Shown: piece after piece, positions 1-62,036 of the stretch
Layout: the number at the start of each line of letters is the position of its first letter
Position numbering within the stretch: position 1 is the stretch's first letter
Translations under genes and position numbers: made by a program
Notes under the pieces: model-generated
Told to the model about the DNA's origin: nothing
Database searches by the model: none
The model's input: the letters and a program-made list of their open reading frames with translations, nothing else
From: Girardia tigrina
Lineage: Eukaryota
Length of the DNA: 62,036 nucleotides
Assembly: GCA_001938485.1 (NCBI GenBank)
Contig: MQRK01181462.1
Location: 70,362-132,397, forward strand
Direction: 5' to 3'

Positions 1-85
1 AGTGTGTTGACAACATGGGGGGATATTTTGATTAAAAATAAAATGTTATTATTTAAAAAAAATCGATTTACATTTTACTTTAATT

Positions 86-782
86 TTGACCCGTTTCATA
101 TCGAACAACCTAATATCTCTGATGCAGGACTGGTCGCGTATGAAGTGTCGGAGTGCTTATAACTCTGAGTTTTTTAATGAATTCCTCGAGAGTCACCTAG
201 CTGCCTACTTTAGGTCTAACTCGGAGAAGATTCTAATCATGGACAACGAGAGGTTTCACCATGCGCGAATAACTATCGCCAAGTTAGAGGAATTAGGTAT
301 TACGTATATGTACCTTCCTCCCTACTCTCCTCAATTTAATCCGATCGAGGAGTTCTTTTCGATGATTAAAGCCCGTTTTAATGGTATACGTAACCTCGCT
401 AATACTGTCGAAGTTGATCTTGACTCTGTTGTTATGAGTGATTTTAGAGCTTCGTGTCTAGGATTTTAAGATAATATGCTCAGATGGGTTGAGAAAGCAA
501 GGCAGAGACTATATTATATATAATAAACGAATTTGTATAATTTTTTATTTTTTTTTGTGTGTAATATAGAAATTCAATGTGTGTAATATAGAAATGCAAT
601 GTGTGTAATATAGAAATGCAATGTGTGTAATATAGAAATGCAAGGGTAGTAATATAGAAATGCACGGGGTGTAATATAGAAATGCAATGTGTGTAATATA
701 GAAATGCAATGTGTGTAATATAGAAATGCAAGGGTAGTAATATAGAAATGCACGGGGTGTAATATAGAAATGCAATACCCTA
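86..782 (+). mobile_element. IS630/Gambol-like Tc1-superfamily DD34E transposon, 3' half with right terminus
   Basis: ORF 86-469 has ILIMDN...YLPPYSPQFNPIEEFFS (34 residues between D and E). It is followed by a 22-bp tandem array ending ...gcaataccc-ta. Confidence 0.85.
557..775. repeat. 22-bp subterminal tandem array with an 88-bp higher-order repeat
   Basis: Units aatatagaaatgca+(atgtgtgt | agggtagt | cggggtgt) in the order A',A,A,B,C,A,A,B,C plus a partial unit. Confidence 0.95.
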
Positions 783-3129
783 TAATTAAATGTTGTGATG
801 CGTCAGCGAATCGCGAATCTACGGTGCAATGCGTTAGAAAGAAAGTGATCAAAAAATCGAAATTTCATTAAATTAAAAATTAAATTTCATTTAATAAAAA
901 TCGAAGGATTGATATCGAAATGCGTATCAGAGTTCCGAGTTATGTTACAAACATTTCTGAAGCAAAGGTAAAAATATCATTCAGCAAAAAATACTTGGTG
1001 TATTTCACAGTTAGGTATGGAGCTCACAAAAGAACCTTTATTTCCTATTCAATAATTAGATAACTTGTTACGTTTAAAAAACGTTTGCGTGTAATTTATA
1101 TTTAAAAATTTATAAATATGCCAAATAATTTATTTTTATAAAATAAAATTATTCATTTTCAACATAAAATGTTTCACCAAATCTTAATCTCGTATGCATT
1201 AAATTGCTTATTTTACATCACTTTTATTCAATTAAGAGTACAACTAATTAAAGGCATTGATCAATTCAAACACACACACATATATTCTGACTGTGTGTCT
1301 AATTTACCGGGGTCCTTATCTTGTGTGTACGTTGCTTAAATATTCAATGTTTATTAATTTTTAATTATTGATGGTTTTCATAAGTTTAATTAGGTAATAT
1401 TATTTGAGATTTACGACCCTGAAGGATGGTAAATATACAAAAATATTAGTAATGACATATTATCAATGTTAAGCACTTTAGATTTGTATGTTAATGAATT
1501 CAGTAATGTTAATGTCACTCCCCTAACTTTTTGACCACCCTTTATAATTAAATACTATAAAATTTATTACAAATAATGAATATCTAAAATGTTTTTGAGT
1601 TATTCATTTTGAGTAGTAAACATTATAGTAATATTATAATATTTTTATTAATTTTTGAAAAAAAACATTTTGTAACTCATATACAGACGGTATTTAGGAA
1701 AACAAATAATCATTAATCTATATTATTTCAATCGATCAATGGACGGTTGATAAACGATCAATTCAATGTGATCGTCGTTCTTGCCACTCTATTGTTCTGA
1801 TATTCATTAACAATTGCACAAAATAAAAGATCTGTAAACTTCATTAAACACGATTAAATAAAGATCGATTGATTTATTATAAATAATAATAATATGAATT
1901 GTCATTGTTTTTGTCATTGTTATTATATTTCGTGATTAATAACGCTAGTATTGTAATAATATTAGTAAAATTGATGTCATCAATGATTCTGACCACACAT
2001 GTGTTTAAAGTGTGTATACGCAAGTACTGTTTAACGTGCGTGTGTATGAATTATGTGTGTGTATTATAGTTGACATTGATTAGTAATGATGATAAACTCA
2101 TTAGCATATCACAGCTTGGAACATATGAGTTATTAATTTTATTGTTACACAATATCGATTATTGATTATTGTCGATTATTTTCTTCATTTTCAATTAATT
2201 ATTGACTATTTAATTAACATATTAATTAAAATTTTGAATTTATAATTAATTGAAAATAATTTATTTACATTTTCCATTTATGATACATTATATTTGAAAT
2301 CTGAATAAAATAGAAAAATTATTTTAATATATATATATAAAATTATTTTATTTTAATATACAAAAATAAAACTGACTTATAGGAACTATAATGGTACTAC
2401 AAGAAATGGATCTGAGAGCCTTGACGCAATTGGTAGGGTTGAAGAAAGAGTTAAGGAAATTTGGCTGGTAACAGCAGTTAAGATTCTTTAAAAATTGTTA
2501 GGTTTAAATGTGCCTCAAAATAGTACATATGTAAAATATACAAAAATATTCCTACACCATTATAAAGAAAGTTATTCATTAAAATATGTGTATATATGTA
2601 TTGTATTTTTCCTAGATAATTTGCTTTTTTACCAGCCCTATAGATCAAAAATCTTGCAATGCATTGGATAGGGACTTAAATCTTTAACAGTGTTATCCAT
2701 CACTATCAACCACCAGTTTCATACTACCCCAGCACACCTATCCAAATTGTCATGACCTATTGTGATCGGTCGAAACAAAATAAAATAATGACAAAAAATC
2801 AATACACATTTAACAACGTATTTTAATTTAAAAAAGTCTTTTTCAACTTCAAAGTTATCCAACAGAAGTTTTACTTAATCAGGATTATCAAAGTCATAGT
2901 ACAGCTTCACTGATAGATCTAGCTTGATTACAGCTTGTCAATGCAGCCTAATCATTTAATTAAAAAACTAGATTCGTTGAATACTTGAAATGTTTTTGTT
3001 GGATAGTGCAGGTGCTCATTATCTAGAGTCATTTTTATTGGCTCATGTTTCAAGCTACAAAAAGGTGTGTCTTACCTGGGGGCACTGTCTACTAGACAGT
3101 GTCCAGATAATATTACGTTATATTGAAGA

Positions 3130-3530
3130 GACAATTGTGTAATATCATGTTATTATTTTTTATTTAAACATTTTATTCAAGCTTTTTAGAATGTCACTTG
3201 AATACTTTTTCTCAATTATGTCAAACATTTTAACACTAAAACTTTAGAATTTTTGATTTATAAGGCACTCGTACATTTTTTATATGTTTAACAATTTTAC
3301 TTTTATAATAAGTTTAACTTTGTTCTTTGTTTCATTTGCAGATATAATGAACATCGTCTTCAATTAATTTGCATCGCACCCATTACATGGAAAATGATAA
3401 ACTAAATGAGAACACAATCCAAATGTTGTAATAGGTTTTCTAAACATTCCTTCAACTTTGTCCAGAAAACAATATATGTTCTTATTATATTATCTGCATC
3501 ACTTTTAAAGAAATTTTTAAACTTTTCAAC
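3130..3530 (-). mobile_element. Penelope-like element remnant (GIY-YIG endonuclease region)
   Basis: Minus strand reads FRKPITTFGLCSHLVYHFPCNGCDA. It shares gcacccattacatg and gaacacaatcc with the Penelope copy at about 27196-27241. Confidence 0.6.
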
Positions 3531-3689
3531 ATAAATATTTAAAACAATTTTTATTTTTCTTTCATTGATATGCATACTGATTGATGCAGATTCTAAGCAT
3601 GTTGACGACTAAGACCGGAAAATTAAACCTTTTACATGGCCAGATTTGATAATAAGTCTTTAGAATGATGTGTATTTTTACCACGTTTT

Positions 3690-4360
3690 TATTAGCTTGC
3701 TTTCTTGTCTGTTTGTCTGTTTGCCTGTTTGTCTTTCTGGAACAAATCTTGCGATTGATTTTTCGACCACTTTCAGTCATCCAATTGAGTTGAATTTTTT
3801 TATACAGGCTTGGTTCCGATGGCAATACAATTTGATAAAAAAAATTTTGAAAAAAAATAATTTTTTCTAATTTTTTATGCAAAAAACCACTTACGATTAT
3901 CTACAAATTTATACACTGTATTAAATAGCAATCTTTTCGTTNNNNNNNNNNNNNNNNNNNNNNNNNNNNNNNNNNNNNNNNNNNNNNNNNNNNNNNNNNN
4001 NNNNNNNNNNNNNNNNNNNNNNNNNNNNNNNNAAAAAAATAATTTTTTCTAATTTTTTTTGCAAAAAACCACTTACGATTATCTACAAATTTATACACTG
4101 TATTAAATAGCAATCTTTTCGTTTATTTTCATGAATGAAGTTTTATACAAGTTTGCTTCCGATGACAATACAATTTGATAAAAAAATTTTGAAAAAAAAT
4201 AATTTTTTCTAATTTTTTTTGCAAAAAACCACTTACGATTATCTACAAATTTATACACTGTATTAAATAGCAATCTTTTCGTTTATTTTCATGAATGAAG
4301 TTTTATACAGGCTTGCTTCCGATGACAATAGAATTTGATAAAAAAAATTTTGAAAAAAAG
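3690..4360. repeat. Non-autonomous element remnant (DINE/HINE-like) with a ~180-bp tandem duplication spanning an N gap
   Basis: gtctgttt microsatellite-like core at about 3707-3734, followed by repeated ~180-bp units on both sides of the gap at 3942-4032. Confidence 0.45.
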
Positions 4361-4386
4361 TTCCTAAATGATAACTAAAAATAGTT

Positions 4387-4733
4387 AAATAATATTATTA
4401 ATAAAAAAATTTTTTTATAAAAACAACCACGTTTTTTAAGCATTACCAATGCACTAAAAAGAGGAAAATAATTTCTTTTCTAGACATGTGAGAAATTTTA
4501 TACCTAACCAAAAACGTGGGGCATAGAAATGATCGATTGTTACTAAAAAGCAGTAAAGAGGAAATAGCAGTTACTAATAGCAGTAATTCAGAAATCCGCC
4601 TCACGTTTTTGGTTAGGTATAAAATTCCTCACATGTCTAGAAAAGAAATTATTTTCCTCTTTTTAGTGCATTGGTAATGCTTGAAAAACGTGGTTGTTTT
4701 TATAAAAAAATTTTTTTATTAATAATATTATTA
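4387..4733. mobile_element. Foldback/MITE with ~135-bp near-perfect inverted arms
   Basis: 4387-4522 is the reverse complement of 4598-4733, with a ~75-bp spacer. Confidence 0.8.
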
Positions 4734-6045
4734 TTTGATTCTTTTTAATTCAATACCAAAAATAATAGAATCTTTTAAATCTATTAAAATTAGTTTGTTA
4801 ATTTTATATTTTCAAGATTTTAGTAATTACTTTGTCCGTCATGTGTCAAAAAAAACGTTCTAATGTTGTAAGGATATTTCGTAGATCTTAAGAACTGATT
4901 TTATTTAAAATACGTTTATTTAAAAATGGCTCTGACTAACCATGGTAGAAAAATAGCAAAGCAATGAAATCAAGGGCATTTAACAATCAATAAATAGTAG
5001 CCAAGAATATGTATTAAGCTATTATCTATGTATTCATCAAAAACTGCTATTAACATTCTCTAGAGTACTGCTAGTTCATCATAATCTTTCCTGAAGAAAG
5101 TATGATTTTCCTTAGTAAAAAATATTTCAACAAATATTTCGATATTAAAACTTTAATACACCTATACTGTCAAATTAATTACTAACATTTGTCCTTGGAA
5201 ATTCGCTCTGGCCTACCTACATTTAAGTTAAATAAAGCCTTTCTTTCTGAACTTCTGCGATCAATTTTAAAATTTTTAATCACGAAGGACAGTTGTCTTT
5301 ATAAGTGTATGTCATATCGCAAAATATTTCCTCACTATTATTATTCAGCAACAAATAAAAGTGTATTATTATGTTTTATTCCTCAGTGACCATTTATCTG
5401 GAATTCAAATAAAAAAATAAAAAATACCCACACCCACTATATTAAAAATAGTTTGGGGGTTGAAAGAACTTCTGAAAAGTATCATCAACACCGTAATATC
5501 AAGGAAATGCTATTTCTTCTTCCTATCTAGTCCCAGTTATTTTTGAACAAACGACGTATTTCCTTTAATTCAGTAACTAGTTATATTTCGAACGTTATGT
5601 TTTTTATCAAGTACAGACAAGTTGATCACAAAATGTACTGAGTTATGAGAGTTTTCAATTTCTATTTTTGGATAAACGTAAAGTTCTTTGAATTTTTTTC
5701 TCTATTTTCCTCAAATATATATTAATATCTTAATTATTCGGAATGTTTATTATAAATTTATCTTTCTCATTAATTATTAATTTTTAGAAAGTGTATAAAT
5801 TAAATTTGTGTTGAAATACTCTTGTATTAAATCAGAATATTTTTAAGAAATAAAAATATGTATAAAATTAGATTATGGTTTTACTTCCAACATTTATTAT
5901 TTTAATTATTGATTAATATAAATTTAACCTTGGGTCAAGTATTCAAATGATTATTTATAGTGATTATCTTAGGTTTTATCGATTCCTAAAAAATTTCATT
6001 ATTGAGCCGGCTTACCGATTTGAAAGTTTAGCTAGATAAAAGAAC

Positions 6046-6277
6046 TCACCTTATTTTCTCGATTATACGGCGCCCTCAAATAAACGGCGAACTCGATTAA
6101 GTTTCTGTCATTTTAACACATTCATCAGTATCTATATCTGCGTCTTCATTTATAGTTAAATGTCCATTTTTTAGAAAGGCGTTTGATCTCACTTTATAAT
6201 AAAAACTATTAAAATAATTAACACGAAAACCTTACATTTTAATAAACGGCGCACCGTTTATTCGAGGAAAAACGGTA
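6046..6277. mobile_element. Degenerate MITE (pogo/Tc1-like TIRs)
   Basis: Left caccttattttctcgattatacggcg matches the reverse complement of the right end, taccgtttttcctcgaataaacggtg. Confidence 0.55.
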
Positions 6278-6368
6278 CTTTTATAACAATTTTTGAAAAA
6301 CGCTAAACTGAAACATGTACGTGTCCATGGAATATTCATTAATTTTACATATAAAACATAAATTTATA

Positions 6369-7643
6369 CGTAGTGCGCTCAATAAGTAGTGAGCCTAATA
6401 TAGAAATAATTTTCTGATTCCAATGAATTTTTTTTCATAACAAGCAAGTTATTAAGGTAATATTTGTGATATTTGTTTTAATCTATTATTTGTGTTTAGC
6501 TTAGAGAGCGCATAAATTCGAAAATGTCATTGGAAAACTTCCAATATCGAAGCGTTATTAGTTTCTTGTTAATGAAAGGGAAAAACCGGGAAGAGATATT
6601 CGTAGAGCTTCGTTCTGTTTATGGCGAAGAGAGTCCATCCATATCTACTGTCAAACGAAGGTTCAACCATTTTCGAGATGGTCGAACGTCTGTTTTTGAT
6701 GAAGAAAAGTTAGGTAGGCCACGTGAAATTGGTGAAGAAATAGCGAAAAAACTCAAGTAAATCGTGCAGTATGAGCGACGAATCACCACCAGAGAACTGA
6801 CAATGCGATTAAATGTCAGCACAGGTACCATATAGTCACTGCTTGCGGAAACTGGAATTAGAAAATTGTGTTCACGCTTCATGCCACAGTTTTTAACAGC
6901 AGACATTGATATGCTGCCAGGAAAACTTAAACCTCTATGAAGGTATTGGAGACTGCTTCTTACAGAATATTATGACAATGGATGAAACACCACTTGCCCT
7001 TAATGTCCCAGAATCAAGACGTGAGTCTCAAGAGTGGAAGCTGCCAGGGGAAGGGTGTTCAAAGAAGATGCCATCATCAACCTCTCACAAAAAAGCTCTC
7101 ATGCTCACCACTTTTTGGGATGCAAATGGAATGATCCTTGCTGATTTTGCGGAAACTGGTGTTCGTATCAACAGTGAATACTACTCCAGGCTCGTGCTAC
7201 AGGCCAGAAAGCTGAGAAGGAAGAGCAAAGTTTGTGAGTTATATTATTTGCACGACAATGCACCGATCCACACAAGTGGGCTGTCAATGTCATCAATTGA
7301 GGGTTGGGGCCTCATCCTGCTCTCACACCCTCCATACAGCCCGGATCTGGCGCCATTCGATTATCATCTCTTCAACCACCTCAAGCGAGCTCTCAGGGGT
7401 CAACATTTTACTACGAAAGAAGGCTTGAAGGATGCAGTCTCAAATTTCTTGGCTCAACAGTCACCGAAATTCTTCGAAAAAGCCTTTCTGGACCTTGTTG
7501 TGCGCTGGAAAAAATGTGTTGGTGTGAATGGAGATTTCTTTGAGAAATGATACCTTTATAACTTGCTTGTTTTGAAAAATAAATTTCATTGGAATCGGAT
7601 TATTATTTTTATGTTAGGCTCACTACTTATTGGGCGCACCACG
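6369..7643 (+). mobile_element. Full-length but defective mariner (DD34D)
   Basis: TA on both flanks and ~90-bp TIRs (cgtagtgcgctcaataagtagtgagcc / ggctcactacttattgggcgcaccacg). Transposase 6524-7550 has MDET, HDNA and HPPYSPDLAPFDY, and is broken by stops and a frameshift. Confidence 0.95.
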
Positions 7644-8354
7644 TATTCTTATTTCTAATTAGCGTTACTGAAATTGTCGATCTGCTGCTTTTAGAAGAAA
7701 ATATTAAATATCATGAATATGAATAATAAATGATTACACTAAATATAAAAGTATAAAAAATAAGTTTCTTCGGCATATGTTTACTTAAATTTACTAAATT
7801 TTAATATTAGCTGAGTTTCCTAATATAAATTTTAAAATAATGAAATACAATTTAACAAGTCTAAATGGTATGATAACACGATTCATGCAATACTTCAATT
7901 TACAAAACAAAATTTATTTTCTCATCAATTTTTATATTGTCCTCATCAAAATAATGCCGATGGGATATAATGAATCTTTACAGACGAATATCTAAGTTTT
8001 CAAAATGACGCTGAAGTGCAGGGTTTTGTATATAATTATAATCCGTAGACATTTTTTTTCATAGAATTATTAATTATTTTTTAAAAATTGGTTTCAATTG
8101 CTTGTCATTGACTTTAATATTCATTGAGAAAACACATAGGATAAATTCTTAGATTAGTGAAATGCTCTTCGTCATAAAATAACGGGAAATGAATGTTTTT
8201 TAGTTAACTTAATAATGTAATGTTATTATTACTACTGTTAGTGTGAGAGTGGGCGCAGCGCGGTCGCGGGGTTGAGTGCTCGGTGTTTCCGGGACGAGGG
8301 GGGCGGAAAAAAACAATCTTACCGGAATTCACCTACCACTCATCAATTTCGATT

Positions 8355-8890
8355 TAATTTTTTTTGTTCTGACGTCTCTCTTCGCAATCATATGCATAAT
8401 CATCGGCTCTCACAACAACAGTCGTCGTTCCACGGACCTTATTAATCTCCTTCACAATCAAAACTTTATGTGACTACACATCGTCCATCACTCCCGCCAA
8501 TCGACCCCGTCTTAGTCCAACAAACCCCCACATCGCACTCTTCAACTCATACAAAAATCGACCATCGGCGATCACGCACACGCACTCGTCCTTATCAGAA
8601 ACCTTATCAATCACGGCAGATTGACCACGAAATTCCCCATTTCGATACGATCGATCGACTATTGTCACACACGAATCCCGAACGATCCAATTTCGTTTAA
8701 TTTCAATCTGCAATAGATCTTCTCTGACTGTTTCGATTATTTCCTTCGTACTATCTTTCTCGATGATGATCTTAACGATCGATCCAACGACGATTTTCTT
8801 TGGAATTTCGATCGATCGGATAGATTGCGGCTTGAAATTCGATTTGGCGGTAGTCGCTTTGCGATCGAATTTGATTTTTTGTAAATTCAA
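8355..8890 (-). pseudogene. GPKOW: GPKOW (Spp2/MOS2)-like KOW-domain gene copy, intronless, with premature stop
   Basis: WIVRDSCVTIVDRSYRNGEF...DECVCVIADGRFL resembles the GPKOW C-terminal region as recalled (WLRRDLRVRFVDNMYKGGQY...DTCVCRTDEGRVL). The frame continues past the TAG at 8474-8476 (SHKVLIVKEINKVRGTTTVVVR). Confidence 0.6.
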
Positions 8891-11601
8891 AACACAATTT
8901 TTTTAATCAACAAGACGATAAGTAATGTGTGAATCTTAATTTGCCGAACATCAAATCAATTTTTTCTCTCAAACAATTTGAATTTTTTTCCAACACTACA
9001 ATTTTTTCTCAATAAGTCACGTACACTTATTTAAAAAATTTCCCAATTATATATATATTATATATATATATTATATATATATTATATATATATTAGGTGT
9101 ACAAGTATGAAATGCGGATAATACCTATAAACATTAATGAATTCGAACAAATTTATTTTTTCCGACAATTACATTTTTCGCCAATTAATTCGATTAAACA
9201 AATCGAATAATTTATAATTATTTTTTACAATTTTAAAACCTTTTTTGATCGTATCATTTTTTTATGCCATTTGGCATTTTTTGTTATTTAATTATTTATT
9301 TTTTTATCGTTTAATTATTTTTTTATTACATTCTTTTTTTATTGCTTTTTTGTTTTAAATATTTTTAAATATTATTAAATTATTATTTAATATAACAAGT
9401 GTTCGAAAAACATCACATAAAATATAGAAAACAATTCCCCAAAACAATGAAGCACAACATACAATCGTTTCATTTTGTGAATCGATCAGATAATGTAACG
9501 AATAATGACAAGTTTTATCAAGAATTTGGTTTAAACTGTTCCACTTTGATCATGGTGTGGTGAATATTAACCAATTCATTTTTGACGGTCATGTTTTGTA
9601 GTTTTGAACGTTGAGAGAGTTTAATTTGATTATCGAATTTTCAGCTATGTATGATTTTATTCAGTTCCTTGTCTTTTAATTGCTTTTCTCGAGAGAGTTC
9701 TTTTGCTTCTTCGTCAGAATCTCGTTGAAATTCTCCTTTCAACTCGTAATCATCACACATCATTTTGTGAGATTCGGGGAGTTTAGGTCTCTGCTTTAAA
9801 AAAATCATGATTTTCCATCTAATTACGGTAGTATGCTGAATTTTCTCTTTCAACGATTCTCTTCTAGGAAGAAATATATTCTAATAATTTGATAAATCCT
9901 GTTTGATTAAGACCGGTCTGATCGATTTGTAACCGCGTTATCATCTTTCGATTGGGCGAGATCATCCTTGTCGTCTCCCCCCCCGACGGCGAATCAAACA
10001 ACTACATTTTACATATTTTACAAAGATTTGTGCTAAGGTGGATGTAATTTGTGAGTAACGATTAATTTTATTAAACACATTTCAGTACTTTCGGTAATTC
10101 TAACCGGAAATAATTTTTTGGAGACTCAAATCAGCTTTAAAACGTGTTTTTCAGAAATTGAACGATTTAAAATATATTGTTTTTAGCATAAAATAGAAGA
10201 ATAATCAAGACATGAGTTGGGATAAAAATTTTCTGATTCAGCCATATCCTTTTCCAGTCTTTCCTAAATCTAAATATCAATCAAATTAGGAATTTATCTT
10301 TGAATTAGAAATAATATTATTAGTTTCTTCAAAAATCCACAAACTTTAATTAAACAATATTTGTTTATTGTAGAACCTGAATTTAAATAACAAACAATGA
10401 CGACAGTAAACCATCAACTAAATAATTAACATAAATAAATAAATTTATTTTCGAGAATTTTAAAATAAAAAAGAAATCTCATTTTTAATAATTCTATTAG
10501 ACAAAGTAAAGTTAATCTTTTTAATTAAAAATACAAACTAAAATATAAAAGAATTATAAAAAATTTTCTTTTAAATAAACAAGCATCTCTTTTCTCTAAC
10601 AACATTTTAAAACTTGTTTTTTAAAATAATTTTTTTAATCTCTGTTCCAAAGAAACTGTTTTCCGTTTTTCCATCTTTTTGGATATATAGAAAATTACTG
10701 AATGAAATCGAATGATGTTAAAAAAAAAGACTTTCGTTTTCTCATTTTATTAATAAATTAGTTTATTATTTATTTGTTTTCTTTCGATAAACAAAATGTA
10801 TTTACACGTAATTCCGTCTCTTGTCTTTCAAAAAAGGTTGTATTGAAATATAAATAAATGTACCATATCAATTTTCTTGCTTCCGAATGAAGTTCCACGT
10901 ATATTTTAAAGATCTTTCTTTTAGAAAAAGTCTTTATTTTAGTTTGTAAAAAATTTATTGCCATAAATGCTGATATACAATTTTGAATTGTTTATATAAT
11001 TATTCTTTTGCAAATGAACAAAACGCAACATTTTCATTATAATTTAAATACAGGTTTTCATGAGGTTTTAATCATAAAATATTCAAGCAAGTGCTTCAAT
11101 AAAAATTACTAAAAAATGTCCTTAAATAAACATTTTAGTTTTTATATAAATACTTCGTAAACAAAAAAGTTCAAAGGAAAAGCATATATGCAATTTTTAT
11201 GATCTTATTTCTTTTCCTTCGAATATTTAAGTCACTATGAGTCACTTAAACTGTTCGTCACTTTTGGAGATAACTCATCAGCGTACCGCTTTGAAATTTT
11301 AAAATTTCCATTTGAAGATAAAATTTATTTCAAATGTTTTAAAGATCATTTACCAAAATAATTCGGGGTCAAACAACAATATAGTAATCAACCTTCTTGT
11401 ATAATTACTGTTGATTTGTTTAACAAAATTAAAGGGATGTTTTATATCCAATTAAACTATAAATTAAACTGTTTTATAGCATTTGTTTCTTAATCATTTT
11501 AAAATTAATTTATACGATTACAATATTATATTATATATATATCTTTTATTGATGCATTCACAATGTATTTGTCAATAACTTTGTTATTTCTTTTCTTGTA
11601 G

Positions 11602-11727
11602 TTACATATTGCCGCATCGTGTGGATATTTGGAAGTAGGACGATTTCTAGTTGAGCATGATGTTCCTGTAAACATTTTGGATAAAGATGGCTGGCAACCC
11701 ATGCATGTTGCATCGTGTTGGGGTCAG
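11602..11727 (+). CDS. PPP1R16A: PPP1R16A/B-like ankyrin-repeat protein, internal exon
   Basis: ttgtag| LHIAASCGYLEVGRFLVEHDVPVNILDKDGWQPMHVASCWGQ |gtataa. Ankyrin repeats of the MYPT3/TIMAP family; phase 0/0. Confidence 0.9.
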
Positions 11728-12014
11728 GTATAATTTTATAATAAATAAATACTTTTAATATTTTATTGGTGTTATGTGAAAAATTATTAGATTTATTATA
11801 ATTCTAGGACTAATTTGTCTATATAATCTACATTATTTAATATTTTAGTACTTTATTTCTTTACATTTTTAAACAATTTTATAATAATCCATGATTTAAT
11901 TTTATAATAATAAGTAATAAATAAATATACATTTTTTAGAAAAGAATATTTTAATTAAAATTATAATTTATCATTAAAGATAAAAGTTTACAAAACATTT
12001 TGAATCTATCGGTA

Positions 12015-12015
<1 letters not shown>

Positions 12016-12063
<48 letters not shown>
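12016..12063. repeat. (AAT)n microsatellite
   Basis: About 16 perfect AAT units. Confidence 0.95.
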
Positions 12064-12064
<1 letters not shown>

Positions 12065-14547
12065 TAAAATGTTTACTAGTTCACTGTTTTAGAATAAATT
12101 ATTTCGACACTATGATAAATAAAATTATCAACTTTCTTGAGATCCTTGTGTTTGAATTTGTTTATTGTCTTAAAAGAAACGAAAAGTAAAGCTGAATCTC
12201 AGATTAACTGTTTTTTGTTAATATATTATTAATAAATAAATAGAAAAAATATTCTTATTTATTTTAAAAATCCAGAAAAAAATAATGAACCCCCTGTCAA
12301 AACCCGACCGTCGTTCGATTGTTTCAGCAGTATTTATCTAACATTGATACTTCAAATACAATCATTTTCTTTTAAATTTAAAAAGGAATCGGTTTTTCTA
12401 ATTTATATGATAATTTTCTTTCTCAACTAGCTGAAATTAATAATTTTTTTCAATTTTTTTTCATAAAATGAATGTACTCATTTTGAATATATTTAATTAT
12501 TAATAGAAAAATTATGTTCGTACAAAAAGTATGCAAAATAAGAATCATGAATTTGATCAAATATCAAACATTATAAAAAATGTTTTTTGCATATATTCTT
12601 TGATTTAGTTTTTAAAAATTCAGCCTTTAAAACAATAATAATTAAAAACAAAAAAGTAGCGAAGTATTTGTAATGAAATAGAAACAGTAAAATTTATTTA
12701 AAGAACAATTCTTCAAACTTAATATTTTCTGTACAATATCTATTTATTAAAGAACAACTTTATAAAATATCCCGCTGCACTAAAGGTACATAAACGCACA
12801 ACGACTGCGAAACGAAGAACATTGTAACTTGCATGAACTAATTTGCTCATTGACGCAAAATATTCGAAACACATGGATCTACCTTTTTTCTAACTGGTCA
12901 AGTTTATTTGACCACAGTCGTTTTTTTGGTTTAATCAAGAAGAATACATCTCCAATCTCGACGCATACGCAAACTGTAATCGAGCTAGCGTCACACCACA
13001 CACTCTTTTTTAAAGTTCAGTACTTCCTAGATACCACCAGAGGAATCCTCTGTCTTTACACGCTCTGCTGACTGTATTTCTAGATTTTAGCTCAATCAGC
13101 TTGAGATCCCTTTACGACAATCAAAATCATCCATGCATATGGTACTGTCCCTGTGAGGAATGTTTTAAATTGTGTGTTGATATTGTGCATGTTGTGTGTT
13201 GATTCGATTGTGCCTCTCCTGCACAGGTGGATGATTGGTATTTTCTTTGATTCTTATTAATTAAAAATAATTTAATTTAATGTTAAAGTAAAAAGATTTA
13301 AAATAATTTTTGAAGGTATTATTTATTTTTTAATGTAATTTAAAATTTTAATATATTAATTTAATATGTTCTTTTTTTTAAAAAAAATGTTTAGATTTAA
13401 TTTCAACCAATTAGATTCTTTATAATTAATAATTTTTATTAACAGATTTTCATTTATTGAAAATAATTAGTTTGAACTCTGAAAAATATTGATCAAGAGA
13501 GATGTCAAATAGTGAATGCGCTTGTGATTTTAATAAATGTTGTAAATCTCATATTGATGTTGTTAATAGTCCCATTAACTGATCAAAAAATGCGAAAAAA
13601 ACATTCAAAAATAACATCTTCTGCTGCCTAAATAGCCAGTCCAAAGCATTACTTCTAATCAGACTACTACTCATCTTCGTGTTAATGAAGTTTTCGATTA
13701 ACTCGTCCTGTCAAAAAATTAATTGTTAAGATACAAATTAAGAATAGTCATTCCAATTAACATTAAGTTTGGTTTATCGTTACTTTCACAAGATTTCAAA
13801 ACATTTTTTTTCTTTATTTTCAATATTTTCTGTACGACTTAGGATTTAGATTATTTCGAAAAAATGTTTTCAAAATACCTATTGAACAATATTACTTATC
13901 TGTTTTCTCAAGCAAAACATACCAAGAAGCGAATAAATCGCATGATACAAAGATTAAAACGAAAACGTGACAAATTATTTATTTATATTATCAAGATGTT
14001 TAGCATAATTTAACTTGATTATCAAATAATTGAAACACAATGTAATATAATGTAATTCAATTCACACTGGTCATTGTAAAGTACATAAAATTTAGAGTAT
14101 GTCTGACAAAAATAATTCATACTTTGGAAAAGAAACAAAAATATTTATTCGAAGAACTAATATAGTTTTAATTTCCAAAAAGATTTTTAGACATTTTCAA
14201 ATGATTATTCATAAATACCTTAACCTTAAAAATTAATGATTGAGGTATTCATTTTAGTACCCATTTTCTTGATGTATTTTTTCCCTAAATCCTTGGTATT
14301 GTGTCTGTTGGTTACAGTTCCCTTCGAATACTTTACATGATTACAGTAGGAACCAAACTGCAGGTTTGCCTATACTATTAGATCACGGATAAATAAGTGG
14401 TATATCACACCAAAAATTAAGTATTTCTTTTATTAATCCTTTAACGAGTAAACCATTGTATGATTGACATTCGGGTTACTGCTATATTTGTGCAAGTACT
14501 AGTCCAGTTACTCTTCTTGGGCTTATGTGACGTTCCTTATTTTAAGA

Positions 14548-15432
14548 CAGTGGTTCTTAACCTTTTTAGCTACCGGCACCCTTAAAATTTTCAAACAATA
14601 TTCTCGCACCCCTTACCCGAAATTATTGAATTATAAAAATTGAAAAACAAACATTATTCATAACATATTTTTTATTAATTTTATGTGCATAACAATTTTT
14701 TTAGAAATTTTAATTGTTAGCTGAAATAACCAATTATAAATGATCAAAATTTATTTTAATGGCTTTTTTGTTGTTGCTTTTCCTCAATTATTTTTGAAAA
14801 CCGGGGAATCTTTTTTGAAATAGCCACACGCATATCATTACTAGCATTAAGTCTATTTCTAGCTTTTGTTCTTATATGTACAAGTGACGAGAACCCCATC
14901 TCACACAAATACGTTGTGGCAAATGGAACAAGATGCTGAAGCGCTATTTTAGCTAATAGTGGATATGACATTACTTGAGCACACCAGAAATTTTCCAAAC
15001 TCACTGTTTCATATTCCATTTGATTGCGCCCATTTGTCCGTAATTCAACAAGATCATCTTTTAATAAATTAGTGTCATCCATTGAGTCCAGATTATAAAT
15101 AAATGGATCTAATATCCATTTTTCCGATATATCAATATCTCCAGTAGCAAAATATCCATCAAAAGATTCGCTCAACTTTTGCAAATGAGCTTTAATTTCG
15201 GTGGCATAAAATGTACAACTTTGACTGAAGAGATCAATGTTTTCTTAAAAAAAATAAATTAATAGAAAAAATTTTTATGAAATTATTTCGTGTGAATTTA
15301 AGTTTAGAATTTTTAAGTTTAGTTTTTTATTTTACTAGCTACACGTGCATTTGTATAATTATAGTTTCGCACCCCCAGATATTCTACCTCGCACCCCTAA
15401 GGGGTGCGTGCACCACCGGTTAAGAACCACTG
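14548..15432 (-). mobile_element. hAT (Buster/Charlie-type) internally deleted element
   Basis: Perfect 15-bp TIR cagtggttcttaacc and perfect 8-bp TSD ttttaaga. ORF 14756-15184 is the hAT dimerisation domain (LVPFATTYLCEMGFSSL...KARNRL...QQQKSH). Confidence 0.95.
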
Positions 15433-17496
15433 TTTTAAGACATCACACTGAAAAGACTTTTCAATAGTCAAATAAATATTGTTGATAAATTTGCTTTGCT
15501 TTGTTTTTTTACCTTTAATCGATTACCAGTAAAAATGATTTTTTTAAGCCGTTTTTGAGACAAAAATGCGCCCCAAAGGGTTAAAAATGATGAAATGTTA
15601 GTTAAAATTTTCAATTAGTAAAATAATTTATAATTTTGGAAAATTTAAAATTTTGACAAAAATTAAATAATTACATAAAACATAAAAGTACATAAAGTTT
15701 GTAAAAATAAAAAAAGTTAAAAACCATATTTTAAAAACCAATAAACGTTAAATAATTATGTAAAACAAAAAAAGTTTAATAATTAATAGGAAAATAATTA
15801 GTAAAAGTTTTAAAATAATAATTTTAAAATAAATCATAAAAACATTAAAGGGTGTAAAATTTATCATGTAGAACAAAATTATTTTGAAAGAAATCAAAGT
15901 TAAGTAAAATATTTTTACGAAATTATTTCAAAATAAAAAGTTTAGTAAAAATGAAATTTAAAATAAAAAGTTAAATATTTTTTAACAAAAGTAGAAATTC
16001 AATTTTAAAGAAAAATAGTATAGGGATTTTGCGAAATGATTATCGAAATGAAATTATCGAGAATAATTAAAATTTGTGTGTAATTTTCATAATTAATAAA
16101 TTTTTGTGTTAAATTATGAATTCTAATCTTGAATAAAACATCATCGAAGATAATGGCAATGATGTTAACAAAAATCAAACAAACATTTTTTTCTGAATTC
16201 TAAAAATATATATTTTAATTTAAAAGAACATGTACATAAACATATACAATTGAAAATTATTTTTTTACATTCACTATAACTTTCTTTATCTCATTGTCTT
16301 GGTATTACCAATTAATTCATTACATTTGATACTGTTTTCTAATAGTATCTGGCTACAAAATATTTTGATTTGAATAAGAATACTGAAGCGTAAATTTCGA
16401 CCACCTTTTCTGTATTAAAACATAACTTTTCAAGTCTCCGTCGTTTTAAATTCCTTGAAATAAAATAATTTAGATTAAATAATATTATATAAGTCTATTA
16501 TCAAGAAAAATCAGAATTGGAATTTATTTTTTAAATTCAATTTTTTAAAAGTTTAAGAGAAATTCAATTTAAAGAAAAGATCTGTTTCTTGGACAATACT
16601 TTTCCCGGGGTTTTGATTTGTGTAGAAAATATTGTTTCATGGGAAATACAATTTATTAGACCTGACATGGTATGAACAATAATTATTTTGCAAATCAAAG
16701 TTTTTAAGTCCATTTTTATCAGTTACAACTGATTATTGTTGTTTTTTTCCAAAGCTTTCAAGTAATTATGTACATGTAAGATACATGATTTAAATTTACC
16801 TGTGATAATCAGAAAGATAAATATTTATGAGCATTATTAAAATAAAGCTTTTATGGAGTCATGTTGCCTAATTTCAAAAATATCTCTAAATTAAATATTC
16901 CATGTCAAATTTCATTGAATTATTAGTTTCTTTGTCTAACGTTCTTCTTAATTGAATCGTATGTTTTTTGAATAACCATATCATCTTGATTTTTATTATA
17001 TAAATAATATTTATAATTAAAAAAACCTAAAAAATACTTATTTAATACTTATTAAATTATTTTTCGATAATTTTACTACTCGTTTTTCAATCCTTACAGA
17101 CTAATCCTTTCACTTAAGTAATTTTGTCAATTCTTTTTCTCTTAAGCTTCAGTAGTTTTTTTTCTAATCTCTTCCTTTTTCACATCGAACAGAAAAATGC
17201 TTTTTTATATTTTCTTAAAGTTTATTCAAATAATTAAATTTTTATTTATGAATTTTATAGATAAATTTATTCATTATAGTAAATAGAATTTAATTTTATA
17301 TGTACAAATATAATATGAAACAGTCATAAGAAAATCTTATAAGCTATAAAGGCTTATAATGTTATAGTATACATAAATATTTAAACGTATTTTGAATATA
17401 ATGAGATAATTGATGGTACATTTTGAAGAGGCATCCATAAATTATGTACCACATAAGGGTCGGGAACCTCTGCAACGGACTAAAATTAATAGTGAT

Positions 17497-20400
17497 TGTT
17501 AGTCGATATCTAAATTGAATTAACAATACGATTTCAAATTTGTTACCAAAAATTTATTCTGATTAAAACAAAACATAAAACATGCGAAAATTAATTGCTA
17601 AATAAAATAAACCATATTTAATGAATTTTAAATAAATTAATAAAGATTTGAATGATAATTCTAAACAATAATTTGATAATAATAATTTATAATACTTATA
17701 TTCTTCCTAACATCTCCCTTTCTTCAAAGATCTTAGCCACTCTATATTACGTATTATTTTTTTCCAACTCATAACTACGATCGTGAATCTTTTTAGTTAC
17801 TCGATATGGTCCTTCATATCTGTTATCGTCTTTCACACGACCTTCATTTTTTACTAAAACTTCCTCATTTATTTCAAAATGAATGTTTTCCCGATTTTCA
17901 TTTTGATAATTAACTAATTTTTGATTTTTTATATCTGCTTGTATTCGTTCATCTCTTGTTATTAGTTCTATCTGTGCTATTTTAAAACCGAAAACTATTT
18001 CGGCCGGACTCATTTTTAATGATTTTTATTTTAACAAAATTCCATTTCAGGAAGTATATCCACCCAATTTTGTTTCTATTTGTCTCCACTGTCGTGTTAA
18101 TATAATCTTGAATAGTCCTAAATTACCTCTCAATTATTCCATTTGTATTATGGTGGTATGGGCTTGAAAATTTTAACTTGATCTGGAACTTTTCACACAT
18201 CGTTTTAATTAATTTTGATTCAAAAGTTCTTCCACGATCAACATGAATTAACCTTGGTGCCCCAAATTTCAAAATCCAATTGTTTAAAATAGTTTTCGAT
18301 GTTGTATATTCATCTTGTTTAGTTATTGCGGTCAGTGAAACATATCTACTAAACTGGTCAATTATACTTAATATGTACTTTTTTCCATATCATTTAGTCT
18401 TAAGAGGCCCATAAAAATGAATAAAGATTGATTCAAATGGATTATTGTATTGTTGTTTGTTGATGACTTCTTTTGTTCTGGTTGTTAGTCCCTTCCTTTT
18501 TTGACACTCCTCACAATTTTCAATTATTTCCTTGACCTTTTTTTAATGTCTTTCATTGCATAAATATCTTCTATGTAATTGAGAATCTTTTCCATACCAG
18601 CATGACACAATAATAAATATTTTGAATAAATTTATCTCTTTTATTATCTGGAATCCATATTTTTTTATCTCGTGTCATTACTACTCCTTCTTTTAACATA
18701 TATTCATCTATTTCAAAATCGTTAATCCGTCTTTTAATTTCCTCAATTTCTCTACTATCCTGTTGCCATTGTATAACATCTGATACAGAAAGTATTGCTA
18801 AAATTTTGATCTTTAATGTTCCTTTTTTAGCCTCCTCGTGTTGCATTTGACATTGGAAGCACATATCACAATCTCTCCTTGATAAAACATTTGCATTTGA
18901 GTGATGCAAACCTTTTCTGTACTCTAATTTCATATCTAAACTGCTTAAAAAGTTTAGCCAAGTTTGAAACTGGGATGTTATTGGTTTCTTTGTCGTCATC
19001 ATATATGTTATAGCTTTGTGGTCCGTTCTTAAAGTAAATTGTCTACCATATAGATAATGCTTAAAGTGTTGTGTGAAAAAATAAATTACTAACAATTCTT
19101 TTCTTGTTATGCAGTATCCGATTTCGCGCTTGCTCATAGCGTGTGATCCATACGCAATTACTTTTTCATTTCCTTCATCTTCTAACTGAGATAAAACTGC
19201 ACCGGTCGTGTTATGACTAGCATCGGTATCTAAAATGAAATCCTTATAGAAATCAGGATACACCAAAACTGGTGTTTTTGTCAAAGCGTCTTTCAATTGA
19301 AGAAATGATTTCTCACATTCGTCATTCCAAAATAGTTTTTCCTTATTGCTTCCACAGAGGGTTTCCAAATTCCTTGAAAGATTGGAATATTTTTTATAAA
19401 TTTTCTATAATAATTGCACAGGCCCAAAAAACTTCTCAATTTTTTACACAGTTTGGTCTTTCAAATGTTTTGATGGATTCTAATTTATCTGGATCGGTTC
19501 TAACTCCCTGTTCATTGATTATGTGACCTAAAAATTTCGTTTTACTTTTCAACAATTGACATTTTTCTGGATTGATCTTAAGACCCGCACATTTAATTTT
19601 ATATAACAATTTATTTAGTTTCAAAATATGTTCGTCCATGGTCTTTGAAAATACTAGAATATCATCTAAATAGACTAACTCCCTTCCATAACATATCACC
19701 CAAAACCGTGTTCATCAGTCTTTGAAAATTTGCAGGAGCTGCCACTATTCCAAATGGCATGCGGTTAAAACAAAATTGTAGAAAAAGCCTTTTTCAATTT
19801 TCATTCTTCGTCTAACTCCACTTGGTAATACGCATTTCCTAAATCAATGGTGCTGAAGAAACGAGCTCCATTAAGCGAATCCAGCATTTCCTCGATGTTA
19901 GACATCGGATAAACTTGTCTTTTGATCACTTTATTTAATTGCCTAAAATCCAAAGAAAGTCTAATTTCCTGTTTGTCTTTTTTTCCACACACAAACCATA
20001 GGTGTGTTCCTGGATGAATTGCATAGTTTTATTATGTTATTGTCTTCCAGATTTTTTATCAATTCTTCAATTTTATTTTCTAAATTTGTTGGTTGTCTTC
20101 TCAGTTTCATGAAAATGTGATCACCCTTTGTAACAATTGTGTGTTTCAAAAGTTTTGTGCAACCCACATCCCATTTATATGCCATAAATACATCAACATG
20201 TTTTTTTATTATTTTATAGAGTGGAGAGTCTAATCATATTTTCAATATCTCCACAATATTTTTTAATTTGATACTATTTGGTACCTGTAATCCAAATTTA
20301 GCACTAATACCACAGTTACTTTGATCCAAATTATTTCAACTTTCATTGAATATTTCTTTTCCTATTTTTAAGTGAATATTGAAGGCATTTAAAAATTACA

Positions 20401-22200
20401 CACCACATATAATGGAAGGCGATACTTCTTCAGCAATATAAAATTTAATCAATTTATAAATTTCACCTATTTAAATTTTTAGAACGACAATTCCTAGTAT
20501 GTCTAATGCACTTCCATTAGCGCAAATAATATTATCATTATTGTTTTTATTTGGAATTATTCTTAACTTATTAACTACATCCTTACTCATAATATTTATA
20601 CGGGCACCTGTGTCTAGTACACAAGAAAAATATTGATCGTTACATTTAATTACCATCTGGGGTCTTCCATCAATTTTATCATATTTTATCTTCATATTAC
20701 ATAATTTAGATTTTAAAATATTGACATCCCTATTATTACACAATGCGGTTGACACTTAATTTTATCATTTGATGCACAAATGTCAGACATGTTTTGTAAT
20801 CGGTCAGTATTACGATTATCTTCTATTGGGTTAATATTATCTAATTTAAAATTAAATATTTTGCTTTTATCCCTATTCTTTAATACAGATACATTATTTA
20901 CAGACTTCCTGTATTTAGATCATCACTACTTTTAAAATATTTATTAATATCAATATCGTTATTATAATTATCATTCAAAAAAATATTATTATTACAATTA
21001 TCAAATAAAACATTACTATTTACACAATTACAATACTTTAAATTACAAATAAATGGTTCCAAAAATTTCTTACATGTTAAGAAATGACTCCTATCACTTC
21101 TCGCCTTGATGGAGCCTGATCGTTTGGGATCTGATCTTTTTCCTGCTGTTCCCCATCATAAGTCCCGATCTCTTCACAATTGTCGTCTAAAACCGCAATG
21201 TTTTGTCTCGTTCTGTTAACATTCATTCCAAAATAATTTCTCTGTTTTTGATAATCTCCTTATCGTTTCTGCCAGCACTGAAAACTAAAATGACCATATT
21301 TTTTACAATGACTACACTTTATATTTGGACATTCTCTTCGGATATGTTCATGTTCTTGACATGCATGGCATTTGATTTGCTTGTCGGGACAATTTCTGCT
21401 AACATATCTCTCTTTCTGACAGCTCCAACATACAACTGGGTTTCTCGAATGTTCATTGTTTGCATGATTCCATTTTATTCTTTCCATAGGTGGTTTTACT
21501 AACCGTGAATTTGAAAATTGTTGGTGCTTTTGTACGATTTTGGCAAACGTTTCTTTTGGATTGACTGCTGATATTTGAATTGATTCTTCTTCTCTTTCAA
21601 TACTGTCAATCTTCCGAATAACTTCTTTGATCTGCTCCACGTCATTGGTATCTCGTAAACATAATGTACCAAAATACGCCATTAATTCTTTGTCATCCCA
21701 TTTAATTTGACATTAATTTTTTTAAACTATTTTTCCGATTTTATCGCTCCATCCGAACCTTTTTCTTATGAATATCAATTCATAAAATCCTGTATTAACG
21801 ATGAAGGTTTGGAAAATGCTCTTCTGTCTTTCCTCATACTCCACGATATTTGGGTCCACTTGTTCATATACTGGAATTAAATCTCTGGAATGAAATGCCT
21901 TAACCATAATTCATTTTAGATTTGGGTCGGTGCCGGATACTTCGAAAAATCATCTGCATTCTTCGATAAATTCTTCTAAATTATTTTCTACATTGTAAGT
22001 TTCGGGAACCAGATTCTTCCAATTACTGAACGTGGTCGCCATGTTAGTCGATATCTAAATTGAATTAACAATACGATTTCAAACTTGTTACCAAAAATTT
22101 ATTCTGATTAAAACAAAACATAAAACACGTGAGAATTAATTACGAAATAATTGGAACCATATTTAATTAATTTTAAATAAATTAATAAAGATTTGAATGA
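17497..22200 (-). mobile_element. Ty3/Gypsy LTR retrotransposon, near full-length, degenerate
   Basis: 3' LTR 17497-17712 (TG..CA) with adjacent PPT gaagaaagggaga; 5' LTR 22042-22200 truncated; PBS tggcgaccacg. Gag with three CCHC-like knuckles, protease VLDTGA, RT YLDD, RNase H DTDAS/TDHKA and integrase with EGPY, in Gypsy order. Many stops and frameshifts. Confidence 0.95.
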
Positions 22201-22540
22201 GAGCGATCATATTGATGTAGACTTTGTTGTTTTTTGAGAACATCGATGATTCTATATATTCGGATGGGCCTCCCATCTCTCTCCCATGCTTCGGGGAACT
22301 CTGCTCTTCCCTCCCAAATGGCTTCGAAACATTGCATGATCTTGATTGTTAACTGGTGGCCTCCCCACTTAAATAACTCTGGGATGATACCGTTGTTCCC
22401 AGCAGCCGTGCCGTTTTTGAGTTGTTTTATTGCGGTACCTACTTCTTCTACGTCTGGTAAGTAATTGATATCCAGTTGTTGACTTTGTTCCAAATCCATG
22501 ACATAGTCTCCTTCATTCTTTTTGAATAGGTTCGAGATTC
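22201..22540 (-). mobile_element. LINE (RTE-like) reverse transcriptase fragment abutting the truncated Gypsy 5' LTR
   Basis: EEVGTAIKQLKNGTAAGNNGIIPELFKWGG...FPEAW is the non-LTR RT domain-0 motif. Confidence 0.8.
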
Positions 22541-23989
22541 AATATATATTCGGGTAAAGTGTACCACACATTTGCACGAATCTCTGATACCCACCTTCAA
22601 TATAATTATTGAAACCAAGAATTAATAAAAATAATTATAATTAAATTCATTTTAAAAAATGTTCATTCTGATTTTACAAAAGTAAATTAACGAAACGTTT
22701 TCTGAAATTCGGTATTAATTAAATAAAGATGGAGGAAAATACTTTAACTTTTGTCAACGAAAAGAAATGAAATGTAAATGATGATAACAAATGAACTAAG
22801 AAACAAATTACATCAAGATTGATTGACCTTAAAAACATTTTTTTTAAGAAATTTTTGTACAAGATTCTTAACTTTAGGAGAGAGAATCTATTCCTGACCA
22901 ATTTCTTTTGTTCTTGTGAACCAACATAAAAATCTACCAAAGAAAATTAAATTTAACAAGAACCAATAATATTTACGTATATATTAGTGTTCTTCGATGT
23001 TCTTCACAGTATGAAATATTCGATTTTTGTTCCTGTTAGATAAGACGACTACCCATTTTCGGATAATTTTTTAAGTATAAGGGGCCATCTTATCGAGAAT
23101 AACGAAAAGAACAATTTATACTAAAAAACTAGTTCCTTTTCGAAATTCCTCCAACTTACACGATTTAAAATCTATTAAGATAACTTTAACAGAATTTCAT
23201 TTGCGGCATTAGATTTATTAGAAATGTTAATCCCCAAACAGACACTTATTAAAATTAATTGACAGTTTGAATCTAATTGTTGGTATAATTTAATTATTTT
23301 TTGTGCTTCATAATGCATAATAATATTATTTGGAAGAATTATTATATTTTCTTTCAACCAATTCGTCATTGTTCGAGTATAAAATTGTAGCAGTTGACGA
23401 TCGTATAGAAAAATGCTTTATTTTGATTTCTTTAGACTGTAAAGTTTAGAGCAAGAATCACTATAAGTTTTATAAAGATTAATTAATTTATTTAAAACAA
23501 GTTAACAATTATATTGCGTATTTGAATTGAATATTTACCAAGATTCAATATTGCTCTGTGTGAGTTCGTATTAATTTGGTTATTATTATTACAAATCGTT
23601 ATGTAACACTTCGTTTAAGTACTTTCTGGATCAAAGTTTGAATATGCAATCTAGCTTACCGGTAGACTTGGCACAAAATCTCAATCAAGAAAATAAAAGA
23701 ATGTTATTTTTTGTTCCGTTACAGAATTGTCTATACATTTTCTTTAATAATCTATAATTGAAAGATAAAGCCCTGTCCCTAAATGTATTACTTATTACGA
23801 AAATAATTAATGATACTTAAGATGTAGAGCATTTATTCTCACAAAAACTGACGTGAAAAAACAACTTGTACATGACATTGCTTATTTAAATGCTCTGAAG
23901 GGTTTATATGATTTAAGAAAAGTATGTATAGAAATATAGGTAGTGACATTTGTTTTAATAGTATCCAAACTTCATAGTCTTCTCTCGAA

Positions 23990-24375
23990 GAAACCGAGAA
24001 CTGTTTGTGTTTTACAAGCTAATCCTGACCTTAATCCCATAGAAAACTTGTGGAACATCATGAAAATAAGAGTGGCAGTCAAACATCCCTCTAATGTGGA
24101 TCATCTAAGAGATTATTCAACAAGTTTGGAACGAAACACTCTCACCAGACCAATGTTTCGCATTGTTCGCTATCATGCCTCGAAAAATTCAAACGGTGTT
24201 GAAAAGCAAAGGAGAACATACAAAGTATTAAATGTAGTAAAAATTACTTTAAAATGCTTTCTTTTCTATATACATTGGTAAATTTAGTGAATTAAGCTTT
24301 TCTTTGTCAATGGGAACACAATATTTTTGTACCTTATCATTTTTTGACAATATTCCATGTCAATGGCGGCAGCTG
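23990..24375 (+). mobile_element. Tc1-like transposon 3' fragment
   Basis: NPDLNPIENLWNIMK motif; ends in TIR-like ...atggcggcagctg-ta. Confidence 0.75.
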
Positions 24376-26829
24376 TAAGTAGTACAAAATAAGGTTATAG
24401 TATTATTTTCTATGAATTACATGTATACTTAAACGTGGTAGTAAAAGAGAAACAAATTATAATGTAATCGATTAAATGATTGATCAAACTGATTAACGAT
24501 TAAATGCGAAAAGTAAAATGTTTAATATAAAAGTATGTAAATAAAGAAAAATGTTTCAGTGTTAACTGTAACCCAACTTTTGACCTACACCGTATATATG
24601 AGATTGTATTTAACAAATTTGAAAATTATAAACATTAATTGTTGATGAAAAACAATTAAAAGTAAAAAAATATAGTTTAAAAACAATTACCAAGAAAAGA
24701 CTCAAATAGAAAAGTAAATTATTTTTTTTTAATTTTAGAAAATTGTTTTATCTTTTTTTTGTTAATTTTTTCTTATTTGCCAGAAATACTTTAACAAAAT
24801 AAATTTAATATAGACATTTTCTCTTAGTTAAATGCGTTATTTGAAAAATAATTTGTGTTTGATACCAATATAAATTCAACAAAAGTTTTTTTTAAATAAT
24901 ATACTTTTAATTTAAAAAAAATCATTGAAAAAATGGAGCTAAGAATTTCAAGCATTATTAAAAAATTGACCTACAGGCTATTCTCTCTTAATCAAAAATA
25001 TTGTAAAAAAATGTTTTTCCTTTTTTGTCAAAAATAATATTTTATTATTAATTAAGAATCAAAAAATAAAGAGATATTTATTTGTCATAATAATTTTAAC
25101 ATATTCTCATCAAGAATATTTATCAGACTAAATATTTACTTTTTATATGTTCTTAAGTGTCACTTTAGTGTTTTTTGGCGAATATAAAAACATATAAATG
25201 ATAAAATTGAAGAAAGAATATTGATGTATTTAAAAATTTCTAATTTATTTGTTTAATATTTATATGAATGAACTTTTTGTATTTAAAGACTATCGGTCAA
25301 TTGGACAAACTCCTCAAAACTATTTCCTTGAATTAGATTTACTCTCCTCTGATTAAATTGTTACGAAAATTTATTCTGTTGGGTATTACAATTAAATCTC
25401 GTTTATATCTTTGTTTATATTAAACTACTAATCTGACTCCAAATCGACCAAAAGGTTTCTTCCAACAATAATATATGAGGAATGAACACAAATCTTTTTA
25501 ATAAACTTTATTTGAAAATTACAACTTGAGCACAAAACTGAAATCGAAACTTTATCGCTAAATTAATAGTTTGAAGCACACTCAATCAACACAAATCAAT
25601 ATCAATTTAGAGTGAGCGATATCTGAAAGTCAAACTTCAATCTTTCTCCTTTACAGGATACTAGATTGGTTAACAAAAATTAAATAAAAAAGATTACCGT
25701 AATACATGAAGTTTAAAATCTTTAGTAGGGTCTGCAAGTATAATTTTGTCCGAAAATTTTGTGTGAATAATACTAAAATAATAATTGTTTATATACTAGT
25801 TTTTTCAAACCTTGAATATTAGTTTGCTAAAACAAATCTAAAAATATTTACAAATATTATACAAATTTTATTAAAATAATGTAAATCGAAAATTATTGAT
25901 TTTTTAACAGAGAATTATTTTTAATTAATTTTTTACACAACTTTTTGATTAAACATTTAAATTTATATTTTGAAACCCCAACAATTCTAATGGTCTCATT
26001 TTACAAATAGTATTATCATAATTAAGCACAATTTTATAACTCTTCTCCACTCCACAAAGAATTTCTCAAATATTGTTAATTTTGTCTAAGATTTTTCAGT
26101 CTTGTATGACTATTTACATAATTATTTAAAATGTGTTTTCTTGATAAGAAGTTTAAAAAACTTCAGCCTGTCGTTTAATTTTATTTGTTCTTGAATACCA
26201 GGCGATCTAAAGATACAGTTATTGGAACATAAATTAACCAAACTTTCTTGATAACATAACTTTGTAAATACAATCATGAATGAAATGGTTTAGAAGACCT
26301 AAAAGGTACAATGGTTTTTTGAAAATAACTTTCAATGGTAGTTTTTTTTAAAAAAAATAGTTTTTTAATAAATTGCTTTAATTAAAAAAACATTTAGTCG
26401 AAATAATTTATTTTACTAATTTAATTTTCTTTATTTGAGAAAAATTTTAAATAACTATAGAAATAAGTTTTAACAAATTCCACAGCTTTTAAAATGATTT
26501 TGAAAGTTTTAAAGCAATTTAACAGAAATTTGAAACTATTTTCCTAAAATCTGAGGAAAATATTGTTTCAAAATTTTTGTTAAAAATAAATATTATTGTT
26601 TTATTCAATACAAAATATTTTAATTAATAAAATAGTTATTAATAAATAAATATACGAAAACTATATAATCTTTATTTGTAATATATATGTAAAATAAAAA
26701 TAATTTAAATTTAAAACAATTAAAAATGATTATAAAATTTAGAATTATTTTAATTTTTACAATTAAACTTGATAAAAGATGGTAATTTTTTATTATAAAC
26801 AAATAAACGCCATTTGAAAATATATTTTA

Positions 26830-26870
26830 GGATAATATATTTCGACGGTTTAACCGTCATCATCAGATCA
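26830..26870 (-). ncRNA. Minimal type I hammerhead ribozyme (Penelope tail)
   Basis: Minus strand: tgat CTGATGA t gacgg-ttaaa-ccgtc GAA atatat t atcc. Core boxes, stem II and palindromic helix III are present; stem I has 3 bp. Confidence 0.7.
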
Positions 26871-27481
26871 CTGATTATGTTCTTTTTTATTGCTTTTATA
26901 TAAGAAATAAATGATTATGTAATCACTTACGTAAGTCTAATCAAAAACTCTTAACAAATTAGTTGAGAATGCTGTTTGAACATTGATTTTAGGATCACAT
27001 GATCTTATCAACAATGCTTCACATGACACTCTCCCAATAATTTTGAAAATGCTTGCACACAATCTGAAAATCATTTATGCTCATATTACATTTACACGTT
27101 TTTTATGCTCAGCAATATTACTCTTTCCCCCTCTTTGACTGTGTTCTGGGACTCTTGCAGAGATGACGGACAGTCTCTCCGATGTATGTGACAGTGCACC
27201 CATTACATGTGTATTGATAAAGCAATGTCCGAACACAATCCTAAAGGAGTATGTGATTTATTGCAAAAAATATTCTCAACTTTAAATGATTGAGAAATAA
27301 TTTTTGAATTTAAAATATTATTTGTTGATTTCAAGATCGAATTCTTGAGGTGTTTAAAACCCTCGGAGTAAGGTAAGCTTAGAGTATACCCAGGTGTAAA
27401 GCAGTTTTCAATGTTTAAACTATTAATTTGTCATTATTGATTTTTTCTTTTCCAATTATTTTATCTACAGAACATAATCAG

Positions 27482-27522
27482 TGATCTGATGATGACGGTT
27501 AAACCGTCGAAATATATTATCA
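27482..27522 (+). ncRNA. Minimal type I hammerhead ribozyme (inverted Penelope tail)
   Basis: tgat CTGATGA t gacgg-ttaaa-ccgtc GAA atatat t atca. Stem I tgat/atca; predicted cleavage after AUU at 27518. Confidence 0.75.
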
Positions 27523-27846
27523 TGAAATATATTTTCAAATGGCGTTTATTTGTTTATTTTAATTTTTCTCGTGATTTTTTTTAATTTGTCAAAAAATTCA
27601 TAAAATCAATAATAAAAAGTTATATTACATTAATTTTATTTAGAAATTTATGTATAAAAAACTGCGAATAAAAGTATTAGTATGAAAATAATTTAACAAA
27701 AATTGTTTCATAGAAAACTAATACTGTGAAAAAAGTTTCTATGTAAAAAATTTTGACACAAAAAATTTTGATGATAAAATTCGAATGAAATAATAATTGA
27801 ATATCATTACAATTACATTTCTTAAAATATCTACATTTCTTTTTAG

Positions 27847-27922
27847 CTTGAATTCATCGAATTTCTGTTGGTACGTGGAGCTGATATAGATGCGACGACA
27901 CATTCTGGAGAAACTGTTTACG
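27847..27922 (+). CDS. PPP1R16A: PPP1R16A/B-like exon (end of last ankyrin repeat)
   Basis: ttttag| LEFIEFLLVRGADIDATTHSGETVY-g |gtttgt; phase 0/1, continues directly from WGQ. Confidence 0.9.
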
Positions 27923-27974
27923 GTTTGTATAAATTTCAATATATTTAATATTAGGATATCGAAATATATTATAG

Positions 27975-28116
27975 AAGTTTGTGAAGATCCAGAAATCAAT
28001 CGCAAATTACACGAACTAAAACTAGAAATGGCTCGAAAAATTGAGGTGAAAAAGTCTCTCCAAGTCAGACCGTCATTATCTACTATAGGGCGTCGAAGTA
28101 ATTCACATAAAAGAAG
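27975..28116 (+). CDS. PPP1R16A: PPP1R16A/B-like exon (coiled coil)
   Basis: Follows a 52-bp GT-AG intron: (E)VCEDPEINRKLHELKLEM...GRRSNSHKR-ag |gtatat; phase 1/2. Resembles the family motif DVCGDEEVRAKLLELK. Confidence 0.9.
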
Positions 28117-28174
28117 GTATATTTATTCTATAACTTTAGTTTCAATAAAGCCTATTGTCAAAAGCACACCAAAA

Positions 28175-28494
28175 TAAATTTTTACAATAGTCTGGTGACA
28201 CTTTTTGAGTCCAAACAGTTTCCACTGCTTTGATCATGTCCTGCAGGGAATTTGGGTGCATGGCAGCAACCTGTTTCTTCACCTGGGTCCAGGCATTCTC
28301 AATCGGATTGAGATCCGGTGAGTTGCCTGGCCAAGAACCAAGAATTTGGAATCCTGACTGCGCCAACCACTCTCGAACAACTTTGACATTGTGGCAAGGT
28401 GCTCCATCATGCTGAAAGAAGGTCGTTTTGTGTAACTCCATCAGTGTAAAAAGCAGTATAGAAATAAGCGTTCACAAACTTTTGTACCTGACTG
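28175..28494 (-). mobile_element. Tc1-like DD35E (Traveler-like) deleted fragment
   Basis: FQHDGAPCH...WPGNSPDLNPIENAW with 35 residues between D and E; TIR ta-cagtcaggtacaaaagtttgtgaac on the minus strand. Confidence 0.8.
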
Positions 28495-30074
28495 TATATA
28501 TATAAATCAATAAAATATAATGTAAAGAACACAAATTCATTTGATAAAATGTATTTGAATTAAATATTGATTGGGTACAATAACCGATTTGAATTGAAAT
28601 CTTCGCTCTTTTATATTAAGGCAATATTATATATTATTTAATATGCACTGGGGTTACTTGATGCAATTGAAATTGACCTTGCAATTGCACATTCCGGTGA
28701 TGTCATGACATATGAAATCAACGGAATTTGAACTCTAGTGATGTCATGAGATGTGACATCATTGAAGTTCAATATTACCGAATGTTGGGAGGAATGACAT
28801 CACCACATATACGAAGAAAGCTTTATCTCAAAGAGTTGTGTGGTTATGCTAAAAAAATCCTGCATCACACGGTTTAAGAGAATTTCCAAAAAAATTCAAG
28901 ACTTTGGTGTGGTTTGATACACAATGCGACTTGACTTAATGCAAAGTGGTCAAACATTCAGATGCTTAATTTGGATTCTGCTCCAACTGATATCCTCACA
29001 GAATTCATTTTGTCTGTAATTCATTCCTGTACCGTCAGTCCTTTCTGAATTGTAACTTGTGTTGATAAATTGGTAATTTGAATAAATTGTCAACGCCTTA
29101 CATTTAGAGAAGTGTGACTTGAAGTTAGACAAAGTAAGAGTGGTTCTAATCATCAAGAAACTCCGACAAATTTTATAATAGATTTAGTACTACTTTTCTA
29201 ACAGAAAGAATATCTAAGAATTGTGATGGTAGACTAACCATCCTCAGTCTTATAGTTATTATCTTTCTCTGTCAAACTTAAGTTTATTAAGGTTTCTTGA
29301 ACAGTTTCTGATTGAAAATTAATTATTTAATTTAGAAGATACGAGGAAGAATATTGTACTTTTTTCAATTCTATAAGTTTTACAAGGAAGGAAAATTATT
29401 GTAATTAATTACTACATCTAAATCGTAAGATCTACGAGTATCTGGATTTCAAGTTGATTTAGAGATTATCAATCATAGAAATATTGGTTAATCAGTGTTA
29501 AAGGTACAAAAAAACCAAGACAATAACATGAATGATGCAGTTCTAATTAAAGAGACTGAGTATAAGATATTAGTACGAGAAAATAAACATAAATGGATGA
29601 ATGACAGAGTCAAACGAATCTATCGAAAGATTGTTTATCATATACTGAGTTTAATAGTTAATATGATATCCAACTTGAAAAAAAGATATGTTAAATAAAA
29701 CTTAAAAAACGTAATGTAACATTACAGATCTTCATTTTATATCGTAAAAAATATTATAAACGAATATAACCCTCAATGAATCGTTGCTTGATAACGTTTT
29801 TTCAACAGTCCATAGAATAAAACCAGTGCCGATCTTTCATTCCTTTTGCATGATTTTTCGTCTTCTGAATATGGAATTACTATAATTAAAAGTGAAATGA
29901 CAAATATAAATATTATATTTATTCTACACGCGTCGCTAAAGTCCAAGTAACATTTATTTAATTTAATAGTAAAATCTAAGTTTTTCGTTGAACACCAAAA
30001 TGAAATATCTCACACATTATTTATCATTTTAATTCATTAATATAATAATGATATTATAATAATAATATTATACC

Positions 30075-30392
30075 AGTTCTCTCAAGTCTGTTGAGTTGGT
30101 GCATGTTGACCATAAGTTTCTTCAAGAAGCCGAAAACTGTCTGCAGCTTTTTTCTTTTGATTAAAGCAAAACAGTAGTGCTTCCCGCAAATNNNNNNNNN
30201 NNNNNNNNNNNNNNNNNNNNNNNNNNNNNNNNNNNNNNNNNNNNNNNNNNNCATTTAAGGTCAATGACCTACTTAATTTTAATGCCTCGATTTCAGCACT
30301 TTAAAAATCTGTACGTACGACTGTAAAATAATGCTTATTACAAAGGTTACACCATCTCTTAGAAAATCCAAAAAACTAAGTTATACCTAATA
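30075..30392 (-). mobile_element. mariner 5' fragment (Mos1-type HTH) across an N gap
   Basis: LREALLFCFNQKKKAADSFRLLEETYGQHAP; TIR-like tattaggtataacttagtt. Confidence 0.75.
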
Positions 30393-31134
30393 TCATGTCA
30401 TTATATTTTAATATTAAAATTCATTAAAAGTTTTTTTTTTCATTTTTGACAAGGAATAAATAATTAAGTAATTCTGTAACAGGTTCCCGACACTTCAAAA
30501 GAAATTTGGCTCTCTGTTACATATAAAAATATTAACTAATTTGTTAAATGTCAGGCATTTTTTGTCTGAAATATTTTATTATTTTCAACCAATTTTATTT
30601 CAGAAAAATATTTTATTGAAACGATTTATATACGATTTTTGGGACGAAATTTAAAATTTATCATCACGTACGAATAGGCTTTACCATGATAAAAATCAAA
30701 TTGCTGTCATTAAAAGAATTTATATAAGAATTCCTTAATTGATAATTTTTTTAATGAATTATTTAAAATATAAAATTATAAAAATTTTGACATTAAAATT
30801 GCTAAACTTGATTAGGTCTTCTAGTCCCGAGGAAAACACAGTTTCTTCTGGGCATCTGGTTGTAGGCTCCTTACGTCGCACGTGGGTTCAAGTGCATGTT
30901 GTAATTAGTCAATAGTAAAATAATGTCCCTTAAAAGAGAACAATCTCAATTTTGATTGAGTTTGTTGAATTAGTATTGTTTTGTGGCTTGTTTTATGATG
31001 CATGTTACTCAGATAATAATAATATAATCAATTATTAAATGTATTAATTTATTTTGCATGGTAGTTTTACTTAGGTTCATATGTTATATAGTAATTTTCA
31101 TTTATTATGTCAACAAATAACTAATTAAATATGA

Positions 31135-31560
31135 CTTTTTCAAAAACATTTATTATTTTCATTTTTTTATTAAGTATAATAATTTTTAATAAATGAATAA
31201 TATAAAAATAATTTTTAGAAATTAAAATTCAACATTTTTTTATAATTATAATTTGACAAACAGTTGACGTGTTTTTTCTTTCATTAAGAAATAAAATTAG
31301 TTCTAAAAAATCGTAAAATTAAAAACTAAAAAAATAAAAAGAAAATCTTTAACATTTTATTAATTTCTATTTAATCCCAAAAAACTATTAGAATTAACTT
31401 CTGAAAATAGAAATTTATCATTAATTATTTAGATTGTCGGTAATGTTTTAAAAATTTAATTATTTTAATATCTTTTTCTGTTTTAAATGAATTTCTTAAT
31501 AATTTTCTCTTGAAGAAATAGAGGTTTTATGAATATCTTAAAATAGGTTCCTTAAAAAAT
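31135..31560. repeat. AT-rich dispersed repeat (uninterrupted copy)
   Basis: Homologous to 33143-33178 joined to 34771-34990, the copy split by the RLE retrotransposon. Confidence 0.75.
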
Positions 31561-31780
31561 AAATTTTTTTATTAATTCAAACAACATTATGCCTTTTTAA
31601 TAGCAAATATTTTTTTTATCTTCCATTAGTAATTAATTAGAAATAAGACATTAGAATAAATAAAATGCTTTAATATAATAAAATCAGTCATCTTACCCGT
31701 CTAACTACACTTAATGAGGTCGTTGCGATTGCGCCTGATCATATAGTTACACTAAAGATGTTATGACTAAACCTAGGAAG

Positions 31781-32067
31781 GGTTCTAGGTGATTTGACCA
31801 CAGGGGGTTTGACCAAAGGTGGTTAGTCTATAGCGGGTGTTTGACCACAGGAGGTTTGACCATATTTGTTAACAATATATATGTTAAAACAAAGAACTAA
31901 AAATAAGTATCCTATATATAGGATACTTGTTTTTAGTTCTTTGTTTTCACGTATATATTCTTAACACTTATAGTCAAACCCCCTGTGATCAAATCCCCGC
32001 TGTGGACAAACCACCTATGGACAAACCAGCTTTGGACAAACCGCCTGTGGTTAAACCTCCGCGTACC
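31781..32067. mobile_element. Mutator-like foldback MITE
   Basis: The whole element is a near-palindrome centred at about 31917, with ~15-bp sub-repeats (tttgaccacaggggg) and a 9-bp TSD cctaggaag/cctgggaag. Confidence 0.8.
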
Positions 32068-32321
32068 CCTGGGAAGTTATGCATATTACTGAAAAAATGG
32101 ATAACCTCAAACATGGAAAGATGTACCCTATCAGTTCACAAACTCATATAATTAGTTTTGATTTGCCCAATTTAGCATTTGTAGTTTGCGCTTTACGCGT
32201 AAAACCAGTACAAACACTTTGTTTATTCCTTTAGGTTCATGACTGCACCATAAAAAAGTAACTGTATTTGTGAGACAGAAAGTCGCGTAAATTACACACC
32301 AGAATCATTGTTTGAAGATGA

Positions 32322-32729
32322 TCAACATAGTTTTAAATTTACAAGTTCATGAGAAAGCAATCCAATTATCAAAATCTCTTGTATACTTTCTGGTGTTTTA
32401 GCCATCTTAAAATACCTTGAGCATGCTGCTATAAATGTTTCAATATTGTCTTCTTTCCGGTATTTTTCCGGTTGAAGTCTCGCAATCAACTGATCCGAGT
32501 TGCTGGCTATGGTCGCCATATTGGGTTCGTGATTAAAATTCAAAGTCATAATTTGCAAACTTTATTTATTTTAATTAGTAAAAATATTATCTATAAACTT
32601 AAATTTTTTATTTAAAAAATTATTTCATTTTAATTATTCGAACATTATTTTTAATTTATCTAAAATATAAATATGATTTTTAATTTAAAAATATCAATAA
32701 TTTAAAGTTCACCAAAAGCAACCCAAACA
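32322..32729 (-). mobile_element. Gypsy 5' remnant: internally deleted LTR, PBS and gag N-terminus
   Basis: LTR 32519-32729 (tgtttggg...gaacccaata), PBS tggcgacca. Gag MATIAS...LQPEKYRKEDNIETFIAACSRYF is homologous to the start of gag at 22042. Confidence 0.75.
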
Positions 32730-33178
32730 ATTTTTATTTTTTTTAAAAATTTTTAATTTAATTTGTGTTTTAAAAGACATTGTGCTTATTATTATATTTT
32801 TCGGATTTCAGTTTCTACAGAAGTAAATTTGATTTATTAAAACAAAGGAATGAAACGCATTTGTGTAATTAAATTCTCATTATTTAAACAAGTATTGAGC
32901 TCTGCACCTAAATTAAAACAACTGATTTGTGTTTATATAAGGTCTAATTTGCTCATAAGTCTATTTCGTATAAATAGTTATAGATAAGGTTAAAGAGAAG
33001 TATTAATTAAAGCATTGTGTTATTATATACATTATTTACAGAGAGATATTCAAACATTAATTTGAACAATTTTTTTCTGAGTATAATAATATAAAAATTG
33101 ATTTATATTCAAAATGAGGAAAACACAAAATGAACTTGTAAATTTTTCAAAAACATTTATTATTTTCATTTTTTTATT

Positions 33179-34770
33179 TTTTTTGTCTGTGAGCAAAAGT
33201 GCCAGGTTGTTACATGAATTCATTTGCACCATGTTTTGGGCGGAAGCAGTCTTTAACATGTGCCCTGTTTTTCACAGGGGTTCTTTACTCGCGGCCTCCC
33301 CCTGCACCATTTAATTGGGTGATCGTTTCCGCCAAGCCCGACACTTCTACTCACCACCCTATCAACTCATCATCGGAGGATAATTCTTCCTCCCATGATG
33401 GGTTGTTTTCATCCTCAGACGAGTCTCCAACCATTCTCTTATATGGGTAGGAGACTTGTAGTTCGTCGTCAGATGATTTGTCATCCGGACTTGATCTTCT
33501 TCACCCCCTATTGTACTCGAATCCTAAAGGTGTATGACTGATGAGTGCATGTAGGGCGGCTGGATCAAAATCCTCTGTATCCTTAGACTCTGCATGCTCA
33601 TAATCCCTTTCCTCTATCATGAGCATCGATTCCTGATTTTCTTCCATGTCCACTACCACTATTTTTCTTAATCTCTGAGTCCCACTAAGGATAACATCGT
33701 CCCGGTGATACGTCCATTGTGCTGCCGAATATTTAACATTTGATACAGAGCAGCCAATTGTAATTCGTCGTATCACCTTAGTGGGATCTTTAGGGTTCTC
33801 AATATATCGGTGCTTCTTTTCGGAAAAGTTCCTAAAGCACCTACCTGAAGAGTGTGCTCCGACACCGTGGTTTCCGGCATGGCCCGACGGCAAATTTCCA
33901 CCAAGTTCTGGTAATGGTCCAGATTCCTGGTGTTGCTGTTCTCCATGTTCTTTTTCGCACCATATGGGCATTTTACATCAATTATATATAGGGTCTTTGA
34001 TCCTAGCACATAAACTTGCAAGTCTACTCGGTCTTTCGAAGGTGCATATTGACACTCAGTATCTATGTCCACTGTGCAATCAAGATACTGAGTGATTTTC
34101 TCTCCTACACATTTGAGGACCGAGCTGTGCCTATATTTCCAGAAGCCCTCACCAAACCGAAATCCGGTCAATACGTGGGCAAGTGTTTCCTTATCATTGT
34201 GCCACCTACAACAGTGACCCCTGTTCCTTGTACTGCCTGGGCGGTAATTAACAGAAACTGTGTAAGTCATCACCTTTTGGTAGAAATACCACTCACTCTA
34301 ATTCAACCCCCCATAAACAGCGCCGTGGAAGCTAATTATAGAAATCAGACTTCTCGCAAATCGACCGGCACTGCTTAGTTTCATCCATTTGTGTGTCCAG
34401 GATTTCTCTATTCTCTACCAGTCTTCTTAAAATCCTGGACACACTTTCCTTCAGGAGGGACGTGAGCAGTATGTTCTCGTCCGTATCATCTCTTATAGTC
34501 TACGTCTACCCATTCGGAAGTGTCCTTTCCCATAAAATGGATTGGTTGAGATGAAGACATATTCCTTGTTCATTCTGCACCAGATTTACATCAATTTGGT
34601 GCAGTTTCTTAATCTTATGTATGGCGAACTTGATCTTTGCCCACCAATTCTTAATCTTCCCTGAAGTGGTTCCTGTGTTGAACCAGTCCAATGCATCCTC
34701 AATTGACGATAAGTTCCACTTTCGTGGACCTGTTCCACTCTGGAGGGAGAAGACCACTGCGTCCATAGTC
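33179..34770 (-). mobile_element. 5'-truncated non-LTR retrotransposon with restriction-like endonuclease (NeSL/R2/R4-type)
   Basis: Degenerate CCHC knuckle CRWHNDKETLAHVLTG, RH motif, (P/V)DL...IIDVKCPY, LQVGALG; acidic tail, 3' UTR and short poly(A); frameshifted. Confidence 0.85.
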
Positions 34771-35172
34771 ATAGTAATTTTTAATAAATGAATAATTTAA
34801 AAATAATATTTGGAAAATAAAATTCAATATTTTTTATAATTAAGTTATCATTAATTATTTAAATTGTCGATAAACATTTAAAAATTTAATTATTTTAAGA
34901 TACTTTTGTGTTGTAAATGAATTTCTTAATATTTTTCTCTTTAAGGAATGTAAGTTTTATGAATATCTTAAAATAGGTTTCTTAAAAAAATAAAAAAAAC
35001 GTGCGATAATTTTTTTTAGTAAATTAATTTGAGTATTTAAAGAAATTGATATTATTATTATATTTTTCGGATTTTACAGTTTCTACAGGAATAAATTAAA
35101 AGTATTTTTTTTGTAAATGTTGTAAAAATTACAAAACCCTCACTAAATTGATTTTAGAGAGCTTTACATATA

Positions 35173-35312
35173 TCTGTTGTCTTTCTGCATCATTCAGTTC
35201 AATATTTCCCATTCATCCTAGTGACCAGTAAATAATAAAATTTCTTTTCTCTACATTCTTGTCATTAGGATGAAAGGGTAATATTGAACTGAAGTATACA
35301 GAAAGATAACAG
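35173..35312. repeat. ~140-bp hairpin with ~50-bp arms next to a Penelope remnant
   Basis: tctgttgtctttctg...ttcagttcaatatttcccattcatccta pairs with taggatgaaagggtaatattgaactgaa...cagaaagataacaga. Confidence 0.7.
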
Positions 35313-35359
35313 ATTCAGGTCTATATGCAACAATACAGAGCTTTTGTGAGGACACATAC

Positions 35360-35900
35360 AGTGATCGTTTTATAAAGGGGTTAGTTCACAGAGTTTAAAA
35401 TTTGTCTTCCAATTTTAAAATCACAAACTATAGTTTAAAAATACTTAAAGAACGCTTGAGGGACACATTTACATAAATAAACAGATAAATCAAAACACTA
35501 GGGTTACATTAAACAAATTATGTACACAAATATGAGTTACAAAATGACTAAATTAAGAAAACATTGAAGATCACAAAGAAATAATCAAAATACCATATTC
35601 TTAAGGATTTAAACCATTTAAGACGAGTATGTGCAATAATATAGGTATTGTCAAAGTGGTTTCAAAGACATCCAAAGTTGCACTCAAGTAAATATAAAAC
35701 GATGTGTGGATTGCAAGCTAATCTGGTTTATCAATGTAATTGTCACTGCTTTAAAAATTCGTACATTTGAGAGATAAATCGTCATCTAAAAACACGGATT
35801 AGTGAGCATTTAGAATCAAGTCAATCAAGTAAGCTTCTTGATTATTGGTTTCACTGTGCAATAGAATCTATTTTATTTGCTCATGGCAGAAAAAAATTTC
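35360..35900 (+). mobile_element. Penelope-like element remnant (RT thumb and GIY-YIG)
   Basis: FIKGLVHRV*NLSSNF and LQANLVYQCNCHCFKNSYI*EINRHLKTRISEHL. Confidence 0.75.
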
Positions 35901-37019
35901 AAAACATGTTCAATAACCAATTTCTTAAGAAAAGTAAATTAATATAAGCATTTAAAAACACTAAAAATTATAAAACTTTCAAGTATTTATTGTTTGTGCC
36001 CATAAATGTATGAAAATAATACTGGAGATATCTTACCTTAATAACTAATCGGGGAATTAAATATATCATCCTTTTGACGCAATTTATCATATTCATGACA
36101 ATTTTATTTGATAATTTTTTTAATTCAAAAGAACCCACAAGTAACGATAGAACTTATGTATGACCGATAATTTTATATTTTTACTTAACTATTTTTTACC
36201 AAAATATATTTTATAATTTACCCTCCCATCAAAATATTTTCAAAACATATGTTGGATAGAATTGTTGTGAGGGGTGAGTACATAAGCTTGAGATTCATTT
36301 TGAATAACTTAGGATTGGAAGTAAAAGGGTCGCCAAATTACAACCTTGAACATAGTTACGAAATAAACTCATCAATTGTAATTCGAGATTAGGATTAAGA
36401 CGACTTATAGATCTCAGTTCAGATTACAATCTGCCACGTACCACTAGTTATCCATAAATGTATTTATTAAACGTTTTCAATATCTCATGTGAATATAAAA
36501 TCAATTCAAAATATCGTCCATGCAATAAATGTTCGAGAAAAAAATACAAATAAATTTAGACAATATCCATTTGTTATTGAGATATTCAATTTATCATTTA
36601 ATCTTTAACTCTTTGACTATCGATCTATTTTTTACTCATATTAAATAAAAACATGAAAAATAATGTAAAACTAACTAATAATAAGTACTGACAAGTTCTC
36701 AGTTAGTTTGTGTAGATGGTGCGCAAGAGTACATCAACTATATACAACTGGGAGGCAAAAAACCGATTTCGTATACTAATTTATCTCTGAAATTTTTTGA
36801 AATCGCTTGGGACGTATTGCCCCAATGGTATTCAAAGGGTTAAGTACCGCGAAAAACGTTTTTTTACAAATGTGAAATTACAGAAAAAAATACCGGATTC
36901 TGATTACTGTTAAATAATTAATAATATTTCAATTAAGAAATTAAAAATAATTTAGAGAAAACTTTTATAAATTTCTTTTCTAATAAAATTAAATTCATTA
37001 AAAATTATGATGTTATTAT

Positions 37020-37260
37020 ATTTATAAAAATTTCTAAAGTTGTTGCAGTTTTGCTGTTTCCCTTTTTGAACATTTACTAAGAGAATGTGATATCTGATCA
37101 ATAATGACTCGCAAATTTGCCCTTGATAATGCGGATCGCAATTCCATATCAGGACTGGGAATTTATCCTTAAGTTCAGTCACTGTATACTCTAACACCAA
37201 AATATACTCACGCAACTAAGAGAGAAGAAGTGAAATCTGTGTTATACTTATAGTTTTCCT
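37020..37260 (-). mobile_element. Penelope-like GIY-YIG C-terminal remnant
   Basis: QICESLLIRYHILLVNVQ resembles CEALLIRSCDPKINVQ of the 26.8-kb copy. Confidence 0.5.
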
Positions 37261-37620
37261 AATAACAAAATGAGATATAAAAAATGTTATCTTTTCTAGC
37301 ACTATCTGACTTTATCATGTTTTAAATTCGAAACAAATTAATTCCATGTGATAATTACAAATTTACATTTACTGGTTTTTAAATCTAAATTTCATTCTTG
37401 AAAAAAGATATTAACTTGTGTCAGTTACTTTTGTGCTTCCTTCTTTAACAAAATCAAGGTTAATTATCAGCAAATTTATTTTAAAATTGACTAAATTCAA
37501 TAATCAAATAATGACACGAACTCTTGTTTTGTTATTCGATAAAACAAACAGCCAATCAGGTTTATGAAATGATATAAAATAACAAAATAATTGAAATAAA
37601 AGAAAAGAAGTAATGAACTG

Positions 37621-38499
37621 TGGTGGGGTTCCTTTTGGTGAACTTTAAATTTTTGATATTTTTAAAAATCATATTTATATTTCGATTAATTAAAATGAAA
37701 TAATTCTTTAAAATAAAAACCTTTTAAATTTTTTAAAAAAAGAACTGGCTCATTCTTTAAATTTCTGTTAATTAATTCTTATAAATAATCTCTAAAATAA
37801 AAAAAATATTTAAAATCAAAAGTTTTAAAAATTAGTAAAAAATATCTTAATTAATTTTAAAAAGTTAATTTCATAAATAATTGAATTTTAATTGTTTTGT
37901 ATTTATTTTAAGAGTTATTCGGAAGATTTTTTTGTTAAAATTTTTGTTGTCAGAGATGTAATAAAAAAGATAATTTAAAGTCAAAAGGTAGTTGGAAATT
38001 CTGCACATTAAAATCCGATAAATAATAGATAAAATATAGATATATATATATATTAAAAATTTTATAATTAACGAATCTCTATTAAATAATAATAAATTTA
38101 AATATTGCTAAATATTTTTGTATTTTAAATTTGTAAATTATTTTTGCAATTTTTATTANNNNNNNNNNNNNNNNNNNNNNNNNNNNNNNNNNNNNNNNNN
38201 NNNNNNNNTTATTAAAAAGAAATAATTTATAATCGAATGATTTAAAATCAAAGAAAGATATTTAGGACTTGAATTTTTAAAATATTTTTAAAGATCTAAA
38301 TTTATGCAAAATTGAATAAAATAACATTTATAAAATAATATTTATATATTTATCGATATTATTATTTATATTTAGAATTTTGAGATCTGGATTATGTAAT
38401 TAAAATATTGTCCATCATAAATTTGTTTCAATAATGAAAATTGCAGTAGAAATAAAGTTTACAAAATTGTGACTTCGAATTGTAATCACGAACCTAATA
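37621..38499 (+). mobile_element. Gypsy solo LTR with 5-bp TSD
   Basis: TSD aactg at 37616-37620 and 38500-38504. Both ends are homologous to the LTR at 32519-32729, and the 5' part to 61250-61881; terminus ...gaacctaata. Confidence 0.8.
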
Positions 38500-38509
38500 A
38501 ACTGTAAAT

Positions 38510-39670
38510 AAATATGTCATATTCCATGAACGTCGTTAGAAACAGGAAGTCGCGAATTAATTATTCGTTTATTTCAAGAAAATTCACAATCAAGTCAGAA
38601 AACAATTGCCAGAAAGACAAAGGTTTGTCAGAAAACAGTTTCTAACGTTATTAAAAACTTCAATGAGAACTTGAACATTTTTAGAAAAATTGGTTCGGAA
38701 AGAAGAAAGGGTTTTTCGTGTACACATAATGTGAAGAAAGTAAAGGCTCTGTTCGAGATAAATCCTCATATATCAAATCGAAAACTAGCGGTAAAGGCAA
38801 ATTGTAGCGAGAAAGCAGTTCGGAAAATTAAACAGTCTGCGGGTTTAAAAACGTATAAAGCTCAAACAGTACCAGACCGGAACGCCAACAAGAATGTCAA
38901 GGCGCAGCAGCGAGCCAGAAAGTTGAAATCTGGTTTTCTTGCGAAGAAAAAATATTGCATTATGAATGATGAGACTTATATGCTCTGCGAGTTATCCCAG
39001 CTACCGGGACTAGAATTTTACTCTGCAACTAAGAGAGGAGGAGTTGAAGAAAAATTTAGAAGCAAGAAAAAATCTAAGTTTCCCAAAAAATTTCTTGTTT
39101 GGCAGGCTATATGTGGATGCGGGAAAAGGAGTAAATGCTTTGTCACATCTAGCACAATAAACACAGAAGTCTATGTGAAGGACTGCTTTTAAAAGCGTTT
39201 ATTACTATTCATAAGTCAGCTCGGAGATCTTGATTTTTTGGCCGGGTTTGGCATCGTGCCACAATGATAAGGCAGCCAAGAAGTGGTACGAAGACAATAA
39301 CGTCGATTTGGTGCAAAGAGAGGCAAATCCACCAAATTTTCCAGAGCTTAGCCCAATCGAAAGATATTGCATCCTGGTAAAAAAGCAATTAAAGACGACA
39401 AACAAGCGGGCACAGACAATTGCAGATTTTCGGAACAAGTGGAATAATGCAGGCAAAAACATGACAGAAACTACAATTGTAAGTCTAATGGCAAGCATTC
39501 AGTAAAAGCTCGCAGAATTTATTTAAAAAAATTAATAATCTTTCTTAGCGTACTAAAATTATTTTGAATTAAACACATTTTTCAAAACAGTCGGTATTTT
39601 TACAATCAAAAATATGGTATTGAAGATAGAGGATTTTAAAGTTAGTAATATTTTTCGCACTCAGTCAGTT
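38510..39670 (+). mobile_element. ITmD37E (DD37E)-type transposon, defective
   Basis: IMNDETY; FWPGLASCH (catalytic D mutated) ... NPPNFPELSPIERY with 37-residue spacing; stop and frameshift near 39190-39230. Confidence 0.85.
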
Positions 39671-39679
39671 TGAAGATTT

Positions 39680-40622
39680 AAAATGATAATGCAAGAAATC
39701 ATTAAATGTCCTCTCTTTCCCGTTTCCTCATTATAAATCACACCCGTTTAATCATTTGTCAATGCTGACTTTTTTAGTTTGATTGACATTGAGATTATTT
39801 CTTTCAATCGAAATCTGTAGAATTGTTTGATTTTTTTTCAGTCTCTACAATGTCAACGTTGCTCATGTTTTCCCTTGCATATGCGTTGAGACATAAAACA
39901 AATTTCAACAAATCTTATTCACAATTAATCATTTTACAACTCGAGCCATAAGATGGCGAAGATATTGAAGGATATTGAAGCTTTGTCTGTTGTTTTCTTA
40001 TCAGTTATTCTTTGTTTCAATGGGAATTCCAAATGTAGAGCCATGATCATTGACTACTGGTGTAACTCTTCTAATGCAAATGTCATAATAGCATATGCAG
40101 TCAATAAATTTATATCCCGGCAGCAGAGAGCCTTAACTACTACACTGAGAGGTTTCAGTGCTTGAGAAACGTTTGAAGCTACTTCAAAGTCTTTTTGTGA
40201 AAGCATTTGAAATTTTCCTATCAATAAAAGTATTTTGCAAAACTAGCTTAACTTTAAGGAACCCTTTGAGCATGTTATCCTTAACTACTCTAACCTATTT
40301 TAGAATCCTACACAAGATTCAGCTCCCTTGAAGAGTCTTTAACGATATGTTATTGCAAATATATAATTTTTTTAAATAACAGCATTTTACAATTTTTATG
40401 GCTTTCTCAATTACCTCCCATATTTGATTGTCAGGGACCGACGTAGAATCACTAACATATTGCATATCTATTTCAAAGCAGTACCTTGATTCATTTTCTA
40501 CGTCTGTATCTTCATTACTTGTTTCTTCCAACATTTGCTCGACCTCATTTAAAATTTCTGCTTGATGGAACTCCGTTTTAGCATTGTACAATGTGTCCAG
40601 AACAGCCAACTGAATTCCATGA
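39680..40622 (-). mobile_element. hAT (hATm-like) transposase remnant
   Basis: HGIQLAVLDTLY...VIEKAIKIVK, and downstream ALKPLSVVVKALCCRDINLLTA; multiple stops and frameshifts. Confidence 0.7.
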
Positions 40623-40642
40623 GTAAGATAAGAATAATAACT

Positions 40643-41058
40643 ATAATTTTTGCAATGAAGTCAAAATTCAAATTTTTAAGAGAGATTTAATAATCATCTT
40701 TTTGTAATAATCATCCATTGCTTTTAAGGATCTTCTTGCACGTAATACACTGCGCAGAATCTCTTAACCTTTCTCGCAAACAGTATTGTCAAATGCCTAC
40801 TTTTTTGAACACTACAAAATTCATCTATAAAATAATAAGAAATATATTTATATTTTATCAATATCAATATTATTGATATAAAAATGGGTTAGTATCAAAT
40901 TTAAATGTTTTTGGTATAATATCAAATAAAATATTTTATAATTAATTTATAAATTTTGATAAAAAATTGCTATAATATTATAATTATTTATGATATATTA
41001 TCATTATTAAATCTCTCTTTAAAATTAAATTTTGACTTTATCGCAAAAATTCAGCTAT
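40643..41058. mobile_element. MITE with ~50-bp imperfect TIRs, right end interrupted by the DD34E element
   Basis: aatttttgcaatgaagtcaaaattc...gagagatttaataat pairs with attattaaatctctc...aattttgactttatcgcaaaaatt. Confidence 0.6.
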
Positions 41059-41060
41059 TA

Positions 41061-42433
41061 TAGGATTATTCATAATTATATACCCATCTATTCAAAATTA
41101 TATATCCATCTATTCAAAATTATATACCCATTTATTCATAATTATATACCCATTTATTAGTATTATAGACAAAATAAATATTATTAAATTATTTTTTTAA
41201 TTAAGATTGAAGAAGATCTTAAAACGACAAACGGATAATAATGATTTATTTTACCAAGAATTTAATTAAATAAAATCTTCTCTTCTTCTAGCTCTTTCTA
41301 GCCATCTTCTCATATTTATAAAAAAATTTTCGACATTCCTGCGAATAATCATTTCTCGAACATAAAATCGAGTCTAATGTAGCCTCAATACATATTTCAC
41401 TGTTAGTATTTCTGGCCGAGTGATATCTAGATTTTATCATCGATAAAAATTCTTCGATTGGATTTAATTCTGGGGAGTACGGAACTGTATATTTTACTCG
41501 AATATTTCTGTTTTGAAAATATTGAGCTAAGAGTGCGGATTTATGAATGGCAGCATTGTCCATTATAAGTATTTTAGCGGGATTTGCCATTAGATAACTG
41601 CCCAAACCATTATTCAAAAACTCATTAAAGGTTTCTGATGTAAACGAACCTTGTTTATATTGATAAAACAATAAGCCTGAATCGTCAATGGCGCACATCA
41701 AGCTAATATTTTTTCCTTTGTTGGCATCTACATTTAAATGTGCCTTTGTATTTACGAGTGAATATCCATAGGATCTTGTCGTGTGTTTATTAAATCCCGT
41801 TTTGTCGAGAAAACAAGATTAGAATCCGAGATTCTACCGAGTTCGCATGCATAAATTGCTCGCATGTCTTTTTTATCTTCTGTATTTCTTTGTTTTGGCA
41901 CTAAAGTGAGCCGTCTTCTCCTTATTTGCATTTTGGATAACTTTCGCGATATTGTTATATTTTCATGATTCTCATTGATTGTAGCTAATTCTTTCTGAAT
42001 CAGACTATTATTACAAGAAACTGAATTAAATATCAATTGATCGATATTATTAAAAGTATTCTGTCTTATTCGGCATGTTTCCCTCATCTTGGTTGATGAT
42101 GACACGAATTCTTTCCCGTTTTCGTGATTTTGTATTTGTTTCCTAACCGTTTTACGATCGAGATTCAAAATATCGCAAATATATTTTATTGAGTGGCTTT
42201 GGTTATGATTCATGGAAATAATTACATCATAAATATCTTTTGTAATAGTTTTTCTTTCTTTTCTAGGTATTTAATAAGGCGTAAAAGTCTAAAAATATAT
42301 TAATTAAATTTTTTAACATTGGGTATATAATTTTGAATAGATGGTTATATAATTTTGAATAGATGGTTATATAATTTTGAATAGATGGGTATATAATTTT
42401 GAATAGATGGGTATGTAATTATGAATAATCCTA
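41061..42433 (-). mobile_element. IS630/Gambol-like DD34E transposon, full-length, with TIRs built from 22-bp tandem repeats
   Basis: TA flanks; termini taggattattcataatta; about 4 left and 5 right copies of attcaaaattatatacccatct. Frameshifted transposase (42213-41752 and 41701-41288) with ILIMDNAAIH...YSPELNPIEE. Confidence 0.92.
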
Positions 42434-43807
42434 TATTGTTATAGTAAAAAATCTAACTTTAATGACCTAAATATGCCAAAAAAGTGAAAAATTAACAAAA
42501 ATCAGAACACAATTAAGCTTCATAGTCCATAGCTTCTACTTTGAAGTTCATCTATCTATTTATCAGATATTCGTCCAGTCAAAAACCAAGTTAAAAGAAG
42601 TCACTAGAACATCAACAATATTTAATTAGTTCTAATATTTATAAATCTCATTAATAAAAAAGTCTTTTAATTTCCTTTAAGAAATTGATAAGAAATATAA
42701 TGTTTTGTTTATTTATTTATTTGGTTTGCGTAAAAATAAAAATATAATATTTATTTATGTATTAATATAATTATTTATTTATTGAAAATTTCATAAAAAA
42801 ACGAAATGCTGGCGGGGAAAATTAGGTTTTACTAAACATTTAGACAGTGTTAATGTCTAGAAAGTTTTTGTTTTTTAAAATATTTGATAAATATAATTCT
42901 AGTTAACTTTCAGAAGATTTTCATAAGTGTTTCTATGTGATAAATAAATTTATTTGTAAAACTCAATCAATAAATGTAAAAAATATTTATTTAATTTAGT
43001 TAAATAAAAAAAACTACTAAAATAAATTTTACTAAATAACTTGTTTTCATATTTTGTAATATTCTTTATCAAAAATATTTTTTTATTTGGTTATTGTCTT
43101 AAAATGCTTTTAAAATATGCAGTTTTATTTAATATTCTTATAAATATTTTTTTTAAGAAATTAAAATATATGACTTAAATATAGTGTATTAAAATTTCAT
43201 TTAAAATCAAAAATTGATTTATTAAAAAAACACATTTTAAAATAAATTTATGTTTATTTAATAATAATTTTCTTTTTTCGAAAAAAATTTCTAAATAGTA
43301 ACTAAAATTTAAAAAAAATTTCTCTAAAGATATTTAGAATAATCTAAAAATAATCGTATTATTTAGAATTTTCAAGTTAATAATCTTTGGGACTTTATTT
43401 TCATTTAATAATAATTTTCTTTATCTATTTTATAATTTTGATGAAAAAAATCGAATTTTTATATTTAACAAAATATTTTCTAAGAATTTAATTTTGCTTG
43501 TTTAAATTGCTTTTTATCTTAATTGATAATTAAAATATATTTTTTTCTCTTTTACTCTGTCAATTTTGATATATCAAATTACATTTATTAAATTATTAAA
43601 GATTTTCAATTTTAATAAATATTTAGATTTCCAAATAAAATAATTTCACGCAATTAAATTGGGCGACAATTTGTAATGGTTTTTGATTTGTTTATAATAT
43701 AATATATTGAGGACTGTTTTGTCTTATCAGTTTTTGATAGCACGATTTGTAATGTATATGCAATTATATATTCATTATTTTACATTAAATTAAAATTATA
43801 TTTCCAG

Positions 43808-43994
43808 TGCATCTATTCGAAGAAGTAGTATGAAAGATAAATCTCTGATGTCATGGAAGGAAGCTCGACAAGAAGCTTTAATTCGAGAGGTTGTAGAGCA
43901 AAAGATATCGGAACCAAAGACAGATTTAACTAATGATAATAATTTTTCTGCATCAAAGAAATTAATTCAGGACAACGAAACTGATAATGTGGAA
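43808..43994 (+). CDS. PPP1R16A: PPP1R16A/B-like exon
   Basis: ttccag| (S)ASIRRSSMKDKSLMSWKEARQEALI...DNVE |gtaagt; phase 2/0 matches the neighbouring exons; RRxS and AxQEA family-like motifs. Confidence 0.85.
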
Positions 43995-44588
43995 GTAAGT
44001 TATTTTGTTAATTAAATATGTACAATATTAATGATGTCTTGAATTTGGTATATTTATAATTTTGCAATTTTATTTAAATATATTTATTAATAAAATGACC
44101 TAATTAAGAGTCTTTTCAAAGATGTTATTTGTATCATTCTTAATCAACATTTTCATTTTTAGGTAATATAGATATTTGTTAAACATTAATTTCATGTATT
44201 CAGAGATTGGTATGTCCATGAAATATTCTCTTGATAAAACCATTCATAAAATAATACTTTTGTCTGTTATCACTAGAAAAAACGGCAAAATTTTAAAAGG
44301 TTTCCCTACAATATCTGACATAATTAATATGCACAAGGTTAATTAAATCTTATTAGATCTGTTGAAATGCTTATAAAGGTAGCAGATGTAAAATATAATT
44401 TATTCAACATCCACTCCCAAGAGGGAGAACAGAAAATAAACAAAAAATGAAAAAATAATATTAATTTTTTATAAAATTGTGCGTTTTCATTTAAAATGTA
44501 TTTCTTTTAATAGTTATTGTGTAATTATAAGTGAATATTTTTTTAATTCTTTAATAATACAATAAAAATAACAGCTGATATGAATAAC

Positions 44589-44633
<45 letters not shown>

Positions 44634-47064
44634 GACAGAATCCTAAGAGACCAAAATTAATTATTACAAAATTCATTGTTCTAAAATACCCTAAATTTAA
44701 AATTAGTTGTTTTGAGGAATATTTTAAATGTTATGTATGTTGTATTGTATTATGTTATTTATTCATTTTAAATTGAGTTTTTTAATTTTAAATTGAGATT
44801 TTTTATTTAAAAAATAATTAAATAATAATGGTAATGTAAACAGTTTTTATTTCCCCTGTATCATATTGCTTAAGTGTTAAGTAATATTAGTAAAATTTAA
44901 ATTCTTTAAAATTATCAAAATAATTTTAGAATAAAAATTTTCAAATTTATATCAAAAGTTTCAATTATAAATAAAAAATCTCTTGTACAAATTTTCTCTT
45001 TTCTTTTAACTTTTTCTGATAACCATTTTATTAACAGCATCACAATTTGAATGCAAACATTTATTTACAACACAAACAGATTCTTCACAACAATTTTCAG
45101 TGGTCATCTTTCTTTGATTAATATAGTTTTTGATTAATATATTCAAATCTAAAAAANNNNNNNNNNNNNNNNNNNNNNNNNNNNNNNNNNNNNNNNNNNN
45201 NNNNNNNNNNNNNNNNNNNNNNNNNNNNNTTTTTAAATAAACATTAATTTTTAAAATATGTTAAATTTAATAAGTTAAAATCATTTACTGAAAATATTAT
45301 TAAAATTCATAATTATCAAACTTTAATTAATTAGTACTTAAAATTAATACCATTAAATTAATTTCATTAGATTCAAATAATCAATCAATAAACATATCAA
45401 TCCCATCTGAGTAGGAGAGTCACAAATCTAAACAGCATACAAACAACAAACTTACAACATTCCAAATTATCCCTCACACATTTATTGTAATCCACATATT
45501 CAATTTAATTGCTTTTAATTTGATTCTGTATTGATTTATAAAAATAATTTTGTAATAATTAATTTTGGTATTTTGGGAATTAGGCCATTTAGCATTCAAT
45601 CATTTGGGATTTGGTCATTTGTCTGGATCCCAATAATAAACAGTAGTGCGTCTGATGGTACTGTATTCTTTAAGTTTGTTCGAGTCTCTCTTACTCGGTA
45701 CAAATGATTGTAATTAAAGCAAACAGTAGATTATTAATATAAATATTCTCTTACATTAAATAACTATCATAAACTATCACTTTCATACTACTTTCATACT
45801 TTCATTATTAATTTCATCGAACTATAATGTTCAAATTAGTAAAAAAACAAAAAAAATCTTTCAAATTATAAAAGGACTAACGATAATTAGATGCGACAGT
45901 CAGTTTAAAATAAAGAAACAGCAAAAGATTGATTACAAATTATATTTACGCAGAAATATTTGCCGGGAATCTGCTCAATTGTCAGATTTGTTTCGTTGGG
46001 ATAAAATATTTTCACTTTATTTCTTCTAACTTGATTTCAAAGGAAATTTAACAGATGAATGATTTTTCGGAAATAAGAATGATTTCTTTATTATTTATTA
46101 ATCATAAAGAAATATTTTTTACATAAAAAAGGAATTTAATTTATTTTTTAAAAAACGCAATATAATAATAATAAAAATAAAATATTTCAATGCAATCAAA
46201 GAATCTCCTGAGTCTGGTTGCTTTAACCTTACTAAACACGTACGAAAATTTAATTTGAACAAAAGTTCTGCTTTACCTGACTCAAGGCTTTTTAACAGTA
46301 TCCATTTTGTTTCCGCTTGCAAGTTTAAGGATCATTTTTAATGTATTCTTACTTGAATTGTTAAAATTTTATTAAATAAAACTAAAAACTATCTCATTCG
46401 TAATTTTAAAGATTTTGAAAAATTTTCAAACTGGTTTTGAACTGCTTGTTAAAAACAGCAGTATTAGTTAAATACAGATTCAGATCCGTTTTGACACGAT
46501 TTCATATTCAACAAAGTATAAAAACTGCAAATGAAATGATCATAAAAAATCCATTATATTCCGGTCAAATTCGAGATAAAATAATCCAATTGGACTCATG
46601 CAAATTTAGGTATTATAGTTGAAAGTTGCACTCAGATGGTCGCAATAAGAAATATTTTTAAAAAAATAGTGACGCCTAAAATTGTATTGTTTTATGATCC
46701 CCGTATCTTGTATGGTCTGAAATTACAAAAATAATAATACTAATTTTACATTAGTTATTAAATAACAATAATTTTCTGTCAAGTAAGACAGTGAAATCGT
46801 CGCTCTTAAAATTCAGTTTTAAAGGAAGTATGATATAAACTTGATATAACAAACATTAACAGAAACTCAATTAATTTAATTTAATTCAATATATAGTGGA
46901 TTGAAATTAACTGTAAATTGATGCCAATATGACTATTAATTATCTATGAATTTTTAGGAAATTTAACATTTTTATCCATAAATTAAAAGTAAGAAATTTA
47001 TTTAATATCTATTAAAATACATATTTATTTACATGTTCATATTTATTTCCTCGATCACCAGATA

Positions 47065-48326
47065 CTTAGGCTGTCCCAAAAGTCCTCAGGTGGCCTTTAA
47101 AAACACACTAATATTTTACCAAATTTAACCAAATTTGGACTGAATATTATTCAGACTGTCATAAATACTGTGCTAAAATTTCAAAGCATAAAATTAAAAA
47201 AAGTAAAATTTTGTTTTATTAAAGTATTGAAATTTTAAAAGTGCAGCGAATTCAAATCAAGCGGTTTTTAACAATGGAACCAAATTAATGTTGCTAACGT
47301 TTTTTTGTTCTAACTTAAAGTAAAAGAGGATTATCTGCTTCAGAAATTCTTCAGCAACTTCAGCAGGCATGGGAAGTCGCAAATCACCCAGCACTGAAAA
47401 CTATTCAACAATGGTTGACTGATTTTAAAAAAGAAAAGCGGACGTCCTTCGACGATTCATCAAGAAGTGGCAGGCCGTCATAAATAGACGATGAAAAGAT
47501 TAAAGCAGTCAAAGAAGTGATTGATGAAGCTCCAAATGCGACTTTGCGTTATATTGAAAATGAACTTTCTTTAGGCACAAATACAGTCCACAAAATTTTG
47601 CGTGAAAAACTTCATTACAAAAAAGTTTGCTCTGTTTGGGTCCCTCACGAACTTTCTGCTGCTAATAAACAACAACGCATTAACACTGCAAAGCATATAN
47701 NNNNNNNNNNNNNNNNNNNNNNNNNNNNNNNNNNNNNNNNNNNNNNNNNCGAGGATGAGACATGGGTCTTTTTCCAAGGTAGAGGAAAGAAAGAAGATCA
47801 CAAAGTTTGGATTTCTTCTAATGCTGTTCCACCAAAAGTGATAAAGCCATCGCCAATGACTGATAAAAAATCTCTTGTTTTCGTAACCTTTACCTGCAAC
47901 AAACGTTTTAAATGTAAAATCACTGCCATATGGTACCAAGATTGATTCCGAGGCGTATGTGAACTTTGTTCATGACACCGGTGAAAAATGGCGGAAACTT
48001 CTGAATTCTTTTTTAATTCTTTATCAACAGAAAAAAAATCAACTAGATAAACTTTTTAACTATTGTCAGTTGGTTATTGACAACAATGGTGAACATGTTG
48101 TTGCTTAAGAAATTTTTAAAATATTTTTTTTAAATAAATTTTAAAATTCGATGCATCTAATTTTTTTTGTTGGTTAATAATATTATTTTTTTGGTAAGTT
48201 TCAAATTTTATGCTTTGAAATTTTAACACAGTATTTATGAATAATATTCAGTCCAAATTTGGTTAAATTTGGTAAAATATTAGTGTGTTTTTAAAGGCCC
48301 CCTGAGGACTTTTGGGACAGCCTAAG
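47065..48326 (+). mobile_element. mariner with ~130-bp TIRs, internally deleted
   Basis: TA flanks; TIR cttaggctgtcccaaaagtcctcagg; WVPHEL and EDETWV motifs; the second and third catalytic D region is missing. Confidence 0.9.
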
Positions 48327-49195
48327 TATATATCTGCCTTTATAAGAAAGTCTATAAAGAATTTTTATATATGACAATAATAATTCGTTATGTCCTTGTA
48401 GTTCTCTTTGGCCGCCAAAATTTACATCTTCTACTTTATTATGACAACTATTTTCTGGTGACTGATTCTCATCTCATGAGTCTGGGAAATTTGTCATATT
48501 TGTCTTGATGTCTCTCTTTAATTTCATAAAATATACAATGACTGGATTGAGGAGTATGAATAATGGGCAAGTATACCATTTGATGATTAAAATACTGCAT
48601 CTTAAAAACTTTAAAAACTTAAAAAATTATGGTGCTTCCTCATTCGCATTATTACGAAATGAATATTTTTCATTACGATGTTTTATTATTCTAATCCTTA
48701 AACTTCCATATCATATGTTATAACCTAATTTCTATAATATTTTTATACTAATATTAAAGTTATACTTCAATAAATTTAAACATATTCCTTTAATCATTTA
48801 ATCTGCTTGGAAGGGCTCGCATTCTGGAAAAGGTGCTCAAAGGGATTATATACATTATTTCTAACTATTTATAATGAATATGCAACTTTATTTAATTATT
48901 ATATTGACGAGCCAGAAATATTTTAGAGGCGCTTTTAAAATCACAAACATAATTATAAAATAATTATGGTTCTTGTATCACCTGAACAATTAATATTATA
49001 TGAAGATTATAATTTTATTAACACAAAAACATTTTTATTTTTCTGAAAAAAATATTAATTTTTATTTATTCGTAAACCTCATAGCAGCATATAATTATAA
49101 TAAATGTTTAAAAAAATTAATAATTGATAAATATATTTTCTTTAACAATGAACGAAATTAGAGTAATGATGCTAACAAAGATTTCACTAATTTAG

Positions 49196-49675
49196 CAGAT
49201 TGATATGAATCAAGTAATGCTGGATGTTCAAGCTCGTTCTCAAAAAGAAGCATTTGTGCGTCGAGGATCCAGCCGAAACAGTTTCACTCATGCTCATCCA
49301 TATCATAGTCCTTCAAGAGATTTATCTCTGTTGGGAGATTCGGTTCGAGAGGAAACAATGACAGATACTATAAGTAATCCCGAAAAGCCGATCGCCAAAC
49401 CAGAAATTACTTCGTCGATTAGAAACAGCCACAGGAAACAAGTACAACCAAAGTCAGATTCTTATCAGATAGAATCCGTCAATTCCAACAGATCCAATGT
49501 AAATTATACAGATTCTCCGTTTGTTCGGACAACTGACTCAAGTCGACTAAGTCAAAGAACTGATAAACCTGTTACTAATAATTCCAGCAGACGAAAAGAC
49601 AATAGAAGTGAGAGAGAAATAGTACCTCCATTGATCAAACCCCAAAAAAATCAAGGATGTTGCGTTGTGATGTAA
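49196..49675 (+). CDS. PPP1R16A: PPP1R16A/B-like terminal exon with CAAX box
   Basis: tag|cag| tandem acceptor in phase 0; S/R-rich low-complexity tail ending GCCVVM* (family members end in CCxxM/S prenylation motifs). Confidence 0.85.
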   Translation, partial: QIDMNQVMLDVQARSQKEAFVRRGSSRNSFTHAHPYHSPSRDLSLLGDSVREETMTDTISNPEKPIAKPEITSSIRNSHRKQVQPKSDSYQIESVNSNRSNVNYTDSPFVRTTDSSRLSQRTDKPVTNNSSRRKDNRSEREIVPPLIKPQKNQGCCVVM

Positions 49676-50492
49676 ACCGAGAAAACGGCAACTTTCTTTG
49701 AGATAAATATCTTACTATTCAATATCCGTGATTTCTGAAATTGATTTATTATAATTATTATTTATTATTATTAATAATAATAATAATAATAAAAATATTT
49801 TAACCGATGTTTTTGCAAAATCTAGCATCTACAAAAAATGATATATTTTGCAAATTATTTTTGTAAAGAAAATTATTTTATTCATATTTTTACTCAAGTT
49901 CATTGAAAACTGAAGGCGAATTAACGAAACGAAATTTCTAATTTTATCAATAAATTTTTGAATTATTCTGATATTCGAATATTACAAAATGTTTCTTTTA
50001 TCTCCGGTCTTCCAGATTTGTTCAGTTGGTGTTTTGTGATGAATATCGATTTTTGTATCCATATTATTATTGATTTGTGTCCAGTATGGAGTGATATTAA
50101 TTGATTCCAAAGGTAATTATTGTGATAAATAAATTATTGGTATTATTTTTCAAATAAAATTGATTTTTCAAAATATTATGTTTTTTGCATTTTACTTTTA
50201 ATTTGTAAGTAGATTCAGTTACAAATAAATCTGTTTATTGTCTATTATCGGTAAATTTAAATATCTAAGAAGGACGATTTGATGAATTGGTTAATATTGC
50301 TTCGATATTCAATATAAATCAGGATGGCTGTACCCACAAGAGTCTACAACCACATCATTATGCAGTCAAATGAATTTCAACTACAAACATTTGATAATGA
50401 TCAACATAATTATAATATTTATATAATTATTAATATAAAAAATCTTATTTTGAAAGGCTTAAGTTCTATGCATTACATGTCTTCCAAAAACT

Positions 50493-50542
<50 letters not shown>

Positions 50543-51245
50543 AAAAAAATCACTAGGCACCGATTTTTCAGCACTTTTTTGAAAATGTTATTATGGAATC
50601 TGACTATTCATATTTGGGTTTCTATCCATAAGTTCAAATGCATCTTTCATATTTCACTTCCTTCAACTTCTACACCCTATGGACATTCTTAAACACTGCA
50701 CTATAATGCACAACATCTGAGTAAAGCACTAGGCATTGATTTTTTCGAAAATCTAAGATCATTTTCCCACTAATGACCTATGGATTCCTATACATGTGAT
50801 CAAACAGAATTTCGATATCTTACTACCTTGGGCCTCTATACCCTATGCGCATTCGGCCCACTTTACACTATAAAACACCACATGTCAATAATTGTCTTTT
50901 GTGCATTTTTTCGAAAATCTAAGATCATATTCCGACTATTTACTAATTGGTTTCTATACATGTGTTCAATCAGATTTTTGATATTGTGCTTCCATGGGTC
51001 TTTATACCTGTTAGGTTGGGAATTATCTTCCATTCTAAATCAAAAGAAATTAAAACTTGCAAAATTTATTTAAATTTCTACAAAATTTTAAATTTGTTAT
51101 TTAAAAAAATTTTCATTTTTTTATTTTCTTTTTTTTAAATTCTATTTTCCATTATTTTTTTTAATTTCGATTATAATTCGAAATTTTTAAAAAACCGAAT
51201 TTCCTATTTCTGAAAATTAAAAAATTAACAACAACACTCTCTTAC

Positions 51246-53068
51246 ACCCCCGCTCGCAAGAATTTTTTTAATTTTCTCCACTTTTCTTTCACATGTTTTA
51301 CCAAACGTATCTTCTATCATGTACTTTTCGAATAACTTTATATGGCCCATCGTATCTCCCTTGATCTTTTGTTCTAGATTCTACTTTTACCAACACATCA
51401 TCTCCTCGAAAGAAGTGTCTTCGCGTAATAGCCTCCTAGTCTCGCTCATGTTGAAATGTTTTACTATTTTTTCCATCCCATTTCTCCCTGCTTATGCGTC
51501 TTCCGAAAATGATTTCAGTTGGACTCATCCCGACAGTTGTCTGTAAAGTGGCATTTAATGAGAACTCGATCTCCAGTAGAATCTCTGCCCAGTCCGAACT
51601 TCTTCTTTCATGCAATGTTGCATTTATCAATTCTCTCACCGTACGGAATTGTCGTTCAATTTGTCCGTTTGTGTTATGATGATATGGGCTGGAGAATCTA
51701 ATTTTGAAATTCTGTTTCTCTGCAAACTCTCTCATCTTTTTTGATTCAAAAACCTAACCGCAATTCACATTCATCGTCCTTGGAGAACCAAATTTCAGTA
51801 TCAAATTCCACATTATTCCTTTTATTATCGACTCTTCATCTTGTTTCGATATTGCTAATAACGTAATGTATTTACTGAACTGATCAATGATGACTAGAAT
51901 ATATTTCTTTTTCCCAGAAGTCTCTTTCAACGGTGCGCAAATATCCACATAAATGCATTCAAAAACCTCGGCAGCTTCTAATTTTATCGTGTTCTCATTT
52001 GTTTTGGCCGTATATGTTTTATTCTTTTGGCATGATTCACAACCACGTACAATCTCTTTGATCTTACCTTTCAACTTGTCAAAATCCTAAAAGTCTTTTA
52101 AATAATACTCAACTTTTCTTGCACCCGCGTGTGCCAACATCCGATGGGTTTCCAAGATAATATCTTCGAGTAACTTTGTGGTTTCATCTTCTGATACAAC
52201 ATCCAATGCACGTGTCTTGATTTTTTCTTTCTTTGCTTCCTCGTGTAGCATCAAACATTGAGTACACGTATCACAATTCATCCTTGACAACAATTGGGTT
52301 CTTGCTCAAAAGACATTATCATGAACACAAAAATTTTGTTACGTCTTTTATTAATTTTTCGATTTTATGGTAAATTTAAATTTTCTTTTTTCTCAATTAC
52401 ATTTTCCGATTAAAAAATTAAAATCGCATTTTTTATTTAAGTCAATTTAATGGTTTTATAATTATTTTTTTACTTCCAATTTTAATTTCCGAAAAAATTA
52501 TAATTACATTTTCCAAAAAAAAATTATAACCAAATTTTTAATTTACTTTGATTTAAAAGTTACCAAAATGGTTTAGTTTACTTATTTCGCAAATAAAATA
52601 TCAAACTTAAATTACTTTTTATTTTATTTCAAATAAATATTTTTATCAAATTTGAAATTAACTTTATTTACTTTATAATAAATCTTTACATAAATCTTTT
52701 AATAACCCTACCGTAAAATTTATTCTATTTCTTACTTAAATTAATTTTTTACATTAAATTTCTGAAAATTTTATTTTAACATATTTATAACAATATTTTA
52801 CGGAATGTAATTGTTTATTTAATTATTTGAAAGCTTCAAAAATTTTATATTTTTTGAACGTTCCCAACAACAGCATATCAGCATTCGCGTGCGAAGATCC
52901 TTTTCGAAATTCTAACTTCATATATAGACTACTCAGATATTTAATCCACGTTTGAAACTGCGAAGTAATTGGCTTCTTAGTGTTCAGCATAAATTTGATT
53001 GCTTTATGGTCGGTAAGCAAAGTAAATCGTTTACCACACAGAAAATGTCTAAAATGGTTAAAAAATAA
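51246..53068 (-). mobile_element. Gypsy pol 3' fragment (RNase H to integrase, PPT)
   Basis: FTLLTDHKAIKFML...HANADML|SRMNCDTCTQC; integrase FSSPYHHNTNGQIERQFRT; purine tract gagcggggg followed by tgtaag. Same lineage as the 17.5-kb element. Confidence 0.85.
52292..52869 (-). mobile_element. Solo LTR inserted in Gypsy pol
   Basis: 5-bp TSD acaac/acagc. Removing it restores the codons D-M-L-S-R. Termini tgttggg...gaacccaatt on the minus strand. Confidence 0.75.
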
Positions 53069-53069
53069 T

Positions 53070-54172
53070 ACATTACTTATCTTTGTACGAGGCATTTCCG
53101 AAAACTTTGAAATCACAGAAGAATTGCTGTCAATGGAATCAATGAAAGGCACTACTAACGGGGAAGATATTTTTTAATTTGTGGAAAATGCTATGCAGAC
53201 TATGCAATTGCAATGGCAGAAAATGGCCAGTGTTACAACAGATGGCAGTCCATCTATGACAGGAAAGAAAGTTGGACTACTAAAGAGATTGGTGGACCGC
53301 GTTAAAGAGGTTGATTGCAATATGGAGCTGATATTTTTACATTGCATAATACACCAGGAAGTTCTATGTAAAAATGTACTTGACATTAAACATGTCATGG
53401 ATCCAGTTATAAAAATTGTTAATTTCATCAGTGCAAGAGGTCTAAATCATAGGCAGTTTATCACACTTCTTGAAAATTAAGGTTCAGATCACAATGATAT
53501 TTTGTACCATTCTGCAATACGCTGGTTGAGTTTTGGGAATGTTCTGAGACGATTCTTGGACCTTAAAACGGAAATCCTATTATTTTTGGAGATGAAAGGA
53601 AATGATACGGAATATCCACAACTGAAAAAATACGATTGGTTATCAGATCTGATGTCTTCAGTTGATCTCTTTGAACATATGAATAAATTGAATACAAGAC
53701 TTCAAGGAAAAGACATTTTTGCTCACGAAATGTACTCAGCTGTGAAGGCATTCAGAATGAATCTAAAACTTTTTTCTCGACAGCTCAGTCAGAATATCAC
53801 AACACACTTTCCAAAACTCGAAACAATGGCACCCCAGATTATGTCAACAGAGAAATACATCAATATCATATCTGCACTAGATAATGAATTTACTCGTCGT
53901 TTTTCTGACTTTCAAAAACATGATGCAGAGTTTGATATTTTATCATCACCGTTTACAACAGACTTTGAAAAAGTACCGGATGCTTTACAGCTGGAATTGA
54001 TTGATCTGCAATGTGACTCTACTCTTAAGAAGAAATTCCAATCTGAAAACATTGACGAATTTTATGCGTCATTGAATGAGTCCAAGTTTTCCAACCTGAG
54101 AAAGATGGCCAAGAAACTACTTTTCTTGTTTGGATCTACATATATTTGCGAGCAAGCATTTTCGACCATGAA
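53070..54172 (+). mobile_element. hAT transposase (GTF2IRD2/EPM2AIP1/Spin-like) internal fragment
   Basis: LLIFVRG, VTTDGSPSMTG, HCIIHQE, RWLS and FGSTYICEQAFSTMK; frameshift at about 53175 and stop at 53478-53480; no TIRs seen. Confidence 0.9.
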
Positions 54173-55190
54173 ACTATTACTCCACTTAAACACACATTAC
54201 TTAACAACTACTTCCCTCACAAATCGCTTACAATTTTTACGTCATAGATATACTTAATACATCTTAATGTTCTGTGGTAGCTTAGTCGACGCGTAAATGC
54301 AATTTTTAATACACAAAATACATTGTTTTTTGCTCTAATTATGCCGATAGTCTCTCCTTTGTCACGGACAAGCGCAATAATCGATGTCAGAACTCTAGGT
54401 GTAATTGTCACGACTACTGTTGTTCCTCAAGATCACTATTTAATGTAAATTTATTGAGGAACACGAAATACACTTGATCATATTCCACATTGAGAGGTAT
54501 TAGTCAATCGACAATCTTCAGAAACACTGATCAAAATCGATTTAGTCACTTTATGTTCGCCGATATTCTTCAGCAACAGATGTGCGATCTTTGTACAAAA
54601 AGAAAAACAATAAAACGCTTTTACAATTAAAGTATTTTTCTTTGATATCAAATTTGGTAACCAGAGCAATTTATTCAGTCTCACACCATTTGAATTGATT
54701 GTTTCGGTACTGCATCGAATGTAGCCCTGATTCTGAAAATGGAACAATTAAATGATGTTTTTTATCATCGCGAATATTCTCATTACAGTTGATAAATTAA
54801 TTGTATCTCATCAGCTCTAAATCTTCAAATCTATCATGTCTATATTATTCTCTCCTTTTCAGATTCCAATTTCGTATTTAAAAATTGGTTGCTCGTTATT
54901 TTATGAAATTGGGTGGTTTTCTTTGCAACGAAGTCATTTTAAAGTCGTAACTCAAAATGTATTAATTCCTATGAAACATTTGTGAGGATTTTCGGCGAGT
55001 TTAAAAATGTTAAATTTAAAGAATAACATACCGATAAAATAATTTAAGAATAATTGAAAATCGTAACAAAGTGATATTTAATTTAGCACAAGATAATATA
55101 GTTAACCAAAGAAAACTACTAGATTAGGTATTTCAATAACTAAGGCAAATTAAGTAATAAATTAAATTCTAAATAAAAAAGTCATTAAGA

Positions 55191-55384
55191 TAGTGGTTGG
55201 CAACCTGTGGGGTGCGAGACTGTTGCAAGGGGGGCATGCAGCTGTTTCCAAAATATCATTTTCGAATACATACCAAAAAAATCGAATAGGTGTCACAAAA
55301 AATGAATCAACAAGTTGTTTTTTAAAGGAGGGCGCACCAATTTTTTTAAAGGGGGCGCATATACAAAAAGGTTGGAAAGCACTG
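55191..55384. mobile_element. hAT MITE
   Basis: Perfect 8-bp TSD cattaaga; imperfect TIRs tagtggttggcaacc / ggttggaaagcactg. Confidence 0.85.
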
Positions 55385-55778
55385 CATTAAGACATTCTTT
55401 AATTGGAAAAAAAACATCAAATTGTAGTTAAGGAAAATATGATTAAATATACGATTTAAAAAGTAAAACATTTATTTATTATCATTTAAATTCTTCTAGA
55501 AATAAGTTTAGTAAAAATTTAAATTTCCTGTAATTAAATTAAAATTTAACGAGAAATATCAGTGTAGTGAATTAAAAAAATCAAATCAAAATAATTTTTT
55601 TAATAACAAAAAAACGATTAAAAAATAAAATTGTGAACGTAGTGATCGAAATGTAAAAATAAAAATTCGAGCGAAAAAAAATTAGCAAATTATATCAAAA
55701 ATATACACTTGTTTAAATAAGCTCAATATTTACAAAACTCGAACTACATAATCAAAAAAAAACAGTTAAACTCTAATC

Positions 55779-56708
55779 ATGTCCGACTGCGAAACCGAGA
55801 CATTCGCCTTTCTGGCCGAAATCGCCCAGTTGATGAGTCTAATCATCAACACGTTCTACTCTAACAAAGAGATTTTTCTTCGGGAATTGATCTCCAATTC
55901 CAGCGATGCGCTTGACGAGATCCGTTACAAAAGCTTGTCGGATCCATCCGTGCCCGTCACCGCCAAAGAACCAATGATCGAAATCATCCCGGACCAAGAT
56001 GCTGACACCCTCACTCTCATCGACACAGGAATCGGAATGACGAAAGCCGAGCTCATCTGCAATCTTGGAACGATCGCTAGATCTGGAACCATAGCATTTA
56101 TGGAGGCGCCGCAAGCCGGTGCCGACATCTCGATGATCGGTCAATTCGGTGAAGGTTTCTATCCACCGTATCTGGTCGCCGACAAAGTTCAAGTGATATC
56201 CAAGGGCGACGACGGCGGGCGGCATCTGTGGGAATCGTCCGCGGGCGGTTCGTCCACCGTCAAATCCGACAACAGCGAGCCGATCGGCCGAGGAACGAAA
56301 GTCTTTTTAAGCATGAAAGAAGACCAAATCGAATATCTAGAAGAACGGAAAACCAAATACGATGGGCAGTTTGGGCGTGATGGCCGCCCCTCTGTTCGAA
56401 AATCCGGCATCCCAACTCGGTTGGTTGAACGATTCGCCTCTTCGTTTTTTTACTTTTACATTCAGGAACGTGTTGTCGAGCGAGAGGATAGTTGCCCGTT
56501 CTCCGACGGCCACAGAGAGCTGGACTATCGACTCGCATCAATGTGGGAACAGACGGAAGTTCCGCGCTCGAGGCGTGCCTCCGCCAACGTCGACTCAACA
56601 ACGGGGTCATCGCCTCATCTTACCGCGGTCGCCGCTCGACGCCTCACGTCGGTGTCTGGAGCAACAGCCTCCTTGAACTTTTCAATCAGTTTCATAAAAT
56701 TAAAATGA
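55779..56708 (+). pseudogene. HSP90: Truncated, chimeric cytosolic Hsp90 copy (N-terminal ATPase domain only)
   Basis: [40 protein letters not shown]...GRGTKV...EYLEER. Conserved motifs are damaged (FAFQ>FAFL, GQFGVGFYSAY>[11 protein letters not shown]); homology stops at about 56356 and the frame runs on into unrelated sequence. Confidence 0.9.
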
Positions 56709-57919
56709 GTTATTGCAAAAAATATATTTAGCAGAATTAAAAATTTAACAAGAAATATCAGTTTAAATAAATTTAAAATAAATATTAAGAAGATAAAATT
56801 TTATAAATTAATAAAACTCCTGGTGAGAAACTATATCGATATTTATAATTTATATTTTATTATGTTTGGTTGGTGCAAAGAATTTAGAAAACATTGTACC
56901 TCAAATTTGTTTAAATAATTGCTATTGTTAGACAATAAATATTTTGTTGAGTTATGAATCTGATATTCTAAAGTTTAGAATCTAAATGAATCTAATATCC
57001 TAATCGAATCTATCAACATTAATTATATTTTTATTAATTATTTTATGAATATTCAACAAAATTATTAATCAATAAATTTGTTTTCTAATTAACATTGATT
57101 TTTTATAGTTACACGTTTTTTAGACTGACGAAGAATATTACTTTAATGGAATAATTTTCTAACTTCTGAGTTTGCTGTAACGACTTTTATAAATTGAATA
57201 TGAATACGTTTCTTTTTATTTCTTACGAACACAATAAAAAGAAGACACTTAATAAATCTTAGGAAATCGTCTGCTGAAGCATCATTCCATGCTGCCTTTA
57301 TTTAATGGTTTCCTTTCTATTTTTTAAGTTGGAAAAATTTAATTTATTTTTTAATTTTAGTATTGTGGTTAAATATTTTTGTTAAAACAACATGTAATTT
57401 TAAGTTTTTTTGTTTTTCTTCAAATTATTACAAATTTAAAATAAACTTTGTAATACTTATATAAAATAATGAAAAAAAATAAAGTAATTTCCATTCTAAA
57501 TTACGAATAATTTGATTAAATTTTCTCTATGGTATAAAGAAATATTGTATTTTAATTCATGAAACTAAATATATTACCCTGTTGTAAACATTTAGGATTT
57601 ATTATTTTTATGAGGTTTTATATTAATTTTTAACATGTTAATATATCATTTCAACTAGCTTCAATCCCCCAGAAATATTTTAGACTATTTTTTCTACTCA
57701 ACTACATTTCTAACAGATGCACCAAAATCTATTGTTTGCCTTATCAAATTAATTATTCATCACTTATCATCATACATACAAAAAGACAAGAGTAAACATA
57801 TTCAAACTACATGGTGCGTACGGTGTTTGAGGACATATAGTTTTCTGGCTTTTTCTGTATTCTATTAAATTTGATTTCTTTTTTAGTAATAGTAATGGAA
57901 GACCCTCACCTTACACAGC

Positions 57920-58330
57920 AGATGAGTAGGTAAACATTAATTGTGGCATTGGAAGCTGAGCATAACGATTTTAAAAATTTTTCGATTTTTTAATGTAACC
58001 AAATCGTTCAGCTACAAAGTTTGTATAGAGTTCGAGGAAAAAAATGGAAAAGTATTACCAGTATCAAAATGTAAGAAGAACTCTCAGAAAACCTGAATTT
58101 ATACAGCAACTTCTATGAACCATTGATGATAATCCTAAAAAATCGATGAGGTCACTTGAAAAAGAATTCCAGGTTTCAAAAGGAACAATTAGAATATTTT
58201 ACATGATGAAATTCAAATTAAATCTTATGTGATGAGTAAAGAAAAATTTACGTCTGCAAAAACAAAGGAAAATCCTTTAATCAGATCATAAAGCCTCTTG
58301 AACCAACTTAAAAATCCAGTAGAAGAAGAA
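57920..58330 (+). mobile_element. maT/Tc1-like transposase N-terminal (HTH) remnant
   Basis: PEFIQQL...IDDNPKKSMRSLEKEFQVSKGTIR...KSYVM. Confidence 0.55.
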
Positions 58331-59136
58331 ACAAATCAAAAAGAATGAAATTTTACAACTATCTCATTTTGTAGTTTTGAAATATAAACAGCCATTGAAA
58401 CTCTATTTTGATAATTCGGTTTCAATTTTTGGAAGAAGACTGCACTTCTCTGGTATTAAATCCGTTTTATTTTGAAATTAATTTATTTGTAATATAAATG
58501 TCTCCTATGCTCAGAAAAGACAAATTAAAACGCGATTGCTAATGTTTAAATCAAAGCAAACGTTAGAATAATTATGATCATTGATCTTTTTTAACAATAA
58601 AAATTATTATTATTAATCTTCTTATTATTATTACTATTAAACTCATAAAAAAATGAGAACGATTTCTATAATTTACAAAAAACCTCTTCCCAATAAAATA
58701 ATATTAAATTAATAATATAACTTAATTATAGTTTTATGAGTCTGGATCGAAAATTTGATTTTAAATATAAATTAATAAATTTTATTTCCGTCGTACTTAT
58801 CGTTTTAATCGATTTCCATTAATCTGGTTTGTTTTGTCTGCATCATTTTTCAGATGGAGGTAAACAATCTATAAATGAAACATAAAAACGGGTTTTTTAA
58901 GAAAGAATAAATGTTTTATCAAATATGAGAAAAAACTTATTATAATAGTATTTTCTTTAGATGAGTACACATTTTTAAAAATAAACTTACAACAATTGAT
59001 ACAAATATTTTTAATATTTTCTATTTTTAATTACTTACTTGAGTTATTAAAAATGTTGATTTATATTTTAATTCCATACATCTACCAATTTAAACAGTAA
59101 CTTTTAATATTTTTTATTATACAAAGTCGTTTAATA

Positions 59137-60455
59137 CAGGATGATCACAAAGTAACTACCGTGTTTTAAACTGCAATAACTTTTTTTGGCAAAACAATAT
59201 GAAAAAATGGTTTTAAATAACAAAAAAGCATTTATTAAAATTTAATAATATTCAACAGAATAACCATCGACATCAATACAATGTTTAAGACGTCCATGAA
59301 AAGACTTAATGGCATTTTGGCAAATTTCACCATCTATTTTTGCCGCTTCTTGACAAATAAAATCTTTAAGTTACTGAATTGCTTTTGGTTTTCTCAGATC
59401 ATTCTTCAAATACCCCCACACACAAAAATCGATTAGTGTCAAATCAGGTGACCTGGCCGGCCATACATATGCACCATATCGTCCCAGCCAACGCTGTGGA
59501 AATGCTTCATCCAGAAACTGTTGCACAATCAGTGAATAATGGGCAGGTGCTCCACCTTGCTGGACCACAGCTTTCCGTTTGCATGTTCTTGATAACGATG
59601 ACATAAAGCAACTTTTTAACATATCCAGGTAAAGCACCGCTATTATGTTTCGTTCAATAAAAAAGGGCCCATAAACTTGAGTTGAAGAAAACCCCATCCA
59701 AACATTAGATTTTAGATTACATTAGATTAGCCTGTGACCTCTGATATGTTTCGATTGGTGTCTCAGTGCCCAAAATGGGACAGTTATGTCTGTTTACAAT
59801 GCCGTTAAGATGGAAAGTTGACTCATCAGAGAATATCAGGTTACTAAGAAAATTTTCATCTGCACCTATCGATTGAATTAACGTTTTACACATAACATGT
59901 CTAAGAGCGCAACCTTCTTCATACAAAAGTTGCGTGGCTTGATTTCTGGAGAGGAATATTTTTAAGTCGTTTTTTATCTTACTTTTTGAACAGTTCCATA
60001 AGAGAAATTCAGAGTTGACAACGATTTCCTGATAGACGACTGGGTTTCTTGCTTAAAATGCTCTGCTATCTCATTTTTCTTTTCATCATCAATTGGTGGT
60101 CTTCCAGATTTTGAGCCATTTAGAACGCTTCCTGTTTCTTCAAACTTTTTGAAGATGCTTCTAATACTTTTTTCGGTTGGAATATTTTTCCATTTAAGTC
60201 GTTGAAGTTATCTTCTTACTAAAGTCACTGACTCCTGCTTTGCAAATAAAATAACAATTTTTACACGCTAATTTACATCCATTTTGAATCTTACGCTTAA
60301 AACAATAACAACAATTAAAAAATTTAAACAAAATGTACTTTTAATTAAATTTTAAAGAATAAACTTCAAGATTCCTTTATAATTAAAAAGAAATACAATA
60401 TAATTCAAAAGTTATTTGCAATTTAAAACCCGGTAGTTACTTTATGATCACCCTG
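59137..60455 (-). mobile_element. DD41D (rosa/Visitor-type) transposon, full-length, defective
   Basis: TA flanks and ~50-bp TIRs (caggatgatcacaaagtaactaccg). FSDESTFHLNG and QQGGAPAH (catalytic D mutated) ...WPARSPDLTLIDF with 41-residue spacing. Confidence 0.92.
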
Positions 60456-61249
60456 TAATTTGTCTTTTCATGGACCTTTTGCATTTTGTGTTTTATATAA
60501 AATAAAAAAATGTATGTAATTTTATGAAAATGCATCATGAAATTTCAGATGAATCTTAAGGTCGGTCTGAAACTTTATTTAAAAATATATATAAATCCAA
60601 AACTTATCGAAAAAGGTACTTCTATAAAAATTTTCAAAAAGTGGGTTCGGTATACCTTATAATGTATAAGGTCTCTCTAACCTCGATGGAAGATTGATGT
60701 TTCAAATATATGTATAGGGGGATCTATCAAACAGAATTTAATATTTTCAAATTTGAAAAATTCTATAAAAAGCAAAAATTAATAATTTAAGAAAATCTAA
60801 AATACTTTTCTATTTTAGAGGTACTGAAATTGGATAAAATGTCCAAAAGAACAGGAAGAATGAAAGGTAAAATAAGACAGGATTAATATTTATGACTATG
60901 TAGATGATTCTATGTTTGATAGTATGAATACAAATATTCCTCTACAAATCTGAGAGTTATATTTATGACACGAAGAAAATAACTGCGAGTATGATAAAAT
61001 TGACATTAAGAAAAAGGAGGGAAAATAAATTGTACAACAGAGACATTAAAAAATGTCACATTTGTGACATAAATTATAAAAATGTAAAGAACGATCAACT
61101 GTATAATTTGACAATAAAGATAGGAATTCAATATCTTTTATTTATCGAACTCAGAAATGTTATTTAATGTTATTTAAGCTGGCAAATTCAAAGGTTTCCA
61201 TTCTATTTTATAAATTTCTATTTATTAAAGACAAATAATAAATTTTCCT

Positions 61250-61881
61250 TGTTGGCGTTGCTTTTGGTGAACTTTAATTTTTGATATTTTTTAAATTTTT
61301 GATATTTTGAAATTAAAAATCATATTTTATATTTTATTAAAAAAATAATGTTCGACTAATTAAAACGAAAGAATTTTTAAATAAAAAAATTTTAAGTTCA
61401 TAGATAATATTTTAATTAAACTGGGAAGATTTTTTTTATAAAAATTATGTTTCAAAAATTGACAATTAAAATAACAGCTTTGGAGTTAAAGAATATTGCA
61501 AAGAAGATTTTGATATATTTTGTATCACTATTTAAAATAATAATGTTTATTGAATTTAATGGTCGTTAAAAGTTTTAATTCGTTTTTTTTAATTTTTTAA
61601 ATAAAGTTGCTGAAATGTTTAAAATTGTAATATGAAAATTTTATTGTCAAATAAAATAAATTAGGCTATTTAATTTTAGAATTTATAAATTTTCTTTTCA
61701 TAATACTTTTTTAATGTATAAAATCAAGATTAAGTAAAATAAATTTTAAAAACTGAAAGTAATATTACTTAACAGAAAATAAACTTTAAAAAGATTGCGA
61801 TTTTTATTAGAAAACAAATAAAAGGTTTTTATTAAAAATAATTTATAATCGAAAGATTTAAAATCAAAGAAAAATATTTAG
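61250..61881 (+). mobile_element. Partial LTR of the same family as 37621-38499
   Basis: Starts tgttggcgttgcttttggtgaacttt and shares aataatttataatcgaa..gatttaaaatcaaagaaa near its end. Confidence 0.7.
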
Positions 61882-62036
61882 TGTAAGTAGCGTTTATGCC
61901 ACTTTCATTATTATCATATTCTAAAGCCATAATTTAACACCACCAAAAATTTATTACTATAACAATTCACATTTATAAAACAAATTTTCCTGTTAATTTA
62001 ATTTAATTATCTCGACCCAAATTAATCTATTAAATT

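Follow-up and report, generated by a model that had tools for sequence, protein, structure and literature searches.

The question raised by this locus is whether two minimal hammerhead ribozymes, lying on opposite strands within one intron of a Girardia tigrina gene, serve the host or are simply carried by a retrotransposon. We analysed the whole stretch of 62,036 nt that surrounds them (hereafter the window; contig MQRK01181462.1). Our answer is that 26759-27553 is very probably a broken copy of a high-copy Penelope-like retrotransposon (PLE), whose hammerheads are likely passengers of its end repeats; folding is predicted to keep them inactive, and a role for the host is unlikely. The features needed for the argument, in window coordinates, are the following.

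11602..11727, + strand: upstream host exon with ankyrin repeat (Pfam Ank families), the 5′ edge provisional, GT donor at 11728
11728..27846, + strand: host intron of 16.1 kb holding the insertion, inferred from the in-frame join of the flanking exons, a join not displayed in RNA contigs
26745..26758, no strand: target-site duplication (TSD), left copy, 14 bp, TTATTTTAATTTTT, an exact 14-nt match to 27554-27567
26759..26794, − strand: PLE tail, 36 nt, at the sense (3′) end only, between the TSD and the inverted-repeat arm
26759..26860, − strand: likely start of the element ORF, with the ATG from the hammerhead A9-U-G10.1 and 34 codons open to the tail end
26795..26883, − strand: sense pLTR arm with a minimal hammerhead, C3 at 26866, stem I of 3 bp, predicted cut after 26834
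26884..26936, − strand: 3′ untranslated spacer, from ORF stop to arm
26937..27468, − strand: end of a 5′-truncated ORF, RT-EN linker plus GIY-YIG endonuclease, frameshifts near 27430, 27222, 27154, 27098 and 27028
27469..27557, + strand: inverted, 5′-truncated pLTR arm with a minimal hammerhead, C3 at 27486, stem I of 5 bp including one G.U, predicted cut after 27518
27477..27490, + strand: predicted hairpin AUCAG/CUGAU burying the CUGA box, central pair probability 0.95, the same in the other arm
27509..27535, + strand: predicted 10-bp hairpin formed by a second AAUAUAUU 15 nt downstream, P 0.84-0.94
27554..27567, no strand: TSD, right copy, 14 bp
27847..27922, + strand: host exon after the insertion, marked by an RNA depth rise in the 27844-27899 bin and by a GT..AG joint 27921>27974 in X10 and X3
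27975..28116, + strand: next host exon, matched with 0 differences over 27974-28116 by X10 and X3 contigs (2266 and 1841 nt)

Each arm reads stem I, CUGAUGA, a bulged U, GACGG(U)/(A)CCGUC, GAA, AUAUAU, U and stem I. The features of the PLE minimal type I hammerhead, taken from PMC4209133, are present: CUGANGA and GAAA boxes, a UH cut site, a nucleotide between 9 and 10.1 and, in both arms, G10.1-C11.1 and a palindromic 15.2-16.2. A strict core-plus-stems descriptor matched exactly twice in the 62 kb, once per arm, and in none of 12 shuffles, which confirms the paired opposite-strand hammerheads of the preliminary description. The bare sequence pattern was not above chance (6 observed vs 3.0 expected in the window). 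The descriptor search that had been proposed as a check succeeded in this strict form and not with the Rfam models, which gave no hammerhead match, whether at the gathering score or with E values allowed to reach 10. The motif anatomy also bears out a minimal hammerhead of the dimer type with a palindromic AUAUAU helix III, and our reanalysis agrees on 27518 as the predicted cut position in the + copy; the strict descriptor found no same-strand dimer partner in the window.

Variation among family copies fits the hammerhead reading: among the variants listed, the core and stem II were spared, with no stem II change, and the changes fell at N7, loop II and position 1.1, the last a wobble-compatible A>G. 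Of 94 distinct motifs built on this core, 57 had a stem I of 3 bp or more and 65 a stem II of 4 bp or more, while 2000 partner swaps gave at most 24 and 27, respectively, relatedness being uncontrolled. A hint of selection in the identity of the two cores is not supported; such identity is expected by chance (p 0.73 given 2 differences in 89 nt). The 2 differences agree with a neutral expectation of 3.6, and zero indels in the arms has p 0.20 by chance.

The element itself, on the minus strand at 26759-27553, is a 5′-truncated, five-times frameshifted copy of an endonuclease-bearing PLE with an inverted copy of its own end repeat (pLTR) at the truncated end. The arms are inverted repeats identical at 87/89 positions, with 585 nt between them; the minus-strand hammerhead lies 71 nt past the ORF stop and its inverted copy lies at the truncated end, where the final 4 nt of the arm overlap the TSD. 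Several DNA transposons with near-perfect terminal inverted repeats were also observed in the window. The 14-nt match of the TSD was attained by none of 2881 random intron window pairs. At the tail, family depth carries on beyond 26795 to the left, and the alignment of an X3 contig starts at 26757; tails of 30-40 bp have been reported for PLEs (PMC8557442, PMC3846280). The Penelope insertion into a host intron is thus borne out by endonuclease homology, tail, target duplication and inverted arm, while the bounds first given for it, 26795-27557, are corrected to 26759-27553, with the 36-nt tail and the 14-bp duplication added. The left junction is crossed by a DNA contig that shows 2 differences in 326 nt; this was the only junction bridged with at least 31 nt on both sides, and no contig crossed the whole insertion. 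A clean empty site was not seen among the contigs, and in one contig, of roughly half depth, 26628 is directly followed by 27572, a hint of a possible haplotype without the PLE copy.

The decayed GIY-YIG fragment reported between the arms is real, as established by tblastn to RT/GIY-YIG proteins: E values went down to 2e-30 against P0002, and protein identity was 43-65% over the main pieces in three frames and lower in some weaker pieces. Pfam on the five window ORF pieces alone gave no GIY-YIG match; the homologue P0003 passes the Pfam GIY-YIG cutoff, and at the C terminus a GIY-YIG with the Cys/His motif is present. The PLE-type RT is absent from the truncated copy and is found in the homologue P0010 (RVT_1, E 2e-11), whose identity across the part in common is 44-48%. 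By inspection, the window linker, P0002, P0003 and P0010 carry the mark of the Penelope/Poseidon clade (PMC8557442). Three word-based protein searches and the phage collection returned no match, and the Atlas search with the linker gave only scores under 0.9. The ATG near 26860 is likely the start of the element ORF, as judged from its match to the ORF start of PAc (PMC11167929); its 34-codon frame stays open in 884/20000 shuffles.

Against other family copies, indels occur at all five frameshift places of 26937-27468. The private coding changes of this copy are 9 non-synonymous and 1 synonymous, vs 4 non-synonymous and 7 synonymous at family-polymorphic coding sites (Fisher p 0.024). Since 9/10 of the private changes alter the protein, the copy, about 2% diverged from its own family, is decaying neutrally. 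The depth of the element is 12,000-28,000 times that of the flank and falls toward the 5′ end, as in a dispersed repeat with 5′ truncation. Summed contig depth, which is not a true copy number, suggests a family of ~10^4 copies. Inversion joints vary among them: six further opposite-strand joints were found among the 15 listed of 88 joints.

Motifs of the same kind in metagenomes had an inverted arm upstream in 23/49 cases with at least 700 nt upstream, and downstream in 4/61. The unselected arm of the metagenome pairs keeps the core in only 17/36, and arm boundaries and TSDs were resolved in 9/36 pairs, too few for use. No PLE ORF was detected beside the 105 metagenome motifs, so that their PLE origin is itself inferred. 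In most other motifs the ATG at A9-U-G opens no long frame (median 9 codons). Two loci from a pattern scan of viral contigs have a long non-palindromic helix III, do not belong to this PLE family and were excluded from all counts. A hand-picked alignment of 20 rows was likewise left out of the evidence. Runs in which other organisms have small word shares were not counted as a sign of horizontal transfer; X15, the one aligned from such a label, gave only 6 short pieces. The contig comparison covered 4 of the 24 listed runs.

Folding predictions support the arm-arm duplex of ~89 bp that had been proposed (−135 kcal/mol; when the 763-nt RNA is folded by itself, 85/89 pairs have P>0.9). In addition, the two local hairpins would bury the core, that at 27509-27535 covering GAA, helix III and the cut site. 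Active-like folds lie ~10 kcal/mol above the minimum (P<0.001), and an active dimer 29-33 kcal/mol above the dimer minimum; the models take no account of proteins, of tertiary contacts or of co-transcriptional kinetics across the 585 nt. Cleavage is therefore predicted to be off in both arms, because the antisense arm is transcribed first on either strand and the hairpins bury the core. As a consequence of the predicted inactive fold, a negative cleavage result with RNA 27470-27557 would not refute the motif. The second-AAUAUAUU hairpin recurs in another family copy (X10) and in 1/94 other motifs; the upstream anti-CUGA hairpin is not clearly general (9/95 motifs vs a background of 5.1).

The hammerhead at 27469-27557 lies, as first described, within the intron, in sense in the host pre-mRNA and 325 nt before the acceptor of 27847. 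Regarding the host gene, exon 11602-11727 matches residues 203-244 of the MYPT1 chain 1s70_B, and the Atlas search with this exon found only generic ankyrin clusters. MYPT-type ankyrin repeats together with a C-terminal CAAX mark PPP1R16 (MYPT3/TIMAP). The ORF 49196-49675 ends in CCVVM, and this exon may be part of the host gene and the gene may belong to that subfamily. The earlier name PPP1R16 is plausible from the ankyrin exon and the CCVVM end, the subfamily being putative. Host splicing at 27847 was normal in two RNA data sets from animals of unspecified genotype at the insertion. The RNA data are unstranded contigs and are not locus-specific; the unique intron flank has no RNA contig cover and is uninformative.

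The reading as a broken PLE copy is carried by its anatomy, the endonuclease homology, the many copies with different joints and the neutral decay, and we propose how such a copy may have formed. At an AT-rich target, the element RT-endonuclease would have cut each strand, the two nicks being 10-14 nt apart. The first end would have been copied from a distal RT start (the tail end, ~102 nt into the likely ORF start) in a run of ~710 nt, the other from a proximal start (~62-66 nt in) in a run of 85-89 nt, and the two truncated products would have been joined head to head. On either strand the antisense arm would be made before the sense hammerhead, leaving the latter to be sequestered in the 89-bp duplex or in the two local hairpins. 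No same-strand partner lies in the window and the PLE copy should make no protein; dsRNA formed by the intron, if any, would be incidental, at most feeding small-RNA silencing of the family. At arm positions 53-55 the two arms carry different haplotypes, C-T-A and A-T-G, each common in the family. Both letters are frequent at the two sites of difference, and yet a rarer letter (4%) is present in both arms; simple decay from one template is a poor explanation of this pattern, which hints at two. A tentative extension is that a single insertion event drew its arms from two end-repeat templates; the locus would then record priming from both ends by a dimer of the PLE RT-endonuclease. Jointly with it, and just as speculatively, the duplicated palindrome may be a latch holding the hammerhead off until the element protein refolds the RNA.

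Compatible with the broken-copy reading is the possibility, one we regard as rather doubtful, that the arms of the host pre-mRNA form the 89-bp duplex and yield siRNAs or A-to-I edits that aid silencing of the family. The duplex is strongly predicted, the host gene is expressed (RNA contigs) and, according to PMC3681739, Drosophila siRNAs map precisely to the inverted regions of rearranged Penelope copies. However, the duplex is short, intronic and one among thousands alike, and the editing of the arms that had been suggested left no A>G or T>C excess in RNA over DNA contigs (12 and 9, and 11 and 9 places, vs 11 and 9) in what is a weak, family-level test. Quite improbable is a monomeric variant, in which the second AAUAUAUU gives a 7-bp helix III in cis and lets each arm cleave by itself after 27533, in place of dimer cleavage after 27518. 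In favour of this, the hairpin is stable and in register, its predicted energy of −8.1 is near the −8.6 of the site-1 fold, and both arm differences fall within its 7-nt loop (post-hoc p 0.005). This fold, however, requires a U.U mismatch beside the cut, and its stem I G-C pair is available only with the letter of this copy, place 26816 being U in 96% of family depth; of the site-1 stem I positions, the two in the loop are free of listed variation and the three that follow are variable, the minimum-energy fold pairs GAA into the helix, and the monomeric fold has P ~0.0002.

Host co-option, with the sense hammerhead and the antisense arm as a switch for cleavage or splicing of the PPP1R16-like pre-mRNA, is slightly less credible still. 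It could draw on the orientation, the distance to the acceptor, the intact core and arms free of indels vs 5 in the ORF part, but chance accounts for the core identity and the missing indels at the p values given above, the divergence from the family is low, a cis partner is missing from the window, splicing at 27847 looks normal in the two data sets of unspecified genotype, and the half-depth contig hints at a haplotype without the element. Least tenable, and largely refuted, is the view that the locus is no retro-insertion but an artefact of assembly or an element resembling a DNA transposon, bounded by terminal inverted repeats. The near-perfect repeats and the presence of such transposons elsewhere in the window would suit it; against it, the interior is a PLE endonuclease, depth drops toward the 5′ end, joints differ between copies, the tail is one-sided and the left junction is bridged by the DNA contig.

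Taken as a broken PLE copy, the locus matters little in itself, being one of probably thousands with a layout on record from 2013-2014 at the latest. For teaching, it illustrates a PLE insertion cleanly, with TSD, tail, inverted pLTR and a hammerhead overlapping the likely ORF start, and its family could serve two open questions from the literature, the origin of the inverted pLTR and the role of PLE hammerheads. If the two-template reading were true, ~10^4 young copies would make inverted-pLTR formation directly testable. Co-option, if true, would be of real interest as an intronic ribozyme switch derived from a retroelement.

There is no support for regarding the arrangement as unusual; it is the layout of a canonical PLE insertion (PMC3846280, PMC8557442, PMC4209133). 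With EN+ PLEs of the Penelope/Poseidon clade (Arkhipova et al. 2013, PMC3846280; Craig et al. 2021, PMC8557442) it shares the 5′ truncation, the TSD, a GIY-YIG C-terminal to the RT (in the homologue P0010), the head-to-head inverted pLTR, the one-sided tail (36 nt here), an AT-rich target and the overlap of pLTR and tail with the likely ORF start. It differs in the TSD, 14 bp (10 without the arm overlap) vs 8-10 bp in rotifer examples from these papers, and in an inverted junction without palindrome, unlike the compared elements. A literature search on Penelope twin priming returned, by title or abstract opening, nothing on PLE inversions, which does not show the idea to be unpublished.

The available part of Cervera and de la Peña (2014, PMC4209133) reports opposite-strand hammerhead pairs 100-700 bp apart and, for metazoan PLE minimal type I hammerheads, the same unpaired nucleotide 9/10.1, G10.1-C11.1, long helix II, short helix I and palindromic 15.2-16.2; the second AAUAUAUU hairpin over the cut site is present here and not mentioned in that part. 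Non-LTR retrozymes (bioRxiv 10.64898/2026.07.22.740005) have the same type I hammerhead, of likely PLE origin. They are non-coding same-strand tandem repeats, whereas here there is one motif per strand, with a coding fragment between inverted arms, and we rejected a retrozyme identity on these grounds. Since 42-44% of Xenopus retrozyme copies overlap introns (same source), an intronic hammerhead site is not rare. Inverted copies of Drosophila Penelope are likewise capable of forming dsRNA (Evgen'ev 2013, PMC3681739); the arms here are only 89 nt.

The green anole Poseidon element PAc (Frangieh et al. 2024, PMC11167929) is like the present element in that its ORF starts at the base of stem II, with the cut 26-27 nt downstream, in that a tail lies between two end positions, and in the ATT of the target. 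The tail end lies ~102 nt into the likely ORF here vs RT starts at 111-118 nt in PAc, whose hammerhead cuts only with the element protein.

The two inverted arms with hammerhead cores, described earlier from the sequence, are real, and within the window the hammerhead descriptor is specific to them. The features on which the analysis rests are:

26795-26883 and 27469-27557, opposite strands: inverted repeat arms, 87/89 letters identical, spacing 585 nt
26745-26758 and 27554-27567: 14-bp target duplication flanking the element (0/2881 control window pairs reach 14)
26937, minus strand: ORF stop; the sense hammerhead begins 71 nt beyond
Exon ending at 11727, plus strand: ankyrin exon; exons 27847-27922 and 27975-28116 follow it in frame

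The order in each arm is stem I, the CUGAUGA box, one unpaired U, stem II (5-6 bp), GAA, the palindrome AUAUAU, U and stem I, with five stem I pairs (one G.U) in the + arm, which is sense in the host pre-mRNA, and three in the - arm. A descriptor including both boxes, stem II of at least 4 bp and stem I of at least 3 bp matched exactly two sites in the window, the two arms, and none in each of 12 shuffles. The hammerhead search envisaged in the preliminary description succeeded in this strict form only: the Rfam scan of the window gave no matching hammerhead model, and the bare sequence pattern was not in excess there (6 vs 3.0 expected by chance). The predicted cut falls after 27518, as proposed, and lies 325 nt before the 27847 acceptor, as had been stated.

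The minus strand of the inter-arm DNA encodes the C-terminal part of a Penelope-like element (PLE) protein. Searching with the linker piece of this sequence returned 12 proteins, nine of which were scanned with Pfam: GIY-YIG reached the cutoff in one homologue and matched weakly in four more, and one (P0010) has RVT_1 besides. Two proteins (P0009 and P0012) were excluded from use, as they appear to be unrelated repeat proteins. Identity between the window and the homologues is 43-65% over the main pieces, which lie in three frames, and falls below this in some of the weaker ones. The reading frame breaks near 27430, 27222, 27154, 27098 and 27028, each time at an indel relative to other family copies. 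The linker lacks an extra zinc-finger motif, which under the criterion of PMC8557442 suggests the Penelope/Poseidon clade. The span first assigned to the element was too short, since the element bounded by the target duplication extends further (26759-27553), with a 36-nt tail inside the duplication (26759-26794) confined to the sense side. From the ATG at A9-U-G10.1, 34 codons are open to the tail end, as in 884/20000 shuffles.

The family was surveyed with contigs from 4/24 listed runs aligned to the window. In the DNA run X1, depth is about 55 in the unique flank and 0.68-1.57 million in the element (ratio 12,000-28,000), which gives only the order of magnitude of the family size, 10^4, as summed depth is no copy number. 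Family depth drops toward the element 5' end. At least six opposite-strand joints lie at other breakpoints, among 15 of 88 joints, and one cuts inside the hammerhead; inverted arms of varied length are therefore a routine product. The arm variants listed affect N7, loop II, position 1.1 (A>G, G.U kept) and arm positions 53-55, 67 and 87, and spare the boxes, stem II and the palindrome. This pattern fits the previously proposed hammerhead fold in the active family, and coding overlap could contribute to it. Family RNA, unstranded and not locus-specific, reaches 36-77x host exon depth. Further runs (X7-X20), labelled as leaf-litter RNA or as various other organisms, have low word shares (0.10-0.17), and the X15 pieces of the endonuclease region are short and diverged (3-7 differences per 33-59 nt); these sequences could be relatives of the family and are not evidence of transfer.

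At positions 53 and 55 the two arms carry different letters, each of them common in the family, yet at position 67 they share a letter that accounts for only some 4% of family depth. Such a combination would seldom result from independent point mutations; it would be accounted for by patchy gene conversion or by two templates from a single source locus. As to how the arms arose, both target strands would have been nicked and primed, with a distal and a proximal RT start, and the resulting long and short truncated copies would then have been joined head to head. Given this geometry, the antisense arm is made first in transcripts of either strand. The family also has a second palindrome, seen in 1/94 other listed metagenome motifs; hairpin-bearing variants may already have been published. 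A monomeric ribozyme using this second palindrome is disfavoured, as the family's letter at position 67 speaks against it.

There is no sign of selection on this copy. In the endonuclease part, 9/10 private changes alter the amino acid vs 4/11 family-polymorphic ones (Fisher p 0.024). Two arm-arm differences were seen vs 3.6 predicted from the 2.0% private divergence, and the probability of zero arm indels by chance is 0.20. The identity of the cores despite a frameshifted ORF, which the preliminary description had singled out, is expected by chance: the probability that two random differences both fall outside the 13 core letters is 0.73. An X1 contig of depth 28.7 joins 26628 to 27572 through 10 letters of other sequence, and depth on the contig across the left junction is 31. 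The joint is no clean empty site, but it may reflect another haplotype that lacks the element together with 130 nt of flank on its left.

Since the exon ending at 11727 joins 27847-27922 in frame, the host intron is 16.1 kb. The short intron after exon 27847-27922 is spliced out in RNA contigs of two runs, and depth begins at the acceptor. The PPP1R16 label given to the host gene is plausible because the ankyrin exon matches MYPT1 and CCVVM forms the end of a distal ORF; the subfamily assignment is tentative. That short intron (27923-27974, 52 nt) contains at 27960-27972 (+) a 13-nt exact match to the hammerhead 3' half (CGAAATATATTAT), outside the arms, unique in the window and ending 2 nt upstream of the AG of the following acceptor. 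Pairing between this match and the palindrome is conceivable, yet with a stem I of only 2 bp, and the match probably arose by chance.

Within one transcript, the suspected arm-arm duplex is strongly predicted (-135 kcal/mol; P>0.9 for 85/89 and 84/89 pairs on the two strands). In a lone arm, CUGA is predicted to be hidden in one hairpin and GAA with the cut site in another, which involves a further AAUAUAUU located 15 nt downstream. Folds resembling the active form would lie about 10 kcal/mol higher (P<0.001). The active dimer is predicted at 29-33 kcal/mol over the best dimer, and at 10-12 once both hairpins are trimmed. Because the core is captured in these folds and the descriptor found no same-strand hammerhead partner in the window, the prediction is that the host pre-mRNA undergoes negligible cleavage. 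As a by-product, some siRNA or editing may arise from the duplex; in a weak test, RNA contigs showed no more A>G and T>C places than DNA contigs did.

The window holds other elements. Two much older PLE fragments lie at about 35230-35870 (+) and 3270-3490 (-), and the descriptor search gave no hammerhead in their vicinity; a 57-nt inverted repeat (35172-35314) overlaps the start of the former. DNA transposons with transposase and terminal inverted repeats occupy 47062-48329, 6366-7646, 59135-60457 and 41059-42435, the last with arms of 22-nt tandem repeats; an array of similar period lies at 515-818. ORF inspection found two decayed LTR-retrotransposon gag-pol remnants, at about 17700-21700 (-) and 51400-53200 (-). 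ORF pieces at about 33500-34800 (-), without a Pfam match, resemble the end of a non-LTR element of the kind that has a restriction-like endonuclease. In an AT-rich region, a GC-rich, intronless HSP90 N-terminal-like ORF (55770-56708, +) turns after about 200 codons into unrelated sequence, and is possibly a retrocopy, a foreign insert or a misassembly.

The insertion is real and had been rightly interpreted, but it is ordinary. A metagenome scan for the identical core gave at least 105 stretches, and 94 distinct motifs were analysed. Among these, stem I reaches 3 bp in 57 and stem II 4 bp in 65, vs no more than 24 and 27 across 2000 partner swaps, a control that leaves in the motifs' relatedness. 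An inverted second arm occurs upstream in 23/49 listed motifs that have at least 700 nt of upstream sequence vs downstream in 4/61, and retains the core in only 17/36 listed pairs. No PLE ORF was detected near the listed motifs, so we only infer their PLE origin.

Related observations are described in the literature: dual minimal hammerheads on opposite strands, 100-700 bp apart, and PLE minimal hammerheads with an unpaired nucleotide and a palindrome, inactive as monomers and of low activity as dimers (PMC4209133); inverted pLTRs (the end repeats), target-site duplications and 30-40 bp tails as typical (PMC3846280, PMC8557442); siRNAs from inverted Penelope regions (PMC3681739); and 42-44% of Xenopus retrozyme copies in introns (bioRxiv 10.64898/2026.07.22.740005). 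Type I hammerhead-like motifs were also seen on the minus strand of two viral contigs, L001 (3001-3031) and L002 (3001-3031 and 3361-3391, 360 nt apart on one strand). They resemble the element in the bulged U and the GACGG/CCGUC stem II, whereas their helix III is long. In PAc, the Poseidon element of the green anole, the ORF starts at the place that corresponds to the A9-U-G10.1 ATG, the likely ORF start here; according to PMC11167929, its hammerhead depends on protein, both DNA strands are cleaved and extended, and two RT start sites bound the tail.
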